The notes under the pieces: generated by a model
The model's database searches: none
What the model saw: only the letters and a program-made list of their open reading frames with translations
Told to the model about the DNA's origin: nothing
Translations under genes and position numbers: made by a program
Part shown: positions 1 through 64,000 of the stretch, piece by piece
Layout of the letters: each line of letters begins with the position of its first letter
Numbering within the stretch: the stretch's first letter is position 1
From: Dehalococcoidia bacterium
Lineage (GTDB): Bacteria; Chloroflexota; Dehalococcoidia; Lucifugimonadales; UBA3495
Direction of reading: 5' to 3'
DNA length: 64,000 nucleotides
Assembly: GCA_965215975.1 (NCBI GenBank)
Contig: OZ244136.1
Location: forward strand, 2,965,281-3,029,280

Positions 1-1633
1 CCAGATTTTCAACCTTCTTGTGGGCAAGGAGGATCGAATAAAAGCCATTTTGTGTCGGCACGAGCAGACCGCAGCCATTATGGCGGATGCCTATGCCCGG
101 GCCAGCGGGAAGCCGGCTGTCGTGATGGGTCAGGGCCTGTTTATCGGTTCCAACGCCAGCTTTGGGATAATGGAGTCAATGCTCAGCAGTTCTCCCATGG
201 TGGTGCTTACCGATACCTCCGACGGGGGCAATGCCCTGCATCCGGCCAACCAGTCAGGTTCGGGAGAGTACGGAAGCATCGACCTGCCCACCATTATTAG
301 GTCAATGACCAAGTACACGTCGCTGGCTACCAGCCCTAAGGAGGCTGTACTGGGAACCCAGCTGGCAATTAAGCATGCGACCAGCGGGCGACCTGGTCCG
401 GCGGCGGTCGTAATGCGGTCCGCCTCCATTTCTGGTGAGGTTGATGTGGAGTCCCCTCCTTTTATTCACAACGCCGCAGGTTACCTCAACACCGCCAAAC
501 CTCAGAGTGCTCCCCAGGATATCGAGAAGGCAATCGAAATCCTTTCTTCTGCCAAGCGACCAATAATCATGGCCGGTAACGGTGTCCACCAGGCCAGGGC
601 CCACGCTCAGCTACAACAGCTTGCGGAAATGTGGGGCGTGCCGGTGGCCACCAGCTACAAGGGCAAGAGCGCCCTCGCCGAGACCCATCCGCTGTCCCTG
701 GGCATGGCGGGTGTGTACGGCCAGGAGGCGGCCAACCTGGGCGTGGGTGATGCTGATGCAGTGATAATAGTGGGCGCCAAGCTTAGCCCCCAGGACACCG
801 TTCGGGAGCAGCCCAATGTATTCGACCCCCTTACCCAGCGAATAGTTCAAATAGATATAGATGAGCGGAACGCCGGCTGGACCTTCCCCATTGAATTGGG
901 CCTTATCGGCGACGCCGGGAGCATTCTTACGCAGTTGGTGGAGGCTTCGCAGGAAGTCGCCCCATCGACAGCTTCCAATCGCGAAGAATGGACCGCCAGT
1001 GTGCCCGGACGTAGGTCTTCAGCCGGTTTCTTTGACGACCCGGCGATGCATGTGGATTCTTCCCCGGTAACGCCGCAACGTTTGGTTGCCCTGTTGCGGC
1101 AGACTATGCCGGACGACACGGTATACGCACTGGATGCTGGCAACAACCGGACATGGATGGCTCACTTGTACCAGTCTGCCCAGGCTCATACGTTTTTTGC
1201 TCCCGGCGGCACCGCCGGAATGGGCTGGGGATTACCCGCTGCTGTGGCCCTCAAGCTGGCTTACCCGGACCGCCCGGTGGTGGGAGTTACGGGAGACGGC
1301 GGCTACATGATGACGGTCAATGCCCTGTCCACTGCCATGCAGTACGAACTCCCCATGATTTGCATAGTATTCAACGACAACGCCCTGGGGATGGTGCGCC
1401 ACCACCAGCCAGAAGGCCGACGCATTGCCTCCGAGTTTATCGACACCGACAACTCCGCGGTCGCGCGGGGATTTGGTTGCTTTGGCGTTCAGGTAAATGA
1501 CTCCCGCAATTTGCCCGACGCCCTGAGAGACGCGCAAGCATCGGGGTTACCTTCAGTAATTGACGTGGTTATTGACCGTGGCCCGTCGCCGGACGACTGG
1601 CGCGCCGACCTCAGGACTGCCGGAGAGACTTAG
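1..1633 (+). CDS. Thiamine-diphosphate-dependent enzyme, acetolactate-synthase/IlvB-like family (5' end lies outside the window)
   Basis: Frame is open from nt 2, so the GTG at 20 is probably internal. N-terminal Pyr-domain signature RHEQTAAIMADAYARASGKPAVV. ThDP-binding motif GDG-x24-NDN near the C-terminus. TAG stop at 1631-1633. Confidence 0.85.
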   Translation, partial: QIFNLLVGKEDRIKAILCRHEQTAAIMADAYARASGKPAVVMGQGLFIGSNASFGIMESMLSSSPMVVLTDTSDGGNALHPANQSGSGEYGSIDLPTIIRSMTKYTSLATSPKEAVLGTQLAIKHATSGRPGPAAVVMRSASISGEVDVESPPFIHNAAGYLNTAKPQSAPQDIEKAIEILSSAKRPIIMAGNGVHQARAHAQLQQLAEMWGVPVATSYKGKSALAETHPLSLGMAGVYGQEAANLGVGDADAVIIVGAKLSPQDTVREQPNVFDPLTQRIVQIDIDERNAGWTFPIELGLIGDAGSILTQLVEASQEVAPSTASNREEWTASVPGRRSSAGFFDDPAMHVDSSPVTPQRLVALLRQTMPDDTVYALDAGNNRTWMAHLYQSAQAHTFFAPGGTAGMGWGLPAAVALKLAYPDRPVVGVTGDGGYMMTVNALSTAMQYELPMICIVFNDNALGMVRHHQPEGRRIASEFIDTDNSAVARGFGCFGVQVNDSRNLPDALRDAQASGLPSVIDVVIDRGPSPDDWRADLRTAGET

Positions 1634-1682
1634 GCCTGAGGCATTGCAGTCCGTCCCGAGACTTATATGTCTGACTAATTTT

Positions 1683-1717
1683 AGGGCAGGTTGCTCACCT
1701 GCCCTCCTTTAATTTTT
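1683..1717 (+). terminator. Intrinsic terminator candidate downstream of the ThDP enzyme gene
   Basis: 9-bp perfect stem AGGGCAGGT/ACCTGCCCT (1683-1691 / 1697-1705) with a 5-nt loop, followed by a T-rich tail (TTTAATTTTT). Confidence 0.6.
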
Positions 1718-1890
1718 CCCAGCTGTGCTCACCGGTAAGTAGTAGAGGAGCAGTCCGCGGGAGAGGGCCAATCCCTTAGCCGATTGTAGGGGCCAACAAA
1801 TTTAGGTATATTCCCTTTGCAGACTGGGCAAACCCCACGGCAGAGCGGTCTGACTGCATTATGTAAACTGAATACTAAGTGAGGCATTCG

Positions 1891-4017
1891 ATGGCAATCT
1901 GGACTGAAGCCCAACTGGCATCTATCGACAAGATGCTCAATCCCCAATCAGTCGCGGTGGTTGGCGCTACTCCCCGTATGCAATACGGTGGCCGCTTCCT
2001 CGACGCTATGTTGAAAGCCAAAGACCGAGTGAACATTTATCCGGTCAACCCCCGCTACGACGAAATCATGGGCGTACAGTCCTACCCCAGCGTCTCCGAT
2101 CTTCCCGAGGCGCCAGACCTTGTTGGTATCGTGGTGCCCTATCACCAGGTGCTGAATGTGCTTGAAGAGAGCCATGCCAAGGGCGCCAAGTCGGCTATCG
2201 TCATATCGGCCGGCTTTTCAGAACGGGACCTGGACGATCGTCGGGACCTACAAGGGGAGGTGGGAGCCTTCGCAAGGGAAACCGGCCTTCGAATCTGTGG
2301 CCCCAACTGCCTGGGCGTTGCCAACGTGCAGGCGGACATCTGGCCCTCCGCTTCATCGAGGGGTTCGGATGGGCTGAGTGGCCCCATTGGACTGGTCTGC
2401 CAGAGCGGCGCCTCGGCCTTCGGCCCTTTCCTCACCAGGGCGGTGGAAGAGGGTATTGGTTTGAGCCACATTATCTCCACCGGCAACGAGGCCGACCTGG
2501 ATTTCTGCGATTTTGCCCGCTACCTGCTGGATCAGGACTCGGTGAGCGTTATCGCGGGTTTCGTTGAGGGCTTCAAGGATGCCCGCAAGCTCGTGGAGGT
2601 GGCCAAATTGGCGGCGGAACGTGGAAAGCCCATAGTAATGATCAAGATTGGCCGATCCGACTTGGGTTCCCGCGCCGCTCGCTCTCATACCGCTGCCCTG
2701 ACTGGTGTGGACGCTCTCTATGATGAGGTCTTCGCACAATACGGAATAACCCGGGTCCAGGATTACGACGAACTGCTAGAGGTGTCCCAACTTTTGGCCC
2801 ATACCCGCAAACCTGGCAAGCCCGGCGTGGCCGTCGTGTCCCATTCCGGCGGGATCAGCTCTTTAACCGCGGACATGTGCGGTCAGGTCGGACTGGACCT
2901 GCCTCCCCTGACCGATGAGGCACGGGACGGCATCAACGAAGTACTCAAGGGTTTTGGCTGGGCGGCGAATCCTTCAGACGTTACCGGATTCGCCAACAGC
3001 GACTCGTTTCCAGAGATTATGCGCCATATGAGTGAGCAGCCCGAAATTGGCACCCTCGTCGTGGCCAGCGCCGGGTCCGATGCCCAGGCCGAACAGGTAA
3101 TTGCCCAGCGGGATGCCAGCGAAAGGGGTCTCGCGTTTCTTTGGACCGGAACCCGATCTGCCACTGCCGGTCTGTCCAGGCTGAAGGAAGCACGAGTACC
3201 CGTCTTCTATGTTCCGGACAAGCTGGCTTTTGGACTCCGTACTTTGCTCAATTATCACCAATGGCGGGACAGTCGCCAGACCGATGGGTTTGGGCAATGC
3301 CCGGCCATCACCCAGGATCAGGAACAGACCGTAGCTGGCTTGAAGGCTCTTGGGCGCACTGCCTTCTCCGAGCACGAGAGCAAGCGGCTCATTTCTGCCT
3401 GGGGCGTGCCTGTGGCGCAGGAAATAACCGCCAGCGACCCAGCGACGGCGGTAACAGCAGCGGAGAGTATCCGTTTCCCGGTAGCTGTCAAGGCTGACTC
3501 TCCGGACATCTTGCACAAGACCGAAGCTGGAGTGGTGAGGTTGGGCCTGAATAGCGCCGAGCAGGTGAGAAGCGCGGTTGAAGAGGTTATGTCAAATGCT
3601 GCCCTGGCCGCTCCCGGAGGAACAATTAATGGGGCCCTGGTGCAGGAAATGGTTTCGGGAGGCGTCGAGGTTATTGTCGGTGTTTCCTACGACCAGCAAT
3701 TGGGGCCGGTCCTGCTCTTCGGTACCGGTGGAGTGACTGTGGAAGTCTATAACGATGTTGCGTTGCGCCTTTGCCCGATCAGCAGGGCCGAAGCCGTTGA
3801 AATGATTGACCAAGTTAAAGGTTCGAGGCTGCTCAAGGGGTTCAGAGGTTCGCCTTCGGCAGATGTTGATGCCTTGGCCGACGTGTTGGTGCAGGTTTCC
3901 CATATGGCGTCGCAGCTTGAGGGCACTCTTTCCGAACTGGATATCAACCCACTGATGGTATTGCCTGAAGGGCAGGGAGTTCGCGCGGTAGACGCGCTGG
4001 CGGTGTTTAGGGAGTAG
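1891..4017 (+). CDS. ADP-forming (NDP-forming) acyl/acetyl-CoA synthetase, fused alpha+beta type
   Basis: N-terminal CoA-binding Rossmann segment (SVAVVGATPR...YPVNP), a succinyl-CoA-ligase-like flavodoxin domain and a C-terminal ATP-grasp domain. ATG at 1891; the in-frame GTG at 1879 is an alternative start. Confidence 0.85.
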   Translation: MAIWTEAQLASIDKMLNPQSVAVVGATPRMQYGGRFLDAMLKAKDRVNIYPVNPRYDEIMGVQSYPSVSDLPEAPDLVGIVVPYHQVLNVLEESHAKGAKSAIVISAGFSERDLDDRRDLQGEVGAFARETGLRICGPNCLGVANVQADIWPSASSRGSDGLSGPIGLVCQSGASAFGPFLTRAVEEGIGLSHIISTGNEADLDFCDFARYLLDQDSVSVIAGFVEGFKDARKLVEVAKLAAERGKPIVMIKIGRSDLGSRAARSHTAALTGVDALYDEVFAQYGITRVQDYDELLEVSQLLAHTRKPGKPGVAVVSHSGGISSLTADMCGQVGLDLPPLTDEARDGINEVLKGFGWAANPSDVTGFANSDSFPEIMRHMSEQPEIGTLVVASAGSDAQAEQVIAQRDASERGLAFLWTGTRSATAGLSRLKEARVPVFYVPDKLAFGLRTLLNYHQWRDSRQTDGFGQCPAITQDQEQTVAGLKALGRTAFSEHESKRLISAWGVPVAQEITASDPATAVTAAESIRFPVAVKADSPDILHKTEAGVVRLGLNSAEQVRSAVEEVMSNAALAAPGGTINGALVQEMVSGGVEVIVGVSYDQQLGPVLLFGTGGVTVEVYNDVALRLCPISRAEAVEMIDQVKGSRLLKGFRGSPSADVDALADVLVQVSHMASQLEGTLSELDINPLMVLPEGQGVRAVDALAVFRE

Positions 4018-4049
4018 GTTCCTAAGTTTCATCTGGCACTTAACAACAG

Positions 4050-4105
4050 CGCCAGGGAGCATGCGGTTGCGGGTTTAACCTCGATGCTTCCTGGCGTTTT
4101 CTTTT
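4050..4105 (+). terminator. Terminator-like hairpin between the convergent acyl-CoA synthetase and PNPOx-like genes
   Basis: 13-bp stem CGCCAGGGAGCAT/ATGCTTCCTGGCG (one G-U pair) with a 21-nt loop, followed by TTTTCTTTT. Confidence 0.5.
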
Positions 4106-4121
4106 CCCACATTCCCCGGAT

Positions 4122-4541
4122 TCACTCTCTTTCTTGCAGCACGTTTCCTCCCAGGTCGGTAATGCTGTCAATCTTGACCAGCACCGCCGCGCCCAATCGG
4201 TCCGGGTCCCGGTCCAGTTCGGCCTGCACCGTTCGATGCATCACGTTGTTTCTGATGGCCCCCGACTCGTAAACCGTGGCCCGTCCGTGGAAGCGCCAGG
4301 TTATCCGAAGCGGTGAGTTGCGGTAAAAGATGACGACGTGGGGATTCTCTGCCACATTCTCCAGGGCCGATCGCTTGGCCCGCTCCCAATAAGCCAGAGT
4401 TTCCCGGTCAAACACCATCACACTGCCCTTCATGCTGATTTGCGGCTTTCCCTCCTTGGTCGCGGTGCCCAAAAGGCAGGTGCAACGGTCGTCCATAGCG
4501 CTGTCTAACAGTTGCCGCATCTGATCATCCAGGTAGATCAT
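4122..4541 (-). CDS. Pyridoxamine 5'-phosphate oxidase-like FMN-binding split-barrel family protein
   Basis: 139-aa ORF. Sequence pattern typical of PNPOx-like proteins (LLGTATKEGKPQISMKGS...VVIFYRN...WRFHGRA). Confidence 0.7.
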   Translation of the reverse strand: MIYLDDQMRQLLDSAMDDRCTCLLGTATKEGKPQISMKGSVMVFDRETLAYWERAKRSALENVAENPHVVIFYRNSPLRITWRFHGRATVYESGAIRNNVMHRTVQAELDRDPDRLGAAVLVKIDSITDLGGNVLQERE

Positions 4542-4606
4542 GGTTGTAACTCCTCTTCCTTTGGGGCATTCAGTAACGGTGCTCGTCCCAAATGAAGGAT
4601 TTAGTT

Positions 4607-4632
4607 TTGGCAGAGAATAAATATAGTATAAT
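4607..4632 (+). promoter_or_regulatory. Candidate sigma70-type promoter upstream of the STAND gene
   Basis: Perfect TATAAT at 4627-4632 and TTGGCA at 4607-4612. The spacer is only 14 nt, which is suboptimal, so this is weak. Confidence 0.25.
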
Positions 4633-4742
4633 GCGGGCGAGCGCCCCTATGTGGCGCCAACGAGAGATTTCATTCCTGAGAACCTTTCAAACTGCTGTTT
4701 GGGCACGGAATAATTGTCTGCCAGCAGCCCCAATCTTGGTAT

Positions 4743-7700
4743 TTGTGGAGTCAACCATTGGTCAAGCGTTTGGAAATTCATGACCTGCCTGAATCCGGCC
4801 AGCTTCAGCTCGTGCTTCAAGAGGATGATGGCGTCAAGTCAGCTCCGCCAGTCCAGTTTGGAAACCCACTGGATGATTCTGGACGATCAGAGATTTGCTG
4901 GTACTTTCAGGAGTATTTGGATAGCCCCTTTGGCGCATCCCGAGAACGCGCCCAGACGGTTGAAAACGGTTTCAGAAATTTGGGACGTCTGCTGTTCGAG
5001 TTCGTCTTTGGGGGCGGCGAAAACCGGGAGATGTTCGTAGCCGCTGCTACGGAAGGTTTATCCAACTATCAACTGGCTATAGTCTCCAATAGACCTGATT
5101 TTCTTGCCGTTCCCTGGGAATTGATGAACACTCCGGAATCAGGATTCCTGACTTCCACTTTATCATCCCTGGTGCGCCGGTCCAGCCCGTTGCCGTTGGT
5201 TCCCTTTGAGCCGAGCCTGACTGCGGAACAGATCAATGTCTTAATGGTTTCTCCCTATTCTGAAGGCAGGGACGGCGCCTATGCCGGCGGCTTGGCGACA
5301 ACCCTTGTTCCGGTTTTGGATTCGCTGGATGTGCAAGTGGAACTGGATTTTCTCCGACCTCCTACGCTGGACTGTTTGAAGCGTATGTTGGCAGAAAATA
5401 GTTCCAGGTATCACGCGGTCCATATTGATGGCATTTTCCTGGATGAAGAGGGAAGCATACTGCTGGAAACAGAGAATGCGTCGGGCGAATCTGTAAGCGC
5501 CGGCCAGATTGCTGAAATTCTTCTGGCAGCCGATGTTCCGATAGTTATGGTAAGCGCCGGGGACCGGGGACCCCGCCGAACCGAGGTAACCAAAGGCTGG
5601 AACGAACTTACGTCAAGATTTTCGGCGGCCGGCATACCGGTCACTGTCGCTTTGCCCCACCGGTTTCACGACCCGGCGGTAGGCGAAGGCTTCCTGAGGC
5701 GTTTCTATCAGACTCTCGTCAGAGGTGAAGAAGTGGCCGTGGCCCTGGGTGGATCTCGCTCCGGCCTGATGGAGCAGCCCCGCCGGACATCTCTGGCCGG
5801 CCCACAGGTTTCCTGGGATTGGATAACCCCGGTCGTCTATCAGGCGCGCCACTACTCCCCACCGGTTATTGAGGCAGAAGCGCCTAACCCGCTCGGAGTT
5901 CCCGTGATTCAACCGCAAGAAGAAACTCCCGCCGAAAGCCAGTTTCCCGCCGCTGGGCAATACGGATTGGTTGGGCGCCTTTCCGAAATGTCCCAACTGG
6001 AACGGCAGCTTGAGCACCATGCTGTGGTCCTCTTAAACGGCAATACCGGGGTTGGCAAGACCGAATTGGCCTTGGGTCTGGCTCGTTGGTACCAGAAAAC
6101 TGGACGGAAGGAGTTGCCCGGCGGCGTATTCTATACGCCCTTTGAAATTGCCCATTCCGCCAGCCTGGAAAGGGTTGTCCACGAGATTGGAACCTCGCTG
6201 CTTGATTTGAAATTTGCCGAAATGAGCGCGGACAGGCAGCGTGACTGGGTTGTTGATTACCTTAAGGAACAGCCCTCCCTCCTAATACTGGATGGCGTGG
6301 AAATTATTGCCGGTTTCCCCGAAGGCTCGCCAGGACTCCTGGAGGAACCTGAAAAAAGGGAATTGGCCCAATTTATTGCCGACATAACGGGCCCAGGCGC
6401 CAGCCGCGTTCTCCTCACCAGCAGGAATGTAACTGAAGACTGGTTAACAGTTCATTATTCCAGTTTAACTTTAGGCGGCTTGAACCAGTACGACCGAAGG
6501 GACCTGGCGACAGCCATCCTGGCCAATGCAGCAGTGGAACCCGATCGCGTGAACGAAGATGTCGTGAGATTGGTTGACGACGTGGAAGGCCATCCCTTGG
6601 CTTGCCAGGTAGCCCTTCCACTGTTGAAAGAGGCGCCGGCCTCGGTAATTCGCGGGGAGCTGGAACGTAGCCTCGCCGAATTTCCTGAAAGCTCAGTGGA
6701 GGACGGTCGCGACAATTATTTGACTGCGCTGATGGAATACTCGTGGTCCAAGATGTCTCACCGCAGCAGGACTCACTTGCCTTTCCTGGCTCTTTTCCAG
6801 CGCAGAGTAATGATGGACATCCTGACCCACATCACGCAGGAACAAGCCTACCGCTCAGCCATGGGTGAAGAACTGGGTTGGGGCGCTTGCCGAACCCTGC
6901 TGCGTTCCGGTCTGGCTGCCGGTTTTCTGGAACCTATCTCTCCCAGCGTTTACCAGGTTCATCCCGCAGTTCCACGATTTCTTGGTTCCAAGTTGGGCCG
7001 TCAGCTTCGTGGTGACACCATTGGACATTTGGAGTCAGAATTCGTGCGGGTTTACGCTGACACGGCCGATTACTTCATGGAATCCCTCTACGAGAACCAG
7101 GCCTCAGGAGCAACGGCGGTGCTTGCAGAAGAGGGCAACTTGAACCAGGCGTTGGGCCTGGCATTGGAAGCCCGCCAGTGGGACAATGCGCAGCTGATTG
7201 TTCAACCCTTGGCCCAGGTATACCGCATGCAGAGGCGAATCCCCGAGTTGCGGAGGCTGCGAGCGCAGCTTTTGGAAGCTGTGGGTGGTTCGGCTTCCGA
7301 AGCGGATGAGGCGGGTGCCATCGACCTTTGGATGTACCTGTTGGGTACCGACGTCAGCGAATCGGTCGAACAAGGCGAAGTTCAGCGGGCGCTGGAATTG
7401 AACCAGCAGTTATCGGACTACCTTACTGAGCTTCCTGAGGCAGAAGCGGACCCGAGGGTCGCCTCCGTTTACCATCAATTCGGGGCCATTGCCCTTCTGC
7501 TGCGCCGCCTGGACGAAGCCGCCGGTTGGTTCCAGCGGTCGCTGGCTATTATCGAAAATGAAGAAGACCGCTCCGCCGTGGCTGACGATTATTTTGCGTT
7601 GGGTCAAGTAAGGCAGCAACAGCGCCTGTATACCGAGGCTAAAGAGTGGTACAGCAAGGCACTGGATATTCACCAGCGGCTGCCCGATGAAGAAGAAATG

Positions 7701-8432
7701 GTCAAGGATTACCGGGCCCTGGGCCTGGTAACCCAGTTGAAGTTTGAATACAAGGAAGCGGAAAGCTGGTATCACCGAGCCAGGGACTTGGTTGAAGAGC
7801 ACCGGGACGAGGAGACGGCCGTACTGATTTTTCATGAGCTGGGTACCGTCTCCCACGCTCAATATAATTTCGACGAGGCCAAGTCCTGGTACCAGCAGGC
7901 GCTAAGCCTGAGCGATCGGCAGGGCAATACGGCTCAGTTGGCCACAGAACTGCACTTCCTGGGGCTGCTGGAACAAGACCGGGGCATTGTGTACGAAGAG
8001 GCTGAGGAGTGGTATCTGGCTGCATTGGAAAGGCGGGAGGACTTGGGCGACCGCCGCGGGGCAGGGGATGAATGCCGCCAACTGGGGGTGCTGTTCCACG
8101 AACAAAAACTCTATGACCAGGCCGAGAATTGGTACCATCAGGCACGGGAAATCTTCGAAAACTTGGGCGATGTCCAGCGACTAGCCCGTACCTATGGCCA
8201 GTTGGGTATGGTGGCTGAGGAACAGGACAACTTGAGCGGCGCTTTGGAGTGGGCCACCCGAACTTACAAGTTGGTGACAGAATACGAACTGCCTGTGTTA
8301 ATCCAGGTTAAAGCCCACTTGGCTAGGCTGAGGGATAAGTACGGAGAGGTCGAATTTGGGCGTTGGTGGCTGGACTTTACCGGTGACGAAGCCCCAACGG
8401 ACCTGGATGTTGATACCAGTGGAATTCTGTAA
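4743..8432 (+). CDS. STAND NTPase with N-terminal CHAT-like (caspase-fold) domain, central NB-ARC-type P-loop module and C-terminal TPR array
   Basis: CHAT-like landmarks: PWELM, YHAVHIDG, IVMVSAGD, FLRRFYQTL. Walker A GNTGVGKTELA, Walker B LLILDGVE, SRVLLTSRN, and a GLPL-like GHPLA. About 7 repeats of 40-42 aa share an A-x-x-W-[YF]-x-x-A core (AKEWYSKAL, AESWYHRAR, AKSWYQQAL, AEEWYLAAL, AENWYHQAR...). The TTG start at 4743 is uncertain. Confidence 0.85.
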   Translation: MWSQPLVKRLEIHDLPESGQLQLVLQEDDGVKSAPPVQFGNPLDDSGRSEICWYFQEYLDSPFGASRERAQTVENGFRNLGRLLFEFVFGGGENREMFVAAATEGLSNYQLAIVSNRPDFLAVPWELMNTPESGFLTSTLSSLVRRSSPLPLVPFEPSLTAEQINVLMVSPYSEGRDGAYAGGLATTLVPVLDSLDVQVELDFLRPPTLDCLKRMLAENSSRYHAVHIDGIFLDEEGSILLETENASGESVSAGQIAEILLAADVPIVMVSAGDRGPRRTEVTKGWNELTSRFSAAGIPVTVALPHRFHDPAVGEGFLRRFYQTLVRGEEVAVALGGSRSGLMEQPRRTSLAGPQVSWDWITPVVYQARHYSPPVIEAEAPNPLGVPVIQPQEETPAESQFPAAGQYGLVGRLSEMSQLERQLEHHAVVLLNGNTGVGKTELALGLARWYQKTGRKELPGGVFYTPFEIAHSASLERVVHEIGTSLLDLKFAEMSADRQRDWVVDYLKEQPSLLILDGVEIIAGFPEGSPGLLEEPEKRELAQFIADITGPGASRVLLTSRNVTEDWLTVHYSSLTLGGLNQYDRRDLATAILANAAVEPDRVNEDVVRLVDDVEGHPLACQVALPLLKEAPASVIRGELERSLAEFPESSVEDGRDNYLTALMEYSWSKMSHRSRTHLPFLALFQRRVMMDILTHITQEQAYRSAMGEELGWGACRTLLRSGLAAGFLEPISPSVYQVHPAVPRFLGSKLGRQLRGDTIGHLESEFVRVYADTADYFMESLYENQASGATAVLAEEGNLNQALGLALEARQWDNAQLIVQPLAQVYRMQRRIPELRRLRAQLLEAVGGSASEADEAGAIDLWMYLLGTDVSESVEQGEVQRALELNQQLSDYLTELPEAEADPRVASVYHQFGAIALLLRRLDEAAGWFQRSLAIIENEEDRSAVADDYFALGQVRQQQRLYTEAKEWYSKALDIHQRLPDEEEMVKDYRALGLVTQLKFEYKEAESWYHRARDLVEEHRDEETAVLIFHELGTVSHAQYNFDEAKSWYQQALSLSDRQGNTAQLATELHFLGLLEQDRGIVYEEAEEWYLAALERREDLGDRRGAGDECRQLGVLFHEQKLYDQAENWYHQAREIFENLGDVQRLARTYGQLGMVAEEQDNLSGALEWATRTYKLVTEYELPVLIQVKAHLARLRDKYGEVEFGRWWLDFTGDEAPTDLDVDTSGIL

Positions 8433-8570
8433 ACTTTTCCAAAGCTAATTTCAGCGGTAGTTCCCCACTTAGCGACCCATCCCTCAAGCCTTTTGGGAGA
8501 GGGCCGCCAGGTTGAAACACTTTCCGACGATTATCAAAATGGAGCTTTCGTGAGCTAAAGGAGGCAGGAA

Positions 8571-10583
8571 ATGTCAGTAGGCAGGCTGGAAATTACCTCC
8601 CGGAAACCTTTTGCCAATGGGGAATCGTTTGGCGACGTGGGACCTTATGAACAACTGGACGGCACCGTATATTTTACCGTTGACCCGGTTAATCCGGTTA
8701 ACGAAAGGGTTGCGGACCTCAGACTGGCGCCCCGAAGCAACACGGGGGAAATCCATTTCTATTCGGATTTTCGCATCCTGAAGCCGGTCGACCAGGAAAA
8801 AGGCAACGGCAGGCTTTTCTTCGACATACTCAATCGTGGTCGTGGCCCCTGTCTGCGGAACTTCAACAATGCTCCGGATCTGGCCCCCGACGAGCCCTTG
8901 CAGGCTGGCAACGGGTTCTTGATGCGCCAGGGTTATACCGTGGCTTGGTGCGGTTGGCAGCACGATGCCCCTGACGTGCCGGGAGTCCTTCGCCTCTACC
9001 CTCCGGAAGCACGGAATCCCGATGGCAGCAGGATCACTGGCAAGCTGGTCGTTACCTTTGTTCCCAACGAGCCAATAAAGCAACAGTTCTTGTCAGACCG
9101 CAATCACCGCCCTTATCCCGCAAACAACCTGGAGGACTGGGATTCGGTGATGACTGTCCAGGAGAGTGAGGATGGGCCAGAGCAGGTCATTCCCAGGGAG
9201 GAATGGAGATTTGCCCGTGAGGGCAATGGTCAGGTTGTTCCGGATGCGGGATATGTATACAAAGCTTCCGGATTCGAGCCAGGCAAAGTTTACCAGGTCA
9301 TTTATTCCACTACGGGAGCACCGATAGTGGGGACAGGCCTTCTGGCAACCAGGGAACTGGCTTCCTTCCTCCGGCATGGCGCAGAGGCCGATGGTAACCC
9401 TTGCGCCGCCAACCTGGAGTACGCTTACAGTTTTGGCTCGTCTCAGAGCGGAAGGTTTTTGAGGGACCTCCTTTACTACGGACTCAATTATGATGAACAA
9501 GGCCGCAGAGTATTCGACGGCCTTATCCCTCATGTAGCCGGAGCCAAGCATGGCGAGTTCAACCAGCGGTTCGCCCAACCTTCCAGCCAGGCCAGTCGCA
9601 GTCCCAACAATCTCTTTCCCTATAGCGATTTAGAGCAAACCGACCCGGTGACAGGTGAGACGGACGGCGTATTGGTGCGCTCCGCAGCCCAGGGCCCGCT
9701 GCCCATGATTATGTACACCTATACTTCCTCTGAGTATTGGGGCGGCGGCGGCGCATTGGTTCATATCGATTTGTCAGGGACGAAGGATATGGAGATTCCT
9801 GACGAAGTGCGCGTATATCACTTTGGCGGAGCCCAGCACCCCCTGGGCACGTCTTATCTGCGGGACAGTGATCCTGGCAACGGCAGCCGGGGTCAACAAC
9901 CCTTCAATTGCCTCGATTATCGCCCCTTGTTGCGGGCTGCCCTCTTAAACCTGGACCGCTGGGTCACCGATGGCGCCGAAGCCCCTGCCAGCCAATACCC
10001 TCGGTTGGACAATGGTACTGCGGCGGACCCTGAGAATGTTTCGGCGGCGTTAAAAAGGATTCCGGGAGTAAACACTCCGGAACCGATGCGCCGCTTTAAT
10101 CGGTTGGACTTTGGTCCCGAGCCTGGTGTCGCCACCAATGTGCCTGTGATTGTGGGTGAACCCTACCCTCTGTTAGTGCCCTCCGTTGACGAGGATTGCA
10201 ATGAGCAGGCGGGAATCCGGTTGCCGCTGGCTATGGTGCCCTTGGCTACCCACACTGGCTGGAACTTGCGCCACGCGGAAATTGGCGGTGAGGGGCAGAT
10301 TCTGTCCTCAGGAGGAGCAACGGGGGGGACCCTGGCCGGTTCTACAATTCCCTTCCCGGCAACCCGCGCTGAAAGGGAAAATTCAGGCGACCCCCGGCTT
10401 TCAATAGAGGAAAGGTACGCTTCCAGAGAAGACTATCTGGATAAAATCCGGGAATCGGCCGAAGAGTTGGCCCGGCAAGGCTACGTTCTGGGTGAAGACG
10501 TTGAACTGTTGGTCTCGCAAGCCGGAGACCACTATGACGAACTGACGGCCCGGGTTGGGCAGGCACAGGCGGCAGACAACTAG
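8571..10583 (+). CDS. Large alpha/beta-hydrolase-like protein of unknown function
   Basis: 670-aa ORF with a strong SD (AAAGGAGG) 8 nt upstream of the ATG. Nucleophile-elbow-like FGSSQSGRF. Resembles uncharacterised 'alpha/beta hydrolase domain-containing' proteins. No specific function can be assigned. Confidence 0.55.
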   Translation: MSVGRLEITSRKPFANGESFGDVGPYEQLDGTVYFTVDPVNPVNERVADLRLAPRSNTGEIHFYSDFRILKPVDQEKGNGRLFFDILNRGRGPCLRNFNNAPDLAPDEPLQAGNGFLMRQGYTVAWCGWQHDAPDVPGVLRLYPPEARNPDGSRITGKLVVTFVPNEPIKQQFLSDRNHRPYPANNLEDWDSVMTVQESEDGPEQVIPREEWRFAREGNGQVVPDAGYVYKASGFEPGKVYQVIYSTTGAPIVGTGLLATRELASFLRHGAEADGNPCAANLEYAYSFGSSQSGRFLRDLLYYGLNYDEQGRRVFDGLIPHVAGAKHGEFNQRFAQPSSQASRSPNNLFPYSDLEQTDPVTGETDGVLVRSAAQGPLPMIMYTYTSSEYWGGGGALVHIDLSGTKDMEIPDEVRVYHFGGAQHPLGTSYLRDSDPGNGSRGQQPFNCLDYRPLLRAALLNLDRWVTDGAEAPASQYPRLDNGTAADPENVSAALKRIPGVNTPEPMRRFNRLDFGPEPGVATNVPVIVGEPYPLLVPSVDEDCNEQAGIRLPLAMVPLATHTGWNLRHAEIGGEGQILSSGGATGGTLAGSTIPFPATRAERENSGDPRLSIEERYASREDYLDKIRESAEELARQGYVLGEDVELLVSQAGDHYDELTARVGQAQAADN

Positions 10584-10641
10584 GCCCCTGCCAATTCAGC
10601 TATGAAGCCCCAGGTGAGGCAGACCCGAAGCGGAGAATTCA

Positions 10642-12003
10642 ATGGATAAGACCACTAGGCTATTGAGCAGTTATTCAGCTCAGTTGACCTACGAGGACCT
10701 GGACTCGGCCACAATACACCAGGTCAAGCGCACCCTGATAGATACGTTGGGGTGCGCTATGGGCGGCTATATCTCTGAACCAGCCAAAATTGCTCGTGGC
10801 TTGGCCGGCGCCGTCACGGGAAACCCGGCGGCAAGGGTGCTGGGCACTAATGATTACAGCTCTCTGGATATGTCCGCATTTGCTAATGGATGTATGATTC
10901 GCTATCTGGACTGCAACGATTCATACTTCACTCCCGGTGGCGGCCACCCCAGCGACATGATTGCTGCAGTGTTGTCAGTAGGAGATGCGTATGACCGGGA
11001 CGGACATTCGTTAATCGCGGCTATTGCGCTGGCTTACGAGGTGTTCTGCCGACTGTCTGACCAGGTCGTTAGTGGCGACTTGGGTTGGGACCAGGGAATG
11101 TTCAGCATCGTGGGCGCGACCTGCGCGGCTGGAGCATTGATGGGCCTAAACGAGGACGAACTCGGCAATGCCATTTCTCTGGCCCTCGCTCCTAACCTGC
11201 CCCTGGGCGTCACGCGGACCGGAGAACTATCCATGTGGAAGGGTTGCGCCACAGCCAGCGCCACCCGGGCCGGCGTTTTCGCCGCCCAATTGGCCGCCGT
11301 AGGCATGTCTGGCCCAGGCGAACCCTTCGAGGGAAGGCGCGGGCTTTGGGAACAAGCAGGGGTTACTGAAAAGGTTACCCTTGACCGTTTCGGAAGCGAC
11401 GGCCAAAATTTTTTGATCAACGATTCTACGTTCAAATTTTACCCTTCTCAGATACACACGCAGGCCCCAATCGGCCTCGCGGTGGAGCTACGACCCCAGG
11501 TGGATTTGGCGGCGGTAGAGTCTATCAGTATCGCAATTTATAAGTCCGGGGTGAGCAGCCCGGCCAGTGAACCCGAAAAATGGGACCCGCAAACCAGGGA
11601 AACTGCCGATCACAGCATCCCTTTCCTGGTTGCCATGGCGCTGCAGGATGGAGCGGTTACGCCGGGGAGCTTTACACCCCGGCGCATCGCAGATCCGTCC
11701 TTGAGGGCGCTAATGGCCAAGATGACCATGAGCGAGGGTCCCGGATTCACGGAGAAATATCCGCAGCAATACAACTGCCGGATAGAGATCGAATCGTCAG
11801 ACGGGACCAGCAAGGTCGCTTCCACGTCATTTCCAAAAGGCCACAAGGAAAATGCCCTGAGTGACAGAGAAGTTGGCGAAAAGTTTTGTAACCTGGCCTC
11901 TTCTGTTCTTTCAGATCAGCAGTGCTCAGATGCGCTGGATCTCCTGTGGAACGCGGAGGACACTCCACTTCTTTCGGTGGTTCTCGACAGTTTGGTAGTA
12001 TAG
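10642..12003 (+). CDS. MmgE/PrpD family protein (2-methylcitrate dehydratase-like)
   Basis: 453 aa. N-terminal pattern typical of the family (TLIDTLGCAMGG ... RYLDCNDSY ... GHPSD). Confidence 0.85.
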   Translation: MDKTTRLLSSYSAQLTYEDLDSATIHQVKRTLIDTLGCAMGGYISEPAKIARGLAGAVTGNPAARVLGTNDYSSLDMSAFANGCMIRYLDCNDSYFTPGGGHPSDMIAAVLSVGDAYDRDGHSLIAAIALAYEVFCRLSDQVVSGDLGWDQGMFSIVGATCAAGALMGLNEDELGNAISLALAPNLPLGVTRTGELSMWKGCATASATRAGVFAAQLAAVGMSGPGEPFEGRRGLWEQAGVTEKVTLDRFGSDGQNFLINDSTFKFYPSQIHTQAPIGLAVELRPQVDLAAVESISIAIYKSGVSSPASEPEKWDPQTRETADHSIPFLVAMALQDGAVTPGSFTPRRIADPSLRALMAKMTMSEGPGFTEKYPQQYNCRIEIESSDGTSKVASTSFPKGHKENALSDREVGEKFCNLASSVLSDQQCSDALDLLWNAEDTPLLSVVLDSLVV

Positions 12004-12031
12004 TCGGCTACTTTGGAAAGGCCACGTGTCA

Positions 12032-12871
12032 ATGCCTGAATTCGCACAGTTTGATTTTCGGACCCTTTTCGCCCAGCAGATTTCCCTTCCCGACAACGAA
12101 ATGGACCTGCAAAAGGCCGCGCTTTGTCTGGCCGGTGAAGAATTTCCAGATCTGGATGTGGAAGAGTATTTGGCCCGTTTGGATAAGATAGCGGGGAGTG
12201 TCAGGTCTCAAGCTGGGACGACAGCCGATCCGGGGGACATTGCCCGCGAATTGAATCACTACCTGTTTGAAGCGGAGGGCTATTCCGGAAATTCCAGTGA
12301 TTACTACAATCGTGAAAACAGTTTTCTGAACCGTGTCATGGACACCAAGGTTGGCATTCCGATTACTCTTTCTGTCTTGTACTTGGGGGTTGCAAAACGC
12401 CTGGGTTTGAAATGCTATGGAGTAGGTATGCCCGGTCACTTTCTGGTGAATGTCCAGGAATTGGACCTCTATATGGATCCGTACCACTCTGGGCAGCTGC
12501 TTTCAGCAAGTGACTGCCGCCGCCTTGCCCAGTCCATGTTGGGTCAGGGTATAGAATGGAATGACAGTTTCCTGGCGCCAACTTCAAGCAAGATGGTGCT
12601 GGCCCGCATGCTCAACAACTTAAGGCACATCTATTCCCACGGGAGAAACCTGGACCAACTGGCTTCCGTGTTGGAACGAATGCTTTTGATTGACGAGTCC
12701 AATGGTTCCTTGTACAAAGAGTTGGCGTCCTGCCAGGTAAAGATGGGAAAGAGGGACTTGGCGATTGGGACTCTGCAATCCCTGATACGGCAGTCCAGTG
12801 ACGAGCAGGACATTGCCGCCGCCAACAGCCTAATAGATAGACTCCTCCAGGCACAGCGCCCAGAAGATTAG
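12032..12871 (+). CDS. SirB1/YchA-like protein (transglutaminase-like N-domain plus TPR-like C-domain)
   Basis: Motif FLNRVMDTKVGIPITLSVLYLGVAKRLGL...GMPGHFLV is typical of the UPF0162/SirB1 family. ATG at 12032; the in-frame GTG at 12026 is an alternative start. Confidence 0.7.
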   Translation: MPEFAQFDFRTLFAQQISLPDNEMDLQKAALCLAGEEFPDLDVEEYLARLDKIAGSVRSQAGTTADPGDIARELNHYLFEAEGYSGNSSDYYNRENSFLNRVMDTKVGIPITLSVLYLGVAKRLGLKCYGVGMPGHFLVNVQELDLYMDPYHSGQLLSASDCRRLAQSMLGQGIEWNDSFLAPTSSKMVLARMLNNLRHIYSHGRNLDQLASVLERMLLIDESNGSLYKELASCQVKMGKRDLAIGTLQSLIRQSSDEQDIAAANSLIDRLLQAQRPED

Positions 12872-12966
12872 GCCTCCGTTGTTTTCTCATTGGGCAATCC
12901 AAATGGTAACAGCTAACGTATACTTGGACGAAAGGCCTGTTGACTCCGGGCAGCGGGAGAGTAGGG

Positions 12967-13542
12967 GTGACTGAAGACCAGATCCTGGAGGACCAGGAAC
13001 TGTTGAATCGGATCGCTGCCGGTGAAAAGGACGCCTTGGAGACCATTTATGAGCGGTATTCATCGGCTGTTTTTTCGCTGGCCAGGTACATGTTGCGCTC
13101 GGAGGCCGTGGCGGAAGAGGCTACCCAGGACATTTTCCTGAAGATCTGGCTCAAGGCTGCCAGCTATAGCACTTCGCGGGGGCAGCCAAAGACCTGGATA
13201 ATGAGCGTAGCCCACCACCAAATTATTGACATTATACGGTCCAGGAAGCGGTCGGCTGCCCTGTCTGATCCTCACGAATACGAGACCCTGGACTTGCTCC
13301 CATCCGCTCAGATAGCAACCGACGAAGCAGTGGTACGGAACTTGGAAGCCGAAAGGGTTCGAGAGGCGTTGGACAAGCTTCCCCCTGCCCAGCAGGAAGT
13401 AATAGTCATGTCCTATTTCAATGGGTTGTCCCAATCTGAAATCGCGGCGAAATTGGGACAACCATTGGGTACCATCAAGACCAGAGCGCGTTTGGCTCTT
13501 CAGAAACTTAGGGAAGAACTTCGACAGAATGACGTTGAGTAA
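12967..13542 (+). CDS. ECF-type RNA polymerase sigma-70 family factor
   Basis: Region 2 (AEEATQDIFLKIW...WIMSVAHHQIID) and region 4 HTH (MSYFNGLSQSEIAAKLGQPLGTIKTRARLAL). GTG at 12967 is preceded by GGGAGAG. The ORF-track start at 12940 (TTG) is also possible. Confidence 0.85.
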   Translation: MTEDQILEDQELLNRIAAGEKDALETIYERYSSAVFSLARYMLRSEAVAEEATQDIFLKIWLKAASYSTSRGQPKTWIMSVAHHQIIDIIRSRKRSAALSDPHEYETLDLLPSAQIATDEAVVRNLEAERVREALDKLPPAQQEVIVMSYFNGLSQSEIAAKLGQPLGTIKTRARLALQKLREELRQNDVE

Positions 13543-14455
13543 CCAGCATTCTTTATATCCTTCGGAGCACCCGGAGGACTTATTTGACGCTTACGTCCTG
13601 GGCTCCCTTGAAGAGGAAGAGCGGGACTGGTTCGAGGCTCACCTGGAGTCTTGCGAGAGCTGTCTGCGGGGGCTAAAAGGCTGGGAGGAAACGTCCGCGC
13701 TCTTTGCCCAGACCGTGCCCCAATTCGCTCCTCCGGCCCAGTTGCGGGCCAGCATAATGGAGGCAGTGGAAGTCCTGCCCCGGGTGTTTTCGCCGTCTTC
13801 TACCCACACAATGTCTGGAGCTGCAAAGTCAGAGCCCGCACCACGCTTTACGCTTAGTAGCTTCGCAATGCCATTGGCGGCGACACTGGTGGTTGGTTTG
13901 CTTTCGGCTTCCCTGATTTTGAATGTGGTCACCACCAGTCGACTGAATTCTTTGGAAGAGGAACGTGCGGCTACTAACGCCAGGCTGGCCGTACTGGAAG
14001 ATGGGCAGTCGGCAGCAAGCGCCGGCATCAGGCAATTGGCTGAGGATGGGCAGTACACCAACGCGAGCTTGCAGCAGGTTATGGAAACCAGCTATCTGAT
14101 GGCCAGACCGTTTACGCAGCCACTCCTTTTGCGACCCACTGACGGCAGGAGTGACTCGGAAGGAGTTCTGCTGGTGACCGCGGATGGGCAAAAGGCAATT
14201 CTCATGCTTGCCAACATGGACCAGCCCCAGCCTCCACAGGAATACCAGGTTTGGCTGTCGAGGAACGGCCAGGAGTTGCCCGTGGGACAAATTTCGGTGG
14301 ACTCATCAGGCTGGGGAACCATGGCGCTCAATCCACCGGAAAGTCTCTACGGGTTTGACTGGATGAACCTGACAGTTGACGAACCCTTCACCGGGGATGG
14401 TAACGGCGGAGAAATGGTGTTGCAGACCAGGATAATTTCGCCAGGCGCCAGATAA
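13529..14455 (+). CDS. Anti-sigma factor: zf-HC2 N-terminus, one TM segment, RskA-like C-terminal domain
   Basis: ATG at 13529 overlaps the sigma gene stop by 14 nt. H-x3-C-x2-C motif (HLESCESC). A hydrophobic segment (FAMPLAATLVVGLLSASLILNVV). C-terminal YQVWLSRNG...PVGQISVD pattern as in anti-sigma-K (RskA) proteins. Confidence 0.8.
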   Translation: MTLSNQHSLYPSEHPEDLFDAYVLGSLEEEERDWFEAHLESCESCLRGLKGWEETSALFAQTVPQFAPPAQLRASIMEAVEVLPRVFSPSSTHTMSGAAKSEPAPRFTLSSFAMPLAATLVVGLLSASLILNVVTTSRLNSLEEERAATNARLAVLEDGQSAASAGIRQLAEDGQYTNASLQQVMETSYLMARPFTQPLLLRPTDGRSDSEGVLLVTADGQKAILMLANMDQPQPPQEYQVWLSRNGQELPVGQISVDSSGWGTMALNPPESLYGFDWMNLTVDEPFTGDGNGGEMVLQTRIISPGAR

Positions 14456-14478
14456 GCCAGTCCAGGATGGTATTTACC

Positions 14479-14643
14479 ATGCCCTCTGTAACCGAGTTTA
14501 GTTCCAGCAAGTTTCTAGGTCATCGGTCGCGAACCGGTGGTGATGACCTAACCTGTGAAATTTGCGGCACCCAAATGATCCAGCGCCAGTGCAAGATTCG
14601 CTGCCCCAATTGCGGATTTACCCGCGACTGCTCGGACCCCTAG
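14479..14643 (+). CDS. Small (54-58 aa) zinc-ribbon protein, below the 60-aa ORF-track cutoff
   Basis: Hand translation gives MPSVTEFSSSKFLGHRSRTGGDDLTCEICGTQMIQRQCKIRCPNCGFTRDCSDP*. Two CxxC pairs (CEIC, CPNC) plus extra Cys. An in-frame ATG at 14467 would add 4 residues. Confidence 0.45.
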   Translation: MPSVTEFSSSKFLGHRSRTGGDDLTCEICGTQMIQRQCKIRCPNCGFTRDCSDP

Positions 14644-14808
14644 CCATCTTTCAATTCTTGACTTCTTAAGAGACTATTTGACCTTCGCTGGCCTTTTGCT
14701 ATACTTGTGCCAAGGTTTCCGGCATGCGTGAAACAAGATTGGGAAAAGGAAGTTAGTCAAGCTTGTGGGAAAAGGAATGTTGCTGAATTCGTAAAGGAGA
14801 TATGTGCT

Positions 14809-15336
14809 ATGGGTATTAACATCAAGGGTATAGGCCATGTGGGTATCCTGGTTTCCGACTTCGAGCGTTCCTTCAAGTTTTACACCGAGGTATTGGGCCT
14901 CCAGGTAACCAATCACCGGAAGCGTCCCGACGGCAGTGAGACTGCTTTCCTCAGGTTCGACGAGACACACCATGATGTAGTTATCGCCGCTGCGCCTGCA
15001 GGAGTAGACGTCTCTGATGCAATCCCCGCCAACGCCCGGTTGGTGCAGCAAATAGCATTCCAGGTAGAGGACCGGGACGAGTTTATGAGGGCCCTCGCCC
15101 ACCTGCACACCAAGGGTGTCAAGATCCTTAACGGGCCCACCACTCACGGCATCGAGAGCGACAATAACATTTACGGCAGCGGAAGCCGGTCCTTCTACTT
15201 CAGTGACCCCGACGGCAACAGGCTGGAGATATTCACTGACGGTATGAAGGTAAGGAATGGCGAGCGATTCCCCAGCCCGGACTATCAGGAAGCTCTGGAA
15301 GACTTCATGAAGACCCAGCGGGGAGTGGGCGTCTAG
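14809..15336 (+). CDS. VOC (glyoxalase / extradiol dioxygenase) family protein
   Basis: ATG at 14809 lies 9 nt after the SD AAGGAG. IKGIGHVGILVSDFERSFKFYTEVLGLQV is a typical VOC beta-alpha-beta-beta-beta start. The longer ORF-track start at 14707 has no SD. Confidence 0.8.
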   Translation: MGINIKGIGHVGILVSDFERSFKFYTEVLGLQVTNHRKRPDGSETAFLRFDETHHDVVIAAAPAGVDVSDAIPANARLVQQIAFQVEDRDEFMRALAHLHTKGVKILNGPTTHGIESDNNIYGSGSRSFYFSDPDGNRLEIFTDGMKVRNGERFPSPDYQEALEDFMKTQRGVGV

Positions 15337-15373
15337 TTAAACGCCTCTCTGTTTAATACACGGTACTAACGAC

Positions 15374-15406
15374 GGGCCCTCGCTTAAACGAGGGCCCTAC
15401 CTTTTG
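15374..15406. terminator. Hairpin between the convergent VOC and thyX genes (possible bidirectional terminator)
   Basis: 9-bp perfect stem GGGCCCTCG/CGAGGGCCC with a 6-nt loop, then TACCTTTTG. Confidence 0.5.
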
Positions 15407-15425
15407 CCAATTTGGAGTGGTCGGG

Positions 15426-16856
15426 TTAACTATTGAAAGGCCACCACTCCGGGAACTCCCGCAGCCTTAGCCAGCGAAAGAGCTGGGGGTGTGCTTCCAC
15501 GGCCAGACGCATTGCTTCTATTACAGGTTCACGTACTGACTCGTGGGCCTGTCCTGATGACCTCAACTTGAACAGATGATAGCATTCCCGCAGGTTGATC
15601 TTGGCAAGAACTCGGCGATAGTGTCCGTGCGTTACGAGGTATTGGGCTGCCAACGGAGAATACTGTGCCACTTGCCGGTAGCCCCGTACCGAAAGGTCCA
15701 TTGCCGACTGGAACTCAGTTCCAAGTCCGGCTTTCATCAAGAGTTCAGGCACTTTGAAGCCCAAGTCAGGAGTCAAGGCCTGATGAAAATATGATTGCAT
15801 CCGGTGACGCTTGAACTCCCGATATGCCCCGTACTCCATCACGAACTCGAAGACGTAATCCACCAGTTCGAACTCCCTCAAGGGAGCATCATGGTCGCCA
15901 AGGTGGCCCATGAAGCCTTCGATCAAGCCCAATCGATCATCCTGGCTCATTTCCGTGGCCTGTAACCAAACACTCTCGTAATCCAACGACGATTGTCTGA
16001 AAAGAAGGGCTGCTGCCAACCTTTCTTCTGCAAGTGGGTCGAGTTGGACCAGCCGGACGGTGATTGACGGTGAGCCGGATGAAAGTTCATCAATCGGTAA
16101 GCCCAGCTGCCAGTCCCTTTGAAGCGACGCCTCCAGGAACTTGTTCCGGTTCGCATATTTTATGAGGGTGGGGGTAATCTGGCGTCCCTGCTCCCGCATT
16201 TGCTCCCCCAAGTCCCGCTCTTCCGACAAGCCTGATGACATCAGCTTGGATATGGCATGTTCCAGCACCCGGGCGTTTGCGGTTACGCCCACGTTGGTGA
16301 GAGTGGCCGCAGGCAAAACTGCCCGGCAACTGTCAGTGGCCATACGGCGCAAGCGCAGGTTGTAGGCTCCATCTCTCTCCTGCTCCCTTTGCGCATCGGC
16401 GCGGCGCAAATATTCCATGCAGGCGTCAAGCAGGCGATGGTAACTGTCAAATAGCCCCCTGGCCGCGGAAATGTATGCGGTGCGGGCTTGCTGGTTGCCG
16501 TCCAGCTCCGAAGGGACATGGTAGTAGTCCTGGGGCATTACCTGATAACGGGAGGACTTTTCGGTATAGGAAGCCAGTCGGTTGTCTTCGAGGGTGTCGC
16601 AGGCCATCCGGGAAATGTTCTCCACCGCCAAATGGACTACGGCGTGCTCAGCCACCGAAGCATGACCGTAACCCAGCACCCAGCGTTCGTGGAAGTCGGC
16701 TGCCTTCTCCTGGCTGACTTGGTCCGCTATCTCGTCAAAGGGCTCGGGCCTTCGGGAGGTCATGGCAAAAGCGACCGCTATTTCCTCCTCTGTCAGCTTA
16801 TGGGCATCCAGCGGGTAAACCCGAGGAGAGTATGCGGCTGCCTGCGATGAAGTCAT
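15426..16856 (-). CDS. thyX: FAD-dependent thymidylate synthase ThyX, tandem two-domain form (476 aa)
   Basis: Two ThyX-like halves. The first carries DNRLASYTEKSSRY and ...AVLPAATLTNVGVTANARVLEH. The second carries KRHRMQSYFHQ and ...INLRECYHLFKLRSSGQAHESVRE. Confidence 0.85.
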   Translation of the reverse strand: MTSSQAAAYSPRVYPLDAHKLTEEEIAVAFAMTSRRPEPFDEIADQVSQEKAADFHERWVLGYGHASVAEHAVVHLAVENISRMACDTLEDNRLASYTEKSSRYQVMPQDYYHVPSELDGNQQARTAYISAARGLFDSYHRLLDACMEYLRRADAQREQERDGAYNLRLRRMATDSCRAVLPAATLTNVGVTANARVLEHAISKLMSSGLSEERDLGEQMREQGRQITPTLIKYANRNKFLEASLQRDWQLGLPIDELSSGSPSITVRLVQLDPLAEERLAAALLFRQSSLDYESVWLQATEMSQDDRLGLIEGFMGHLGDHDAPLREFELVDYVFEFVMEYGAYREFKRHRMQSYFHQALTPDLGFKVPELLMKAGLGTEFQSAMDLSVRGYRQVAQYSPLAAQYLVTHGHYRRVLAKINLRECYHLFKLRSSGQAHESVREPVIEAMRLAVEAHPQLFRWLRLREFPEWWPFNS

Positions 16857-16956
16857 GGGACTGGTTCCTTACGGCAACTTGGGCGTGAGCGATTCGGCGG
16901 CTAGAGCATAAGCAGTGGCGCTGGAGTAAAGGCGAATTCAAAAACGCACCTGTCAA

Positions 16957-18363
16957 CTACAGGAGAAGGCTGATAGGCTGTTCCAGGAGACTCTTTACTT
17001 CGACCAGGAAGCGAGCGGCTTCGGCGCCGTCGGCCACACGGTGGTCGGTGGACAGAGTGGCCTTCATGACCTGGCCAACGGCTAGCTGCCCTTCCCGCAC
17101 TACCGGCTGCTCTTTTACGGTACCAACGGCCAGGACTGCGGCATGGGGCGGAAAAATTATCGCTGCGAAACTGTCCACGTCGAACATTCCCAGATTACTG
17201 ATGCTGAAGGTGGTACCGCTGTATTCCTCGTTGCGCAGCGAGCCGCTATTAGCCCGAGTGATTAGGTCTTTGCTGGCTGAAGCGATTTCCGCCAGCGACT
17301 TGTTTCCGCAGCCGCTGATCCCTGGAACTATGAGTCCAGCCTCAAGGGAAATGGCAATTCCAATATTGATGGCATCGTTGAACTGCAGATGATCTTCGCG
17401 GAAGAAGGCGTTGAACTTGGGGTGGCGGCCCAAAGCTACGGAGCAGGCCCGCACCACCATGTCATTGACACTTACACGGTCTTCGGCAGGAAGAGCTTCG
17501 TTTATCTCCCGACGCAGGGTCATTGCTCTTGCCATGTCAACTTCGGCTGTCACGTAGAAGTGGGGAGCCTGCTGCTTGCTGTCTACCGTAACTTTGGCAA
17601 TGGCTTGGCGCATGCGCGACAGTTCCACCCGGCTTCCAGCTTCCGCTTCCTGGGCAAGGGCTGCCACTTTGGGTGGGGCTGCACCAGGGGCTCCAGCGAG
17701 TTCCGTGGTTGGGACAGCAGGGGCAACATATTCCAGAACGTCCTTTTCTACCACGCGTCCTTCAGGTCCAGACCCCTGAATGGCTGTCAGCTCAATTCCC
17801 TGTTCCCGGGCGAGGCGGCGCGCCAGTGGTGAGGCCTTCACCCAGTCTCCGGGTTTAGATATTTCGTTGTTGTCTGCAGCTGCCGGGCTGTGCTCCAGGA
17901 CGTCCTTTTCCACGATTCTTCCGCCGGGGCCTGTGCCGGCTACCAGAGCAAGGTCGATACCTCGTTCTAGGGCCAGTCGGCGTGCAATTGGAGACGCTCG
18001 AACCTCGCCATCTCCCCGTGCGGGCACAGCTTCCAAGGCTTTTGCCGGGACAGTTTCAGCTACAGCTGGTTCGGGGATTTCTTCGGAGACCGATGATTCG
18101 AAGTAGGCGGCTCCAACTGATTCGCCGGGCTCGGCGATGACCGCGATGGCATCCCCGACAGCAACAGGTATGCCTTCCTGGGCCACCTGACGGTGCAGGA
18201 TTCCTCCCGTGAAGGCCTCGAACTCTACAGTAGCTTTGTCGGTTTCGATATCGGCGATTACTTCACCGCGGGCTACTTCCTCGCCCTCCTGCTTATGCCA
18301 GCGTACGACTGTGCCTTCCCGCATGTCGTAACCCATTTTGGGCATCACTATGGTGGTAGCCAA
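16957..18363 (-). CDS. Dihydrolipoamide acyltransferase (E2) of a 2-oxoacid dehydrogenase complex
   Basis: Lipoyl domain with ETDKA. Two peripheral-subunit-binding-like segments (ASPIARRLALERGIDL..., ASPLARRLAREQGIEL...). Catalytic domain with DHRVADG. TTG start 5 nt after the SD AGGAGG. Confidence 0.9.
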   Translation of the reverse strand: MATTIVMPKMGYDMREGTVVRWHKQEGEEVARGEVIADIETDKATVEFEAFTGGILHRQVAQEGIPVAVGDAIAVIAEPGESVGAAYFESSVSEEIPEPAVAETVPAKALEAVPARGDGEVRASPIARRLALERGIDLALVAGTGPGGRIVEKDVLEHSPAAADNNEISKPGDWVKASPLARRLAREQGIELTAIQGSGPEGRVVEKDVLEYVAPAVPTTELAGAPGAAPPKVAALAQEAEAGSRVELSRMRQAIAKVTVDSKQQAPHFYVTAEVDMARAMTLRREINEALPAEDRVSVNDMVVRACSVALGRHPKFNAFFREDHLQFNDAINIGIAISLEAGLIVPGISGCGNKSLAEIASASKDLITRANSGSLRNEEYSGTTFSISNLGMFDVDSFAAIIFPPHAAVLAVGTVKEQPVVREGQLAVGQVMKATLSTDHRVADGAEAARFLVEVKSLLEQPISLLL

Positions 18364-18401
18364 GTCAGCCTCCTGTGCCTTCCAGTGCAGCCACGGAGCC
18401 G

Positions 18402-19787
18402 TTACATGTGGACGGCTCGGCCTTCGGCGGCCAACGCCGCCTCTTTAATTATCTCAGAAATAGTTGGGTGTGCATGGACCAGCCAGCCCAATTCAAGAGT
18501 TGTTCCTTCGAGCAGACGGGTCAAAGAAAGCTCACCCAGCAACTCGGTAACTTCCGGGCCGACCATGTGGGCGCCAAGGATTTCGCCGTAGCGGGAGTCA
18601 ACTACCAGCTTGATCATACCGTCGGTCTCACCCATTCCCATGGCCTTTCCGTTGGCCTGCAAGTTAAACTGGCCTATCTTAACGTCGTGGCCTGCTTCCA
18701 CTGCCTGGGCTTCGGTAAGGCCGAAACTGGCAATCTGGGGTTGGCAGTAGGTCGCCCGAGGCATCATCGAGTAATCCAGGGCTTGAGGTTCCAGACCGGC
18801 GATAGTTTCGACGGCTATGGTTGCCTGGGCCGAGGCCACATGGGCCAGGGCCAGCTTGCCGGTTACGTCCCCTATAGCACGAATGCCGGGAACATTGGTG
18901 GCCATGTGGTCATCCACCTGGACGTTACCATTGTCTGTCTCGACTCCCAGTGCCTCCAGTCCCAGGTTTTCACTGTTGGGCTGGACTCCTATGGCCACCA
19001 GCACCTTGCCACATTCCAGATTCTCTTCTGCTTCGCCTTTGGCTACCGCAACCTGAAGGCCGTTGCTTGTGTCGGATACCCCGGTTACTCTCGAGCCTGT
19101 CATTATGTTGATCCGGTGGCGGCTGAAAGCGCGTTCTACCTGACGGCTGATTTCCTCGTCCTCATTTGGGGCCAGGTGGGGCAGCAACTCTACTATCGTT
19201 ACGTCCACACCATACATCCTGTAAAGGTAGGCGAATTCAAGGCCTATCGCTCCTCCCCCGACGATAACGATGGATTTGGGCAGTTCTTCAAGAACTATCG
19301 CTTCCTTGCTGGTTATCACCTTGTCGCCGTCAACGGGCAGCGGTGGAATACTGCGGGGCCTGGCGCCGGTAGCTATGATTATGTTCCGGGCCTGGAGTCG
19401 TTGGCCGTCGGGAAACACCTCTACAACACCGTTGCCCTTTAAGACGGCTTCGCCAGTAATGTGTTCGACCTCATTCTTGCGCAACAGGTAGCTAACGCCT
19501 CGTACGTTGCGATCAACCACCTTGCGGCTCCGGTCAATGGCTGCGGTGAAATCGGCCGAGAAGTTCTCGAACTTCAGCCCGAACTCTTCGGCGCGATTGA
19601 AGTAGGAAACAATCTCGGCATTCCTTAGAAGGGCTTTGCTGGGGATGCAGCCCCAGTTCAGGCAAACACCGCCCAAGGCGTCCCTTTCCACAATAACGGT
19701 CTTCAACCCCAACTGAGCGGCCCGTATCGCTGCCACGTAACCGCCAGGACCGGCTCCAATGACTACCAGATCATATTCCCCAGCCAT
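18402..19787 (-). CDS. lpdA: Dihydrolipoyl dehydrogenase (E3)
   Basis: The start MAGEYDLVVIGAGPGGY (ATG at 19787, SD AGGTG upstream) gives 461 aa. Redox-active CLNWGCIPSK and C-terminal HAHPT(I)SE motif. The ORF-track start at 19892 adds an unsupported 35-aa extension. Confidence 0.9.
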   Translation of the reverse strand: MAGEYDLVVIGAGPGGYVAAIRAAQLGLKTVIVERDALGGVCLNWGCIPSKALLRNAEIVSYFNRAEEFGLKFENFSADFTAAIDRSRKVVDRNVRGVSYLLRKNEVEHITGEAVLKGNGVVEVFPDGQRLQARNIIIATGARPRSIPPLPVDGDKVITSKEAIVLEELPKSIVIVGGGAIGLEFAYLYRMYGVDVTIVELLPHLAPNEDEEISRQVERAFSRHRINIMTGSRVTGVSDTSNGLQVAVAKGEAEENLECGKVLVAIGVQPNSENLGLEALGVETDNGNVQVDDHMATNVPGIRAIGDVTGKLALAHVASAQATIAVETIAGLEPQALDYSMMPRATYCQPQIASFGLTEAQAVEAGHDVKIGQFNLQANGKAMGMGETDGMIKLVVDSRYGEILGAHMVGPEVTELLGELSLTRLLEGTTLELGWLVHAHPTISEIIKEAALAAEGRAVHM

Positions 19788-19972
19788 TTTCACCTGCTTT
19801 ATATTTGAATTGGGCCGATTATACCTTGGCAATAGGCGTTGAACAAATTTTGTCTTTAGGGGTACCCGGTTGGGGATACCCATTGCGCGCACTGCAAGTT
19901 ATTCCTTGACTATTAAACCAGTGCCAGTTTTGCTATGATTGAAACCACACTTAGCGCAACTTCGGAGGCGAC

Positions 19973-20179
19973 ATGGGTTTCGGGCCTATTGGGCTACCCC
20001 AGATCCTGATTATTTTGTTGATTGTTCTGCTGATTTTTGGCGCCAAGAGGCTGCCTGAAATCGGATCATCACTGGGCAAGGGGATCCGCAGCTTTAAGAG
20101 TTCGGTGACCGGCGAGGAAGAATCCAACCAGACCACTGTGAAGAGCGAGACATCCGATTCGAACACTGAACCCAAGTGA
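19973..20179 (+). CDS. tatA: Twin-arginine translocase subunit TatA/E
   Basis: 68 aa. [42 protein letters not shown] is the canonical TatA TM segment plus amphipathic helix. Confidence 0.9.
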
Positions 20180-20209
20180 TCAGCTGAAGTACGCATTGAC
20201 GGGTATTGA

Positions 20210-20234
20210 GGGCGGTGCATAACCGCCCTTTTTT
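20210..20234 (+). terminator. Intrinsic terminator after tatA, abutting the tatC stop codon
   Basis: Stem GGGCGGT/ACCGCCC (20210-20216 / 20222-20228) with a 5-nt loop, then TTTTTT at 20229-20234. The T-run overlaps the tatC stop at 20233-20235. Confidence 0.6.
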
Positions 20235-21003
20235 ATTGCCCCTCAGGCAATGAAGCGATTTCATTTCCCTCCCTTTGGCGCGCCCTTCCGGCCAGCCACG
20301 CCAGGAAGATGCCGATTTCATACAAGGCCAGCAACGGCGCGGCCACCAGGGTTTGGTTAAGCGGGTCAAAGGTGGGAGTGATAATTGCTCCCAGGATGAA
20401 GGCAATTACCACCCAATACTTGCGAAACCTTGAGAACATCCTTGAGCTAACAATGCCCAGCTGGGCCAGCAGATACATTAGCACCGGTGTTTCGAAGGCC
20501 AGTCCCATCCAAAGGAGCAGCCTGAGCATGACATCCACCAGGTTGCTTATACGTATCTGGGTTTGCGCCACGTCTCCGCCAAAGGTGAGAAGAAAAGGTA
20601 TGGCGCGGGGCGTGAGCACAAAGTAAGCGAAGGCCAGCCCGCAGAAAAAGGCCAACAGTGCGCCGGGCATAAACAGGAACAGGTAACGTCGCTCACCTGG
20701 CATTAGCCCTGGCGCTACGAAACGGACCACTTGGTAGAGAATCACCGGCAAGGCCAGAACAAAGCCGCCGACCATGGAAATCTTTACTGCGGTAGAGAGC
20801 CTCTCGGTAACCTGTGTAACGATGGGCGTTACCACGCCCCGGTTTATCAGGTCCTGCGCTGGCCACTTCAGCAATTCCAGAAGTTCAGTCCAGAAATAGA
20901 AAGCAACTACGGCCCCGACAATGAGGGCTGTGAGGCAAATGAAGACGCGTCGGCGCAGCTCACCGAGATGCTCAATCAGGGTCAGTTCGCGGCTGCTGCT
21001 CAT
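20233..21003 (-). CDS. tatC: Twin-arginine translocase subunit TatC
   Basis: 256 aa, polytopic. The N-terminus LIEHLGELRRRVF is typical of TatC. Confidence 0.9.
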   Translation of the reverse strand: MSSSRELTLIEHLGELRRRVFICLTALIVGAVVAFYFWTELLELLKWPAQDLINRGVVTPIVTQVTERLSTAVKISMVGGFVLALPVILYQVVRFVAPGLMPGERRYLFLFMPGALLAFFCGLAFAYFVLTPRAIPFLLTFGGDVAQTQIRISNLVDVMLRLLLWMGLAFETPVLMYLLAQLGIVSSRMFSRFRKYWVVIAFILGAIITPTFDPLNQTLVAAPLLALYEIGIFLAWLAGRARQREGNEIASLPEGQ

Positions 21004-21271
21004 TTCCGTCTCCCGTTCCCCTGGTGGGGACCGCTCCCGTGGGAGGAGGTTCCGGCGGCTTAGAGGGTGGATTCGCTGTGGAAGAAGTTCTTGACTTTGG
21101 TTGTTCGCTAAGGTCGGCAGCGGCAGTCATTTCATTTACTGTGCGCCGCATATCGCCGATCAATTTTCCGGCGGTGCGAGCCATCTCAATGGTCTTGGCC
21201 GGGCCCATGACCAGAAAGGCTATGAGAAATATCAGGGCCAGTTCCAGGAATCCAACGCCGAACAGGTTCAT
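20972..21271 (-). CDS. TatA/TatB-family protein (TatB-like)
   Basis: MNLFGVGFLELALIFLIAFLVMGPAKTIEMARTAGKLIGDMRRTV resembles TatB, followed by a Pro-rich tail. The start overlaps the upstream gene's stop as ATGA. The 3' end overlaps tatC by 32 nt. Confidence 0.75.
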   Translation of the reverse strand: MNLFGVGFLELALIFLIAFLVMGPAKTIEMARTAGKLIGDMRRTVNEMTAAADLSEQPKSRTSSTANPPSKPPEPPPTGAVPTRGTGDGNEQQPRTDPD

Positions 21272-23112
21272 TTCTGTTCCGCCTCGGATCCTTTAAACGG
21301 GCAATGTCCGAAACACTGCCCGCCCACTGACTCCGGCATGTCGGAGGGCACAGGATAGCCCAGTTCTTCCAGCATCTCCATAAGCCGGCAAAGAGGTAGC
21401 CCCACCACGTTGGTATAACATCCACCCTGCAGGGTAGCTGGTCTAAAGACGGTGTCCTGGACAGCATAGGCGCCGGCCTTGTCCATTGGAGTGCCCGAGG
21501 CGATGGACTCTTCCATCTCCTCGTCGGTAAAGTCGCGCATGACAACTTCGGCGGTCATGTGGTCGGTCATAGACAGGCCAGTGGCAACGTCTACCACGGT
21601 TAGGCCGGTAGTTACCTGGTGTTCCGTCGCCCGAAGCTGTTGAAGCATCTTACGTGCGTCGTCTTCGTCCTCTGGCTTGCCAATGGAGCGGCCATTCAGC
21701 ACCACCGTGCTATCCGCCCCAATTACAAAACCCTCTTTGAGCTGACCTGCTACCAGCATGGCCTTGTCGCTGGAAAGACGACGCACCATCTCTTCGGCCG
21801 ACTCGCCTTCAAGTTGTTCCTCCGGGGCGTTGGAGGGGGTCACCTCAAAACGCAGGCCCAGTTCGGTCAGCAACTCCCGTCGTCTTGGAGAGCCGGAAGC
21901 CAGAATTAGAGGAGAAGTGGTTTCTCTAAGTGAGAGCACGGCAACGCACTCAACGTGATGGGTTTGGGGGAACATGTCCAGGGGTTGGACTTGTTCGATA
22001 GAATAGTTGTTGGCGCAGAGTAGTTTCAGGTCCCTGGCCAGAGTTTCGGGGTCGCAGGAAACGTAAACCAACATAGGTGAACGTAGTTTAGCCAGGTGGT
22101 CGAGTGCCGACGGTTGGCATCCGGCTCTGGGCGGGTCGAGGATCACCACATCGGGGCGCTCCGGCAGGTCTGCCAATACGTCCTCCGTCTTCCCCAAGAG
22201 GAACTGGATGTTTTCGGCTCCCACTGCATTTTCCTTGGCATCAGCCACGGCTGCGGATGATTCTTCGATGGCGTAAACCCGCTTTACGAAGGGCGTCAGA
22301 AGGATGGCAAACGTGCCTACGCCCGTGTAGGCATCGAGCAGAACTTCACTGCCGGAGAGATTGACCGCTTCCCGCACTATCCCAATCAACTGCGCGGCTT
22401 GGTCAATGTTGACCTGAAAAAAAGAAGGGGAAGCCACTCGAAATGTACGTTCCCCTACCGATTCGATGTAGTGCTTTTGTCCCGTGGGTATGGGGATTTC
22501 AGGGTTCTTCAGAGGAGGCTGCACCAGGTATTCGTCGGTCTCCCGCCCAGCCCGTATGGCGAGTTGAGTTGTCTCCCCGCAACGGTCCTGTAGGTGGCCG
22601 AGGATGCTATTGATTCCCTCGTGCATCAACATACAGTTGTCGATGTGGACGAATCTTCTGGTTTCCCGGTTGACGAATCCTAGGTCGCCTTCTCTGCCAA
22701 CGGTGAACCTTGCGTGGTTCCGGTAACCGTATTGAATGGGAGAGGGAAGGGTGGGATGTACCTTGACGTCATTCAGTCCTCCAACTCTCTCGAGGGCATC
22801 AAGTACCTTGTCGCGCTTGACACTGAGCTGGGCCGAGTAGTCCATGTGCTGCCATTGACATCCGGTGCACACACCATAGTACTGGCAGGGCGCATCAATT
22901 CTTGATGGAGAAGCCTCCAGGACTTGCTCTACTATTGCGGCCACATATTTTCGGCGAACCCTGATGACTTCGGCCACAACTCTCTCGCCAGGGATGCCGC
23001 CCAGGACAAATACATCCTGACCCTCGTGGTTGGCCATTGCCTCTCCCAGGCGCCCCCACGATTTCAACGATAGCTCCAACCGTTGGCCGACAGTCACTTT
23101 TTCTTGTACCAA
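21268..23112 (-). CDS. Fusion protein: TRAM/RumA(RlmD)-type RNA (uracil-5)-methyltransferase plus C-terminal Maf nucleoside-triphosphate pyrophosphatase
   Basis: The N-terminal ~415 aa have a TRAM-like start, a Cys cluster (CQYYGVCTGCQWQH), the SAM-binding LLDAYTGVGTF, and DPPRAG...VSCDP...HVECVAVL. This runs directly into LILASGSPRRRELLTELGL...AGAYAVQ (Maf), with no stop or start at the junction (about nt 21915-21935). Confidence 0.8.
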   Translation of the reverse strand: MVQEKVTVGQRLELSLKSWGRLGEAMANHEGQDVFVLGGIPGERVVAEVIRVRRKYVAAIVEQVLEASPSRIDAPCQYYGVCTGCQWQHMDYSAQLSVKRDKVLDALERVGGLNDVKVHPTLPSPIQYGYRNHARFTVGREGDLGFVNRETRRFVHIDNCMLMHEGINSILGHLQDRCGETTQLAIRAGRETDEYLVQPPLKNPEIPIPTGQKHYIESVGERTFRVASPSFFQVNIDQAAQLIGIVREAVNLSGSEVLLDAYTGVGTFAILLTPFVKRVYAIEESSAAVADAKENAVGAENIQFLLGKTEDVLADLPERPDVVILDPPRAGCQPSALDHLAKLRSPMLVYVSCDPETLARDLKLLCANNYSIEQVQPLDMFPQTHHVECVAVLSLRETTSPLILASGSPRRRELLTELGLRFEVTPSNAPEEQLEGESAEEMVRRLSSDKAMLVAGQLKEGFVIGADSTVVLNGRSIGKPEDEDDARKMLQQLRATEHQVTTGLTVVDVATGLSMTDHMTAEVVMRDFTDEEMEESIASGTPMDKAGAYAVQDTVFRPATLQGGCYTNVVGLPLCRLMEMLEELGYPVPSDMPESVGGQCFGHCPFKGSEAEQK

Positions 23113-23380
23113 AGGGCCCTCCCCTTCACACTATAAACCAAAGGCCTAGGTTTATCCAAGATGGCCCCTATGCATCGCGAACGACCAGCAAGCCGCCGTT
23201 GAATAGTTTTTCCCCAACTCTTTAACGTCTTTGCGCTGTCAGTCGCAGGTTGACCGAGTGGAGACCCAAGGATACACTGAAAGAAATCTGGCGCTCGTAA
23301 GTCGGTTCCAGTGTGGGAAAATGGGTGGCCGGATGACCGCAATATTTTCAATGGGAACTGAGGTTTCCCTGGAGGAATAG

Positions 23381-23710
23381 ATGCCCGAACCAGTGGACGT
23401 TAACGAGAATACTTGGGCCGACCAGGTTGAAGGGTCCGATTTGCCGGTACTGGTGGATTTCTGGGCCGAGTGGTGTGGCCCATGCAAGATGATTGCCCCC
23501 GCAATCCATGACCTGGCCCTCGAATATGATGGTAAGTTGAACGTGGCCAAATTGGACGTGGACAACAACCCTAACATTGCCATGAAGTTTGGTGTTCGCA
23601 GCATTCCGGCCCTGATCTTCTTTAAGGACGGCCAACCGGTGGATCAGGTAGTAGGGGCGGTGCCCAAGGGCGCCTTGAAACGTAAGATAGACTCGGTTTT
23701 AGGCAGCTAG
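23381..23710 (+). CDS. trxA: Thioredoxin
   Basis: 109 aa with the WCGPCK active site. SD GGAGG upstream. Confidence 0.9.
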   Translation: MPEPVDVNENTWADQVEGSDLPVLVDFWAEWCGPCKMIAPAIHDLALEYDGKLNVAKLDVDNNPNIAMKFGVRSIPALIFFKDGQPVDQVVGAVPKGALKRKIDSVLGS

Positions 23711-23744
23711 CGCCTTTCCTTCTTTTTCTTCAGGAAGGTAACAA

Positions 23745-23841
23745 GGGAGTGGAAGGGGCCCGGTGGCTCTTGCGGACTTCAAATCCGTTGTGCCTCGTGA
23801 AGAGCGGGGTAGGTGGGTTCGACTCCCTCGCACTCCCGCCA
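23745..23841 (+). tRNA. selC: tRNA-Sec (anticodon UCA) candidate, with encoded CCA
   Basis: 97 nt. The 8-position acceptor GGGAGUGG/GCACUCCC has 7 WC pairs and a G-G at the base. 6-bp D stem GGGGCC/GGCUCU (two G-U) with the 4-nt loop CGGU. Anticodon stem GCGGA/UCCGU with loop CUUCAAA. Long variable arm (23789-23812) with stem UGCCUC/GGGGUA. T loop UUCGACU. Discriminator G then CCA (23839-23841). Confidence 0.8.
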
Positions 23842-23872
23842 CCTTTCCTCGCAGGTTCGCAGAATTTAGAAC

Positions 23873-23909
23873 GCCCGGCCAGAAAAGGGGCCGGGCTTCT
23901 TTGTTGTTT
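23873..23909 (+). terminator. Intrinsic terminator after tRNA-Sec
   Basis: Perfect 8-bp stem GCCCGGCC/GGCCGGGC (23873-23880 / 23889-23896) with an 8-nt loop, then a TTCTTTGTTGTTT tail. Confidence 0.65.
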
Positions 23910-23951
23910 CGGTGCTTGAGTGAAGTCTCGGAAGCAAGCTTGATGTTGCCA

Positions 23952-26240
23952 CTAACCGGTTAATCCCTCGGCGCGTCTCAAGTCATCAAGCTCCTGGCCG
24001 ATGAAGGCGACATCTTCACCCTCTCCGTTCAGAGCGGCCAAGACCCGCTCGCCTGACAACGGCAGTTCCCGGATTCTCACACCGACGGCATCGTAGATGG
24101 CGTTGGCTATGGCGGCCGGCGGGCCGAAACCAGGTGGTTCCGCCACCGCCCTGGCTCCAAAGGGGCCGTCCTCCGACGGAACCCGAACCATTAAAGTCTC
24201 TAGCTCAGGCAGGTCGAGGGCTAAGGGCATGAGGTACGATGCAAACGACGGATTCCGGATCGCGCCTGTTTCCGAGTCGAACTGCAAGTCCTCCGTAAGG
24301 GCACGCCCAATGCCCTGCACGGCGCCGCCTTCCAATTGACCTTCAACCGCCATGGGATTTATAGCGACTCCAACGTCCTGGCACTGCACGTAGCGGGTCA
24401 GTTTTACTTGACCTGTCTCCCTGTCCACCACGACCTCAGCTGCCTGGGCGCTAAAGACCGGGGCGTAAGGCAAAGTGGACAGGGATGCGTTGCCAACTAC
24501 AGGTCCGGTGCGGGAATTGACGCTCATAGAGGCCAATTGTCCTATGGTGAAGCCCTGTGGGGGATTGTCCTGGACATAAACCCGCCCTTCTGTGCAAACC
24601 AGCGCGTCGTGGGGCACACCCAAGCGGTCCGAAGCAAGAGCCAGCAGCTTGTTGCGGACATCCTCTGCTGCAAGTTCAACCGCTTTCCCCTGGCTGTAGA
24701 CGATACGACTGCCACCGCTGGGCCCGGTGAAGGGAGCCAGGTCCGTGTCCCTGCTAGCGACAATAACCTGGTTGAAACCGATACCCAACGCCTCGGCTGC
24801 TATGGAAGCCAGCGACGTGTCGCTTCCGGAGATGTCCACCGAGCCGGTCAACAGGCTGACTGTACCATCTTCGTTAACGCTTATTGAAGCGGTGGACGGG
24901 CCCGTGCCGCTGCGCCATTCGCACAGAGCAATTCCCACGCCGTGTCCTTCGGGCATTTCCTTGGGCAGCCCCAGTCGTTCCTTTATGGCCATCAGGCATT
25001 CTTCCAGGCCGTTCCTTGGTACTCGCGAACCGTTGACCGCCGTATCTCCTTCCTTGATCGCATTTTTTAGCCGGAATTCCAAAGGATCTATACCGATCTT
25101 GTGGGCAATCATGTCCATGTGCGATTCGACGGCGAACGTCATGTCAGCGACCCCGGAAGCCCGGTAGGAACCGACGTATACTTTGTTTGTGTAGGCCCCA
25201 TATGATCGCAGACGGAAGTTGGGAATGTTGTATGCGCCGAGGCCATGTCCTATGCCGGAGTTGGGCCCGGCGCCCAGGTAGGCACCGACGTCAAAGATGG
25301 TGTAGGCCTCTCTTGCCAAGATTGAGCCGTCTCTGTTCACTCCGGTCTTAAGGTAATTCGTAACGGGATGGCGAGGGCCGTTGAGAGTAAAGACCTCTTC
25401 CCTGGTGTTAATAAGTTTGACCGGGCTTCCCGTTTTCATCGAAAGCAAGGCAGGAAAAGCTTCAAAAGCCAGGCGTAGTTTGGCGCCGAACCCCCCACCG
25501 AGTTCCATAGGGATAATCTTGATGTTTGAGAGGGGCATGTCCAAGACCTGGGCAAGCTGAGCACGCACCTGGTAAGGGCCCTGGGTCGAAGCCCAAACGG
25601 TCAGGCGGCCGTTGGCTTCCACGTTGGCTACGCAGGCCATCGGTTCCAGGAAACCCTGGTTGATGCCCTGAGACCGGAAGGTATCTTCGAAAACAAAGTC
25701 GGCGTCCTCGAAGGCTTTTTCTACGTCTCCTCGGTCCGCATCCAGAAGGGTACAGATATTACCTCCGTCGATGGTGAAGCCGTAGCCTTCAAAGCTCTCC
25801 AGATCAGGATGTACTGTAGGGGATCCTTCTCGAAGGGACGTCAGGGGATCAACCACGGATTCCAGATCCTCGTATTCGACCTGGATCAGACTAATGGCTT
25901 CCTGGGCCGTGATTTCGTCCTCGGCAGCCACCGCAGCCACCGGTTCGCCAATGTAAAAGACTTCGTCCCGGGCCATTATGTAGCGATCCTTCAACGCCCC
26001 GGAGCCAAATCGAATTTCGGGGAAGTCACTTCCGGTTATTACGACGCGAACACCGGGTAATGCCTCTGCCTTTGAGGTATCTATGCTTACTATTCGGGCG
26101 TGACTGCGGGTGCTGGCAAGGATTTTGCATAGCAGCATGCCGGGCAAATAGACATCTCCGGCATAGGTTGCTCGGCCTGTCACCTTTTCCCAAGCATCAA
26201 CCCTGGGATTATTTTGCTCCAGAACCTTGTATGTGGTCAT
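23952..26240 (-). CDS. Xanthine dehydrogenase/aldehyde oxidase family molybdopterin-binding large subunit
   Basis: 762 aa. N-terminal a/b-hammerhead pattern (GRATYAGDV...ARIVSIDTS.A..LPGV), then Moco-binding domains (GGGFG, YRASG). Confidence 0.85.
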   Translation of the reverse strand: MTTYKVLEQNNPRVDAWEKVTGRATYAGDVYLPGMLLCKILASTRSHARIVSIDTSKAEALPGVRVVITGSDFPEIRFGSGALKDRYIMARDEVFYIGEPVAAVAAEDEITAQEAISLIQVEYEDLESVVDPLTSLREGSPTVHPDLESFEGYGFTIDGGNICTLLDADRGDVEKAFEDADFVFEDTFRSQGINQGFLEPMACVANVEANGRLTVWASTQGPYQVRAQLAQVLDMPLSNIKIIPMELGGGFGAKLRLAFEAFPALLSMKTGSPVKLINTREEVFTLNGPRHPVTNYLKTGVNRDGSILAREAYTIFDVGAYLGAGPNSGIGHGLGAYNIPNFRLRSYGAYTNKVYVGSYRASGVADMTFAVESHMDMIAHKIGIDPLEFRLKNAIKEGDTAVNGSRVPRNGLEECLMAIKERLGLPKEMPEGHGVGIALCEWRSGTGPSTASISVNEDGTVSLLTGSVDISGSDTSLASIAAEALGIGFNQVIVASRDTDLAPFTGPSGGSRIVYSQGKAVELAAEDVRNKLLALASDRLGVPHDALVCTEGRVYVQDNPPQGFTIGQLASMSVNSRTGPVVGNASLSTLPYAPVFSAQAAEVVVDRETGQVKLTRYVQCQDVGVAINPMAVEGQLEGGAVQGIGRALTEDLQFDSETGAIRNPSFASYLMPLALDLPELETLMVRVPSEDGPFGARAVAEPPGFGPPAAIANAIYDAVGVRIRELPLSGERVLAALNGEGEDVAFIGQELDDLRRAEGLTG

Positions 26241-26350
26241 TTCGTCAACTCCTGACTAAGGACTGGGAAAGCCATGATTCTCAAAGACCCGGTGAGCTAG
26301 CGGGAAGAGAAGAGCGCTTTCGGGTTGTTCAAAATTCAAGCAGCCCCGAA

Positions 26351-26833
26351 TCAATTCCCGGCGTCTGACATCCTGTCTGCCGCCAACATTATGGCTTCAA
26401 CCACTTTGGTATACCCCGTACAGCGGCAAAGGTTGCCCCCAATAGCAAACTTTACCTCTTCTTCCGATGGTTGGGGTGTTTCGTGGAGCAACCCGGCAGC
26501 GGCCATGATAAGGCCTGGGGTGCAGTACCCGCACTGCAGACCGCCACGTTCAATAAATGCCTGCTGAACGGGATGTAAACTCTCTACTGAACCCAGTCCT
26601 TCAATGGTCGTCACGTCGGAATCCCGGGCACTTAGGGCCAATACCAGGCACGACGTTACGGGCTTGCCGTCCAGAATGACAGTGCAGGCCCCGCAATCCC
26701 CTTCGTCGCAGCCTTTCTTGGTGCCGGTGAGTTGCAGTTCGTCGCGAAGAGTGTCCAATAGCGAGTAGTAGGGCGCAACCAATAACTGTCTTGATCGGCC
26801 ATTTACCGTCAACTGTAGAGGTTTCTTATTCAC
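26351..26833 (-). CDS. (2Fe-2S)-binding small subunit of the molybdenum hydroxylase
   Basis: GTG at 26833 lies 6 nt after the SD AGGAGG and gives 160 aa. Cys motifs [11 protein letters not shown] and CGYCTPG...CRCTGY. The ORF-track start at 26923 would run into the IS element. Confidence 0.85.
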
Positions 26834-26843
26834 CGAATACCTC

Positions 26844-27947
26844 CTAGTGTCCTGTATCCAAAGTACGTTGGCAAAAGCGGGCAACGTTGGCCAGTATTTG
26901 GTCGGCGGTCTGGGTCCAGACAAAAGGTTGGGGATCTTCGTTGGTGACGTCCAGATAGCGGTAGATGGCAGCCTCCAGTTCGGCGCTGCTCCGATGCACG
27001 CCGCGGCGCAACTGCTTTTCGGTGAGCAGACCGAACCAGCGCTCCACCAGGTTCAGCCAGGAGGCGCTGGTGGGTGTGAAGTGCATATGGAAACGGGGCC
27101 GCTTGGCCAGCCAGTTGCGGATCAGCGCCGTCTTGTGGGTGGCGTAGTTGTCCGCGATCAGGTGGACGTCGAGGTCGGCGGGCACCTCGGCCTCGATGGT
27201 ATCGAGGAATTTGCGGAACTCCACGGCCCGGTGCCGTTGGTGGCAACGACCAATCACCTTGCCGGTCCTGGTGTCCAAGGCGGCGAACAGCGAAGTGGTG
27301 CCGTGACGCAGATAATCCACGTAATCATGGGTGCGCCGTTCCACCTGTCCCGGGCGCATGGGCAATAGCGGACGGGTGCGATCCAACGCCTGGATCTGGG
27401 ACTTCTCGTCCACGCACAGGACCAACGCCCGATCCGGCGGGTTGAGGTATAGCCCCACAACGTCCCTGACCTTCTCGATGAAGAAGGGGTCTGCCGACAA
27501 CTTGAAGGTCTCCGTGCGGTGGGGCTGCAATCCGAAGGCTCGCCAGATGCGGCTGACCGTGTTGTGGCTCAGCCCGCTGCGCTGGGCCATGGACCGGGTG
27601 CTCCAGTGGGTCGCGTCCTTGGGGGTGGTCTCCAGCGTCAGCGTAATCACACGCTCCACGTGGTCATCGGTAACCGCTCGAGGCCGTCCGCTGCGCGGTT
27701 CGTCCGACAGTCCGTCCAGCCTCCGTTCCAGGAACCGGGAACGCCACTTCCCCACCGTCTCATCGGACACTCCCAGGTCGGCGCCCACCGTGGTATTGCT
27801 GCGGCCTTCGGCACAGCCCAAAATCATTCTGGCCCGCAGCGCCAAAGCTTGCGCCGTTTTCGGACGGCGAACCCACCGTACCAGGGCTTCACGCTCCACC
27901 TCATCCAAAATTACCGGCGGCATTGGTCGTCCGATTGCCATGGTCAT
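26844..27947 (-). CDS. IS630-family DDE transposase
   Basis: 367 aa. N-terminal HTH region, then [27 protein letters not shown] and WLNLVERWF (D, D, E positions typical of IS630/Tc1). The last sense codon ends at the element terminus and the TAG stop lies at 26844-26846. Confidence 0.9.
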
Positions 27948-28020
27948 CCTCCTCTGGATTGCTAACCCGGAGGATACCTCATCGTGAATACTATTACAAC
28001 TGACTTCAGTTACACCACAC
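26847..28020 (-). mobile_element. IS630-family insertion sequence (1174 bp) flanked by a TA duplication in a CTAG target
   Basis: Imperfect terminal inverted repeats: GTGTCCTGTATCCAAAGTACG at 26847-26867 versus the reverse complement of 28000-28020, GTGTGGTGTAACTGAAGTCAG (14/21 identical). TA at 26845-26846 and at 28021-28022. Joining the flanks restores ...CCTC-CTAG-AGTG.... One transposase ORF. Confidence 0.75.
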
Positions 28021-28084
28021 TAGAGTGTTTTCAGGTCTATCTAATTTAGTTAGTAGAGACTAGCGGATTGCAAGGGTCTGCGGG

Positions 28085-29008
28085 CTAGAAGGCCGTTTGT
28101 ACTGCCAGTCGCCGCAATTCCTCAAAGGGCATTGCCTGACCGCCGGCAATCCTGAGGGCATATTGAAGAGTCCGTTGGGTAAGGGCCCCAACCATGGCCT
28201 CTCGGTAAGCCGCTGTACCGCGAACGTCGTCAATCGGAGTAGCGGCCTCCTGTGCCAGCGACGCCGCCTCAGCCAGTGATTCCTGGGTCAAGGCTTTACC
28301 CTTTAGGAATTCTTCTGCCGCTTTTGCCCGAAAGGGAATCGGCCCCACCGCGCCCAGGGCAATCCGGGCATCGCGACACGTCCGACTATCACCCTCCAGA
28401 GAAATCACCGAGGCAATGCCAACAGTAGCAATATCCATTGCTCCTCGAGGGCTGTGCTTTATGTAAAGAGACCCCGTATTGGGCAACGGCGTTGGCAAAG
28501 TTAATTCCGTGAGGATTTCGCCTGGTTCGAGCGCGGTGCGGCCAGGTCCCTTGAAGAACTCGGTCAGTGGCAAAGAACGGTTGCCCGCCGAACCGGCGAT
28601 AGTGCACTGCGCGTCGAATGCCAACAGGGCAGGAAGCGTGTCGCCGGCGGGGGATGCGTTGCAGAGATTCCCCCCCACAGTCGCCAGGTTCCTAACCTGC
28701 ACGCCGGCGAAGGATGTGGCGCCGGCAGCCAGCGCCTGGTAACGTCGCCTTACCTGGGGATGGGACTCGATAGCCTGTACCGTTGCCAGGGTTCCAAGCC
28801 TGAGTCCGTTCCCCGAACTGTACGAAACGCGACTCAAACTGGAAATTCCCTTTAGATTGACTACGTGGGATGGTCGCCAGAATCCCTGCCGCCAGCGCAC
28901 CAGAAAATCGGTGCTGCCGGCGACTAGCCTTGCATCTTCCCCATGCCGCTCCAGTAGCGAAATGGCTTGACGAACATTTCTTGCTTCCAGGAAATCGAAC
29001 CTGAGCAT
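28085..29008 (-). CDS. FAD-binding medium subunit of the molybdenum hydroxylase (CoxM/XdhB-like)
   Basis: 307 aa. FAD-binding PCMH-type pattern (ARLVAGSTDFLVRWRQG..., ATVGGNLCNASPAGD). Confidence 0.85.
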   Translation of the reverse strand: MLRFDFLEARNVRQAISLLERHGEDARLVAGSTDFLVRWRQGFWRPSHVVNLKGISSLSRVSYSSGNGLRLGTLATVQAIESHPQVRRRYQALAAGATSFAGVQVRNLATVGGNLCNASPAGDTLPALLAFDAQCTIAGSAGNRSLPLTEFFKGPGRTALEPGEILTELTLPTPLPNTGSLYIKHSPRGAMDIATVGIASVISLEGDSRTCRDARIALGAVGPIPFRAKAAEEFLKGKALTQESLAEAASLAQEAATPIDDVRGTAAYREAMVGALTQRTLQYALRIAGGQAMPFEELRRLAVQTAF

Positions 29009-29340
29009 TGGAAACTCCTGGTACGAAGTTACTAGCCTGTTTCTGAGGGTCCCGTACAGAATATACGGTCTAATTTCGTTTCAGTTGCCGCAATTATATG
29101 GGCCGCTGGAAAACAGGGTCAACAAGAACAGGATCAACAGATGGAAATACGGACACTCTTACCGAGAATACGCACGGTATTTAGTTGGTCTAAGGCCTCT
29201 CTCATCTTGAAGCTATGCGGTTGCTACCGGTTTTGCCTTCTGTTACCCTAACCCGCAATCGGCTACGAGTCCAGTTCCCAAGAGTGTTGCCAAGTTGATG
29301 TGTTCCTGGCCCTTTCCAATGATGATTTTCGAGGAGACAA

Positions 29341-30105
29341 TTGGCACAGGCTCCTGAAGTTCACGTTTCCCTGTTTGTGACCTGCATAGTCGACCAGCTT
29401 TATCCGCAAGTAGGTGTGAGCGTGGTTAATGTGCTGCGCAAGCATGGCGTTGTGGTCGATTTTCCTCAAGACCAGACGTGTTGCGGACAGCCCCTCTACA
29501 ATTCCGGCTTCACTCAATTGGCTCGCCAACTGGCCGAGCGAGTCCTGAACAGTTTTTCCCTGAGTCAGTATGTTGTTGTTCCGTCCGGCTCTTGCGCGGC
29601 CATGCTCAAGGTCTTCTATCGGGAGTTGTTTTCGGGGGAACCTGAGTTGGAAGAAAGGGCGGCCCACCTGTCCGACCGTGTCTATGAATTTTCAGAGTTT
29701 CTCGTAAAGGTTCTTGGAGTGAAGGATTCAGGCGCAACCTTTCCGGCAAAGGCTACTTTCCATTCCAGTTGCCACCTTTTGCGCGAGATGGATGTCAGGG
29801 ATGAACCGCTGCAACTGCTCGATCAGGTGAACGGGTTCGAACTCACTGCTCTGCCTCAGGCAGAAACCTGCTGCGGTTTTGGTGGGACTTTTTCGATCAA
29901 ATATCCCCACATCTCTGAGGGAATGATGGCGGACAAGATTGCCAATGTGCTCTCCACAGATGCTACTACCCTCGTCTCATGTGACATGGGCTGCCTTATG
30001 CACATTGGCGGCGGGTTAAGTCGTCAAGGACTCAATGTGGAGGTCCGACACATTGCCGAAGTCCTGGATGGAGCGGCCGTAGATGGAGGCTCTTCTAGTG
30101 GCTGA
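29341..30105 (+). CDS. lutA: LutA-type (Fe-S) oxidoreductase with two CCG domains
   Basis: VSLFVTCIVDQLYPQVG, QTCCGQP and ETCCGFGG are the typical cysteine-rich CCG motifs. TTG start. Confidence 0.8.
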   Translation: MAQAPEVHVSLFVTCIVDQLYPQVGVSVVNVLRKHGVVVDFPQDQTCCGQPLYNSGFTQLARQLAERVLNSFSLSQYVVVPSGSCAAMLKVFYRELFSGEPELEERAAHLSDRVYEFSEFLVKVLGVKDSGATFPAKATFHSSCHLLREMDVRDEPLQLLDQVNGFELTALPQAETCCGFGGTFSIKYPHISEGMMADKIANVLSTDATTLVSCDMGCLMHIGGGLSRQGLNVEVRHIAEVLDGAAVDGGSSSG

Positions 30106-31555
30106 GATCAAGACCAGGGAATTCGTTTACGCTTCGGGTGCCGCAATGCAGGACGAGAGTCTGCAACGGGCGCTACGACAGGTAGGCGGCGGCTTCAATG
30201 ATGCCCGGCTGGATGCTATCGATGAAGTAAGTTGGGAAGCTTGGGAAGAGTGGCGCGAAGAAGCGCGCCGGATTAAGATTCACACCCTTGACCACCTGGA
30301 TTATTACCTGGAACTATTGCACGAACGGGTCACGCAAGCTGGCGGACAGGTTCACTTTGCTAACGATTCTGCCCATGCCAATGCCATAGTCGCAGAAATA
30401 GCGCGGTCCAGGCAGGTTAAGATCGCTACAAAGAGCAAGTCCATGGTATCGGAAGAGTTGGATCTGAACCGTGCCCTGGAAGCCAGCGGAATAGACGTTT
30501 ACGAGACCGACCTGGGTGAATATATCATCCAATTAGCCGGGGAAACCCCGTCCCATCTGGTAGCCCCTGCCCTCCACAAGACCAAGGAACAGGTGTCGGA
30601 GCTTTTCCACGACAAGCTGGGCGTCCCGCTCACCGACGACATTGAGGAAATGGCCCGTGTGGCGCGGCACACACTTCGTGAGAAGTTCCTCAACGCCGAT
30701 CTGGGTATCAGCGGGGCGAATTTCCTGGTGGCCGAAACCGGTTCTCTGGTCATAATAACCAATGAGGGCAACGGCCGCCTCTGCACTTCGGCTCCCCGCA
30801 TTCATATCGGGATTACCGGGATGGAGAAGGTGATTCCATCGGTTCAAGACCTTGCAGTATTTCTTCGCCTGCTGCCCCGATCCGCTACCGGTCAACGGTT
30901 GACGAGCTATGTCAGCATGGTTACGGGTCCCCGGCGGCCGGAGGACGAGGACGGCCCCGAAGAGTTCCACCTGGTGTTGGTGGACAACGGCCGCTCTCGG
31001 CTGCTTGCCGATCCGGAGTTGCGAGAGGCCCTTTACTGTATCCGCTGCGGGGCTTGCCTGAACATCTGCCCGGTGTATGGTAAGATCGGCGGCCACGCCT
31101 ATGGCTGGGTTTATCCTGGCCCCATCGGGGCTATTGTTTCACCCATGCTTGTTGGTCTAAAAGAGGCTAAGGACCTTCCCCAAGCCTCCAGCCTTTGTGG
31201 CGCGTGCCGCGAGGTTTGTCCGATAAAGATAAATATCCCGCGCATGTTGCTTCACCTGCGTCACAAGATCGCGGAGAGCCCGGACGAGTCCGAAATCTCG
31301 GCCACTACCAGCGAGAAGCAGGCCGCCCAGGGTTATGCCTGGCTGATGAGCAATCCCTCTGCTCTGTCTGTCGCCAGCAAGGTAGGTCGGCTGGTTCAAA
31401 CACCTTTTGTTTCCGACGGGAAAGTAACAAAAAGGGTATCCCTTCCGCTGGTTTCCAGGTGGACTGCGGGGCGTGATTTGCCTGCGCTCCCCAAGCAAAC
31501 ATTTCGGGATATCTGGTCGAAAGAGCTTGAAAATAAAGCTCAGAGCGGGAACTAA
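30083..31555 (+). CDS. lutB: LutB-type iron-sulfur protein
   Basis: LUD-like domain plus two 4Fe-4S motifs (CIRCGACLNICPVY, CGACREVCPIKI). Overlaps the lutA 3' end; the in-frame GTG at 30098 is an alternative start. Confidence 0.85.
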   Translation: MEALLVAEIKTREFVYASGAAMQDESLQRALRQVGGGFNDARLDAIDEVSWEAWEEWREEARRIKIHTLDHLDYYLELLHERVTQAGGQVHFANDSAHANAIVAEIARSRQVKIATKSKSMVSEELDLNRALEASGIDVYETDLGEYIIQLAGETPSHLVAPALHKTKEQVSELFHDKLGVPLTDDIEEMARVARHTLREKFLNADLGISGANFLVAETGSLVIITNEGNGRLCTSAPRIHIGITGMEKVIPSVQDLAVFLRLLPRSATGQRLTSYVSMVTGPRRPEDEDGPEEFHLVLVDNGRSRLLADPELREALYCIRCGACLNICPVYGKIGGHAYGWVYPGPIGAIVSPMLVGLKEAKDLPQASSLCGACREVCPIKINIPRMLLHLRHKIAESPDESEISATTSEKQAAQGYAWLMSNPSALSVASKVGRLVQTPFVSDGKVTKRVSLPLVSRWTAGRDLPALPKQTFRDIWSKELENKAQSGN

Positions 31556-31566
31556 AGGCGCTTCTG

Positions 31567-32325
31567 GTGGATGATCAAAAAAATTCAACGCTGGGGGTAC
31601 CCAAGGACGAGTTCCTAGCCCATGTCCGCCATGCCCTGGGCAGGCAGGAATCGTCTGAACCCGAGGTTCCGTACCACCGACTGACCGAGAGTTTGGCGGA
31701 TTTGGAGGCCCAGGCGGCGGCCGCGAGGGGGCGAATTTCTGCAGAATCAAGTGCGCTCTTGGAACGGTTTGCCGAGACAGCCCAACTGCGGAGTTGGAAC
31801 CTTTTTCGCACGACAAGTTCGGAGGAAGCAATAGGTTTTATCGTCGAACTGGCCCAGAGGCTGGACGTTGCTCAAATTGCAAGATCAGACCAGCTCGTAT
31901 TCGCGGATCTGCCAATCGACCCGGCCTTGTTAAGCCAGGGAATTGAGTCAGTCATTGTTGCTCAAAACGATGACAATCCCCGTCAGCAACTTCGGAATCA
32001 AATTGTTGGGTCTGGGATTGGGTTAACTGGCGCCGACTACGCCGTGGCCGAGACTGGTTCAGTGGTAGTAATGCCACGTAAAGGTTTGAGCAGGCTGGTT
32101 TCCCTGGTGCCACCAGTGCATGTTGCCGTGGTGAGGGTTGAGGACTTGGTTGATACCTTGGATGACGTGTTCTTATTCCGACGCCTCGAATATCACCGGA
32201 ACGGCGGGGATATGGGCAGTTACCTGAATTTCATTTCCGGTCCCAGCCGCACTGCCGATATCGAAATGAAGCTGGTGGTGGGGGTTCACGGTCCCAGGGA
32301 AGTCCATTTGGTTCTGCTCGGTTAG
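31567..32325 (+). CDS. lutC: LutC-type LUD-domain protein
   Basis: 252 aa. C-terminal SGPSRTADIE...GVHGPREVHLVLL is typical of LutC/YkgG. Confidence 0.8.
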   Translation: MDDQKNSTLGVPKDEFLAHVRHALGRQESSEPEVPYHRLTESLADLEAQAAAARGRISAESSALLERFAETAQLRSWNLFRTTSSEEAIGFIVELAQRLDVAQIARSDQLVFADLPIDPALLSQGIESVIVAQNDDNPRQQLRNQIVGSGIGLTGADYAVAETGSVVVMPRKGLSRLVSLVPPVHVAVVRVEDLVDTLDDVFLFRRLEYHRNGGDMGSYLNFISGPSRTADIEMKLVVGVHGPREVHLVLLG

Positions 32326-32362
32326 AGTACCACTTCAAAGAAGGAGCCCCGGAGGCTATTAG

Positions 32363-32707
32363 ATGCCTGTCAGGATAGGATTCAGCCAGTTCCGCAAGCA
32401 AATGCTGGAGAAGGAACTCGAAAATATCATGGGTCTTTTGCCTCAATTGGGCGTGGGAAAAGTCTATTTAACCGGGGACATGGTTAGCGGAGACATCTCG
32501 CCCGACAGCAGGATTGACCTTGTAGTAGTTCATGACACCGATGCGACTTTCGGGCGGAGGGAAGACTTCTTTTCATACCACTTGAGCAGCATGGTTTCCG
32601 TGGACTGCCAGGTCTACACGCCGGAAGAATTCGAGCAATTGGCTCACACACTTCCGGCGCTCATAGCCACATTAAAGCATGGACGGGAGATTTTCAGTGC
32701 CGAATAA
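32363..32707 (+). CDS. Minimal nucleotidyltransferase (MNT), antitoxin-like partner of HEPN
   Basis: 114 aa. Pol-beta NTase motif [20 protein letters not shown] followed by VDCQVYT. Confidence 0.8.
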
Positions 32708-33098
32708 CTTGGCCGAAGGGGCTCGCTGGCTGCGCCAAGCCGAACAAGACCTGCTGGATGCCCAATACAACCGGGAAGGAGGTCGCTTCAACCTGGCTTG
32801 CTTCCTGTGCCAGCAGGCGGCTGAAAAGGCCGTAAAAGCATACTTGTACCATCGCGGAGCTGAGGATGTATGGGGCCACTCGCTGATCGATCTTTGCGAA
32901 GACGCCAAGTTATTTGAGATGTTTTTCGACACCGTGAAGAGTGAGGCCCGCCAACTGGACAAGTACTTTGAGATCACTCGTTATCCTGGTTTTCTGCCCG
33001 GCGGAATTTGCTCCGAAGCTTTTGAAGACCTGGATGCTGAACGCGCCCTATTTTTGGGCAACACTGTCGTCGACTTCGTCAAGGAACGATTGGGCTAA
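32679..33098 (+). CDS. HEPN domain protein (toxin-like partner of MNT)
   Basis: 139 aa. [18 protein letters not shown]...[18 protein letters not shown]...GHSL..L...[11 protein letters not shown] is a classical HEPN pattern. Overlaps the MNT gene by 29 nt, or by 11 nt if the GTG at 32697 is used. Confidence 0.8.
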
Positions 33099-33108
33099 TA
33101 ATCACAGT

Positions 33109-34263
33109 CTAGCTTCTGAACCCTGCCATAAGCAGCCGAACGGTGCGTTCTGCTGCTCCTTCAAGCAATTCCTCTGTTCTGGCGAGGCTGCGTTCAAAGC
33201 TCATTGGCCGGTCGGCGATACAGACTACTGCGGCTATCCCGTGCTGGTATAGCTCTTCGTATCCTTCACCCAGGCTGCCAGCCAAGATGACAGTGGGGAC
33301 CTGGTAGGGCGCCGCCTTTCTGGCCACTCCCACGGGAGCTTTGTCATAAATGGATGACAAGTCTGCCCTGCCTTCTCCGGTCAACACCAGATCAGCATCC
33401 CTGATGTTTTCATCAAACTTGAGCACCTCGCAAACGAGGTCAATGCCTGACTGAAGCCTGCACTGGGCAAAGGCCATAAGACCTGCGCCTAAACCACCTG
33501 CCGCTCCAGCACCCGGGTGGTCTTCGTTGAGGAAGTCAATTCCCAAGTCCCGACGAGCAACGCGAGCAAAATTGGCCAGGGCTACGTCAAGTTCGGCTAC
33601 AATCGCCGGCGTCGCGCCTTTCTGGGGACCGTAGATGGCTGACGCTCCCGAGGGGCCGCATAGCGGGTTGGTCACATCGGTCGCGCCGATGATAGTCACT
33701 TCCCGCAACCTGGGGTGGAGATTGGATACGTCGATCATTTCTAGACGTGCCAGGGAACTACCTCCTTTGGGCAGCGGTTTGCCTTGATCGTCCAGGAACA
33801 TGGCTCCCAGGGCAACGGCCATGCCCATGCCTGCATCATTGGTAGCGCTGCCGCCCATTCCCACGACAATCCTGGAGAACCCTTTATCAAGCGCCTCCCT
33901 AATGATTTCACCGGTCCCGTATGTAGTAGTTGTCCGTGGATTGCGGCGACGGGGCGGAACCATGGCAAGGCCGGATGCCCGGGCCATCTCTACTACAGCG
34001 GTCTCGCCGTCACCCATTACGCCCCAGGAAGCTTCAACGGCATGGCCCAAAGGGCCAGTAACAATGTTTCGGAAAATCTCGCCTCCGGTGCTGTCCACCA
34101 GAACTTCCAGTGTGCCGTCGCCGCCGTCTGCCACCGGTACCAGCACGGTAACCGACTCGGGTGAGGCCTTTAGCACACCTCGTTCAATGGCCTGAGCTGC
34201 CGACATGGCCGTTACACTGCCCTTAAAGCTCTGCGGTGCTATTACTATCTTCATCGTCCGCAT
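33109..34263 (-). CDS. Glycerate kinase
   Basis: MKIVIAPQSFKGS...ADGGDGT...TGEG.(D).S..GK are family hallmarks. The second in-frame ATG at 34254 is an alternative start. Confidence 0.85.
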   Translation of the reverse strand: MRTMKIVIAPQSFKGSVTAMSAAQAIERGVLKASPESVTVLVPVADGGDGTLEVLVDSTGGEIFRNIVTGPLGHAVEASWGVMGDGETAVVEMARASGLAMVPPRRRNPRTTTTYGTGEIIREALDKGFSRIVVGMGGSATNDAGMGMAVALGAMFLDDQGKPLPKGGSSLARLEMIDVSNLHPRLREVTIIGATDVTNPLCGPSGASAIYGPQKGATPAIVAELDVALANFARVARRDLGIDFLNEDHPGAGAAGGLGAGLMAFAQCRLQSGIDLVCEVLKFDENIRDADLVLTGEGRADLSSIYDKAPVGVARKAAPYQVPTVILAGSLGEGYEELYQHGIAAVVCIADRPMSFERSLARTEELLEGAAERTVRLLMAGFRS

Positions 34264-34355
34264 CCACCCTCCCTTTCAAATTGTATCTATTTTAAACGCT
34301 CTCTGCTAAAATCGGGGCACGCCGCAGCTATGCAGCGGTCCCGGGAGGTGCTTCG

Positions 34356-35696
34356 TTGCCGTCAAAAGAAGAACTGAAGCGCCAGGTATTTGATGCCATC
34401 GACGCCAAGGCGGATGAGCTGATCAACCTGGCGCAGACCATTCTGAACAATCCCGAGCCGGGCTTCAGGGAAGTTAAGACCGCCCAACTGGTATCGGGTA
34501 AGTTCGCCGAAATGGGCATTCCGTTCAGGTCCGGACTCGGTTTGACAGGAGTACGGGCCGATTTGCTCGGCGGCAGCCCTGGTCCGACCATGGCATTGAT
34601 GGGAGAGCTCGATTCATTGATCGTCAACGAACATCCCTATGCCGATTCTACTACGGGTGCCGCCCACGCCTGTGGACATCACTGCCAGATCGGTATGTTG
34701 ATGGGAGCGGCCGTTGGACTGAACCAGCCTGAGGTTTTGTCGGAATTGAGCGGTCGCGTCGCGTTGGTGGCAGTCCCTGCCGAAGAATACATAGAAATAG
34801 AATACAGGGACGGGTTGCGCCGCGAAGGCAAGATAGAGTTCCTGGGTGGAAAGCCGGAGTTGATCAAACTCGGCGAATTCGACGACGTTGATCTGGCCAT
34901 GATGGTCCATACGACCAGCACTGTTGAAGAAGGCAAGCTCTGCATCAGCGGCACCAACAATGGGACAGTGGCGAAGAAAATTCAGTTCTTGGGAAAGGGA
35001 TCCCATGCCGGTGGCTCTCCCCATCTTGGCATAAACGCCCTTAATGCGGCTACGCTGGCACTAACTGCCATTCACTATAACCGAGAAACTTTCCGAGATT
35101 CCGACACAGTGCGGGTCCATCCCATAATCACCAAGGGCGGAGAGGCAGTAAGCGCCGTCCCCGCCGAAGCCAGGATGGAAACCTTTGTGCGTGGCAGGAC
35201 CCTTGAGGCCATCATGGACGCCAACAAAAAGGTTGACCGGGCCCTCCGTGCTGGGGCTATGGCCGTAGGAGCAGGCGTAAGAATTCAGACCATTCCCGGC
35301 TACATGCCGCTCAGTCAGAACCAGCAGATGAACGAACTCTTTCGGCCCAACGCTGCTTATCTCGTTGGCACGGAAGGTGTTGGGCATGTCGCTCACCGAA
35401 CGGGCTCCACAGACATGGGAGACATCAGCCAGATAATGCCGGCCATTCATCCCTATGTGGGCGGAGCATCTGGCCTGGGGCACGGTGCTGATTATGTAGT
35501 CAAGGATTACCAGTTGGCCGTAATTACGGCGGCCAAAGCCATGGCGGCCACCGTGGTGGACATGTTGGCTGACGGAGCCAGCGCGGGCAGCAAAGTGGTA
35601 GCGGAACACCGGCCTGAAATGACACGCCAGGAATATCTGAAGTTCATGCGGTCTCTGGCCAGTGAACAGACCTTTGAGGCAGAACTAATATGTTAA
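34356..35696 (+). CDS. M20-family amidohydrolase/metallopeptidase (paralog 1)
   Basis: 446 aa. NPEPGFREVKT, HACGHH, and GGEA.(S/N)AVP. TTG start after the SD GGGAGGTG. Confidence 0.8.
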   Translation: MPSKEELKRQVFDAIDAKADELINLAQTILNNPEPGFREVKTAQLVSGKFAEMGIPFRSGLGLTGVRADLLGGSPGPTMALMGELDSLIVNEHPYADSTTGAAHACGHHCQIGMLMGAAVGLNQPEVLSELSGRVALVAVPAEEYIEIEYRDGLRREGKIEFLGGKPELIKLGEFDDVDLAMMVHTTSTVEEGKLCISGTNNGTVAKKIQFLGKGSHAGGSPHLGINALNAATLALTAIHYNRETFRDSDTVRVHPIITKGGEAVSAVPAEARMETFVRGRTLEAIMDANKKVDRALRAGAMAVGAGVRIQTIPGYMPLSQNQQMNELFRPNAAYLVGTEGVGHVAHRTGSTDMGDISQIMPAIHPYVGGASGLGHGADYVVKDYQLAVITAAKAMAATVVDMLADGASAGSKVVAEHRPEMTRQEYLKFMRSLASEQTFEAELIC

Positions 35697-37036
35697 CTAG
35701 GGAAGAATTGAAACAAAGGGCTGTCGCTGCAATCGACCGTCACCGTGATGAAATCATTGGGGTGGCTCGCCAGATTCTTGACAATCCCGAACCGGGATTC
35801 AGCGAGCACAAAACGTCTCAATTGGTTGCGGACAAATTCGATGAAATGGGCATTCAGTATCGTCGTGGGCTGGCGCTTACCGGAGTCAAAGGACATGTAA
35901 CTGGTGGGGGCGGCCCCGGCCCCAAGGTCGCCGTCATTGGCGAACTGGATTCATTGATAGTCAATGAGCACCCGCATGCCGATGAGGACACCGGCGCCGC
36001 TCACGCGTGTGGGCACCACTGCCAAATAGGTATGATGCTTGGGGCCATTCGAGGGCTGACTCAACCGGAGGTGCTGGCGGAACTGTCCGGAGAGGTGGTG
36101 CCCTTTGCGGTTCCAGCCGAAGAGTTTATCGAAGTGGCGCGGCGCTTGCAGCTACGTGAAGAAAAGAAGCTTGAATTCATGGGAGGCAAGCAGGAACTAA
36201 TCAGGCTGGGCGAATTCGACGATGTGGACATGGCAATGATGTGCCATACTGCCAGCGACATGGGCGACCACAAATTTGCCGTGGGAGGCACCAGCAACGG
36301 GCACGTCGTAAAGTACGTGCAGTTCCTGGGCCGCGGGTCCCACGCCGGTAGTGCTCCCCACTTGGGTATCAATGCCCTGAATGCCGCTTCCTTTGCCCTC
36401 CAGGCCATACACAACAACCGGGAAGTTTTCCGCGGCGAGGATACAGTACGCGTTCACGGGATAATGACCAAGGGCGGCGAGGCTGTAAACGCCGTCCCAG
36501 CCGACGTGCGGCTGGAGTGGCGAGTGCGGTCTGCCTCTCCCAAGGCGGTGGTGAAGAATTCGGCACTGGTGGACAGGTGCTTCAAGGCTGGAGCCCTGGC
36601 GGTTGGAGCCAAGGTCAACATCACCAATATCCCAGGCTACCTGCCTATGAAGCACGATACCCACCTGCAAGAGCTGTTCAGGCAGAACGCGGTTTCGGTG
36701 GTGGGGGAAAATAGGACTCTGGTCATCCCAGGACGCCGCAACAGGGGCGGGTCTACCGATATGGGGGACTTGAGTCACCTTATGCCGGTTTGTCATCCCT
36801 ATGCGGCCGGAGCCGTCGGTTCGGGGCACAGCAAGGAATATCTGGTTGCCGACTACGAGGCTGCTGTCGTCAACCCGGCCAAGGTAATGGCCATGGTGGT
36901 GATAGATTTGCTGGCTGATGGTGCCAAAAAAGCCTCGGAAATTACGAGCTCTCACCGTCCTGCTATGAAAAAAGCTGCCTATCTCCGCTTCCAACGGGAG
37001 AGGGCAGATTTTGTGGAGTTTGATGGTGCTCAGTAG
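35690..37036 (+). CDS. M20-family amidohydrolase/metallopeptidase (paralog 2)
   Basis: 448 aa, colinear with the preceding gene (NPEPGFSEHKT, HACGHH, GGEAVNAVP). Its ATG overlaps the upstream stop by 7 nt. Confidence 0.8.
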   Translation: MLTREELKQRAVAAIDRHRDEIIGVARQILDNPEPGFSEHKTSQLVADKFDEMGIQYRRGLALTGVKGHVTGGGGPGPKVAVIGELDSLIVNEHPHADEDTGAAHACGHHCQIGMMLGAIRGLTQPEVLAELSGEVVPFAVPAEEFIEVARRLQLREEKKLEFMGGKQELIRLGEFDDVDMAMMCHTASDMGDHKFAVGGTSNGHVVKYVQFLGRGSHAGSAPHLGINALNAASFALQAIHNNREVFRGEDTVRVHGIMTKGGEAVNAVPADVRLEWRVRSASPKAVVKNSALVDRCFKAGALAVGAKVNITNIPGYLPMKHDTHLQELFRQNAVSVVGENRTLVIPGRRNRGGSTDMGDLSHLMPVCHPYAAGAVGSGHSKEYLVADYEAAVVNPAKVMAMVVIDLLADGAKKASEITSSHRPAMKKAAYLRFQRERADFVEFDGAQ

Positions 37037-37134
37037 AATGCGAGCTAACGTAGGTTCTTCAGAAGGGTCGCGCCTGAGGGTGCGACCCTTATTAATTGGT
37101 AAGATCCATTGTTTCGTGAAATCAATTGACCCAC

Positions 37135-37803
37135 CTAGAAACTGATAAGCGAAGGCAAATACTGCATGACGGCCCCGGCTATTAGAGGAACAGTCATATT
37201 GTCATCGAAAGGCGATGGGGCCAGCTCAACCAGGCCGGCGACGACCGCTCCGGCAATGAATATCCACTGAAATTCCGTTACTCCGGCGAATACCAAGAGG
37301 CCAATCACCATTAGCGACACGGCAATGAAGGCCATAGTCCCAACCGGAGACTTTCCAAAAACCCTCGGTCCGGGCATGGGCCGCCCTACCAGGGCGGCCG
37401 CGGGGTCGCCCAAGGACAAGAACAGAAGGACGGCTATGGCAACAGACTTATCAAACAGTAAAAAGGCTAAGCAGGCGCCAATCAGCAGGTAAGTAGCGCC
37501 GGTAATTCGGCGGTCCTCGTCCCTTTTGAGAAGCAAGCGAAGGGATTGCAGAAAGATTCGATTTAGCCAGGCAACTCGGAAGCGGATGATATCCAGGGCG
37601 AGGCTTGCGACAGCAAGAATTCCGGCTAGCTGGGCTGTTAAGGGGTCACACACGAAGATCGCAACAACTGGTATCGATGACCCGACAGCAGCGTGGAACA
37701 GACGACGGGGCCATAGCGGGCCGCCGCAGGCTGGAATTCCCGATTCCTGCGAGAAGTTCAAGGCTGGGGTAAATTTGCGGTGACTGGCTGAGGCGTCAAC
37801 CAA
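37135..37803 (-). CDS. Polytopic membrane protein of the CTP-dependent polyprenol/diacylglycerol kinase - CdsA-like cytidylyltransferase superfamily
   Basis: Multiple TM segments. LSLGDPAAALVGRPMPG...GKSPVGTMAF resembles the GD..A..vG....GKS.eG motif. TTG start. Substrate not assignable. Confidence 0.55.
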   Translation of the reverse strand: MVDASASHRKFTPALNFSQESGIPACGGPLWPRRLFHAAVGSSIPVVAIFVCDPLTAQLAGILAVASLALDIIRFRVAWLNRIFLQSLRLLLKRDEDRRITGATYLLIGACLAFLLFDKSVAIAVLLFLSLGDPAAALVGRPMPGPRVFGKSPVGTMAFIAVSLMVIGLLVFAGVTEFQWIFIAGAVVAGLVELAPSPFDDNMTVPLIAGAVMQYLPSLISF

Positions 37804-37852
37804 AGTTGCATTGAGCTAAACCCAGCCAGTGACCTAACCGGCCCAGGTATTC

Positions 37853-38476
37853 CTAGAACTCAATGGTCAGGCCGTCCCCTGCTCTCCACCGGAGTTCCCG
37901 TATTTCTACGTCCTTGGGGACCTCGAAAATCAACCACCCATCGACCCCGAATCCTTGCAACAGCTCAAATGCTTTGGTGGTTCCGTCGTTGTAGGAAGTA
38001 TTCCAAAGGAAACAAAGGTTTCGAGGTTGCTGGTCAGAAATTGGGCATTTGGCAACTCGTTGCTCAGCCACATTTTCCGGAGTGCCAATTTCCTCGGGCC
38101 GTTCCTTCACATCAATAGGGAAGTACTTATCGTGGAAGAAATCGCGCACTTCTGCGGCGCCCTGGTCGATGTCAACAATGGCGCTGGTGGCCTTGTGGTT
38201 TTCCACCTTTACCCGCATCATCAAGAGTTCCTGGCTTTCTTCTTCCGGGGCGATCCGGTAATATGTGGGGGCCTCGCCGCCTCTGGGCAGAGTGTAGATC
38301 AACTCGGGGGCCCTCTCCATCGCTACAACGCTAACGTGTAGAGTGCGCCCTGTATAGTACTTTCCTATTGCCGGAGAAACGTCGGCGCAACCGACCACAG
38401 CCAGTAATGTCAAGGAGAAAAAAAGAACTAACGAAGTCTTTAGGCTTGATTTTGAAAACAAAGAATACCTGTTCAT
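37853..38476 (-). CDS. Lipoprotein of unknown function (DUF4352-like Ig-fold suspected)
   Basis: Signal peptide with lipobox LLAVVGC. The C-terminal GWLIFEVPKDVEIRELRW pattern resembles DUF4352. Confidence 0.55.
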   Translation of the reverse strand: MNRYSLFSKSSLKTSLVLFFSLTLLAVVGCADVSPAIGKYYTGRTLHVSVVAMERAPELIYTLPRGGEAPTYYRIAPEEESQELLMMRVKVENHKATSAIVDIDQGAAEVRDFFHDKYFPIDVKERPEEIGTPENVAEQRVAKCPISDQQPRNLCFLWNTSYNDGTTKAFELLQGFGVDGWLIFEVPKDVEIRELRWRAGDGLTIEF

Positions 38477-38483
38477 ACCCTCT

Positions 38484-39677
38484 TCAGGAACCTGTCGTAG
38501 TTAGTGTGGGCAGTTGGCGAAGCCGACTAACCAGGTCAACCAAAACGCCCAGCAAATAATCCACTTCTTCTTCAGTATTTTCCTTGCCCAGAGTAATTCG
38601 GAGGCTGCTCCGGGCCAATTCAGCCGTTTGTCCCAGTGCCAATAATACATGCGACGGCTCCAGTGAGCCGGAACTGCATGCGCTGCCACTGGAAGCCGCC
38701 ACGCCCGCCATATCCAGGCCCAAAAGGATAGACTCTCCCTCAACACCCTCAAAAGAAAAGTTTATGTTGTTGGGGAGCCGTTGGATGGGATGGCCGTTCA
38801 GATTGGTGTCGGGCACAATGTCAGTCACTTCCCTAATTATACGGTCTCGGAGGACCGTACAGTTCGCAGAAGTGTCCTCCCTGCTTGTGTCGGCCATATC
38901 CAATGCCACGGAAAGGCCCACTATGCCGGCGATATTCTCCGTGCCCGACCGCCTCTCCCGTTCCTGCCCTCCGCCTAACAGAAGCGGCATATAGGGGGTT
39001 CCCCGTCGCACAAACAGGACACCGGTGCCTTTTGGCCCATAGAACTTGTGCCCGGACAGACTAAGCATATCTACACCAAGTCTGCGCACGTTCAGGTCGA
39101 GGAAACCGGCGGCTTGAACCGCGTCGGTGTGCATGACTATTGTTCGGTCCAATTCTCCTGCCCGCTTTTGGACCGCTGCAGAAATCTCGGAAATTGGGTT
39201 AATGGTTCCAATTTCGTTGTTGGCGTACATTATGGACACGAGGGTAGTCCGCGGGCCAGTTGCATTGTAAACCTGTTCTGGGCTGACGTTCCCATATTCA
39301 TCCACGGGAAGAAAGGTCACCTCGTAACCCAGGTTCTCGAGATATTGGCAGGTATGTAGCACTGCATGGTGTTCTACGCTTGAAGTTATGATGTGGTTTC
39401 CCGTCTCATGTAGGGCAGTGGCAGCGCCGATGATTGCCGCATTGTCCGATTCGGTGCCACCGCTGGTGAACACAACCTCGCTCGTCCGGCAAGCCAACAC
39501 CTTGGCCACTCGCTCCCGGGCGCTATCCAACGCATAGCGAGCCTCTTGCCCCACCGTATGTACGCTGGAGGGATTCCCATAGAGCTGGGTAAAGTAGGGC
39601 AGCATAGCCTCGAGGACTCGAGGGTCGGTAGGAGTGGTTCCGGCGTGATCCAGGTAAATGAGGCCTGGAGATGACAT
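38484..39677 (-). CDS. Cysteine desulfurase (NifS/IscS class)
   Basis: Start [16 protein letters not shown] (ATG at 39677). PLP lysine in [12 protein letters not shown]. Active-site loop SSGSACSSG. Confidence 0.85.
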
Positions 39678-39845
39678 AGATAACCTCAGTTGTATCCTGC
39701 GACACATTTTAGCACAGCCAGCTTCCGCCCGTAGGTAAGATATTGCAGCCGGAAATACGGCACACAACTAATTTCATCGAAAAGTTGTCTTCGGAAGTAC
39801 GCCTGCTTAGATTTCGGGCATATAAGCGCCGGTTAGCAGGCCGAG

Positions 39846-40952
39846 CTAACGCCGTCGCCGTCGCAACTGCACCAAGAGCAATATTTCCGACCGGCTGATA
39901 ATTCCTACGGGATAGCTGTCGCGAACCAGTGCGGCTGCTTGCCAACCTTCGGCGTCCATACGCTCCATGGCATCAAAGGCCCCCAAGTCGGCATGCAGAG
40001 AGGGAAAAGAGTCCAAAGGGGCCATGAGTTGGCCCAGGGTGGCGTTCTGTAGAAACTCTGAAGAGGTATTAGCCACAGCTCGGCCAGTGACTACTCCATA
40101 CGGTGGTCCATCTACCAGTATCCCGTGATAATTGGACCTGGAGAGGGCCAACAAAGCCTCTGTCGAAAGGGCTGAAGTGTTCCCGGGAAGCAAGCTCCAC
40201 TCTGCCGTCATTGCTTCAGACACCCGGCAGGACCGGAGCACCTTCCTTGTTGCCTCTTGGCGATAGTTGGTCGTTGCAACGTAAAAGAGGAACCCACCGA
40301 CCAGCGCGACCCAGAAGGATTGGAACGCGCCAGTTATAGCCCAAGCGATGCCCCCACAAACCATGATTATCCCAAGACCCTGCCCGGCTCTAATAGCCAG
40401 CTTGGTAGCCAGCCAATAGTTGCCGGTCACACCCCATATACCGGCCCGAAGGATGCGTCCTCCATCAAGGGGAAAACCCGGCAGCATATTAAATATGCCA
40501 AGGGAAAGGTTTATGGCGAATAACGTGAACAGGCCAGCGCTCAAGTAAGAGCTGTATTCCCCAAACAGGTACCAGGAGAGTCCTAGAATCACCGCAAGGC
40601 CCAGGCTGGTGACCGGACCCACTACTGAGACCAGGAACTCAGTTAAAGGGCGCTGGGCCTCCTGAGCGAGCTGGGACACCCCGCCAAAGATAAACAGGGT
40701 GATGCCACGCACCGGAATCCCCTTAGCCAGAGCTACCAGACTGTGGGACAACTCGTGCACGAGCACCGAAAGAAAGAAGAGCACTGTAGTCAGGACGGCG
40801 ACCGCCCAACGGGAAGCCAGGGGCCAATGGGGATAAAATTCGCCGAACCTGGTCGACATCAGGAAGATTACCAGGCCGAAGACAATCAGCCAGCTATAGT
40901 TGATACCTATGGGTATGCCGAAAATCTTCCCTAGTCGGATGGACGCATCCAT
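39846..40952 (-). CDS. Site-2 protease family (M50) membrane metalloprotease with C-terminal CBS pair
   Basis: HELSH zinc motif and NMLPGFPLDGGR. The C-terminal soluble region is CBS-like. Confidence 0.85.
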   Translation of the reverse strand: MDASIRLGKIFGIPIGINYSWLIVFGLVIFLMSTRFGEFYPHWPLASRWAVAVLTTVLFFLSVLVHELSHSLVALAKGIPVRGITLFIFGGVSQLAQEAQRPLTEFLVSVVGPVTSLGLAVILGLSWYLFGEYSSYLSAGLFTLFAINLSLGIFNMLPGFPLDGGRILRAGIWGVTGNYWLATKLAIRAGQGLGIIMVCGGIAWAITGAFQSFWVALVGGFLFYVATTNYRQEATRKVLRSCRVSEAMTAEWSLLPGNTSALSTEALLALSRSNYHGILVDGPPYGVVTGRAVANTSSEFLQNATLGQLMAPLDSFPSLHADLGAFDAMERMDAEGWQAAALVRDSYPVGIISRSEILLLVQLRRRRR

Positions 40953-41190
40953 TTGGCTAAGCTACCCATTCCCCTGTCTGGCCATTCGGCACCGCACCAT
41001 ATCCCAGGGTGGTCCCGGCCAGGCAAGCACTAAGTCAGTAAGGAGTCCATATATTCATCTAAACATATGGCACACTATTTAGCCAGCGGAGGAAAAAGAG
41101 CGGGATACCAAAGCATGAAGGCAGACTCGAAAAAGCAATAGAAAAACAGGCGAACTACAAGTGTAGAAACGGGGCGTGAAGTAGCGCCGG

Positions 41191-42117
41191 TCAGACCACG
41201 TTTGGTCGAACAGGTGAATGGGAAGATGTGGCCACCAGCCCGATTATCTTGTAGATAAGCTTTGCCGCAGTATAGGTGCAGGCAGGTGGCCCGTCCAGGG
41301 GAGCCAACTCGTTGACGTCGAATCCCACGATCTGCCTGGTTTCTGCCACGGTACGCAGGATGGCCACGATGTCATTCCAGAACATTCCCCCGGGCTCCGG
41401 GGTGCCTACTGCTGCCATCAACGATGGGTCCAGAACATCAAGGTCAATACTTATGTAAACTTGATCTCCCAAGTCGGAAACTATTCTACGGGCGTAGCAG
41501 TCTACCGTCTCATCGTTGGGTTGGGGCCAGGGAAACGCAGGTACTCCCTCGGCTTTTAGGTAATCACGCTCTTCGGGAGCCATGCTGCGGACTCCGGCAA
41601 GGGTTACCGGGCAGTGCTCGTTAATACGGCGGGCGCCCGACGAGTGGCCCCAGGACGTTCCGAGGTAACTGTCCCTTAGGTCAGCGTGGGCATCTAGGTA
41701 TAGCGCGGACATATGGGGATAGGCTTCCAGGTGGGCCAGGGCTGACCCGATACAGACGGAATGGTCGCCGCCAATTACCCCCACCAAACGATCGGGGGAC
41801 AGAAAGCTCCCCACAGCTCGTCGGACTCGATCAACCATTTGTGCGGGGTCTCCGGTATGGGGTTCGACGGCTGGGGTAGTATGAATACCCACTTGGGAGA
41901 CATCCAGATCCAGTTCCCAGTCGTAATCTTCCAAAGCGTAGGAAGACTCAATGATGGCGGAAGGCCCCTGTCGAGCGCCACTGCGAACGGAAGTAGTACT
42001 GTCGTAAGGTACGGGGATCAGGACTACCCCGGCTGTCGACAGGTCGGATTGATGAGGAGGCAACGCCAGGAAGTTGGACGGAATCCAAGGCAGGTTTATG
42101 TCATCCTGTCCGTCCAA
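41191..42117 (-). CDS. speB: Agmatinase / ureohydrolase family
   Basis: GGDHSV, DAHADL and SIDLDVLDP are Mn-binding motifs of the arginase/agmatinase family. Confidence 0.8.
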   Translation of the reverse strand: MDGQDDINLPWIPSNFLALPPHQSDLSTAGVVLIPVPYDSTTSVRSGARQGPSAIIESSYALEDYDWELDLDVSQVGIHTTPAVEPHTGDPAQMVDRVRRAVGSFLSPDRLVGVIGGDHSVCIGSALAHLEAYPHMSALYLDAHADLRDSYLGTSWGHSSGARRINEHCPVTLAGVRSMAPEERDYLKAEGVPAFPWPQPNDETVDCYARRIVSDLGDQVYISIDLDVLDPSLMAAVGTPEPGGMFWNDIVAILRTVAETRQIVGFDVNELAPLDGPPACTYTAAKLIYKIIGLVATSSHSPVRPNVV

Positions 42118-42132
42118 GATACGGTATGACCT

Positions 42133-42540
42133 TTAAGAAAGGAGAGCGGAGCGTTGTTCCTGGGTTTCGGTAAGGCCTTGATCACCATTGAGCCATTCGA
42201 GGCCACGGTCAAGAAGCCAGGTTTTCATGTCCTTCAGGTCGAACAAGTCCTTCGCGTCAAGTGTGGCCTGTTCGTTGTCGAAAGACTTGCAGGAAAAGAT
42301 GTCAATATTAACGTAATTCCGGTAAGGAAAGGTATGAATACTGATGTGGCTCTCCGCTATTATGACGAATCCTGAAACCCCGGCATCTTCGATCTTGGGA
42401 CCGTTGTATTCCAGAACATTTGGCTCGGTGATCCTGGTCATACCGAGTTTGTCAGGATAGTTGATCAAAAACTCCCTGACCAGTTTCGCATCCCACATCT
42501 TGCCGGTGTCACCAGCATATCCGTCAATAACCAGGTGCAT
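42133..42540 (-). CDS. Pyruvoyl-dependent decarboxylase of the class-1 S-adenosylmethionine decarboxylase (SpeH/SpeD) fold
   Basis: [10 protein letters not shown]... and [13 protein letters not shown] (the E-S self-cleavage site). ATG at 42540; the ORF track extends to a TTG at 42570. Confidence 0.75.
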
Positions 42541-42748
42541 CTTTGGTGTCTTTCGCCTCCGAAGGGTCAAAAAATCAAGCTGGGGACAGTTACGTCCCCC
42601 TGGCTAACTCTTGGCAAATGCCGACGTATAGAATATCATCACTAATGCTTTTGTTCAATGTAGATATAAGAGGGGGGACAGGCGAATCTTCTGTAAGTCG
42701 ACCTCGCAACAAGGGGTCGGACGTGTCGAATACTTCGCCAGCTGGGAA

Positions 42749-43711
42749 ATGGAAGAGCAAAAAACTGACGTTTTGATGATTCAGGCCAGTGGCTTGACGC
42801 ACTATTACGGTCCTCAGCCTGCTATCGAGGACGTCAATTTTGGCGTCAAGAAGGGCGAAATCCTGGGTTTCCTTGGCCCCAACGGCGCAGGCAAGACTAC
42901 TACCATGCGTATTCTGACGGGCTTTATGCCTCCCACCCAAGGGAAGGTGACGTTGGCCGACTTTGATGTGGTAGAGCAGTCGCTTGAGGTACGAAGGCGG
43001 ATCGGTTACTTGCCTGAAACGGTTCCGCTCCACACCGAAATGCAGGTGACAAACTATCTGAAGTACATGGGAACCCTGAGAGGCATGCCAGCGCGCCAGA
43101 TCAAGCGCCGAGTTGGAGAAGTCGTCGAGGTTTGCCGATTGCAGGACTACCACAAGACCATCATTGGCAAGCTGTCCAAAGGATTTCGGCAGCGGGTGGG
43201 CATTGCGCAGGCCATTCTTCACGAACCGGAAGTTCTTGTATTGGATGAACCAACCATCGGTATTGACCCAATTCAGGTCGTGGAAACCCGACGTCTGATC
43301 CAGGACTTGGGTAAAGAACAGACCGTGGTGCTCAGCAGCCACATCCTGCCTGAAGTGAATATGATTTGCGAGCGGGTGCTGATCATTCACGAAGGCCGTA
43401 TAGTCGCCGAAGACTCGCCTAGCAATTTGGCTCAGCGCCTTCAGGGAGTGGACCAGTTGCAGGTTGAGGTTGGGGGGCCAGTTCAGGAAGTGCTAGCCAC
43501 ACTCCGGCGCGTCCCCGGTGTTTCCGAGGTTAACCACCGGTACCAGCAGGGCCGGAACCTGTTTATTGTTCAGGTCCAGCGGGGCCGTGATCTGCGGGAC
43601 GAGATTTCCCGAGCCGTGGTCAGCAACGAGTGGAGTCTACTCAGCATGCAGTTGGTGAGCATGAGCCTTGAGGACATTTTCCTGAGACTAACAACTCACG
43701 AGGAGCTCTAG
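42749..43711 (+). CDS. ABC transporter ATP-binding protein (ABC-2 / GldA-like)
   Basis: Walker A GPNGAGKTT, signature LSKGFRQR, Walker B LVLDEPTIGID. Confidence 0.9.
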   Translation: MEEQKTDVLMIQASGLTHYYGPQPAIEDVNFGVKKGEILGFLGPNGAGKTTTMRILTGFMPPTQGKVTLADFDVVEQSLEVRRRIGYLPETVPLHTEMQVTNYLKYMGTLRGMPARQIKRRVGEVVEVCRLQDYHKTIIGKLSKGFRQRVGIAQAILHEPEVLVLDEPTIGIDPIQVVETRRLIQDLGKEQTVVLSSHILPEVNMICERVLIIHEGRIVAEDSPSNLAQRLQGVDQLQVEVGGPVQEVLATLRRVPGVSEVNHRYQQGRNLFIVQVQRGRDLRDEISRAVVSNEWSLLSMQLVSMSLEDIFLRLTTHEEL

Positions 43712-43712
43712 A

Positions 43713-44444
43713 ATGCGGACAATCCAGGCAGTGGCCTGGAAGGAAATTCAAGCCTATTTCGGCACTCCTATAGCCTACATTGTTGGAATGATTTTCCTGG
43801 CTATAACCGGAATTATCTTTGCCGCCGGCGTTGTGCCCAGCGAGAACAACCCCTTCCCGGAAGCCACTCTAGCCACCTTGTTCAGTTCCATATGGAGTAC
43901 CATTCTCATCGTTCTGATTGCCCCGGCTCTTACTATGCGCCTTCTGGCGGAGGAACAGAAATTGGGAACAATCGAACTGCTTCTCACGTCTCCAGTGAGA
44001 GACTGGGAAATTATAATTGGAAAATATTTGGCCAGTTTGGCATTCTTGGTGGCTTTGCTCGCACTTACATTGTATTATCCCCTGCTTCTCTATATCTTTG
44101 CCGAACCTGATATGGGTCCAATTTACTCGGGTTATCTGGGCATGTTCTTGTTTGGGGCTGCAGCTTTGGCGATCGGCATGTTGACTACGACCATCACTAG
44201 CAACCAGATTGTTGCCGGCTTTGTGGCCATGGGCATTATCGCTGCCCTGTCTTTCGTCCATTTCAGTTCGGACCTGGTTGGAGGAATCGCTTCCGTACTA
44301 ATCAACGAGATAGGACTCCAGTCCCACTTTGAGGATTTCGGAAGGGGAGTTATAGACACCAAGCACATAGTTTACTTCTTGAGCGTCACTGCCGTATTTC
44401 TCTTCCTGGCAATCCGGGCGCTGGAATTCCGGAGATGGAGATAG
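43713..44444 (+). CDS. ABC-2 type transporter permease (GldF-like)
   Basis: 243 aa with about 6 TM segments. Starts 1 nt after the ATPase stop codon. Confidence 0.75.
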   Translation: MRTIQAVAWKEIQAYFGTPIAYIVGMIFLAITGIIFAAGVVPSENNPFPEATLATLFSSIWSTILIVLIAPALTMRLLAEEQKLGTIELLLTSPVRDWEIIIGKYLASLAFLVALLALTLYYPLLLYIFAEPDMGPIYSGYLGMFLFGAAALAIGMLTTTITSNQIVAGFVAMGIIAALSFVHFSSDLVGGIASVLINEIGLQSHFEDFGRGVIDTKHIVYFLSVTAVFLFLAIRALEFRRWR

Positions 44445-44445
44445 A

Positions 44446-46368
44446 ATGAGCGAAGAACCGACAAATGTGAGTGGGGACTGGCGGCGGCGCCGTCGAGGCG
44501 AACGTTCTACCCGTCCCCCTCAATCTGACGCCCCGGAAACTACCGCTGCAGATAAAGAGGAAACACAGGAAGTAGAGGTAAGGTCCAGGACACTCTTCAG
44601 CTTTTTTGAACCTTCCCTTAACACTATCGGCACTTTTGGAACCCCGCTGGTTATCGCCGGCATAGTTGCCATCGTCGCTGGGGTAACCCTCGTAGCCTTT
44701 GTTAGTTCCATGCGCCTTTACGGCTTCATCAGCCTCGGTTTTGGAATAGCCCTTCTAGTCCTGGTTGGCCTCATCTCGCTGAGTACTGTAGTGGCAGCCT
44801 TTATCAGCCGCACTGGCAGGTATGGTGTTAATTCACTGATAATGCTGGCGGCATTTCTGGGAATAATAATAATCGCTAATGCGGTCTCCTTCGGGACTAA
44901 CGCCAGGCTGGACGTTACGGCCACGAATCAATACAGCCTGGCCGACCGTACCGAGCAACTGCTTGATGACCTTGACCAGGATGTCGAGGTTATTGCCTTC
45001 TACAAGGCGGAAGTCTCCCTGGGCCCGCAGGGCAGCGCAAGTGTTGCCTACCAGTTGCTTAATCGCGAAGACAAGGTTCGTGAGACTTTGCGCGAATTTG
45101 AGGCGACTCGCCCTACCAGGTTTCAGTCTTCATTCATTGATCCGGACGTTAACCCCCAGAGGGTCAACCAGTACTTTGGCGCCACTCCAATTGCCTTCGT
45201 CAACGAGTCGATTGTCGTAAAGGTAAAGGACGGAGATGTTCTGGACGTAATTCAGCCCAAGGACGCCGAGTACAGCCACCTGGAGCAGGACCTGGTCACC
45301 AGCATCCTGGTGGTGACGGGGCAGGAAAAGAAACCCATATATTTCCTTGATGGACACGGCGAGCGCAGCATTTCGAGTCCCGGCTCAGATGGCTACAGTG
45401 AGGTGCGCGTTGGACTGGAGCAGGACAATTACCGGGTGGACTCCTTGCGGTGGAGTCGCCAGAACGAAGATGTGAGCGTACCCGATGATGCCGCACTGCT
45501 GGTAATCGCCCGCCCGACCGGTGACTTGCCGGAAGCCCACGCCCAGGTGTTGAACCAGTTTTTGCAAGGCAAGAATCCCGACGGTAGTGACCGGCCCTCC
45601 GCAGGACGGCTGGTGTTCCTGGCCGACCCGGATACCCCGGAATCCTTCAGGCAATTCATGGCAACCTGGGGCGTGGTGATCAATTCTGGCTACATTCGCG
45701 ACCTTGACGGTTCGTTGCCGGGCAATCCTCATACCTTAAGGCTGCAGACTGTAAATCCATTGGAACTTCCCGGAGAGATTGTTTCGCAGATTCCCAGGGA
45801 GGTACTTGAAACTCTCCTGCAAATTACTACTCCCAAAGGCAATTCCCTGGATCTCGTGCACATGCCGGGTGCTGCGGCCCTCCAGTCATTTGACGACGGT
45901 TCCGGGTTGAGGCAACCCGTTCCCCTGGCTTTCAGTTCCGGCAACAGCTACGTAATTCAAGATATCGAGCGAACGGAACCGAGGACTGACCAGGATAATG
46001 AACCGGACCCGGTTGGTCCCTTTACTCCGGTGACTTTCGTCCGAGCGCTGGGGCCCATTGGCGCGCCGGTTCCCTCGGACCCGTCCTCCGTCAGCGAGAA
46101 CGATATAGCCAGCTTGGTGGTGATGGGCGACTCTGACTTTGTGTCGAACAGTTTCTACGACCGGGGCAGTGGCAAAGACCTTTTCCTCAACTCGGTAAAC
46201 TACCTCGTAGGAGACCATTCCCTGGTTTCCCTGCGGCCCAAGGTCATCACCACAAGGGAATTCAACGTAGACCGCAACCAGGAGAACTTCGTCAAGTTCT
46301 CCTCTTGGCTGTTGCTGCCGGGCCTGATGGGATTGATGGCTGCTATGGTCTGGTGGGTTCGACGCTAG
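44446..46368 (+). CDS. GldG-like ABC-transporter auxiliary component
   Basis: 640 aa with N- and C-terminal TM anchors and a large extracytoplasmic region containing IYFLDGHGE. Contiguous with the permease gene. Confidence 0.7.
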   Translation: MSEEPTNVSGDWRRRRRGERSTRPPQSDAPETTAADKEETQEVEVRSRTLFSFFEPSLNTIGTFGTPLVIAGIVAIVAGVTLVAFVSSMRLYGFISLGFGIALLVLVGLISLSTVVAAFISRTGRYGVNSLIMLAAFLGIIIIANAVSFGTNARLDVTATNQYSLADRTEQLLDDLDQDVEVIAFYKAEVSLGPQGSASVAYQLLNREDKVRETLREFEATRPTRFQSSFIDPDVNPQRVNQYFGATPIAFVNESIVVKVKDGDVLDVIQPKDAEYSHLEQDLVTSILVVTGQEKKPIYFLDGHGERSISSPGSDGYSEVRVGLEQDNYRVDSLRWSRQNEDVSVPDDAALLVIARPTGDLPEAHAQVLNQFLQGKNPDGSDRPSAGRLVFLADPDTPESFRQFMATWGVVINSGYIRDLDGSLPGNPHTLRLQTVNPLELPGEIVSQIPREVLETLLQITTPKGNSLDLVHMPGAAALQSFDDGSGLRQPVPLAFSSGNSYVIQDIERTEPRTDQDNEPDPVGPFTPVTFVRALGPIGAPVPSDPSSVSENDIASLVVMGDSDFVSNSFYDRGSGKDLFLNSVNYLVGDHSLVSLRPKVITTREFNVDRNQENFVKFSSWLLLPGLMGLMAAMVWWVRR

Positions 46369-46516
46369 GTAAAGCTAGGGAATTCAGCGGGGAAAGGCTG
46401 AAGTAAACGGCTTTTCTGGTTGCTCTGGTACCTCCGGTAACGCCAATCCAGTTCGTGTGGGAACTGCGTATTCAGTGGATGAATCTCTTTCGGTTTCAAC
46501 GATAGGTAAACGCTAG

Positions 46517-47524
46517 ATGAACATACGGCTCACCGTTCTCTTGATTATTGTGCTCATCCTATTTGGAGGGACATTTGCCGGGGTAATTCTCACCAGGGAC
46601 CCGGAACCCAAACAGGATCAGGCTTGGCTTTGGCGGGTGGATGATAATTCGCTGGTCAACATTACCGTCACGTTCGAAGGCGACACGATAGAATACCAGA
46701 AGAAACCCGGTGGCATACGCTGGTTCATAGTTGACGAAGACGGAGACCGCCAGGTCTACCAGGACAAGTGGAGCGGTACCCCTCTGTTGCTGAGCGGCCC
46801 CAAGGTTAACCGTACTTTGTCCGATGAAATGGAAAACCCTTCTCAGTATGGATTAGATCCGCCTGTCACGAGGGTTCAGATGACCGAGCGCACCGGCCGA
46901 ACCTACGAGGCACACTTAGGCATCATTACCCCCGACGGACAGAACCAATATGCCAGACTGGTCGGGTCCCCGAAGCTCTTTATCGTGCCTCAGATTTGGG
47001 CCAGAGTGGTCAATCGCCTGGTTTTCCAGCCACCTTACCCTCGTCTGTACGATACTGATATACAGGACCGGGAGCTCTTGAATACCGGCAAGCAGGATGT
47101 CGTTTACTTTGAAGTAACTATGAATGAGGAAACGGTCATTTACGGCTCTGACGCCACTGGTGAGACTTGGTTCATCATCGAACAGGGAGAGGGAGAAGCC
47201 GAAGATAGGGAATTTGAGATTCCCGCGGACCTTTGGAATGGGGAAGATGAGCTTCTCGAGAACCCCAACGTCGTAGAAACAGTGACTGAAGATCTGGACA
47301 ATCCCGAGGAGTATGGATTGGAGCAGGCAATGACCAGCGTTTGGCTAGCCACGAATGCCGACCAGACCCACGAATTCTTTCTCGGAGACCTGACGCCTGA
47401 CGGCAAACAACGTTACGCTGTCAACTCCGGACAGCCGGAGTTGTTTACCGTGCCAGCAGAATGGGCGGCAGCATTAGAAAGATTGGCTACCGACCCGCCT
47501 TACCCACCTACCGAGGGCAGCTAG
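46517..47524 (+). CDS. Membrane-anchored DUF4340-like protein
   Basis: N-terminal TM (LTVLLIIVLILFGGTFAGVIL). Two internally similar modules end in YARLVGSPKLFIVPQIWA and YAVNSGQPELFTVPAEWA. Sits in the usual position downstream of GldG-like genes. Confidence 0.55.
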   Translation: MNIRLTVLLIIVLILFGGTFAGVILTRDPEPKQDQAWLWRVDDNSLVNITVTFEGDTIEYQKKPGGIRWFIVDEDGDRQVYQDKWSGTPLLLSGPKVNRTLSDEMENPSQYGLDPPVTRVQMTERTGRTYEAHLGIITPDGQNQYARLVGSPKLFIVPQIWARVVNRLVFQPPYPRLYDTDIQDRELLNTGKQDVVYFEVTMNEETVIYGSDATGETWFIIEQGEGEAEDREFEIPADLWNGEDELLENPNVVETVTEDLDNPEEYGLEQAMTSVWLATNADQTHEFFLGDLTPDGKQRYAVNSGQPELFTVPAEWAAALERLATDPPYPPTEGS

Positions 47525-47620
47525 TCTGGGCAGCAGGATGTGCCAGATTCTCCAGATACCCCTGACATATTTTTTCCTTAAGCCGGCGCTTCCGGCCATA
47601 CCAGCGGGCGAGGTGCATAT

Positions 47621-48856
47621 TTGAAAGCTGAAATTCTTTCCATTGGCACCGAGTTGCTGATGGGCGAGTTGACCGATACCAACGCCTCCTGGATTGCGAG
47701 TCAATTGCCACCCCTGGGCATCCAGTTGCAGTGGGTTTCGATCGTCGGAGATGATCTGGAAAAGCTGGCGGACGCATTTTCTCAGGGTCTGAGACGGTCC
47801 GATATTATCTTTACCACCGGAGGGTTAGGGCCCACACAGGACGACCTTACCCGCGAGGCGGTGGCTCGAGCACTGGGCGAAACCCCCACTGTCCAGCAGG
47901 AGGTTATCGATAACCTTGAGCGTTACTTTGCGGGCCGGGGCATTGAAATGCCTTCCCATAACATCAAGCAGGCCCACCTCATTCCTTCCGCCCGGTTTGT
48001 CCGCAACCGCAATGGGACGGCTCCGGGTTGGTGGGTTGAAAATGATGGCCGTATAGTAGTGTGCATGCCCGGCCCGCCAGGAGAAATGCAACCCATTTGG
48101 CACGAGGAAGTGGCCCCGCTGCTAAAGGAAATGGTGGATGAAGAGGTAACCATCACACGAAATATAAAGACTCTAGGCATGTCTGAAGCTGCCATTGACG
48201 AAGAAATATCCGAATTTTTCGGACACGAGAATCCCTACTTGGGGATCTATTCCAAAGCCGATGGAATACACCTCCGGATCATAGCTAGGGCAAGAGATGA
48301 GGACGCCGCCCGCGATATGATAGTTCCGGTTGAGGCCGCTATCACAGACAGGTTGGGTCCGTACATTTGGGGGTACGATGCAGAGACCCCCGAGCAGGCT
48401 GCCGGTCAGGCTCTGACGGATGCAGGCTTAACCTTGGCCACCATGGAGTCGTGCAGCGGGGGCTTCCTGGCCAACAGCATTACCGACATACCCGGAAGCA
48501 CTGGCTACTTTAGAGGTGGAATAGTAGCCATGACGTCCGAAATGCTAGTAGCAAACGGTGTTCCTAATCATGTGTTGGACAAATACGGCACAGCAAGCGA
48601 GGAAACTGCCGTAGCAATGGCTTATGCAGCCAGGGACGGCCTAGGGGCTGATTATGGTGTCGCCATAACCGGAGTGATTGGGCCCGAACCCGAGGAGAAT
48701 CAGCCGCCTGGTCAGGTGTATGTGGCCATTGCGGGAAGGGAGTCGACCCGTAAGCTGCAATTTCGCACTCCGCCACGTCGAATTGTCATCAAGCGGCGGG
48801 TGGCCAACACGGCGCTCACAGAACTTCGCAAGCTGATCGTCGCAGAGAATCAATGA
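47621..48856 (+). CDS. cinA: CinA family protein (MoCF-like domain plus NMN deamidase PncC-like domain)
   Basis: KAEILSIGTELLMGELTDTNASWIA..., TTGGLGPTQDD, and a C-terminal ESCSGG motif. TTG start. Confidence 0.85.
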   Translation: MKAEILSIGTELLMGELTDTNASWIASQLPPLGIQLQWVSIVGDDLEKLADAFSQGLRRSDIIFTTGGLGPTQDDLTREAVARALGETPTVQQEVIDNLERYFAGRGIEMPSHNIKQAHLIPSARFVRNRNGTAPGWWVENDGRIVVCMPGPPGEMQPIWHEEVAPLLKEMVDEEVTITRNIKTLGMSEAAIDEEISEFFGHENPYLGIYSKADGIHLRIIARARDEDAARDMIVPVEAAITDRLGPYIWGYDAETPEQAAGQALTDAGLTLATMESCSGGFLANSITDIPGSTGYFRGGIVAMTSEMLVANGVPNHVLDKYGTASEETAVAMAYAARDGLGADYGVAITGVIGPEPEENQPPGQVYVAIAGRESTRKLQFRTPPRRIVIKRRVANTALTELRKLIVAENQ

Positions 48857-48886
48857 TGCCGTAAACTGTATCGAAGTCACCAAAGA

Positions 48887-48913
48887 ATGGGGCGGGTTTT
48901 AAACCCGCCCCAT
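48887..48913. terminator. Perfect palindromic hairpin between convergent genes (bidirectional terminator candidate)
   Basis: ATGGGGCGGGTTTTAAACCCGCCCCAT forms a stem of about 11 bp. There is no long T tract on either side. Confidence 0.45.
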
Positions 48914-48966
48914 CGCGCTTGTTCCCGGAGTCTCCTGGCCCTCTACAGGGGCTTCGTATCCCTGGG

Positions 48967-51900
48967 CTAGGCGGTCAATTGCCTGTAGAGCATAGGCAAC
49001 CGTTCTGGCAGAGCCCAGATATCGCCCAGCACCTCGTATCCCATATCGCCACACATCTCCTTGAGGTAGTCGTGACCTGCCTTGTCCACGGTCAGGCAGA
49101 AGGGTGTGATATCTTTCCGCTTAGCCTCCATCAGGGCCATGTGAGTGTCATGGACGGCGTATTCCTTCTCCACGCCTTCCCTGCTGTAGCCCCGGTCCTG
49201 GGGCCGTCCATCGCTGATTAGGAACATTATCTTGGTCGGCGAGTCCTGGTTTTCCAGCTTGGTTATGGCGTGGCGGATTGCGCTACCCATGCGGGTGGCA
49301 TGGAGGGGCGTTATCTTGTCGATGCGCCTCTTAATCCGCTCACTGAAGTTTTCCTCAATATCTTTGATGACATAGAACTCTACGTTCTCTCGCCCGTAGC
49401 CAGAAAAGCCGTAGATACCATAGTTGTCACCGATGGATTCTAAGGCCGAGATCAAGAGGGCAGTGCTCTCTTTTTCAAGGTCGATAATACGCTTGTAGTG
49501 TCGGCGGACCAAGCCTTCGCGACGCCGGCGCAGCCAGACCATGTATTCTACCGGATCGTCCGGGGCGTCCCGGTCGTCCACAGTATGACGACCTTCGTCG
49601 ATAGCTTCTGCGGTGGAAGCGCTCATGTCCAAAAGGAAAACCACAGAAACGTTTCGTTCAATCTTGTTGCGCCGCCAGTAGATTTTTTCGTCCGGCGGCA
49701 CCTTCATTCGAATGTCTGCTGCCGCCTCCAACGCTGCGTTGAGGTCAATGTCCTCGCCATCTATCATCCGGTAAATTTTCCGGAAGGTTTCCGGCATTAT
49801 CAGCTCGAACTGACGCTTGATGTGAGTCAGAAGAGTCGAGTAGTTCTTCAACGAATCGTTATAAAATGCTGAATCGCCTTCGTCCAGAGATTTTTCCTTG
49901 ACCACGCACCAGCGCGGCTTGTAGTCATTGGCTCGGAAGTCCCATTCGTCATAGACGTAAGTCTTGGGCTCTCGGGCTTCCAGCTCCCCTCCCTGGTCAT
50001 CGTCGTGCAGCAACGGCCCGTACCCTTGACCGGGCTGGGAATTGGGAGGAGGAACGCCGGCCTCCTTCATAATGTTCTGAGCAAAGGTGCTCATACTGTT
50101 GTTTATGTCACCCTGCTCTGCGTCCAACTCCAGTTCGGCGCTATCCTGCAGTAATTGCTCCAGCATCTCCTGGGAAAGAGGCTCCCCTTCGCCCTGCTGG
50201 TTTTGGTCCATTTGAAGCTTGGTGAGGAGTTGAACCATCTCAGGCTTGAAGTCGCCACGATAGTCCACTGGTTCCGGAGAATCATAAGGATCGCCTTCGC
50301 CGCTGTCTCCAGAGGCATTTTGAGAGGCTTGCAACTTGTCCAGGAGAGACTGGAACTCCTCCTCGGAAAAGTCGCCAGGTTCCTCCATATCTTCCGGTTC
50401 CCACTGGTCTTCGGGTTGAGTTTCGTTCTCCAGTCGCGAAATAATCTCGTAGGCCCGCAGAGTAGCTTCCGCCGTGTCTTCCACGTTGGCCGAAGCGTCC
50501 CTCAGCACTAGCAGAATCTGGGCCAGCATGGTCGCCTCTTCCCTGAAGTCCACGGGAATGGGTAGGTTGTTGAACTGGTCCAGGCTCATCCTGATCAGTA
50601 GTTCGACCAGCGCCTCCTGCAGAGGCATGTCCTCGACCTCCGGTCGGCGGGCCAGAGTGTCCGACTGCACGTCAACGGCGACCCGACGAATGCCCGGGTA
50701 CTCGACCTTGATGCGGAAATCCAGTCGGCAGTCCTCCAGGACTGTGAAAAGGTCAAAGGCAAGGTGACGGTTGTCGAAAAGGCTGAGAAAGCGTCCGATG
50801 TCAGTAAAGGCACGAACTTGGCCGTCGGCCTCGACGTCGCCCACCAGCACGTCATTGCTAATTTCCAGAGCTCCCCGCTGTCGCTCCAAAGCATAACGCC
50901 TTTCCTCCTCAAATCGGAGGGCTGGCTTGGTAAAGTCGTAGAAAAAACTGCCGAACTCCAGATGGCCCACTTGATGGGTAGCAACCACCTTGAACCACGA
51001 GAAGTTCTGGCTCTTGTCCTGGTAATGGTCCACCACCGGGGGCAAGAAGACCTTTGTGCCGTCCGTGGATGCAGTGTCCTCGTCCACCCAGCCAATATTG
51101 CGGCGTACCAGTTCCTGGGTGTTCATGACCTCTATGGGAGTACCTGACAGGGCACGGCAATAGAGTCTAACCACACCCTTAACTCGGTCCAGCTCCAAGC
51201 TGGATGACAGAGTCTCCAGCAACGACTCAGAAGTATTGGACTCTACCTTGAAGAACGCGATTCCGCTTTCAGGGTTTTCCTTCAAGAGTTGAACGCCTTG
51301 ATGGAACCAGGTGTCCAACTGGTTGATAGTAACTCGGCGCAATACGCCATCCAAGCTCTTGAGAAATGACGGAACCGCTTCTGGGGTTATGGCAAGCAGG
51401 CCCTCGCACAGGTCCAGAATATGGGCCTGAGAACCCTGTGGAACCTCGCTCAGCGCCAAGCTACCGTCAGAAAGGAAGCGAGCCGTGTCCCGAATTCCTA
51501 CCTTTGTGAGACGCTCACCCAGTTTTAGGAATCGGCTGGTCTGGCCCTCTTCAATCTGTTGCAAGGCCTTGGGCGCCACTTCGAAACAGCTCTTGACCTC
51601 ACGCCAATTTCCATCGGACAGGGCTCGGCACATGGCCAGGAAAGCTTCCCGCTCCCGCCCCATTACCGGCAGAACGTCCTTGCCCAAGGTCAGGCATTCT
51701 ACGGCTATATCGTAAGACTTGTAGGAAAGAGCCTCGATCAGAGACGCGAATACCTCAACGTCCCAGAAGGGCAAGCTACGTATCAAGTCAGGGCTTACCT
51801 CAAAAAAGCGACCCGACAGGGTGCTTGATTTCCAGGTTCCCTTGTACAGACTGCGGCCCAACCCAGCCCAGCGAGGTATGTACTGGGGTCGCAGGTTGGA

Positions 51901-52227
51901 CACTATTGACGGGCTGGCTTTGAAGAAGGAGACAGCCAGGGCCGGAGAGTCCTGGGACAGATACGTCCCGCACCGGGCCCACTGCATGAAGGAGGGAAAG
52001 GCCAGTGATCGAGCTACCAGCGGACATACGCGGTAGTACTCCACCGCCGATTCCCAGGACCGCACTGTCTGGCCCGCAATAGCCGCTCCTTCCTTAGCCC
52101 AGAGGAGGAGTTCTTCGGAAGAAAAGGATGATTCCATTGCCTCGGATGCTTCCCGATAAGCATCCATTACGCCGGGAGGGAATTTGGATAATTCCGCTTC
52201 TATTTCATCAAAGGGAGCATTGCTCAA
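48967..52227 (-). CDS. Large VWA-domain protein of the CbbO/NorD type (1086 aa)
   Basis: C-terminal VWA domain with MIDAS VVFLLDMSAST...SDG. An acidic low-complexity linker (EDQWEPEDMEEPGDFSEEEF...GEGDPYDSPEP). A long helical N-terminal region with LYCRALSG and THQVGHLEFGSF, as in CbbO/NorD. The TTG start overlaps the upstream stop as TTGA. Confidence 0.8.
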   Translation of the reverse strand: MSNAPFDEIEAELSKFPPGVMDAYREASEAMESSFSSEELLLWAKEGAAIAGQTVRSWESAVEYYRVCPLVARSLAFPSFMQWARCGTYLSQDSPALAVSFFKASPSIVSNLRPQYIPRWAGLGRSLYKGTWKSSTLSGRFFEVSPDLIRSLPFWDVEVFASLIEALSYKSYDIAVECLTLGKDVLPVMGREREAFLAMCRALSDGNWREVKSCFEVAPKALQQIEEGQTSRFLKLGERLTKVGIRDTARFLSDGSLALSEVPQGSQAHILDLCEGLLAITPEAVPSFLKSLDGVLRRVTINQLDTWFHQGVQLLKENPESGIAFFKVESNTSESLLETLSSSLELDRVKGVVRLYCRALSGTPIEVMNTQELVRRNIGWVDEDTASTDGTKVFLPPVVDHYQDKSQNFSWFKVVATHQVGHLEFGSFFYDFTKPALRFEEERRYALERQRGALEISNDVLVGDVEADGQVRAFTDIGRFLSLFDNRHLAFDLFTVLEDCRLDFRIKVEYPGIRRVAVDVQSDTLARRPEVEDMPLQEALVELLIRMSLDQFNNLPIPVDFREEATMLAQILLVLRDASANVEDTAEATLRAYEIISRLENETQPEDQWEPEDMEEPGDFSEEEFQSLLDKLQASQNASGDSGEGDPYDSPEPVDYRGDFKPEMVQLLTKLQMDQNQQGEGEPLSQEMLEQLLQDSAELELDAEQGDINNSMSTFAQNIMKEAGVPPPNSQPGQGYGPLLHDDDQGGELEAREPKTYVYDEWDFRANDYKPRWCVVKEKSLDEGDSAFYNDSLKNYSTLLTHIKRQFELIMPETFRKIYRMIDGEDIDLNAALEAAADIRMKVPPDEKIYWRRNKIERNVSVVFLLDMSASTAEAIDEGRHTVDDRDAPDDPVEYMVWLRRRREGLVRRHYKRIIDLEKESTALLISALESIGDNYGIYGFSGYGRENVEFYVIKDIEENFSERIKRRIDKITPLHATRMGSAIRHAITKLENQDSPTKIMFLISDGRPQDRGYSREGVEKEYAVHDTHMALMEAKRKDITPFCLTVDKAGHDYLKEMCGDMGYEVLGDIWALPERLPMLYRQLTA

Positions 52228-52820
52228 GACGTTAGCCCCTCCTTCTTAAGAGAGTCTTCCATGATGTCCAGAAATTGCTGCAGGATCTTTGCGGTGGCGC
52301 CGTAGACCACATGCTCTTCAAACGCGAAGGAATAAACCGTACTCAGTCCTTCGCCGGTCCAACGAGTTTCCCATCGGATGTTTGCCGGATCATAGAGGCT
52401 GGCGATGGGGACCTCCAAGACCTCGGCTATTTCCACATCACTGGGCTGAAAGGGGTAGGGATAAGGAATTGCGCCTACAAATACCCTGACACCGAACCCA
52501 CTGCGAGTAACCGCGTCGTCCAACTCGCCGAGAATGGTAACGTGAGAGGGGTTGATGCCCATCTCCTCCTCCGCTTCCCTTAGCGCGGTCGCAGTAAAGT
52601 CACCGTCTTCAGGGTCGCGGGCACCGCCAGGAAAGGATATTTCTCCCTTGTGGTGTTCGACTTGCTCCGACCTTTTGTTCAGGAGAATGCAGTACTGGCC
52701 GTCTTTGGGGTACAAGGCTACCAATACGGCAGCAGGCATCAAACTATCATCGGTCACTTTCCATTGGGACCGGTGTGCCAATGCCTGCCTTACCAAGTCG
52801 GGGGTGGATAAACCCATCAA
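52224..52820 (-). CDS. NUDIX hydrolase, CoA pyrophosphatase-like
   Basis: NUDIX box GGARDPEDGDFTATALREAEEEMGI preceded by ILLNKRSEQVEHHKGEISFPGG, which matches the CoA-pyrophosphatase (NudL/Nudt7) signature region. Confidence 0.75.
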   Translation of the reverse strand: MMGLSTPDLVRQALAHRSQWKVTDDSLMPAAVLVALYPKDGQYCILLNKRSEQVEHHKGEISFPGGARDPEDGDFTATALREAEEEMGINPSHVTILGELDDAVTRSGFGVRVFVGAIPYPYPFQPSDVEIAEVLEVPIASLYDPANIRWETRWTGEGLSTVYSFAFEEHVVYGATAKILQQFLDIMEDSLKKEGLTS

Positions 52821-52825
52821 AACCT

Positions 52826-53752
52826 CTATTCGAAGATGGAGGAAACCACCTCTTCCACGCTGCGTTGAAGCTCTGCTTCGTCAGTAAGTGTCCAGACTAT
52901 GGCTACCTGGCAAGCCCGCCGCGCGGGAATACCTTCTCTCATCAACCGACCAGCGTAAATGAGCAATCGCGTGCTGGCGCCCTCTGCGAGGCCGTGATCT
53001 CTGAGATTGCGTACCTTCTCGCCCAGCTTAGCCAGTGCACTGGCTTGCTCTTCGGTACAGCCGCTTTCCTTTTGAACAATCTCCGCCTCAATGTCAGCCG
53101 GAGGATAGTCAAACTCCACCGAGATAAATCGCTGGCGGGTGCTGTGCTTCAGGTCCTTCAACGCGCTCTGGTAGTGTGGATTGTAGGATATACAAAGGAG
53201 AAAACGGTCGTCAGCCTCTATTATCTGCCCTGTCTTTTCCACCGGCAGGATTCGCCGGTGGTCAGTCAAAGGGTGAATCAGTACCGTTGTGTCCTTCCGT
53301 GCTTCCACTATCTCGTCGAGGTAAAGTATTGCGCCCGTCTTAACGGCGCGGGTCATCGGGCCGTCTATCCAGCGGGTACCATCGGAATCCAGCAGGTAGC
53401 GTCCAACAAGGTCGCTGGCCGTCAGGTCTTCGTGACAGGCGATCGTTACCAGAGGAACACGAACTTCGCCTTCCCGGACGTCTTGCACCTGGCGCTCACC
53501 ATCGGTGGGCTTGACCACGGCCATGGGCCTGCCCAGTTTCCAGGCCATGTATTCCACGAAGCGGGTCTTCCCGCAGCCGGTGGGGCCCTTCAGCAATACG
53601 GGGATGTGCTGATTATAGGCTGCCGTAAAGAGTTCCAATTCGTCACTTACGGGGCGATAATAGGGTTCGCTTCGAACCAAAAACTCTTCGATTGCGTACT
53701 CTTTGTACTGAGGTTCATTCTGTTCCTGTTCGGACTCAACCGCTTCTACCAT
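52826..53752 (-). CDS. CbbQ/NirQ/NorQ-type (MoxR-class) AAA+ ATPase
   Basis: Walker [12 protein letters not shown] and Walker [11 protein letters not shown]. Start MVEAVESEQ... at 53752 forms TAATG with the coaE stop. The ORF-track start at 53791 would overlap coaE by 40 nt. Confidence 0.85.
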
Positions 53753-54363
53753 TATGTTCGTCCAATCCTTCCTTTGACTCTGCGTTCCCAAATTTCCTTG
53801 ACGGTATTCTCCAGATCCGGCAACTCTCCTGAGTTGCTAACTACCTCGGTGGCACGACGAGACCGCTCATCGGAGGACATCTGAGAGGCTATACGCTTTC
53901 GAATCTCATCAGGTTCGTAACCGTTTCTCTCCTGTAGCCTGGCAACCACAAACTTTTCTGGAGATTCCGTAGTCCAGACTTCATTAACCAGCGTGTCCCA
54001 ACTTGCTTCAAACAGGACTGCTGCCTCCACGACAGCCACTTCAACACCTTGTGTCTCCAGGCCGCGCAGCTTCTCCCTGACGATGGCTGCCATTCTAGGA
54101 TGCATTATCCCATTCAAGGTGGCCAAGTTTTCAGGGTCGGCGAAAACGATGCTTCCAAGCTTTCGACGGTCTATCTCTCCGTTCTCTTGCAGAATGTTGT
54201 CGCCAAATGCCTTTACGACCTCTTCCCAAGCTTCGGAATGAGGAGTATAGGCCTCGTGGCCGACCTGGTCTGCGTTTATAACCTCTGCGCCCAGTTCCTG
54301 CAATAGCCGGGAGACTTCGGTCTTGCCTGTTCCTATGCCGCCGGTAAGGCCAATGACTAACAT
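53752..54363 (-). CDS. coaE: Dephospho-CoA kinase
   Basis: [18 protein letters not shown]-loop start. 203 aa. Confidence 0.9.
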
Positions 54364-54487
54364 TTGGGCCTCAATTCTGAAAGCACTCCCGCCATTCTAA
54401 CAAGGGGGTAAGTAAGGGTCAACCTTACGCTGAGGACTGATCCAAGCACGGCAATCCCTAGCGGCTCAGTATTAGGCCAACTGGTGA

Positions 54488-55156
54488 TCACAGGTCTATC
54501 TTGATTTCTCCCCAGCGATTCAGGAAGGCCTCCTGCAGTTGATGAAACTTTTTTCTATATTCTTCGGTATGGATCGGGCTGGTGGTCATTATCACCGCGT
54601 CTTCCCGGTTATCGGAATAATAGTTCTTGCGAATGCCCACTTCCTGAAACCCGTATTTATCATAGAGTCGCTGAGCAATGAAGTTGGAAACACGAGCTTC
54701 GAGGGTAAGGACTGTTGATCCGCGTTCCATGGCAACTCTAACGGAGCCGATTAACAGCAATTCCCCTATGCCGTTGCCTCTCAGTTTTTCCCTCACGGCG
54801 ATCTCGGTGATATGAGCTTCATTACCCTGAAACCACAGTCCCACATAACCGGCAACATCCTCCGGCTTTCCGTCGTCGGAAGTTGGCTTGCCCACCATGT
54901 CTTTTACGCCACGTACCATGCGACCCCATAGGGAGGCATCGGATGGCCCCAGTGCATTCGACTCCGATGATTGGGGATCTTCGTCCAGTGCTTCCTCTAA
55001 ACCTTCGGGTTGGCAAGCAACCAAATAGCGGGCATATCGATTATTGAGTTCCCGTTTGAAGGCAGTGCCCAGCCTCAAGGGTAAAAAAGCCTCTCTTTCG
55101 ATATCGATGACCTGCTCTATGTCTTCGGCCCGAAGTCGTCGAATTGCTATATCCAT
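54488..55156 (-). CDS. rimI: GNAT N-acetyltransferase, RimI-like
   Basis: Start MDIAIRRLRAEDIEQVIDIEREAF (ATG at 55156). Acetyl-CoA motif IAVREKLRGNGIGELLL. An acidic/Ser-rich insertion of about 50 aa lies between the N-terminal and core segments. Confidence 0.7.
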   Translation of the reverse strand: MDIAIRRLRAEDIEQVIDIEREAFLPLRLGTAFKRELNNRYARYLVACQPEGLEEALDEDPQSSESNALGPSDASLWGRMVRGVKDMVGKPTSDDGKPEDVAGYVGLWFQGNEAHITEIAVREKLRGNGIGELLLIGSVRVAMERGSTVLTLEARVSNFIAQRLYDKYGFQEVGIRKNYYSDNREDAVIMTTSPIHTEEYRKKFHQLQEAFLNRWGEIKIDL

Positions 55157-55338
55157 TTCTTGATGCTTACCTGAAGTGGATTCGGGAAGAGTAATGCCGT
55201 TTTTGGCGTTTCGCCAACAATGCAGCATTTTAACATAGCAAGGTAGGTTTGTGGTTTTGGTGACTTGCTCTTGGCTCTTGTTACTATGCAGAAGCTTAGG
55301 ACTCAAGGGGAAAATGCAAAGGGACGAACGCTTTCAAT

Positions 55339-56610
55339 TTACTTGCTTGTAGGTGCCTTCCCGTTGGCAATGGGCGAAGACACCGAAACCTTTCCATAAA
55401 CCCCATCGTAGCCTGGTTCGATGTGAATTTCTCCTTTTCTGGCTTTCAATACTGCGTCAACCAAGTCGATCCTCGCCGCCTGCACCAGTTCTGCTTCTTT
55501 GGCCCACAGTAAAACTTGTAACTCCGACCCCAACTCTCCTACCAGCGCCTGGTATTCGGTTAACACTCCCTTGGTATTGGGACCGTGCTGTCTGACTGCT
55601 GCAATTATGTCAAGGAGCGGAACCATTCTGAAAAAGGGCGGCCTCCCCGAAGAGGAGCTTATTGAGTCCGACGGCGAAGTGGCTCTACTCCAGGAGTTGT
55701 TTGGCATTTCCGTGCTGAAATCTTCCCCTGCCAATTCAAGCACCCGATGCAAGACTCCCAAGGTCAACGGCCGGTTGCATTCGAGGCAACGGCCTCCGTT
55801 TGAGTTAGATTCCTCGGGGTGACTGCAAACTCCGCACTTCCGGTGACCGTCGTAATGATACTTACCTTCTTCGGGGTACATTTCAACCGTATAGTCGACC
55901 AGATTGCGCTGCAGGGCAACTTTCAGCCCCTCGTAGCTTGGTTGGCCTCCAAACACAGTAACTTCCCGGCCAAGTTTCGGAAGGGAATGGGCGTCGGAAA
56001 AGGAGACAATAGCCTTGCTACCCAGTTCAGGCACCGACCAGTTCATTTCCGGGTCACTGGAAAGCCCCGTTTCTATGGCCGGTATGTAGTCAAAGACGTC
56101 GCCAAAGGCCTCGGAAAGGCTGTTAAAGCCCGACTTGGAACCATAAATCCCGTACCATGGAGTCCAGGCATGTGCTGGAACAATCAGGCAATCGGGGTTA
56201 GTTTCCAATACCAAATGCACGAGTTCCTGGACCGAAATGCTTAGCGTGGGCCGCCCGTCAAATTTCAGATTGCCGTAGGAAGAAAAGGCCTTGGACAATC
56301 TGGCTGCAGTCTGCATGTCGGGACTAAAGACTAGCAGATGGACTCTGCGCCCACGGCCTCCCTGTTTATAAACGCAGCTAACTTCTGTTCCCATTATGAA
56401 ATTGACTCCACCGTAGCTGTAAGTGCCGGAGGAGTCTTCCGTCAGGGTTTGCTTTAGTTCCTCTGCCCAAGTGGGGTGGGTGAAGTCAGCTGTGGCTAGA
56501 AGGTCAATGCCTTTGAGGCGGGCCCAGTGAGCCAAATTTTCCAGGGTAAGGGCACTACTTGTGGCGTAGGCATAGGGGGAATGGAGATGTAAATCGGCAA
56601 CAAAGGACAT
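55339..56610 (-). CDS. PHP-domain protein resembling endonuclease Q (EndoQ)
   Basis: N-terminal PHP motif ADLHLHSPYA...GIDLLATADFTHPTW. Internal zinc finger CGVC-x12-CLEC followed by LTLGVLHRV. About 420 aa, as for EndoQ. Confidence 0.6.
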   Translation of the reverse strand: MSFVADLHLHSPYAYATSSALTLENLAHWARLKGIDLLATADFTHPTWAEELKQTLTEDSSGTYSYGGVNFIMGTEVSCVYKQGGRGRRVHLLVFSPDMQTAARLSKAFSSYGNLKFDGRPTLSISVQELVHLVLETNPDCLIVPAHAWTPWYGIYGSKSGFNSLSEAFGDVFDYIPAIETGLSSDPEMNWSVPELGSKAIVSFSDAHSLPKLGREVTVFGGQPSYEGLKVALQRNLVDYTVEMYPEEGKYHYDGHRKCGVCSHPEESNSNGGRCLECNRPLTLGVLHRVLELAGEDFSTEMPNNSWSRATSPSDSISSSSGRPPFFRMVPLLDIIAAVRQHGPNTKGVLTEYQALVGELGSELQVLLWAKEAELVQAARIDLVDAVLKARKGEIHIEPGYDGVYGKVSVSSPIANGKAPTSK

Positions 56611-56684
56611 TGCCCAAGTCTAGCATAGTACTTGGCCGAGTAGAAAATGATGGGGAGAGAGCAGAGAGGGAAGGTGAACGCAGA

Positions 56685-57488
56685 TTAGGTCGCTAGGGAT
56701 AGAAGTAACTCTCCCATTTCGGCCGGTAAGTGTAGTGACACCTGATGGCAAGAATTCAGGTGCCTAATGTCAACGCTGGGAATCAGCCGAGCCATCGATA
56801 GCTGCACGGTAGGAGGCAACAACCGATTTTGGTCGAGCACCACATAGCTAACCGGGCAGGGAATATCCGACAATTGCAGGCTCACCCTGGTTTCCATCAG
56901 TCTGGTGGGCAGGGGCCCAAAAAACCCCAGGGCTCGCGTTATTTCTTTCGGTTCCATCTCGTTGCACAGGTAACGGGTAATGACGGAGCGAGGAAGCTTT
57001 ACATCTCCGCCCCAAAGCTTGCCCAAGTTCATTCTGGCGGAAAAGTGCTTCCGCACTGCGCTGGGAAAGCAGGTCAACGGGCTCCGGTTTTTTTCCGGTA
57101 GTGCCCCCGATACCAGGGCCAGACGCTTTGGAGGAGTGGGAAGTTGCGTCGCTGCCTGAAGCGCGATCATTGCTCCAATGCCATGGCCGACCAGAACTAG
57201 GTCGCGCATGCCCCGCCGTTCTACAGTACGAGTAATGGCCTGGATGCACTCGTCCAGCCTTACTTCGTTTGTATCCCCTTCTTCATCACCTCCGTGACCG
57301 GGGAGGTTTAGCAAGTAGAACTGGCTGGCATAGCGAGGAGTAAAGAGTCTAGGCGGATGTTCTTCAGGAGCAGTGGCACTTCCCCAGACCTTGTTCCAGA
57401 ACCAGGCTCCTTGCCCAACGTCATGTACTATCAGAAAGTCGGTCATTCCCGTCTTGGATATCTCCTCAGAACTTGCCTTCTTCGGCAT
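56685..57488 (-). CDS. Alpha/beta-hydrolase-fold protein with a non-canonical nucleophile elbow
   Basis: FLIVHDVGQGAWFW..., the elbow LVLVGHGIGAMIA (Gly where Ser is expected), and C-terminal SCHQVSLHLP with the His retained. Confidence 0.7.
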   Translation of the reverse strand: MPKKASSEEISKTGMTDFLIVHDVGQGAWFWNKVWGSATAPEEHPPRLFTPRYASQFYLLNLPGHGGDEEGDTNEVRLDECIQAITRTVERRGMRDLVLVGHGIGAMIALQAATQLPTPPKRLALVSGALPEKNRSPLTCFPSAVRKHFSARMNLGKLWGGDVKLPRSVITRYLCNEMEPKEITRALGFFGPLPTRLMETRVSLQLSDIPCPVSYVVLDQNRLLPPTVQLSMARLIPSVDIRHLNSCHQVSLHLPAEMGELLLSLAT

Positions 57489-57574
57489 CCCAAATTCGAC
57501 AGTTACAGTTTAAATTCCGGGCAGGGCAAGCCCTTCGTTACAATTGACGCCCAGAAGCTAATGCTGAAAGCCAA

Positions 57575-58978
57575 CTACTTGAATGAATTGGTCAAAGCCT
57601 GCAATAGCTCTTCATCGGATCTGGTCGACACCGTTCGCGGATCAAGCAGCACCCGGTCGTCCTCGATACGCGCGATCACCGGAGGGTCAGCTTTCCGCAA
57701 ACGTTCCATTACTTGCTGTGCGCCACCTGCCACCGTGCTGCAATCAAGAGAAAGCACTCTCGTAGGCAGAGTCTCACCGGGCAAGCTGCCTCCCCCGATG
57801 GCGGAGCGGCTGTCGTCAACCCTGGCATGAACGCCAGGAATTTCCTGGACGGCCTTCTGCCATGATATGGCACGTTCTTCCAGAAGCTGCACCGGGGTGG
57901 AAATCATTCGCCATATTGGGATCTCCCGTTCAGCTTCTCCACGCAGATAATGCACCAGAGTGGCGATAAGGGAAGCAAGGCTCATTTTGTCGATGCGAAA
58001 AGCCCTGGCCAATGGGTGACGCTCCAATCGGTTTACCAGATCCCTCGTTCCGACTACAATCCCCGCCTGGGGCCCCCCAAGCAGTTTGTCCCCGGAAAAG
58101 AATGTAAGGCCAACGCCTGCCGCTACACTCTCCTGGGGAGTGGGTTCGTGGGCCAACCCGTAATTCTCGGTTAGGAGAAGGGAACCACTGCCCACATCGT
58201 GCAAGACCGGAACATCTTTTCGGGCGCCCAATTCAACAAGCTCTCCAGGTTCGACTGCTGCCGTGAAACCTTCCACGCGAAAATTGCTGGCGTGAGCCTT
58301 CAAGAATGCTCCAGTATTCTGGGTAATTGCGTCCTCGTAGTCTCTGGCGTAGGTACGGTTTGTGGTTCCCACGTCAACCAGTATGGCCCCGCTTTGACTG
58401 AGCACGTCAGGCACCCTGAACCCGCCGCCTATTTCAACCGCTTCACCCCGGGAGACTATGACTTCCTTCCCAGCCGCCAAAGCCGACAAACCAAGAAGCA
58501 CCGCAGAGGCGTTGTTGTTGACCACCAATGCAGCTTCAGCGCCCGTCAATTCCTGGAGAATGTTTTGAAGGTGGGCCTGTCGGGAACCCCGCCGGCCGCT
58601 TCCAAGGTCAAATTCGAGGTTCGAATATCCCTGCGCGGCCAGAATTGCTGCCTCGGAAGCGGCACGACTCAGGGGGGCCCGCCCCAGATTTGTGTGAATG
58701 ACGACACCAGTAGCGTTGATGACGGGTTGAGGGGCCGGCCGGTTCATGGATTCCAGGGCATCTCGCGTCGCCGAAGCTACCTGGTCAATAGTAGGGGCTG
58801 CCGAACCGTTCATGACTTCCGCGCGGGCACTGGCCAGTTGCTGGCGGACTACGGAGACAATCCATTCCCTGCTGTAGGTCCTTATCTCCTTGCTCAACAA
58901 GTCGGAAGCTACTACTCGCTCCACGCTAGGTATGTTGCGTAGTTGCGTCACCTTTACGTCCCCTCTGTATGGTTCCAC
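57575..58978 (-). CDS. selA: L-seryl-tRNA(Sec) selenium transferase
   Basis: 467 aa. N-terminal LRNIPSVERVV and PLP-lysine motif FSGDKLLGGPQAG are typical of SelA. Confidence 0.9.
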   Translation of the reverse strand: MEPYRGDVKVTQLRNIPSVERVVASDLLSKEIRTYSREWIVSVVRQQLASARAEVMNGSAAPTIDQVASATRDALESMNRPAPQPVINATGVVIHTNLGRAPLSRAASEAAILAAQGYSNLEFDLGSGRRGSRQAHLQNILQELTGAEAALVVNNNASAVLLGLSALAAGKEVIVSRGEAVEIGGGFRVPDVLSQSGAILVDVGTTNRTYARDYEDAITQNTGAFLKAHASNFRVEGFTAAVEPGELVELGARKDVPVLHDVGSGSLLLTENYGLAHEPTPQESVAAGVGLTFFSGDKLLGGPQAGIVVGTRDLVNRLERHPLARAFRIDKMSLASLIATLVHYLRGEAEREIPIWRMISTPVQLLEERAISWQKAVQEIPGVHARVDDSRSAIGGGSLPGETLPTRVLSLDCSTVAGGAQQVMERLRKADPPVIARIEDDRVLLDPRTVSTRSDEELLQALTNSFK

Positions 58979-59193
58979 CCTTGAATTGCGACGTTACTTT
59001 CAAGAAAAGAAACGGGGCATTCACTGGATAGTGCTGCCAAAATCTACCAAACCCAATGATTTCAGGAACAGCCAGCCTTCTGAAAGGTATTTCGGAGGCT
59101 AACAGAAAGGATAACCACATCCCTATTGATTGTCTCAGCGGGAGGAATCCGAAGAACTTAAATTCTAGCCAGCCCATCATCCTTCAAACCCTA

Positions 59194-60366
59194 TTAGTGT
59201 GTGTGGTCGAACTTCTCCCTGTGTTGCCGGAGCAGGTCCTTTCCGTAGTCGTTGCCGTTGGGAGTTCGCACTACGGTGTGGATATGATTGCGTGAAGGCT
59301 GGTCGTTATCCAGGAAGATACCATTCTGGTGGTCGAATTCGATAAGAATGACGGGGCTGTGAACCCGGTAATAGAAAACGCTATCCTCATCGGTGCCGCC
59401 CATCCAGGCAAAGTGGGTCTCGTTGAGATGCTCTCTAATCTCGTCCATTTTGAGCTGGGCGTGATCGGAACGCATCCGGTTTACATAGGTGCCGATCAGG
59501 TCGAACATTATGGCCTGTTGATGGCTGGAAAGGTCGTCAAAATTAATGCCCTCATAGCGCATTTCAAAATTATCCCTGAAAGCGCCGGTAAAGACCCCGG
59601 ACGGAACATCATCTGAGACTATCGCCTTGCTCCGCTGCTCGGCGGTCAGAGTACGGGCAAGACTTAGTGCGGTGCCTTCTTCCGCCTGGAAAACCCGAGT
59701 TCCAGCGTGCTTGCCAATGTCCACGGCCACCGGTTCTGAACCCATAAACATAGGGGTCATTACCATCTGGCCCCCAAGCAGGAAGCAGTTAACGTTCAGA
59801 TGATGTCCGTCGAACTGCCAGCCCCAAGGTTCGTCCAGCGAAGGCTCGCCCATGATGCTCAACCAGTACAACCATTCACCGAGTTCCTCATCACTACCGG
59901 TAATCTCCCGAATGGACTCGTTGAGCTTCATGATGTTGCGAGCCAGTTCGAACCCGCTTGGGCTGAAACCTTCTCGTAACAGGTTGAAGGCTAAATCCCG
60001 CTGGTCTTGGGTCATAGGCTCCATCATTGCACCGTGGCGCATCAGAAAAACGTGGATATTGCTCCACCGTCGCCAGGCATCGCTTTCCACTGAAAAGAGA
60101 GCGGCGTCGCGCTGCCCAGAATCAACGGAATTCAGCCAGGCTTCAGCGGCCCGTTTCATCCCTTCATTGGAAAGCCCGGTGCTTTTCAGGGAAAAAAGAC
60201 TCGGCACCACTTGACCATCGGTAGTCAATCCCTTGAAGGGTTCGGCGATTTGCGTCTCAGCGTTTCTAATATTGGTTGCCATCTGCTCCGGCATATCAGG
60301 AGCCAGCCTTCGGCCAGAAACGACAGGACGGTTTCGTATTTTGAAGTCCTTGAGCTGGAGCGTCAT
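59194..60366 (-). CDS. DUF3500-like protein
   Basis: 390 aa. WGWQFDGHHLNVN and the C-terminal HIHTVVRTPNGNDYGKDLLRQH resemble the DUF3500 family. Function unknown. Confidence 0.55.
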   Translation of the reverse strand: MTLQLKDFKIRNRPVVSGRRLAPDMPEQMATNIRNAETQIAEPFKGLTTDGQVVPSLFSLKSTGLSNEGMKRAAEAWLNSVDSGQRDAALFSVESDAWRRWSNIHVFLMRHGAMMEPMTQDQRDLAFNLLREGFSPSGFELARNIMKLNESIREITGSDEELGEWLYWLSIMGEPSLDEPWGWQFDGHHLNVNCFLLGGQMVMTPMFMGSEPVAVDIGKHAGTRVFQAEEGTALSLARTLTAEQRSKAIVSDDVPSGVFTGAFRDNFEMRYEGINFDDLSSHQQAIMFDLIGTYVNRMRSDHAQLKMDEIREHLNETHFAWMGGTDEDSVFYYRVHSPVILIEFDHQNGIFLDNDQPSRNHIHTVVRTPNGNDYGKDLLRQHREKFDHTH

Positions 60367-60563
60367 AAATCTTGTTCTCCTAAATGAAGATAGCCAATTA
60401 TACTACGGGGGCCCCTCCCATATGAGCGGCACTGAAGTTTCCGCAGGATTCCCAACACTATGGAAAACTTTCCATGGTGCAGTGAAGATACTCTTACGAA
60501 ACAACTGCCTTGCCGAGTCTGTTTTTCAGGATGTGCAAAGGCTCGACAATGTGGAAGCCATAG

Positions 60564-61556
60564 CTAGGGTCTCTGACTACCGATGGCCTCTACGTACAGT
60601 GAGTACAGGGACTGGCTACAGGTCATAAACAGACGGTCCTTCTTTAAGCCGCCAAAACACAGGTTTGAGCAGGGTTCGGGAAGGTGAATTCGTCCGATCG
60701 GGTCACCTTCAGGCGTCAAGCAAAGCACACCGTCCTTATTTTGTCCGGCCCAGCCTACGCTAGTCCATAAATTGCCGTAGAGATCGGTTCGCATGCCATC
60801 GGCGAACCCGGGCGCCATATCAGAGAAAACCTTGCCGCTACGCAGCTTTATGCCATCTACCACCTCGAAGACTCGGATGTGTCCCGGTGCATCCGGGTCG
60901 TGGGAGATGCCGCTATCGGAAACGTATAACAATGATTCGTCAGGAGAAAAACACAGCCCATTGGGCTTTACCAGATCGTCAGCTACTACGGTGGCTGCGC
61001 CGGTTGAAGTATCCAGTCGGTAGACTCGAGTGGGTAATTCGGCTTCGGCTCGCTGTCCCTCGTATCCCACCAAGATTCCATAGCCGGGGTCGGTAAACCA
61101 GACTGCTCCATCGGAATGAACTACAACATCGTTGGGTGCGTTGAGGCGTTTGCCATCGAAGCGGTCCAGCAACACGGTGAGGCTCCCGTCGTACTCCGTG
61201 CGTGTTATCCGACGGGACAGGTGCTCGCAGGTAATCAGACGCCCTTGCAGGTCACGGGTGTTGCCGTTACTGCAATTGGAGGCCTGACGAAACATCGTGA
61301 CCTTATTGGTTACCTCGCAGTAGCGCAGCATCCGATTGCTTGGGATGTCGCTGAAAATCAGGGACCTAAATTCCCCAAACCACACCGGACCCTCGGCCCA
61401 GCGGGTTCCAGTGAAAAGGCACTCTACGGCGGTATTCCCGATTCTGTAGGCAAGGAAACGTGGGTCCAGCACCTCCACCGCGGGATCTGGGTATCGAACA
61501 ATTCCCTCGTCCCAGCGGCGTCTCAGTTCAGGAGTCCATTCGGAATTATCTTCCAT
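60564..61556 (-). CDS. SMP-30/gluconolactonase/LRE-like beta-propeller protein
   Basis: 330 aa. EGPVW...FSDIP.NR, NDVVVHSDGAVWFTDP, PNGLCFSPDE and the DG...D..GN.W pattern. Confidence 0.85.
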   Translation of the reverse strand: MEDNSEWTPELRRRWDEGIVRYPDPAVEVLDPRFLAYRIGNTAVECLFTGTRWAEGPVWFGEFRSLIFSDIPSNRMLRYCEVTNKVTMFRQASNCSNGNTRDLQGRLITCEHLSRRITRTEYDGSLTVLLDRFDGKRLNAPNDVVVHSDGAVWFTDPGYGILVGYEGQRAEAELPTRVYRLDTSTGAATVVADDLVKPNGLCFSPDESLLYVSDSGISHDPDAPGHIRVFEVVDGIKLRSGKVFSDMAPGFADGMRTDLYGNLWTSVGWAGQNKDGVLCLTPEGDPIGRIHLPEPCSNLCFGGLKKDRLFMTCSQSLYSLYVEAIGSQRP

Positions 61557-62413
61557 TGCTCACTTCCTCGATGCACGAGTACTGACCTAAAAGAAAAGGC
61601 AAGTTTCAGAATCTCTTCGTCTACGGGGTTTGGGGGAATAAAGTCCAACATCGGAGTAGGCGCTTACCGACTGAATCCGAGTACGGGCCGTAGCGGAAAA
61701 GGCAAAAATCCTGGCTGGTCTTCATCTTTGGGTGCTAAGTCAAGGTTAATCAAGAGGATCTTAAGCTTTTCGGACGGCTCAAGGCGACAACTATCCGGCC
61801 GGTTCATCAGCAAAACAAAGGAAAGAATTGCCGAGGGCCACAGGTAAATCGCATTTCAAAGGCCCGACTTTGCTGGGCGGATTTGGTGGACTGCAAGTTG
61901 GGAGAGAGAAAACAATTTCCCGCCACTTCCGCTCATTTCCGCTCATGCCTCTCCTGACATGATGTTGGGCGAGAAGGACAAGGCAGCCGGTTTTCTGAAG
62001 AACATGGTAGGAGGGGGTAACAGGGGATGTCCAGTGACGGATGTCATACGGTTCGGCTTAAGTTGCTCCCAAGGAAGTGGGGGAAAGGTTGATACAAGAA
62101 TAACCAGGCATGTTCGCCAGAGAAAACCCGTACGCGACAGCCCTGACGCGCATCTCTCATAGTTTGGCATTTGGCCGGGGAAAGTTATAGAATATCTCGT
62201 ACATACGCCTAGTATTACAACGACGGATCGCTAAATATGTTCTCTTACTCTTCGTATTCAGCTGCCAGCGTGCTATCGCGGTGGCTCGTCGCATCAAGTT
62301 GTCAGGTTCGAATTGTTCGTGAAAAGCGCCCTGCTGGAGAAACAGTCGTTGTAATACTAGTGGACGGCCTCAAAGATAGTAAACGTGATTTGGCGCTTTC
62401 CTGGGAGGTGGCT

Positions 62414-62635
62414 ATGAAAGGTACATTGATAGGAGTGGCGGTTTTTGTATTGCTTTCCCTTTCCGTAACGATTGCCGCGGTGGGCGCAGTTTCTCAGGTG
62501 TTCAGCGACGCGGCGACGCCAGCGGGCGTATCCGGGATGGCCTTTTCTCAGTACGAGGGCTTGACTGACAAGGTTGAGACCCAGGATCGGGGCGGCGCTT
62601 ATCAGGCTTTTACCTATGTCTGTCCCTTCCACTAG
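62414..62635 (+). CDS. Small (73 aa) membrane-anchored or secreted protein of unknown function
   Basis: ATG at 62414 lies 5 nt after the SD GGGAGGTGG. N-terminal hydrophobic segment MKGTLIGVAVFVLLSLSVTIAAVGAV. The C-terminus ends ...AFTYVCPFH*. The ORF-track start at 62237 has no SD support. Confidence 0.45.
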   Translation: MKGTLIGVAVFVLLSLSVTIAAVGAVSQVFSDAATPAGVSGMAFSQYEGLTDKVETQDRGGAYQAFTYVCPFH

Positions 62636-62736
62636 ACTTTCGCGGCTCGAACACGCCGGTTGAAAGAGCCGCCCACTTTGACTTTCTTCCGCTAAACAAT
62701 CTCAACGACTGTTTAGCCTATTTACGGAGTTTATCA

Positions 62737-63966
62737 ATGCAGGCAGGACTTCCCCCCGAACTCGATGGCCTCAAGAACATGGTCCGGCAGATTGTAGGAG
62801 ACGAGTGCGTACCTCTGGAAGCCGAATATCTGGCGAATCCACCTCAAGAGGGAGTTGATGACGGTGGGCCCAAAGGAATAGCTGAGACTGTTATGGGGAT
62901 AGTGGGGTCACTATCTCCTGAAAAGTGGGGTCGCCTGAACCAGGTGTCCAAGGACACGGGAATCTTCACTTCATTTGTCCCCGAACAGTATGGCGGGGGC
63001 GGAATGGGAGCCCTCGGACACGTGGTGATGGACGAAGAAATCCACAAGAGCATCGTTCAGTTGCCTACCTCTCCTGTGCCAATGATGATGATCGGTTCCT
63101 GCACTTCGGAGCAGGAAGAGAAATACCTTTACCCAGCCATTCAGGGAGACCTGAATTACGCCTTTGGGCAAACTGAGCCCCAGGCTGGTTCCGACCCGGG
63201 CGGGATGATGCAGACCAGGGCTGTAAGGGACGGGGATGACTGGGTCATCAGTGGGACAAAGATGTTCATCTCTGGCGCCGCTTCGGCTGACTTTCTCCTG
63301 GTGCAGGCGGTGACCGACCCGGAAAAGCGGCAGCGTGGCGGAATAACGATGTTCATCATCGACAATCCCACCCCAGGTTTGAGTTTTGACCCAATAAGGG
63401 TGTGGATAGTCCCCACTCGCGCTCAGCAATATATGGTAAATCTCGACGAAGTTCGCGTGCCTCAAACCCAGGTTTTGGGGGAAGTTGGGATGGGTTTCAG
63501 CCTTGGGCAACAATGGCTGGTTCACCATGACCGATTGCTAAGAGGCTCGATGGCATTGGGTATCCTTACAAGGGCCCTGGAAATGGCCATAGATTGGGCA
63601 AAGCAGAGGGTTACCTATGGGCGCCCCATTAGCGAGCGGCAGGCAATCCAGTGGATGCTGACGGATGTCTACATAGACATTATGAATTTACGCGCGGTGA
63701 CCCGAGAGACGGCGGCCAGGGCCGACCAGGGAGAGGACGTTCGGGTGGAAGCCTCTATGATTAAGTATTGCGCCGGCGAGTGGGGCTGCCGAAGCATAGA
63801 TAAAATAATGCAGATTTTCGGCGGGATGGGAGAGACCCTCGACATGCCCATTCCTCACTGGTATCACCTGTTGCGCCACGCCCGAATTGGTGGTGGCACC
63901 TCTGAAATTCACAAATTCGTAATGGCACGCGGCCTGCTGGACGGCAGGGTATCCTTCCAGGGTTAG
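62737..63966 (+). CDS. Acyl-CoA dehydrogenase family protein
   Basis: 409 aa. TEPQAGSDPGGM, the I(S)GTK.FIS pattern and C-terminal IGGGTSEI are typical of ACADs. Confidence 0.9.
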   Translation: MQAGLPPELDGLKNMVRQIVGDECVPLEAEYLANPPQEGVDDGGPKGIAETVMGIVGSLSPEKWGRLNQVSKDTGIFTSFVPEQYGGGGMGALGHVVMDEEIHKSIVQLPTSPVPMMMIGSCTSEQEEKYLYPAIQGDLNYAFGQTEPQAGSDPGGMMQTRAVRDGDDWVISGTKMFISGAASADFLLVQAVTDPEKRQRGGITMFIIDNPTPGLSFDPIRVWIVPTRAQQYMVNLDEVRVPQTQVLGEVGMGFSLGQQWLVHHDRLLRGSMALGILTRALEMAIDWAKQRVTYGRPISERQAIQWMLTDVYIDIMNLRAVTRETAARADQGEDVRVEASMIKYCAGEWGCRSIDKIMQIFGGMGETLDMPIPHWYHLLRHARIGGGTSEIHKFVMARGLLDGRVSFQG

Positions 63967-64000
63967 GGCTCAAGTCCGCAATTTGAACGGTTTCTCTTTT

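Follow-up and report, generated by a model that had tools for sequence, protein, structure and literature searches.

The gene at positions 4758..8432 (+ strand) of the window, the whole stretch of 64,000 nucleotides that was analysed, probably encodes (at a probability of about 60%) a vertically inherited SAR202 member of the CHAT-STAND-TPR proteins that has been domesticated as a pseudo-protease STAND switch in a lineage-specific core function. SAR202 is an abundant marine lineage. The preliminary description of this DNA had cast the product as an antiviral Avs-like sensor with a protease effector, a reading weakened by the loss of the catalytic dyad, the lack of any PADLOC Avs match and the fixed synteny of the locus. 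Given a dead protease in a fixed, inherited position, a repurposed signalling switch looks likelier than a phage-defence protease.

The 1229-aa frame of the preliminary description is real, being a 1229-codon open reading frame at 4743-8432 (+ strand) in the open reading frame listing. Judging by conservation, translation starts at the TTG at 4758 and not at 4743, and the revised CDS of the pseudo-CHAT/STAND/TPR protein (4758..8432, + strand) has 1224 aa. TTG or GTG at 4758 is conserved as the start codon across 11 orthologous loci, the ribosome-binding site GGAG lies 7 nt 5' of it (4747..4750, + strand; both G invariant in 11 loci), and orthologues are most often 1224 aa long; the start at 4743 was rejected on these grounds. 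Residue numbers given here follow the numbering that begins at 4743. Further upstream, the promoter-like box ATATAGTATAATGC (4621..4634, + strand), which contains a -10 hexamer TATAAT at 4627-4632, is invariant in 11 orthologous upstream regions, in which the spacer outside the box is too diverged to align. The box was overlooked by a simple promoter scan because it has no -35 match.

The layout of CHAT, STAND NTPase and TPR modules was correctly recognised in the preliminary description, as Pfam places CHAT and TPR over threshold and the folds are recovered by AF2 and Foldseek; the order of caspase fold, STAND switch and TPR array, likened there to that of Apaf-1 and NLR proteins, also holds. 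An N-terminal module of three beta strands followed by three helices (aa 6-105, 4758..5057, + strand; AF2 pLDDT >90) precedes the CHAT domain and is also covered by matches from distant family members. The caspase-fold CHAT module itself, apparently catalytically dead, occupies aa 106-360 (5058..5822, + strand), which agrees with the span of nt 5040-5850 first proposed for it: Pfam CHAT (PF12770) matches aa 110-354 with 48.3 bits against a cutoff of 24. The AF2 model of the N-terminal part including CHAT has a pLDDT of 92, and Foldseek matches it to the Craspase TPR-CHAT protein 7y8t_B (E=6e-7), SAVED-CHAT 8tl0, separase and caspase-7, as expected of a caspase-like alpha/beta fold.

The dyad of CHAT peptidases, a His in an HG motif after strand 3 and a Cys after strand 4, is absent. 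The catalytic His position, within the family motif VHFDG-H-G, is occupied by Ile231 (codon 5433..5435, + strand), and the catalytic Cys position, within LNA-C-QS, by Gly273 (codon 5559..5561, + strand). Among 119 SAR202-family sequences, none has His at the first position, where L, I, V, M or F is found instead, and none has Cys at the second, where 102 have Gly. Distant relatives with 27-36% identity have the His of VHFDGHG in 98 of 103 cases and the Cys of LNAC[QRK]S in 99 of 105, so that the motifs DGHG and NAC(Q/R/K)S are retained in about 95% of them. No substitute Cys exceeds 30% at any position of aa 100-365 in the 119 family sequences. The protease claimed in the preliminary description thus lacks both catalytic residues in every family member (119/119), and the distribution of the motifs shows, at the level of sequence, that the common ancestor of the sampled clade had already lost both from its caspase-like CHAT.

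The motifs of the STAND NTPase are intact. Within the P-loop nucleotide-binding domain (aa 406-600, 5958..6542, + strand), assigned by Walker motifs and fold match, Walker A is GNTGVGKT (aa 433-440, nt 6039-6062) and Walker B is LLILDGVE (aa 513-520, nt 6279-6302); these and the other two NTPase motifs claimed earlier, SRVLLTSRN and GHPLA, were all found. In the SAR202 family, Lys439 and Asp517 are each conserved in 119/119 sequences and the sensor-1 Arg561 in 112/119. The helical domain, winged helix and second helical domain follow (aa 601-870, 6543..7352, + strand; AF2 pLDDT 91), with GHPLA at aa 616-620 (His617 in 115/119, Pro618 in 119/119) and an MHD-like 'VHP' motif (His740 in 97/119). 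The protein therefore has the features that define the STAND superfamily, namely Walker A and B, a sensor-1 Arg (TSR), GxP, the WHD His and C-terminal repeats, each in 97 to 119 of the 119 sequences. Pfam scores fall below threshold for NB-ARC (PF00931; 13.1 vs 23.5 bits), nSTAND3 (25.7 vs 27.2) and NACHT (23.8 vs 26.7). By Foldseek, aa 395-890 match Apaf-1 (1z6t, E=7e-9, TMq 0.49) and resting NRC2 (8rfh, TMq 0.50); the best matches (1z6t, 3sfz, 2a5y, 8rfh and 8bv0) each have a probability of 1.00, CED-4 is among the matches, and the predicted arrangement is the NBD-HD1-WHD fold of Apaf-1, CED-4 and plant NLRs. The label 'NB-ARC-type' in the preliminary description is upheld by predicted fold (Apaf-1, CED-4, NRC2) but not by the Pfam NB-ARC model, which makes it an assignment by modelled fold only.

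A TPR array (aa 871-1185, 7353..8297, + strand) is identified by TPR_12 (87.9 bits vs a cutoff of 30.1) and by a periodic motif: seven repeats at a spacing of about 40 aa, each with W-[YFA], extend over aa 926-1169, in agreement with the approximately seven TPR-like repeats first described. Weak matches to TPR_MalT and the AfsR TPR were also obtained. The conserved C-terminal tail (8298..8429, + strand) combines a GEExF..WW cap motif common to distant relatives with a clade-specific PTDLDVD ending.

By substitution rates in the orthologues, purifying selection acts most strongly on the winged-helix/helical region and on the TPR array. The TPR array has an omega of 0.045 and a dN of 0.06-0.10 in comparisons at about 73% overall identity, in which the CHAT module, the least conserved, has an omega of 0.21 and a dN of 0.39-0.48; in the HD/WHD region omega is 0.047 and 81 of 270 positions are at least 98% conserved. 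The presumed sensor is thus among the most conserved parts of the protein rather than diversifying, which weakens the Avs-like reading. Purifying selection on the TPR array is by itself compatible with defence, because Avs sensors recognise conserved phage proteins (PMC13581612).

The divergent neighbour is a PNPOx-like gene by Pfam (4122..4541, - strand), as first noted, and is at the same position in most orthologous loci. The statement that the STAND gene stands alone without an operon partner is not supported: with a TATAAT on its 5' side and none before the next gene, it leads six co-directional genes (4758-14455) whose order is conserved across orthologous loci. The successive spacers measure 138, 58, 22 and 68 nt, and the last two genes overlap. 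Next in the run is a 670-aa Abhydrolase_10 gene assigned by Pfam (8571..10583, + strand), a possible co-transcribed partner; the rest of the conserved block (10642..14455, + strand) encodes MmgE/PrpD, a transglutaminase-like protein with TPR, an ECF sigma factor and an anti-sigma factor. Abhydrolase_10 neighbours the STAND gene in every locus that reaches far enough and lies directly 3' of it in most loci, with a gap of down to about 34 nt; across orthologues the gap has no conserved promoter box, only the ribosome-binding site and ATG being kept.

The gene is carried by 40 SAR202/Dehalococcoidia species representatives, in which the order, where the flank suffices, is TPP enzyme, acyl-CoA synthetase, (PNPOx), the STAND gene, Abhydrolase_10 and PrpD, with the ECF sigma/anti-sigma pair beyond PrpD in most loci. 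Six of the seven contigs anchored on the neighbouring acyl-CoA synthetase gene also have the STAND gene and the metabolic block, and a breakpoint falls at the position of the STAND gene in anchored contig L050. By gene order in these genomes, the STAND gene is shown to occupy a fixed slot of a metabolic gene block, and it is probably inherited vertically. Universally conserved, syntenic orthologues with a housekeeping phenotype and no effect on phage or plasmid challenge had been named in the preliminary description as grounds for abandoning a defence role, and on the genomic side this is largely what was found: the orthologues in the 40 species representatives share the same metabolic block and are not patchily distributed. 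Synteny of the whole block could also stem from slow rearrangement in this lineage, without a core function.

If the protein is a domesticated switch, it would have given up the role of a protease-armed conflict sensor and would serve in signalling as a nucleotide-gated switch or scaffold. A ligand or protein that is conserved, and probably cellular, may bind to the TPR array; this would open the closed, ADP-bound state, after which nucleotide exchange would lead to oligomerisation. The folded but dead CHAT, together with the N-terminal module, might then present a peptide- or protein-binding output platform resembling that of pseudo-caspases; inactive caspase-like domains have been proposed as dominant-negative or peptide-binding modules (PMC7159879). 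The function may be tied to the downstream co-directional alpha/beta-hydrolase and PrpD genes. A more specific version, somewhat short of an even chance, is that the TPR and WHD surfaces are fixed on a conserved cellular partner and that the protein is a core, constitutively promoted SAR202 regulator, possibly gating the hydrolase/PrpD or the ECF sigma/anti-sigma genes. Such a domesticated switch, if real, would be a prokaryotic parallel to eukaryotic non-immune NLRs and pseudo-caspases.

The protein might still be an antiviral Avs-like sensor of a non-proteolytic kind, in which the TPR array recognises a conserved phage protein and the oligomerised dead CHAT recruits or activates an effector or sequesters the phage protein. 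This is unlikely, although the architecture is NLR-like with intact NTPase motifs, Avs3 (8dgc) is among the structural matches of the middle model, known Avs sensors target conserved phage proteins (PMC13581612), and the wider family has members inside defence islands. In that family, 3416 cluster representatives match at E<=1e-3, of which 630 reach E<=1e-30, and most of the matches run co-linearly through the N-terminal module, CHAT and STAND. Of the five active relatives sampled, one sits in a clear defence island between GmrSD and Dnd genes and another adjoins toxin-antitoxin genes. Clades of defence and of non-defence STAND proteins are intermingled (PMC13581612). Against a defence role, PADLOC found in the protein no Avs or other STAND defence model but only the generic TPR model PDLC01169, with P-loop matches at E>1e-3, and had zero matches in the 10 neighbouring proteins, none of which is a defence gene. 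No relatives were found on the viral contigs scanned, by a scan sensitive to close relatives only, and Pfam annotation of the neighbours detected no gasdermin, CRISPR or SAVED gene, so that the adjacent gasdermin gene cleaved by the protease of gasdermin-associated systems is lacking here. The syntenic slot is fixed across the 40 species representatives rather than patchy, and the part that has degenerated is the effector module. The likeness to Avs proteins is in the STAND NTPase, the TPR-like sensor and the N-terminal position of the effector; the SAR202 protein differs in matching no known PADLOC Avs HMM, in being inherited vertically and syntenically instead of having a patchy, mobile distribution in defence islands, and in having a dead effector instead of a competent one.

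It is likewise improbable that the gene forms a caspase/alpha-beta-hydrolase pair, in which the dead CHAT would bind Abhydrolase_10 without cutting it and the STAND switch would regulate the hydrolase and possibly PrpD. The two genes are conserved in co-directional adjacency with gaps down to about 34 nt, the STAND gene having its own promoter box and none being conserved between the two; caspase-superfamily domains are recurrently paired with adjoining alpha/beta-hydrolase genes (PMC7159879), and an alpha/beta-hydrolase zymogen is activated by a caspase-like protease (PMC12642450). With the whole block syntenic, their adjacency says little about a functional link. Several genomes also have other genes between the two (N6_N4_Mtase+HNH in L043 and L049, a 128-aa ORF in L048). 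An adjacent alpha/beta-hydrolase was found in none of the five sampled active relatives. The locus resembles modules of caspase-like protease and alpha/beta-hydrolase in its neighbouring Abhydrolase_10 gene, but lacks the residues of an active protease, and its hydrolase of 670 aa differs in size from the described zymogen of about 33 kDa.

Still less probable is a cFLIP-like decoy, a dominant-negative partner of an active CHAT or caspase-like paralogue elsewhere in the genome. There is precedent for inactive caspase-like domains as dominant-negative regulators (PMC7159879), and the CHAT module is well folded but dead and still under purifying selection (omega about 0.2). Neither the 64-kb window nor the flanks of orthologous loci yielded an active paralogue, and a genome scan that detects close relatives only gave one locus per genome. 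Although His224, Asp229 and Ser115 are invariant within its fold, it is scarcely credible that the CHAT is still a protease with non-canonical catalytic residues. His224 (less strictly) and Asp229 are also conserved in active relatives in the motif YHxVHFDGHG and are therefore probably structural, no Cys is conserved anywhere in aa 100-365, and we know of no caspase-fold protease without a Cys nucleophile.

The closest likeness of the SAR202 protein is to bacterial CHAT-NOD-TPR NLR-like proteins (WP_449970633.1 of Nocardia, a CHAT domain-containing protein, is one), which have the same domain order, about 1200 aa, the shared NTPase motifs and 27-36% identity; the SAR202 clade differs in lacking both catalytic residues and in its location in a fixed metabolic block. 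The preliminary description regarded this combination as only predicted computationally, which is broadly fair for CHAT-STAND-TPR fusions, but the 'all-in-one' CHAT-NOD-TPR architecture had already been catalogued as NLR-like (10.1101/2020.01.06.895854), and a connection with bacterial gasdermin systems has been described for CHAT proteases that are fused to TPR/NACHT modules (10.1101/2021.06.07.447441). The CHAT fold is common to Craspase (Csx29), SAVED-CHAT, the DdvA anti-sigma factor and gasdermin-associated CHAT proteases; DdvA retains the His-Cys dyad (PMC11506125) and catalytic mutants served to test the CHAT protease of Runella (10.1101/2021.06.07.447441), whereas both catalytic residues are absent from the SAR202 protein.

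Apaf-1, CED-4 and plant NLRs have in common with it the P-loop, GxP, the MHD-like His and a C-terminal repeat sensor, but its sensor is TPR rather than WD40 or LRR and its N-terminus is a fused dead caspase fold rather than CARD, CC or TIR. The non-immune STAND regulators MalT and AfsR similarly join a nucleotide-gated switch to a TPR sensor used outside immunity, and cFLIP-type pseudo-caspases likewise keep the caspase fold as a non-catalytic interaction module. The SAR202 protein has no DNA-binding domain and a different output module, and its likeness to MalT, AfsR and cFLIP is one of shared superfamilies.

The preliminary description had placed an open reading frame of 1229 codons at window positions 4743-8432 (+), and the frame was confirmed, but not its start: a GGAG sequence (4747-4750) and a TTG or GTG codon at 4758 are conserved when the upstream regions of 11 orthologues are aligned, and the most frequent length of orthologues is 1224 amino acids, so the coding sequence of the STAND gene is now set at 4758-8432 (residues are numbered here from 4743). 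Every sequence motif quoted in that description is present where it was said to be. Two of the claimed modules exceed their Pfam thresholds (CHAT, PF12770, 48.3 bits with the cutoff at 24, spanning aa 110-354; TPR_12, 87.9 bits), whereas the P-loop region falls below them (nSTAND3, 25.7 versus 27.2; NACHT, 23.8 versus 26.7; NB-ARC, 13.1 versus 23.5). A W-[YFA] motif occurs in seven repeats with a spacing of approximately 40 residues (aa 926-1169). The C-terminal tail (window 8298-8429, +) has a PTDLDVD-x-S-x-IL ending conserved in the clade, preceded by a GEExF..W cap motif that is common to distant, active relatives as well, and may be a peptide that serves in docking or autoinhibition.

Because TPR proteins were the only PDB matches to the full-length sequence, and a search with a profile of the CHAT region returned nothing meaningful, aa 1-405 and aa 395-890 were modelled separately by AlphaFold2 with a 60-sequence alignment, giving confident models (pLDDT of 92 and 91, respectively) that were compared with the PDB by Foldseek. 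The N-terminal model matches CHAT/caspase folds, including the Craspase TPR-CHAT (7y8t_B, E=6e-7), DdvA (8rw5), SAVED-CHAT (8tl0), separase and caspase-7. The middle model is nearest to ADP-bound Apaf-1 (1z6t, E=7e-9, TMq 0.49) and is also near CED-4 and the NB-ARC domains of plant NLRs such as resting NRC2 (8rfh, TMq 0.50), with Avs3 and NLRPs ranked lower. The label of NB-ARC-type STAND NTPase thus holds at the level of the predicted fold, though not by the Pfam NB-ARC model.

When aa 6-880 were compared by phmmer with 1.84 billion cluster representatives, 3416 relatives were recovered at E<=1e-3, of them 630 at E<=1e-30, and most are approximately 1200 residues long and co-linear (N-terminal module, CHAT, STAND) at 27-36% identity; the CHAT-STAND-TPR architecture is therefore shared by a large, established family. 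In a set of 108 distant representatives of full length, both CHAT motifs have the canonical form: VHFDG-H-G with His in 98 of 103, and LNA-C-[QRK]S with Cys in 99 of 105. The corresponding motifs of the window protein and its orthologues are YH(L/V)VH(L/I)DG-[L/I/V/M/F] and SA-G-DRG. None of 119 family sequences (52-98% identical) has His at the catalytic-His position (Ile231 in the window protein) or Cys at the catalytic-Cys position (Gly273), where 102 have Gly, and no position from aa 100 to 365 is more than 30% Cys. In contrast, the NTPase motifs are intact: the Walker A Lys, the Walker B Asp and the GHPL Pro are present in all 119, a Glu three residues past the Walker B Asp in 106, the sensor-1 Arg in 112 and the MHD-like His in 97. 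The loss is therefore specific to protease chemistry and older than the sampled clade, and to judge by these residues the CHAT protease is dead. Decay to a pseudogene was ruled out, as more than 119 cluster representatives have an uninterrupted open reading frame and omega is 0.03-0.21. DdvA was discounted as a model for a CHAT domain without catalysis; it retains the His-Cys dyad (H862/C907; PMC11506125).

Constraint is distributed unevenly over the modules. The mean majority fraction within the family is lowest for CHAT (0.56) and highest for HD/WHD (0.79) and TPR (0.77). Omega relative to a 95%-identical orthologue (L001) is 0.045 for TPR, 0.047 for HD/WHD, 0.13 for NBD and 0.21 for CHAT, and dN relative to orthologues of approximately 73% identity is 0.06-0.10, 0.09-0.11, 0.22-0.24 and 0.39-0.48 for the same modules. 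A diversifying sensor joined to a conserved effector would show the reverse pattern. Relative to distant relatives, HD/WHD and TPR are conserved no better than the other modules (23-27%); their constraint is therefore clade-specific, as expected of surfaces fixed on a conserved partner.

A full-length orthologue is present in 40 Dehalococcoidia/SAR202 MAGs at 54-94% identity (each GTDB species being scanned through a single genome), and since these MAGs derive from sponge-associated as well as free-living marine samples, a reading as a sponge-symbiont "eukaryotic-like protein" was set aside. By tblastn of the window's neighbours, each sufficiently flanked locus has a single gene order: TPP enzyme, ADP-forming acyl-CoA synthetase, in most cases PNPOx (on the opposite strand), STAND gene, Abhydrolase_10 and MmgE/PrpD, followed in most loci by a transglutaminase-like gene, an ECF sigma factor and an anti-sigma factor. 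In the window, the ECF sigma factor and the overlapping RskA/zf-HC2 anti-sigma factor of this block are at 12940-14455 (+); the pair was not found in the fetched flank of two loci (L012 and L013). To avoid ascertainment through the STAND gene, seven long contigs were chosen via acyl-CoA synthetase homologues, and six have the STAND gene in the same slot. On the seventh (L050 9139-11100 and 15451-15906), synteny breaks within what remains of PNPOx (just aa 86-139), approximately 6 kb from a DDE transposase; the next 7 kb downstream did not reveal the STAND gene, which was either moved or lost. The acyl-CoA synthetase homologues failed as a route to outgroup genomes: the best 120 matches, at least 74% identical, are all within the clade. 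On another contig, the position directly upstream of the STAND gene is taken not by PNPOx but by a 415-aa protein (L051 9186-10433) that matches LRR_8 faintly. Elsewhere, the window consists of ordinary core chromosome (2-oxoacid dehydrogenase E2/E3, ThyX, Maf, SelA, a xanthine-dehydrogenase-type enzyme and tRNA-Sec), and the STAND gene behaves like a core gene in SAR202.

Nor is the gene solitary, as had been thought: it heads a plus-strand run (4758-14455; gaps of 138, 58, 22 and 68 nt, then an overlap) and keeps its order with Abhydrolase_10. The upstream spacer cannot be aligned across species except for the ribosome-binding site, the start codon and a box, AAATATAGTATAATGC (4621-4634, +; TATAAT at 4627-4632), that is invariant in the 11 upstream regions. 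Such invariance, some 125 nt ahead of the start codon and with no conserved -35, points to a conserved promoter that would rely mainly on its -10 element, possibly of a type general to SAR202; a simple promoter/terminator scan performed at chance level and missed it. The gap before Abhydrolase_10 (8433-8570) conserves AGGAGG and ATG alone, and is just 34-55 nt or so in several species; with the other short gaps of the run, this makes it plausible that the hydrolase and PrpD genes are co-transcribed with the STAND gene. On two contigs (L043 15019-16791 and L049 13012-14784), a 590-aa DNA methyltransferase gene (N6_N4_Mtase+HNH) sits precisely at the junction of the STAND gene with Abhydrolase_10, which a mobile or restriction-modification-like element has evidently used; a third (L048) has a 128-aa ORF there. 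Regulation of the downstream alpha/beta-hydrolase by the STAND protein would accord with the description of caspase-like proteases as repeatedly paired with alpha/beta-hydrolases encoded next to them (PMC7159879, PMC12642450), but is unlikely, as Abhydrolase_10 is a different, much larger protein than the published partners and the protease cannot cut.

The proposal of an uncharacterised antiviral protease sensor did not survive, given the dead effector, the fixed syntenic slot and the lack of PADLOC-matching neighbours (0 of 10 proteins); the STAND protein itself matched only a generic TPR model of PADLOC. A viral-contig scan gave no matches, which is weak evidence as it sees close relatives only, and Rfam matched tRNA-Sec alone in the whole window and nothing near the STAND gene. 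Gene context was compared for a small sample of five relatives with an intact dyad. One (P0141) is located between GmrSD and DndE/DndD/DndC-like genes with SNF2, HNH, ParB_N and MazE nearby, a typical defence island; another (P0128) adjoins PhdYeFM/YoeB toxin-antitoxin genes, DUF29 and DUF2283; a Nocardia relative has UvrD helicase, radical SAM enzyme and AAA+ genes nearby; and two have uninformative context. This small sample is compatible with a conflict-associated wider family from which the SAR202 branch is a departure. That the protein retains some role in defence, through an output other than proteolysis, is considered improbable.

The favoured reading, with a probability of about 0.6, is that the STAND protein is a nucleotide-gated switch or scaffold, a domesticated NLR-like protein whose TPR array would recognise a conserved cellular ligand and whose dead CHAT domain and N-terminal module would provide a binding or oligomerisation output. 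Domestication is a reasonable inference because defence and non-defence clades are interspersed in the STAND superfamily (PMC13581612) and a dominant-negative or peptide-binding role has been proposed for the inactive caspase-like domains of bacterial conflict systems (PMC7159879). NLR-like "all-in-one" CHAT-NOD-TPR proteins of bacteria have already been catalogued (10.1101/2020.01.06.895854), and CHAT proteases fused to TPR/NACHT modules are tied to bacterial gasdermins (10.1101/2021.06.07.447441). Unlike the catalogued proteins, the SAR202 version is a clade-wide pseudo-protease fixed as a syntenic gene, and this variant is what is new here.

Bacterial STAND and NLR-like proteins are now routinely taken to be phage sensors. 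Domain architecture alone is insufficient for such an assignment when the effector is dead, conservation is highest in the "sensor" and the gene has the behaviour of a core gene; CHAT, STAND and TPR together do not necessarily signify defence, which is a risk for automated annotation. If domestication is true, a sequence-defined transition from conflict to housekeeping switch occurred within one STAND family, in an uncultured lineage that is among the most abundant of the ocean, with active relatives at hand for comparison.

Other features of the window include a tRNA-Sec (23745-23837, +; RF01852, 67.5 bits) and a gene for the selenocysteine synthase SelA (57575-58978, -), from which the SAR202 source genome appears to use selenoproteins. 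A 1086-aa ORF (48967-52227, -) has no recognised domain in its N-terminal 900 residues, only a C-terminal VWA domain (aa 915-1062). In an unusual 614-aa ORF (21268-23112, -), a tRNA (uracil-5)-methyltransferase domain is fused to a Maf-like domain.

Follow-up and report, generated by a model that had tools for sequence, protein, structure and literature searches.

Among the motors built from an AAA+ ATPase and a VWA adaptor, NorQ/NorD is described as the FeB-insertion chaperone of cNOR (cryo-EM 9qh4-9qhg, PMC13036017). The finger and C-terminal tail of NorD have roles in NorQ docking, with NorQ binding requiring the YRQL(T/V)A tail and the H2-insert motif GRxLL/IxxxxT of NorQ contacting the finger, and the linker of NorD is functionally essential (PMC13036017). 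The RuBisCO activase CbbQ/CbbO (5c3c, 6l1q; PMC5437159) works as a Q6O1 complex, in which a MIDAS-VWA adaptor grips an acidic residue of the client and an inhibitory phosphorylated ligand is released. CobS/CobT, the motor of aerobic cobaltochelatase, and BchI/BchD are built on the same AAA+ plus VWA-adaptor plan. The Nudix CoA diphosphatases, such as E. coli NudL, human NUDT7/8, AtNUDT11 and D. radiodurans DR1184, carry a Nudix box together with the NuCoA motif LLTxR[SA]x3Rx3Gx3FPGG. To our knowledge, and in the literature searched, no gene for such an enzyme has been described between the two genes of an AAA+/VWA pair.

Here we analysed a conserved operon of SAR202-type marine Chloroflexi, which couples a motor resembling RuBisCO activase and NorQD with an unusually large adaptor and two enzymes assigned to CoA metabolism, one of them by prediction. 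It was found in a stretch of 64 kb, referred to as the window, which also contains a CoxLMS-like enzyme 20 kb from the operon and, elsewhere, a CHAT-NACHT-TPR gene.

Operon layout and encoded enzymes

Reading the open reading frames from the sequence placed coaE, the AAA+ gene (Q), a NUDIX gene and the giant VWA gene in one tightly packed operon on the minus strand at 48967-54363 (Table 1). The preliminary description had presented them as four co-directional genes joined by TAATG and TTGA junctions, and all reading frames, coordinates and junctions were recovered. The coaE stop TAA (53754-53752) and the Q start ATG (53752-53750) have base 53752 in common, and the NUDIX stop TGA (52226-52224) overlaps the TTG start of the VWA gene (52227-52225), which is preceded by GGAGG about 10 nt upstream. 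The 5-nt gap reported before the NUDIX gene holds if translation starts at the TTG at 52820, counted from the Q stop TAG (52828-52826). The likelier start is however an in-frame ATG at 52817, which has AGAGG 5 nt before it, and the gap then becomes 8 nt. A pattern match alone identified a sigma-70-like promoter candidate just upstream of coaE, agreeing with the consensus at 10 of 12 positions. Base composition and GC content were uniform, with no anomaly.

Table 1. Features of the operon and of its two motor proteins within the window
Feature	Coordinates	Strand	Basis
coaE, dephospho-CoA kinase, 203 aa	53752..54363	-	Pfam CoaE, TIGR00152
Q, CbbQ/NorQ-type MoxR AAA+ ATPase, 308 aa	52826..53752	-	AAA_5 + CbbQ_C
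Family-specific Q insert, aa 78-99	53456..53521	-	between Walker-A helix and strand 2
NUDIX hydrolase, predicted CoA-diphosphatase type, 197-198 aa	52224..52820	-	Pfam NUDIX
VWA gene, NorD/CbbO-type, 1086 aa	48967..52227	-	C-terminal VWA match
VWA aa 1-340, alpha-solenoid extension of about eight 37-38-aa helix hairpins in tandem	51208..52227	-	AF2, autocorrelation
VWA aa 341-600, alpha/beta core domain	50428..51207	-	alignments, profile
VWA aa 601-750, acidic, mostly low-confidence linker	49978..50427	-	AF2 pLDDT below 50-70
VWA aa 751-1086, beta-hairpin, finger region, VWA/MIDAS and C-tail	48967..49977	-	NorD alignment, Foldseek
Promoter-like site TTGACC-17-TAGAAT, extended -10 TG	54394..54422	-	pattern match only

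CoaE matched Pfam CoaE (5.1e-49) and scored 164.4 bits against TIGR00152, above the equivalog threshold (cutoff 65.55). The NUDIX protein matched Pfam NUDIX (3.8e-13) and the NCBIfam CoA pyrophosphatase PRK10707 (4.4e-32), the latter at 111 bits and hence below the 134-bit equivalog cutoff, and all of its PDB matches at 1e-19 or better (best about 1e-20) were CoA diphosphatases, namely AtNUDT11, NUDT7 and DR1184. Its motif LLNKRSEQVEHHKGEISFPGG agrees with the NuCoA motif but for one replaced Arg (RSEQVEHHKG), and the pattern KRS..VE.H.GEISFPGG...TALRE..EEMGI is kept in its homologues (n=100). The NUDIX protein is thus predicted from its sequence to be a CoA-diphosphatase-type enzyme, and it is its occurrence together with coaE that gives the operon a CoA theme.

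The AAA+ protein and the giant adaptor

Q matched Pfam AAA_5 (7.5e-28) and CbbQ_C (3.4e-29), and CbbQ was its closest AAA+ relative by sequence (5c3c, 2e-103, 57-60% identity), with NorQ at 54-55% (9qhd, 7e-87). The Walker A motif GPTGCGKT (aa 56-63), the Walker B motif LYLDE and the H2-insert motif GRxLLxxxxT, which is the one NorQ carries, are intact. These matches place Q in the CbbQ/NorQ (CGN) subfamily of MoxR AAA+ proteins, as the preliminary description had proposed. The CbbQ, NorQ and present Q groups are mutually 52-61% identical, and the NJ tree gave no resolved clade placement. What sets the Qs partnered with a giant VWA protein apart is an insert of 8-27 aa and variable sequence behind the Walker-A helix, which was present in 20 of the 20 loci displayed and absent from the aligned CbbQ (5c3c, 6l1q) and NorQ (9qhd, 9qh4).

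In the adaptor, the Pfam match is confined to the C-terminus. The C-terminal approximately 330 aa align to NorD (1.2e-33), including the finger region (about aa 808-858) and the tail, here YRQLTA; a conserved beta-hairpin, YVYDEWDFR..WC, lies in the same part. The MIDAS residues D867-x-S869-x-S871, T978 and D1006 were invariant in 24 diverse homologues, and the top Foldseek matches were VWA domains of NorD (9qh6_G, 7.6e-15, TM-score 0.77 on target). Upstream, the acidic linker occupies the position of the flexible linker that separates the N-domain and VWA domain of NorD. The core domain before it has invariant H418-Q419, E498, R501, Y510 and G512 in the alignments; its profile gave weak matches to the N-domain of NorD (E 0.013) and to that of CobT (E 0.039), with the segment 'A(R)xIFxxVExxRv(D/E)' common to the latter, and a Foldseek search with this domain returned no match. 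The N-terminal region is all-helical in the AF2 model (pLDDT about 90) and its autocorrelation peaks at lag 37 (-0.24 versus a shuffle maximum of -0.62 +/- 0.05); Pfam and PDB searches gave no match to these repeats, which are kept in distant family members. The alignment and the structural model identify the protein as a NorD/CbbO-type MIDAS-VWA adaptor, in line with the earlier assignment.

In contrast to the canonical NorD/CbbO size of about 640-760 aa, made up of N-domain, linker and VWA domain, the present adaptor has 1086 aa. Compared to NorD (about 640 aa), it adds the solenoid as well as a 35-aa insert behind the MIDAS DxSxS loop, while against CbbO, of which no chain was among the PDB matches, it is about 330 aa longer. 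The operon further differs from NorQ/NorD in the Q insert, in having no norCB nearby and in adding coaE and a phosphoesterase, and from CbbQO in that its partner small-molecule enzymes are predicted to act on CoA-type nucleotides and not on sugar phosphates. Unlike CobS/CobT and BchI/BchD, the locus has an AAA+ protein of another subfamily, and it lacks both a third subunit of the CobN/BchH kind and a tetrapyrrole context.

Conservation and gene neighbourhood

Of 70 evaluable species-level Dehalococcoidia/SAR202 genomes, 69 have the order coaE-Q-NUDIX-VWA while the flanking genes change, and coaE lay directly upstream of Q in 70/70 evaluable Dehalococcoidia loci. The order is thus not fortuitous, VWA identity among these loci falling to 44%, and the NUDIX gene between AAA+ and VWA, pointed out in the preliminary description, is a real and conserved insertion; the lack of conservation named there as a refuting outcome was not observed. 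The 4-nt overlap of NUDIX stop and VWA start is the commonest junction among the relatives (21 loci). The neighbours rimI, selA and cinA are held in synteny across the whole class, the recovered loci number one per genome, and conservation of the VWA protein exceeds that of the housekeeping genes around it.

In related clades the NUDIX gene is displaced by a non-homologous enzyme, and in other phyla PHP or MBL hydrolases adjoin the pair. In four loci (L109, L122, L126 and L143) a Metallophos_2 (calcineurin-like) phosphoesterase takes exactly the slot between Q and VWA; the adaptors of the NUDIX and Metallophos clades are 42-45% identical and have the same architecture. Loci L084, L085, L099 and L170 have the order PHP-Q-VWA-coaE, the named relatives of the L085 adaptor being Candidatus Tectomicrobia MAGs, and in L110, which is cut upstream, only Q-VWA-coaE is visible. 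PHP was also found near Q-VWA in a clade with a single named close relative, a Desulfobacterales MAG, and a DUF169-CoaE fusion lies 3 kb from one PHP/Q-VWA locus of that clade. In L088 an MBL hydrolase gene follows the VWA gene, and L108 has one just downstream. From these loci, coaE is found within 3 kb in at least three distantly related lineages and in three orders, the named relatives belonging to three phyla. The giant VWA protein with its Q is a wider family, present in at least three phyla, with the Q insert and about eight 37-residue helical repeats before a NorD/CobT-like core as common features. Many distant members consist of Q-VWA alone, with coaE and hydrolase genes absent within 5 kb, so the CoA link is recurrent and not universal. 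At four distant loci a DMSO-reductase-family Mo enzyme adjoins the pair instead, suggesting that clients differ between clades.

The statement that neither known client is encoded in the window stood, as no RuBisCO or NOR genes were present among its ORFs of at least 150 aa, and in about 170 homologous loci the recurrent or annotated neighbours, taken within 5-8 kb, included neither RuBisCO nor norCB. The locus could thus be identified neither as a CbbQO RuBisCO activase nor as a NorQD system for NOR maturation, and the database label of the giant VWA protein as a nitric-oxide-reductase factor (NorD) is probably wrong.

Possible functions of the locus

Our best reading, to which we give a probability of about 0.4, is that this is a vertically inherited housekeeping operon for a Q6O1 remodelling motor whose partners are CoaE and a nucleotide phosphoesterase of exchangeable type, and which probably strips a CoA-type ligand from a client and recycles it. 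That coaE and the NUDIX gene are instead passengers held by operon inertia, with Q/VWA serving a distal RuBisCO, NOR, CoxL-type Mo hydroxylase or other metalloenzyme, we consider rather unlikely. Database annotators do name these proteins NorD, and the motor parts resemble CbbQ and NorQ extremely closely; moreover, norBC and form I rbcL have been reported in some Dehalococcoidia (bioRxiv 10.1101/2021.08.23.457424), the CoxLMS-like enzyme lies in the window and Mo oxidoreductases adjoin the four distant homologues. However, all evaluable Dehalococcoidia genomes contain the operon, and the survey consulted gives no sign of universal RuBisCO or NOR there; the recurrent or annotated neighbours of the roughly 170 loci include neither RuBisCO nor norCB. 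Neither the 340-aa adaptor extension nor the Q insert is seen in the solved structures of CbbQ and NorQ/NorD, the phosphoesterase slot is not lost but taken over by another enzyme, and the linkage to coaE recurs in three gene orders across phyla, all of which argue against passengers.

Alternatively, the phosphoesterase itself could be the client, with Q/VWA as a metallochaperone for loading or exchange of the metal centre in NUDIX, Metallophos, PHP or MBL enzymes and with coaE incidental. Characterised AAA+/VWA relatives insert metals (FeB by NorQD and cobalt by CobSTN, with Mg-chelatase cited alongside), all four hydrolase types adjoining the pair are metal-dependent, with bi- or trinuclear centres in Metallophos, PHP and MBL, and translation of the VWA gene is coupled to that of the NUDIX or Metallophos gene. 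Yet the four folds are unrelated while the adaptor keeps its architecture between the NUDIX and Metallophos clades, as is typical where a non-orthologous enzyme takes over an activity and not where the client changes. In NUDIX enzymes the Mg/Mn site is exposed, and we know of no insertion factors needed by them. Since many family members also have no adjacent hydrolase, and the recurrent coaE and enoyl-CoA hydratase (ECH) genes would be left unexplained, we find this proposal quite improbable. The preliminary description had further noted that MoxR-VWA pairs were proposed as cores of NTP-dependent conflict systems. In such an anti-phage system the NUDIX protein would be an effector or would degrade a signal; NUDIX enzymes and phosphoesterases can degrade nucleotide signals, and the CHAT-NACHT-TPR gene lies in the window. 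Against this, PADLOC returned only generic P-loop matches at the locus and assigned no family, domain searches found no effector or sensor domains in the operon proteins, and the AAA+ protein falls in the CbbQ/NorQ chaperone branch. The single recovered locus per genome, the class-wide synteny with rimI, coaE, selA and cinA, the strong conservation of the VWA protein and the uniform base composition likewise point to vertical inheritance, so that membership in a conflict system was dismissed as extremely improbable.

Returning to the remodelling motor with CoA enzymes, its motor part is well supported, and by homology we infer that Q and VWA form an ATP-driven Q6O1 complex. The finger and C-terminal tail of the adaptor would dock in the Q ring, the MIDAS site would grip an acidic residue of the client protein, and ATP hydrolysis would be passed on via the linker and N-domain, with the eight-repeat solenoid as a likely client-specific platform. 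Together with the two operon enzymes, here the NUDIX protein and dephospho-CoA kinase, such a motor may open a CoA-binding or CoA-modified client and free a CoA-type nucleotide that is damaged or tightly bound; the phosphoesterase would cleave the nucleotide and prevent rebinding, and CoaE would close the salvage loop back to CoA. The CoA-ligand client is speculative and is drawn from the analogy with AAA+ RuBisCO activases such as CbbQO, by which inhibitory sugar phosphates are set free, and with the phosphatase CbbY, which degrades one such inhibitor. In its most specific form, which we hold to be unlikely, the motor would act as a 'CoA-enzyme activase' that frees a central metabolic enzyme from a damaged or tightly bound CoA-type nucleotide, or from a protein modification derived from CoA, after which the phosphoesterase, dedicated to this task and interchangeable in evolution, destroys the ligand and CoaE regenerates CoA. 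If true, this would be a CoA repair module analogous to RuBisCO activase plus CbbY and universal in a bacterial group that ranks among the most abundant in the ocean. The relation of the PHP, MBL and Metallophos substrates to CoA is only putative, with a weak match of PHP to 3',5'-bisphosphate phosphatase, which weighs against the CoA reading, and since coaE often occurs in unrelated operons, some of its linkage could be historical. In keeping with the CoA theme, ECH genes were found immediately upstream of Q in six distant loci.

Layout and conservation of the operon

The preliminary description had proposed that coaE, a CbbQ/NorQ-type AAA+ ATPase gene (Q), a NUDIX gene and the gene of a giant NorD/CbbO-type VWA protein (the adaptor) are co-directional and tightly joined, and this was borne out by the ORFs and the sequence, all four genes lying on the minus strand. 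As read from the sequence, the coaE/AAA+ junction is TAATG and the NUDIX/VWA junction is TTGA, and the AAA+ stop is separated by 5 nt from the TTG of the NUDIX gene, an ATG three bases further on having the better Shine-Dalgarno spacing. A sigma-70-like site with an extended -10 was predicted by pattern match close 5' of coaE, and cinA, located 3' of the VWA gene, is convergent to the operon; coaE-Q-NUDIX-VWA thus looks like one transcription unit. Domain calls in Pfam and NCBIfam were firm, namely CoaE, AAA_5 with CbbQ_C, NUDIX and a C-terminal VWA. An antisense shadow ORF (cluster c8) covers the whole AAA+ gene, recurs in several related loci and beats Q in naive longest-ORF gene calling, and Q in related loci was therefore located by six-frame HMM searches.

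Coordinates of features in the window and, where a locus is named, within homologous loci of relatives
Feature	Location	Positions	Strand	Product
coaE	window	53752-54363	-	203 aa
AAA+ gene (Q)	window	52826-53752	-	308 aa, counted from ATG
NUDIX gene	window	52224-52820	-	ORF
VWA gene	window	48967-52227	-	1086 aa
Antisense shadow ORF c8	window	52775-53884	+	369 aa
RimI-type GNAT and MJ0043-family genes	window	54488-56610	-	
selA	window	57575-58978	-	
CoxL/CoxS/CoxM-like gene set	window	23952-29008	-	molybdenum hydroxylase
IS transposase	window	26844-27947		DDE_3 + HTH
tRNA-Sec gene	window	23745-23837	+	Rfam 67.5 bits
CHAT-NACHT/STAND-TPR gene	window	4743-8432	+	1229 aa
Double-Thy1 (ThyX) ORF	window	15426-16856	-	476 aa
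Methyltransferase-Maf ORF	window	21268-23112	-	614 aa
Gene between Q and NUDIX	L028	6866-7333		155 aa
Gene between Q and NUDIX	L057	6875-7342		155 aa
ORF between Q and NUDIX	L046	4817-6355		512 aa
DUF169-CoaE fusion	L089	13999-15417	-	472 aa

SAR202 and other Dehalococcoidia rank with the most abundant bacteria in sponges and the dark ocean, and MAGs labelled Chloroflexi, SAR202 or Dehalococcoidia were the source of all VWA homologues at 73-97% identity. One genome per species was scanned, which gave 80 Dehalococcoidia loci (VWA identity 44-94%). Closed Dehalococcoidia chromosomes with the operon include OZ244885.1, OZ244817.1 and OZ240213.1. The position of the NUDIX gene between Q and VWA proved to be conserved, as the order coaE-Q-NUDIX-VWA was found in 69 of the 70 loci with sufficient upstream sequence, including one (L061) that the HMM search missed and tblastn recovered; the sole exception, L081, lacks the NUDIX gene. 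Most commonly among these relatives, NUDIX stop and VWA start overlap by 4 nt. Across the Dehalococcoidia loci, identity is higher for Q (61-94%) and VWA (44-94%) than for coaE (39-73%) and NUDIX (29-82%), and an adaptor better conserved than the surrounding housekeeping genes probably has a central role.

The operon block tolerates insertions. L028 and L057 carry a gene of VOC/PhnB fold, as judged by eye, between Q and NUDIX, a similar gap of ~550 nt is present in L029 and L069, and in L046 a DNA methylase-like ORF (by eye) occupies the same place together with extra ORFs. The flanks are variable, with the rimI-like GNAT and MJ0043-like genes confined to the closest clade. Directly upstream of the operon in the window, the RimI-type GNAT (TIGR01575, 110 bits) has an N-terminal extension of ~140 aa, and its neighbor is a 423-aa TIGR00375/MJ0043-family protein, for which Pfam MJ0043_C comes from precomputed homologue annotation only. 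In many relatives selA is close to the block in either orientation, and in the window it lies 3 kb upstream.

The ATPase and its giant adaptor

In the PDB search, Q matched CbbQ2 of A. ferrooxidans at 2e-103 and NorQ at ~1e-86, with 57-60% identity to CbbQ and 54-55% to NorQ over aligned columns; a neighbor-joining tree of Q proteins and four PDB references did not separate the clades. Walker A and B are intact, as is the helix-2-insert motif GRxLLxxxxT, which touches the NorD finger in cryo-EM structures of NorQD (PMC13036017). Unlike CbbQ and NorQ, the Q proteins beside a giant VWA carry a variable insert of 8-27 aa behind the Walker-A helix, present in 20 of the 20 loci displayed.

The last ~330 residues of the VWA protein align to NorD (1e-33), placing the counterpart of the NorD finger (PdNorD 403-448) at approximately residues 808-858, and the C-terminal YRQL(T/V)A tail is also aligned; deletion of the tail in NorD abolishes NorQ binding (PMC13036017). 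The residues of the VWA metal site (MIDAS), D867, S869, S871, T978 and D1006, are invariant among 24 homologues with identities of 27-49%. In an AlphaFold2 model (mean pLDDT 80.7), an all-helical solenoid (residues 1-340) is followed by an alpha/beta domain (345-600), an acidic, low-confidence linker (600-750), a conserved beta-hairpin and the VWA domain. About eight repeats of 37-38 aa make up the solenoid, with an autocorrelation maximum at lag 37 well over shuffled controls. Foldseek matched the protein only to VWA domains, those of NorD and others; the middle domain modelled separately (aa 335-625, pLDDT 86) reached at best E 1.5 against the PDB. Pfam at E up to 1 returned only VWA-type domains and sporadic CobT matches in 24 diverse homologues, and nothing for the N-terminal 750 aa. 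A profile of the middle domain gave weak matches to two N-domains, that of NorD (E 0.013) and that of CobT (E 0.039), and together with the NorD-like C-terminus and the repeats this makes the protein a NorD/CobT-type adaptor with an extra N-terminal repeat platform. A zincin-like reading of an 'HQxGH' helix in the middle domain was rejected, since the second His is not conserved.

Small enzymes beside the pair

All PDB matches of the operon NUDIX protein were CoA diphosphatases (AtNUDT11, NUDT7 and DR1184, each ~1e-20), and its top NCBIfam model was CoA pyrophosphatase (4e-32, a score under the equivalog cutoff). The NuCoA-like motif and the Nudix box are strongly conserved in 100 homologues, and by these matches the enzyme is predicted to be of the CoA-diphosphatase type.

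An exhaustive search of representatives recovered 4146 VWA clusters at E < 1e-3 and 1348 at E < 1e-30, with full-length homologues of 1000-1130 aa reaching down to 29% identity. Contexts of distant members were taken from direct look-ups and one metagenome scan, and names for distant loci from two homologue searches only (Tectomicrobia and Desulfobacterales).

Gene contexts of the Q-VWA pair in the wider giant-VWA family
Type	Gene order	Loci or relatives
a	PHP-Q-VWA-coaE	L084, L085, L099, L170
a, partial	Q-VWA-coaE	L110, cut upstream
b	ECH-Q-VWA, PHP gene slightly downstream	closest named relative a Desulfobacterales MAG
c	coaE-Q-VWA, without hydrolase	L082, L081, L106, L150
d	coaE-Q-Metallophos_2-VWA	L109, L126, L143
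d	Q-Metallophos_2-VWA	L122, coaE not detected upstream
e	Q-VWA, then MBL-fold hydrolase	L088, L108
f	Q-VWA (or VWA alone) beside DMSO-reductase-family Mo enzyme, ~950 aa	L086, L087, L133, L138
g	Q-VWA alone	distant members

Phosphoesterases of four unrelated folds thus occur near the pair: NUDIX or Metallophos in the slot between Q and VWA, PHP and MBL, while the adaptor architecture is constant. Metallophos_2, a calcineurin-like phosphoesterase, holds exactly the slot that NUDIX holds in the window. Refilling by unrelated folds around an unchanged adaptor points to non-orthologous displacement of an activity. Moreover, coaE is located no more than ~3 kb from the pair in three distinct gene orders, and the lineages concerned have named relatives in three phyla; for this single-copy gene, we roughly estimate chance adjacency to the pair at ~0.3% per lineage. 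Both the displacement of the phosphoesterase and the recurrent linkage of coaE speak for the small enzymes being functional partners rather than passengers.

The VWA proteins of L085 and L170 are 60% identical, and the relatives that could be named for the L085 adaptor are MAGs of Candidatus Tectomicrobia. The PHP partners could be typed only weakly: the CehA/McbA domain in NCBIfam scored 79 bits, where the cutoff is 80, and the COG0613-like structure 3e0f was matched at the N-terminus only; PHP may conceivably be a 3',5'-ADP phosphatase. In L089, a locus for which the nearest relative with a name is a Desulfobacterales MAG, a DUF169-CoaE fusion lies 3 kb from Q-VWA, and the genes in between encode a PHP phosphoesterase and two DUF2889 proteins. 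In L086, EB_dh, Fer4_11 and NarJ-like genes accompany the molybdoenzyme, and the DMSO-reductase-family enzyme may be a different client in the clade of L086, L087, L133 and L138.

Proposed function and remaining features of the window

NorQD and CbbQO are the closest known systems, and like them Q and the adaptor possess the motor and docking features; unlike them, the adaptor architecture is not canonical and no NOR or RuBisCO is encoded alongside in the window. We consider it likely, with a probability of about 0.8, that the locus encodes a remodelling motor. By homology to NorQD and CbbQO, six Q and one adaptor would form it (Q6O1). That the phosphoesterase is a functional partner of this motor also seems probable, if less assured. 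An enoyl-CoA hydratase is encoded immediately upstream of Q in six distant loci, and together with the CoA-diphosphatase-type NUDIX this points to CoA, or a nucleotide derived from it, as the most economical shared element. In the mechanism we favor, the motor would remodel a client that binds CoA or is CoA-modified, the phosphoesterase would destroy the nucleotide freed from it, and CoaE would finish CoA resynthesis. A CoA-related ligand combined with a separate protein as client is a tentative proposal, which we regard as somewhat doubtful. CbbY is a phosphatase that clears a RuBisCO inhibitor beside RuBisCO activase, and the mechanism would parallel that arrangement in concept.

Alternatively, the hydrolase itself could be the client, with the pair loading its metal, a plausible idea for PHP, MBL and Metallophos that fits NUDIX poorly and leaves coaE unexplained. 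The pair could also serve a canonical client encoded elsewhere, given that norBC or rbcL have been reported in some Dehalococcoidia (bioRxiv 10.1101/2021.08.23.457424). However, the giant-VWA family carries structural signatures of its own, and RuBisCO and NOR genes, whose absence from the 64-kb window had been claimed previously and was confirmed among its ORFs of 150 aa or more, were likewise absent from the recurrent or annotated neighbors of ~170 loci. The suggestion of a conflict system, raised in the preliminary description, was not supported, as PADLOC detected no defence families and the context is conserved across Dehalococcoidia.

Our literature search, in agreement with the earlier remark that a described Q/O pair interrupted by NUDIX was not known, found no paper on this operon or tying CbbQ/NorQ-type motors to CoaE or NUDIX, and nothing relevant on orphan CbbQ/CbbO or on MoxR, VWA and dephospho-CoA kinase together. 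The remodelling motor proposed here would extend MoxR/VWA chaperones into cofactor metabolism, with CoA as the cofactor we infer, and the unusual filling of one phosphoesterase position by four unrelated folds offers a concrete handle for a substrate search. In databases, genes of this family carry NorQ/NorD labels (KO K04748-type). Such labels have been taken as evidence of NO reduction, as for the 'NorQ' of a sponge Tectomicrobium, consistently detected in the metaproteome without NorB/C (PMC6081418). Whichever clade the sponge proteins fall in, the existence of the giant-VWA clade suggests, as a general caution, that inferring NO reduction from NorQ/NorD labels can mislead.

Elsewhere in the window, the IS transposase gene lies between the 2Fe-2S small-subunit and FAD-subunit genes of the CoxLMS-like set, overlapping the 2Fe-2S ORF at its start by ~80 nt, and the tRNA-Sec gene directly adjoins the CoxL-like gene. 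The CHAT protease-NACHT/STAND NTPase-TPR protein is of conflict-system type and apparently unrelated to the operon. The double-Thy1 ORF has roughly double the length usual for ThyX and may encode a flavin-dependent thymidylate synthase fused in tandem, and a further ORF fuses a tRNA (uracil-5)-methyltransferase domain to a Maf nucleotide pyrophosphatase domain.
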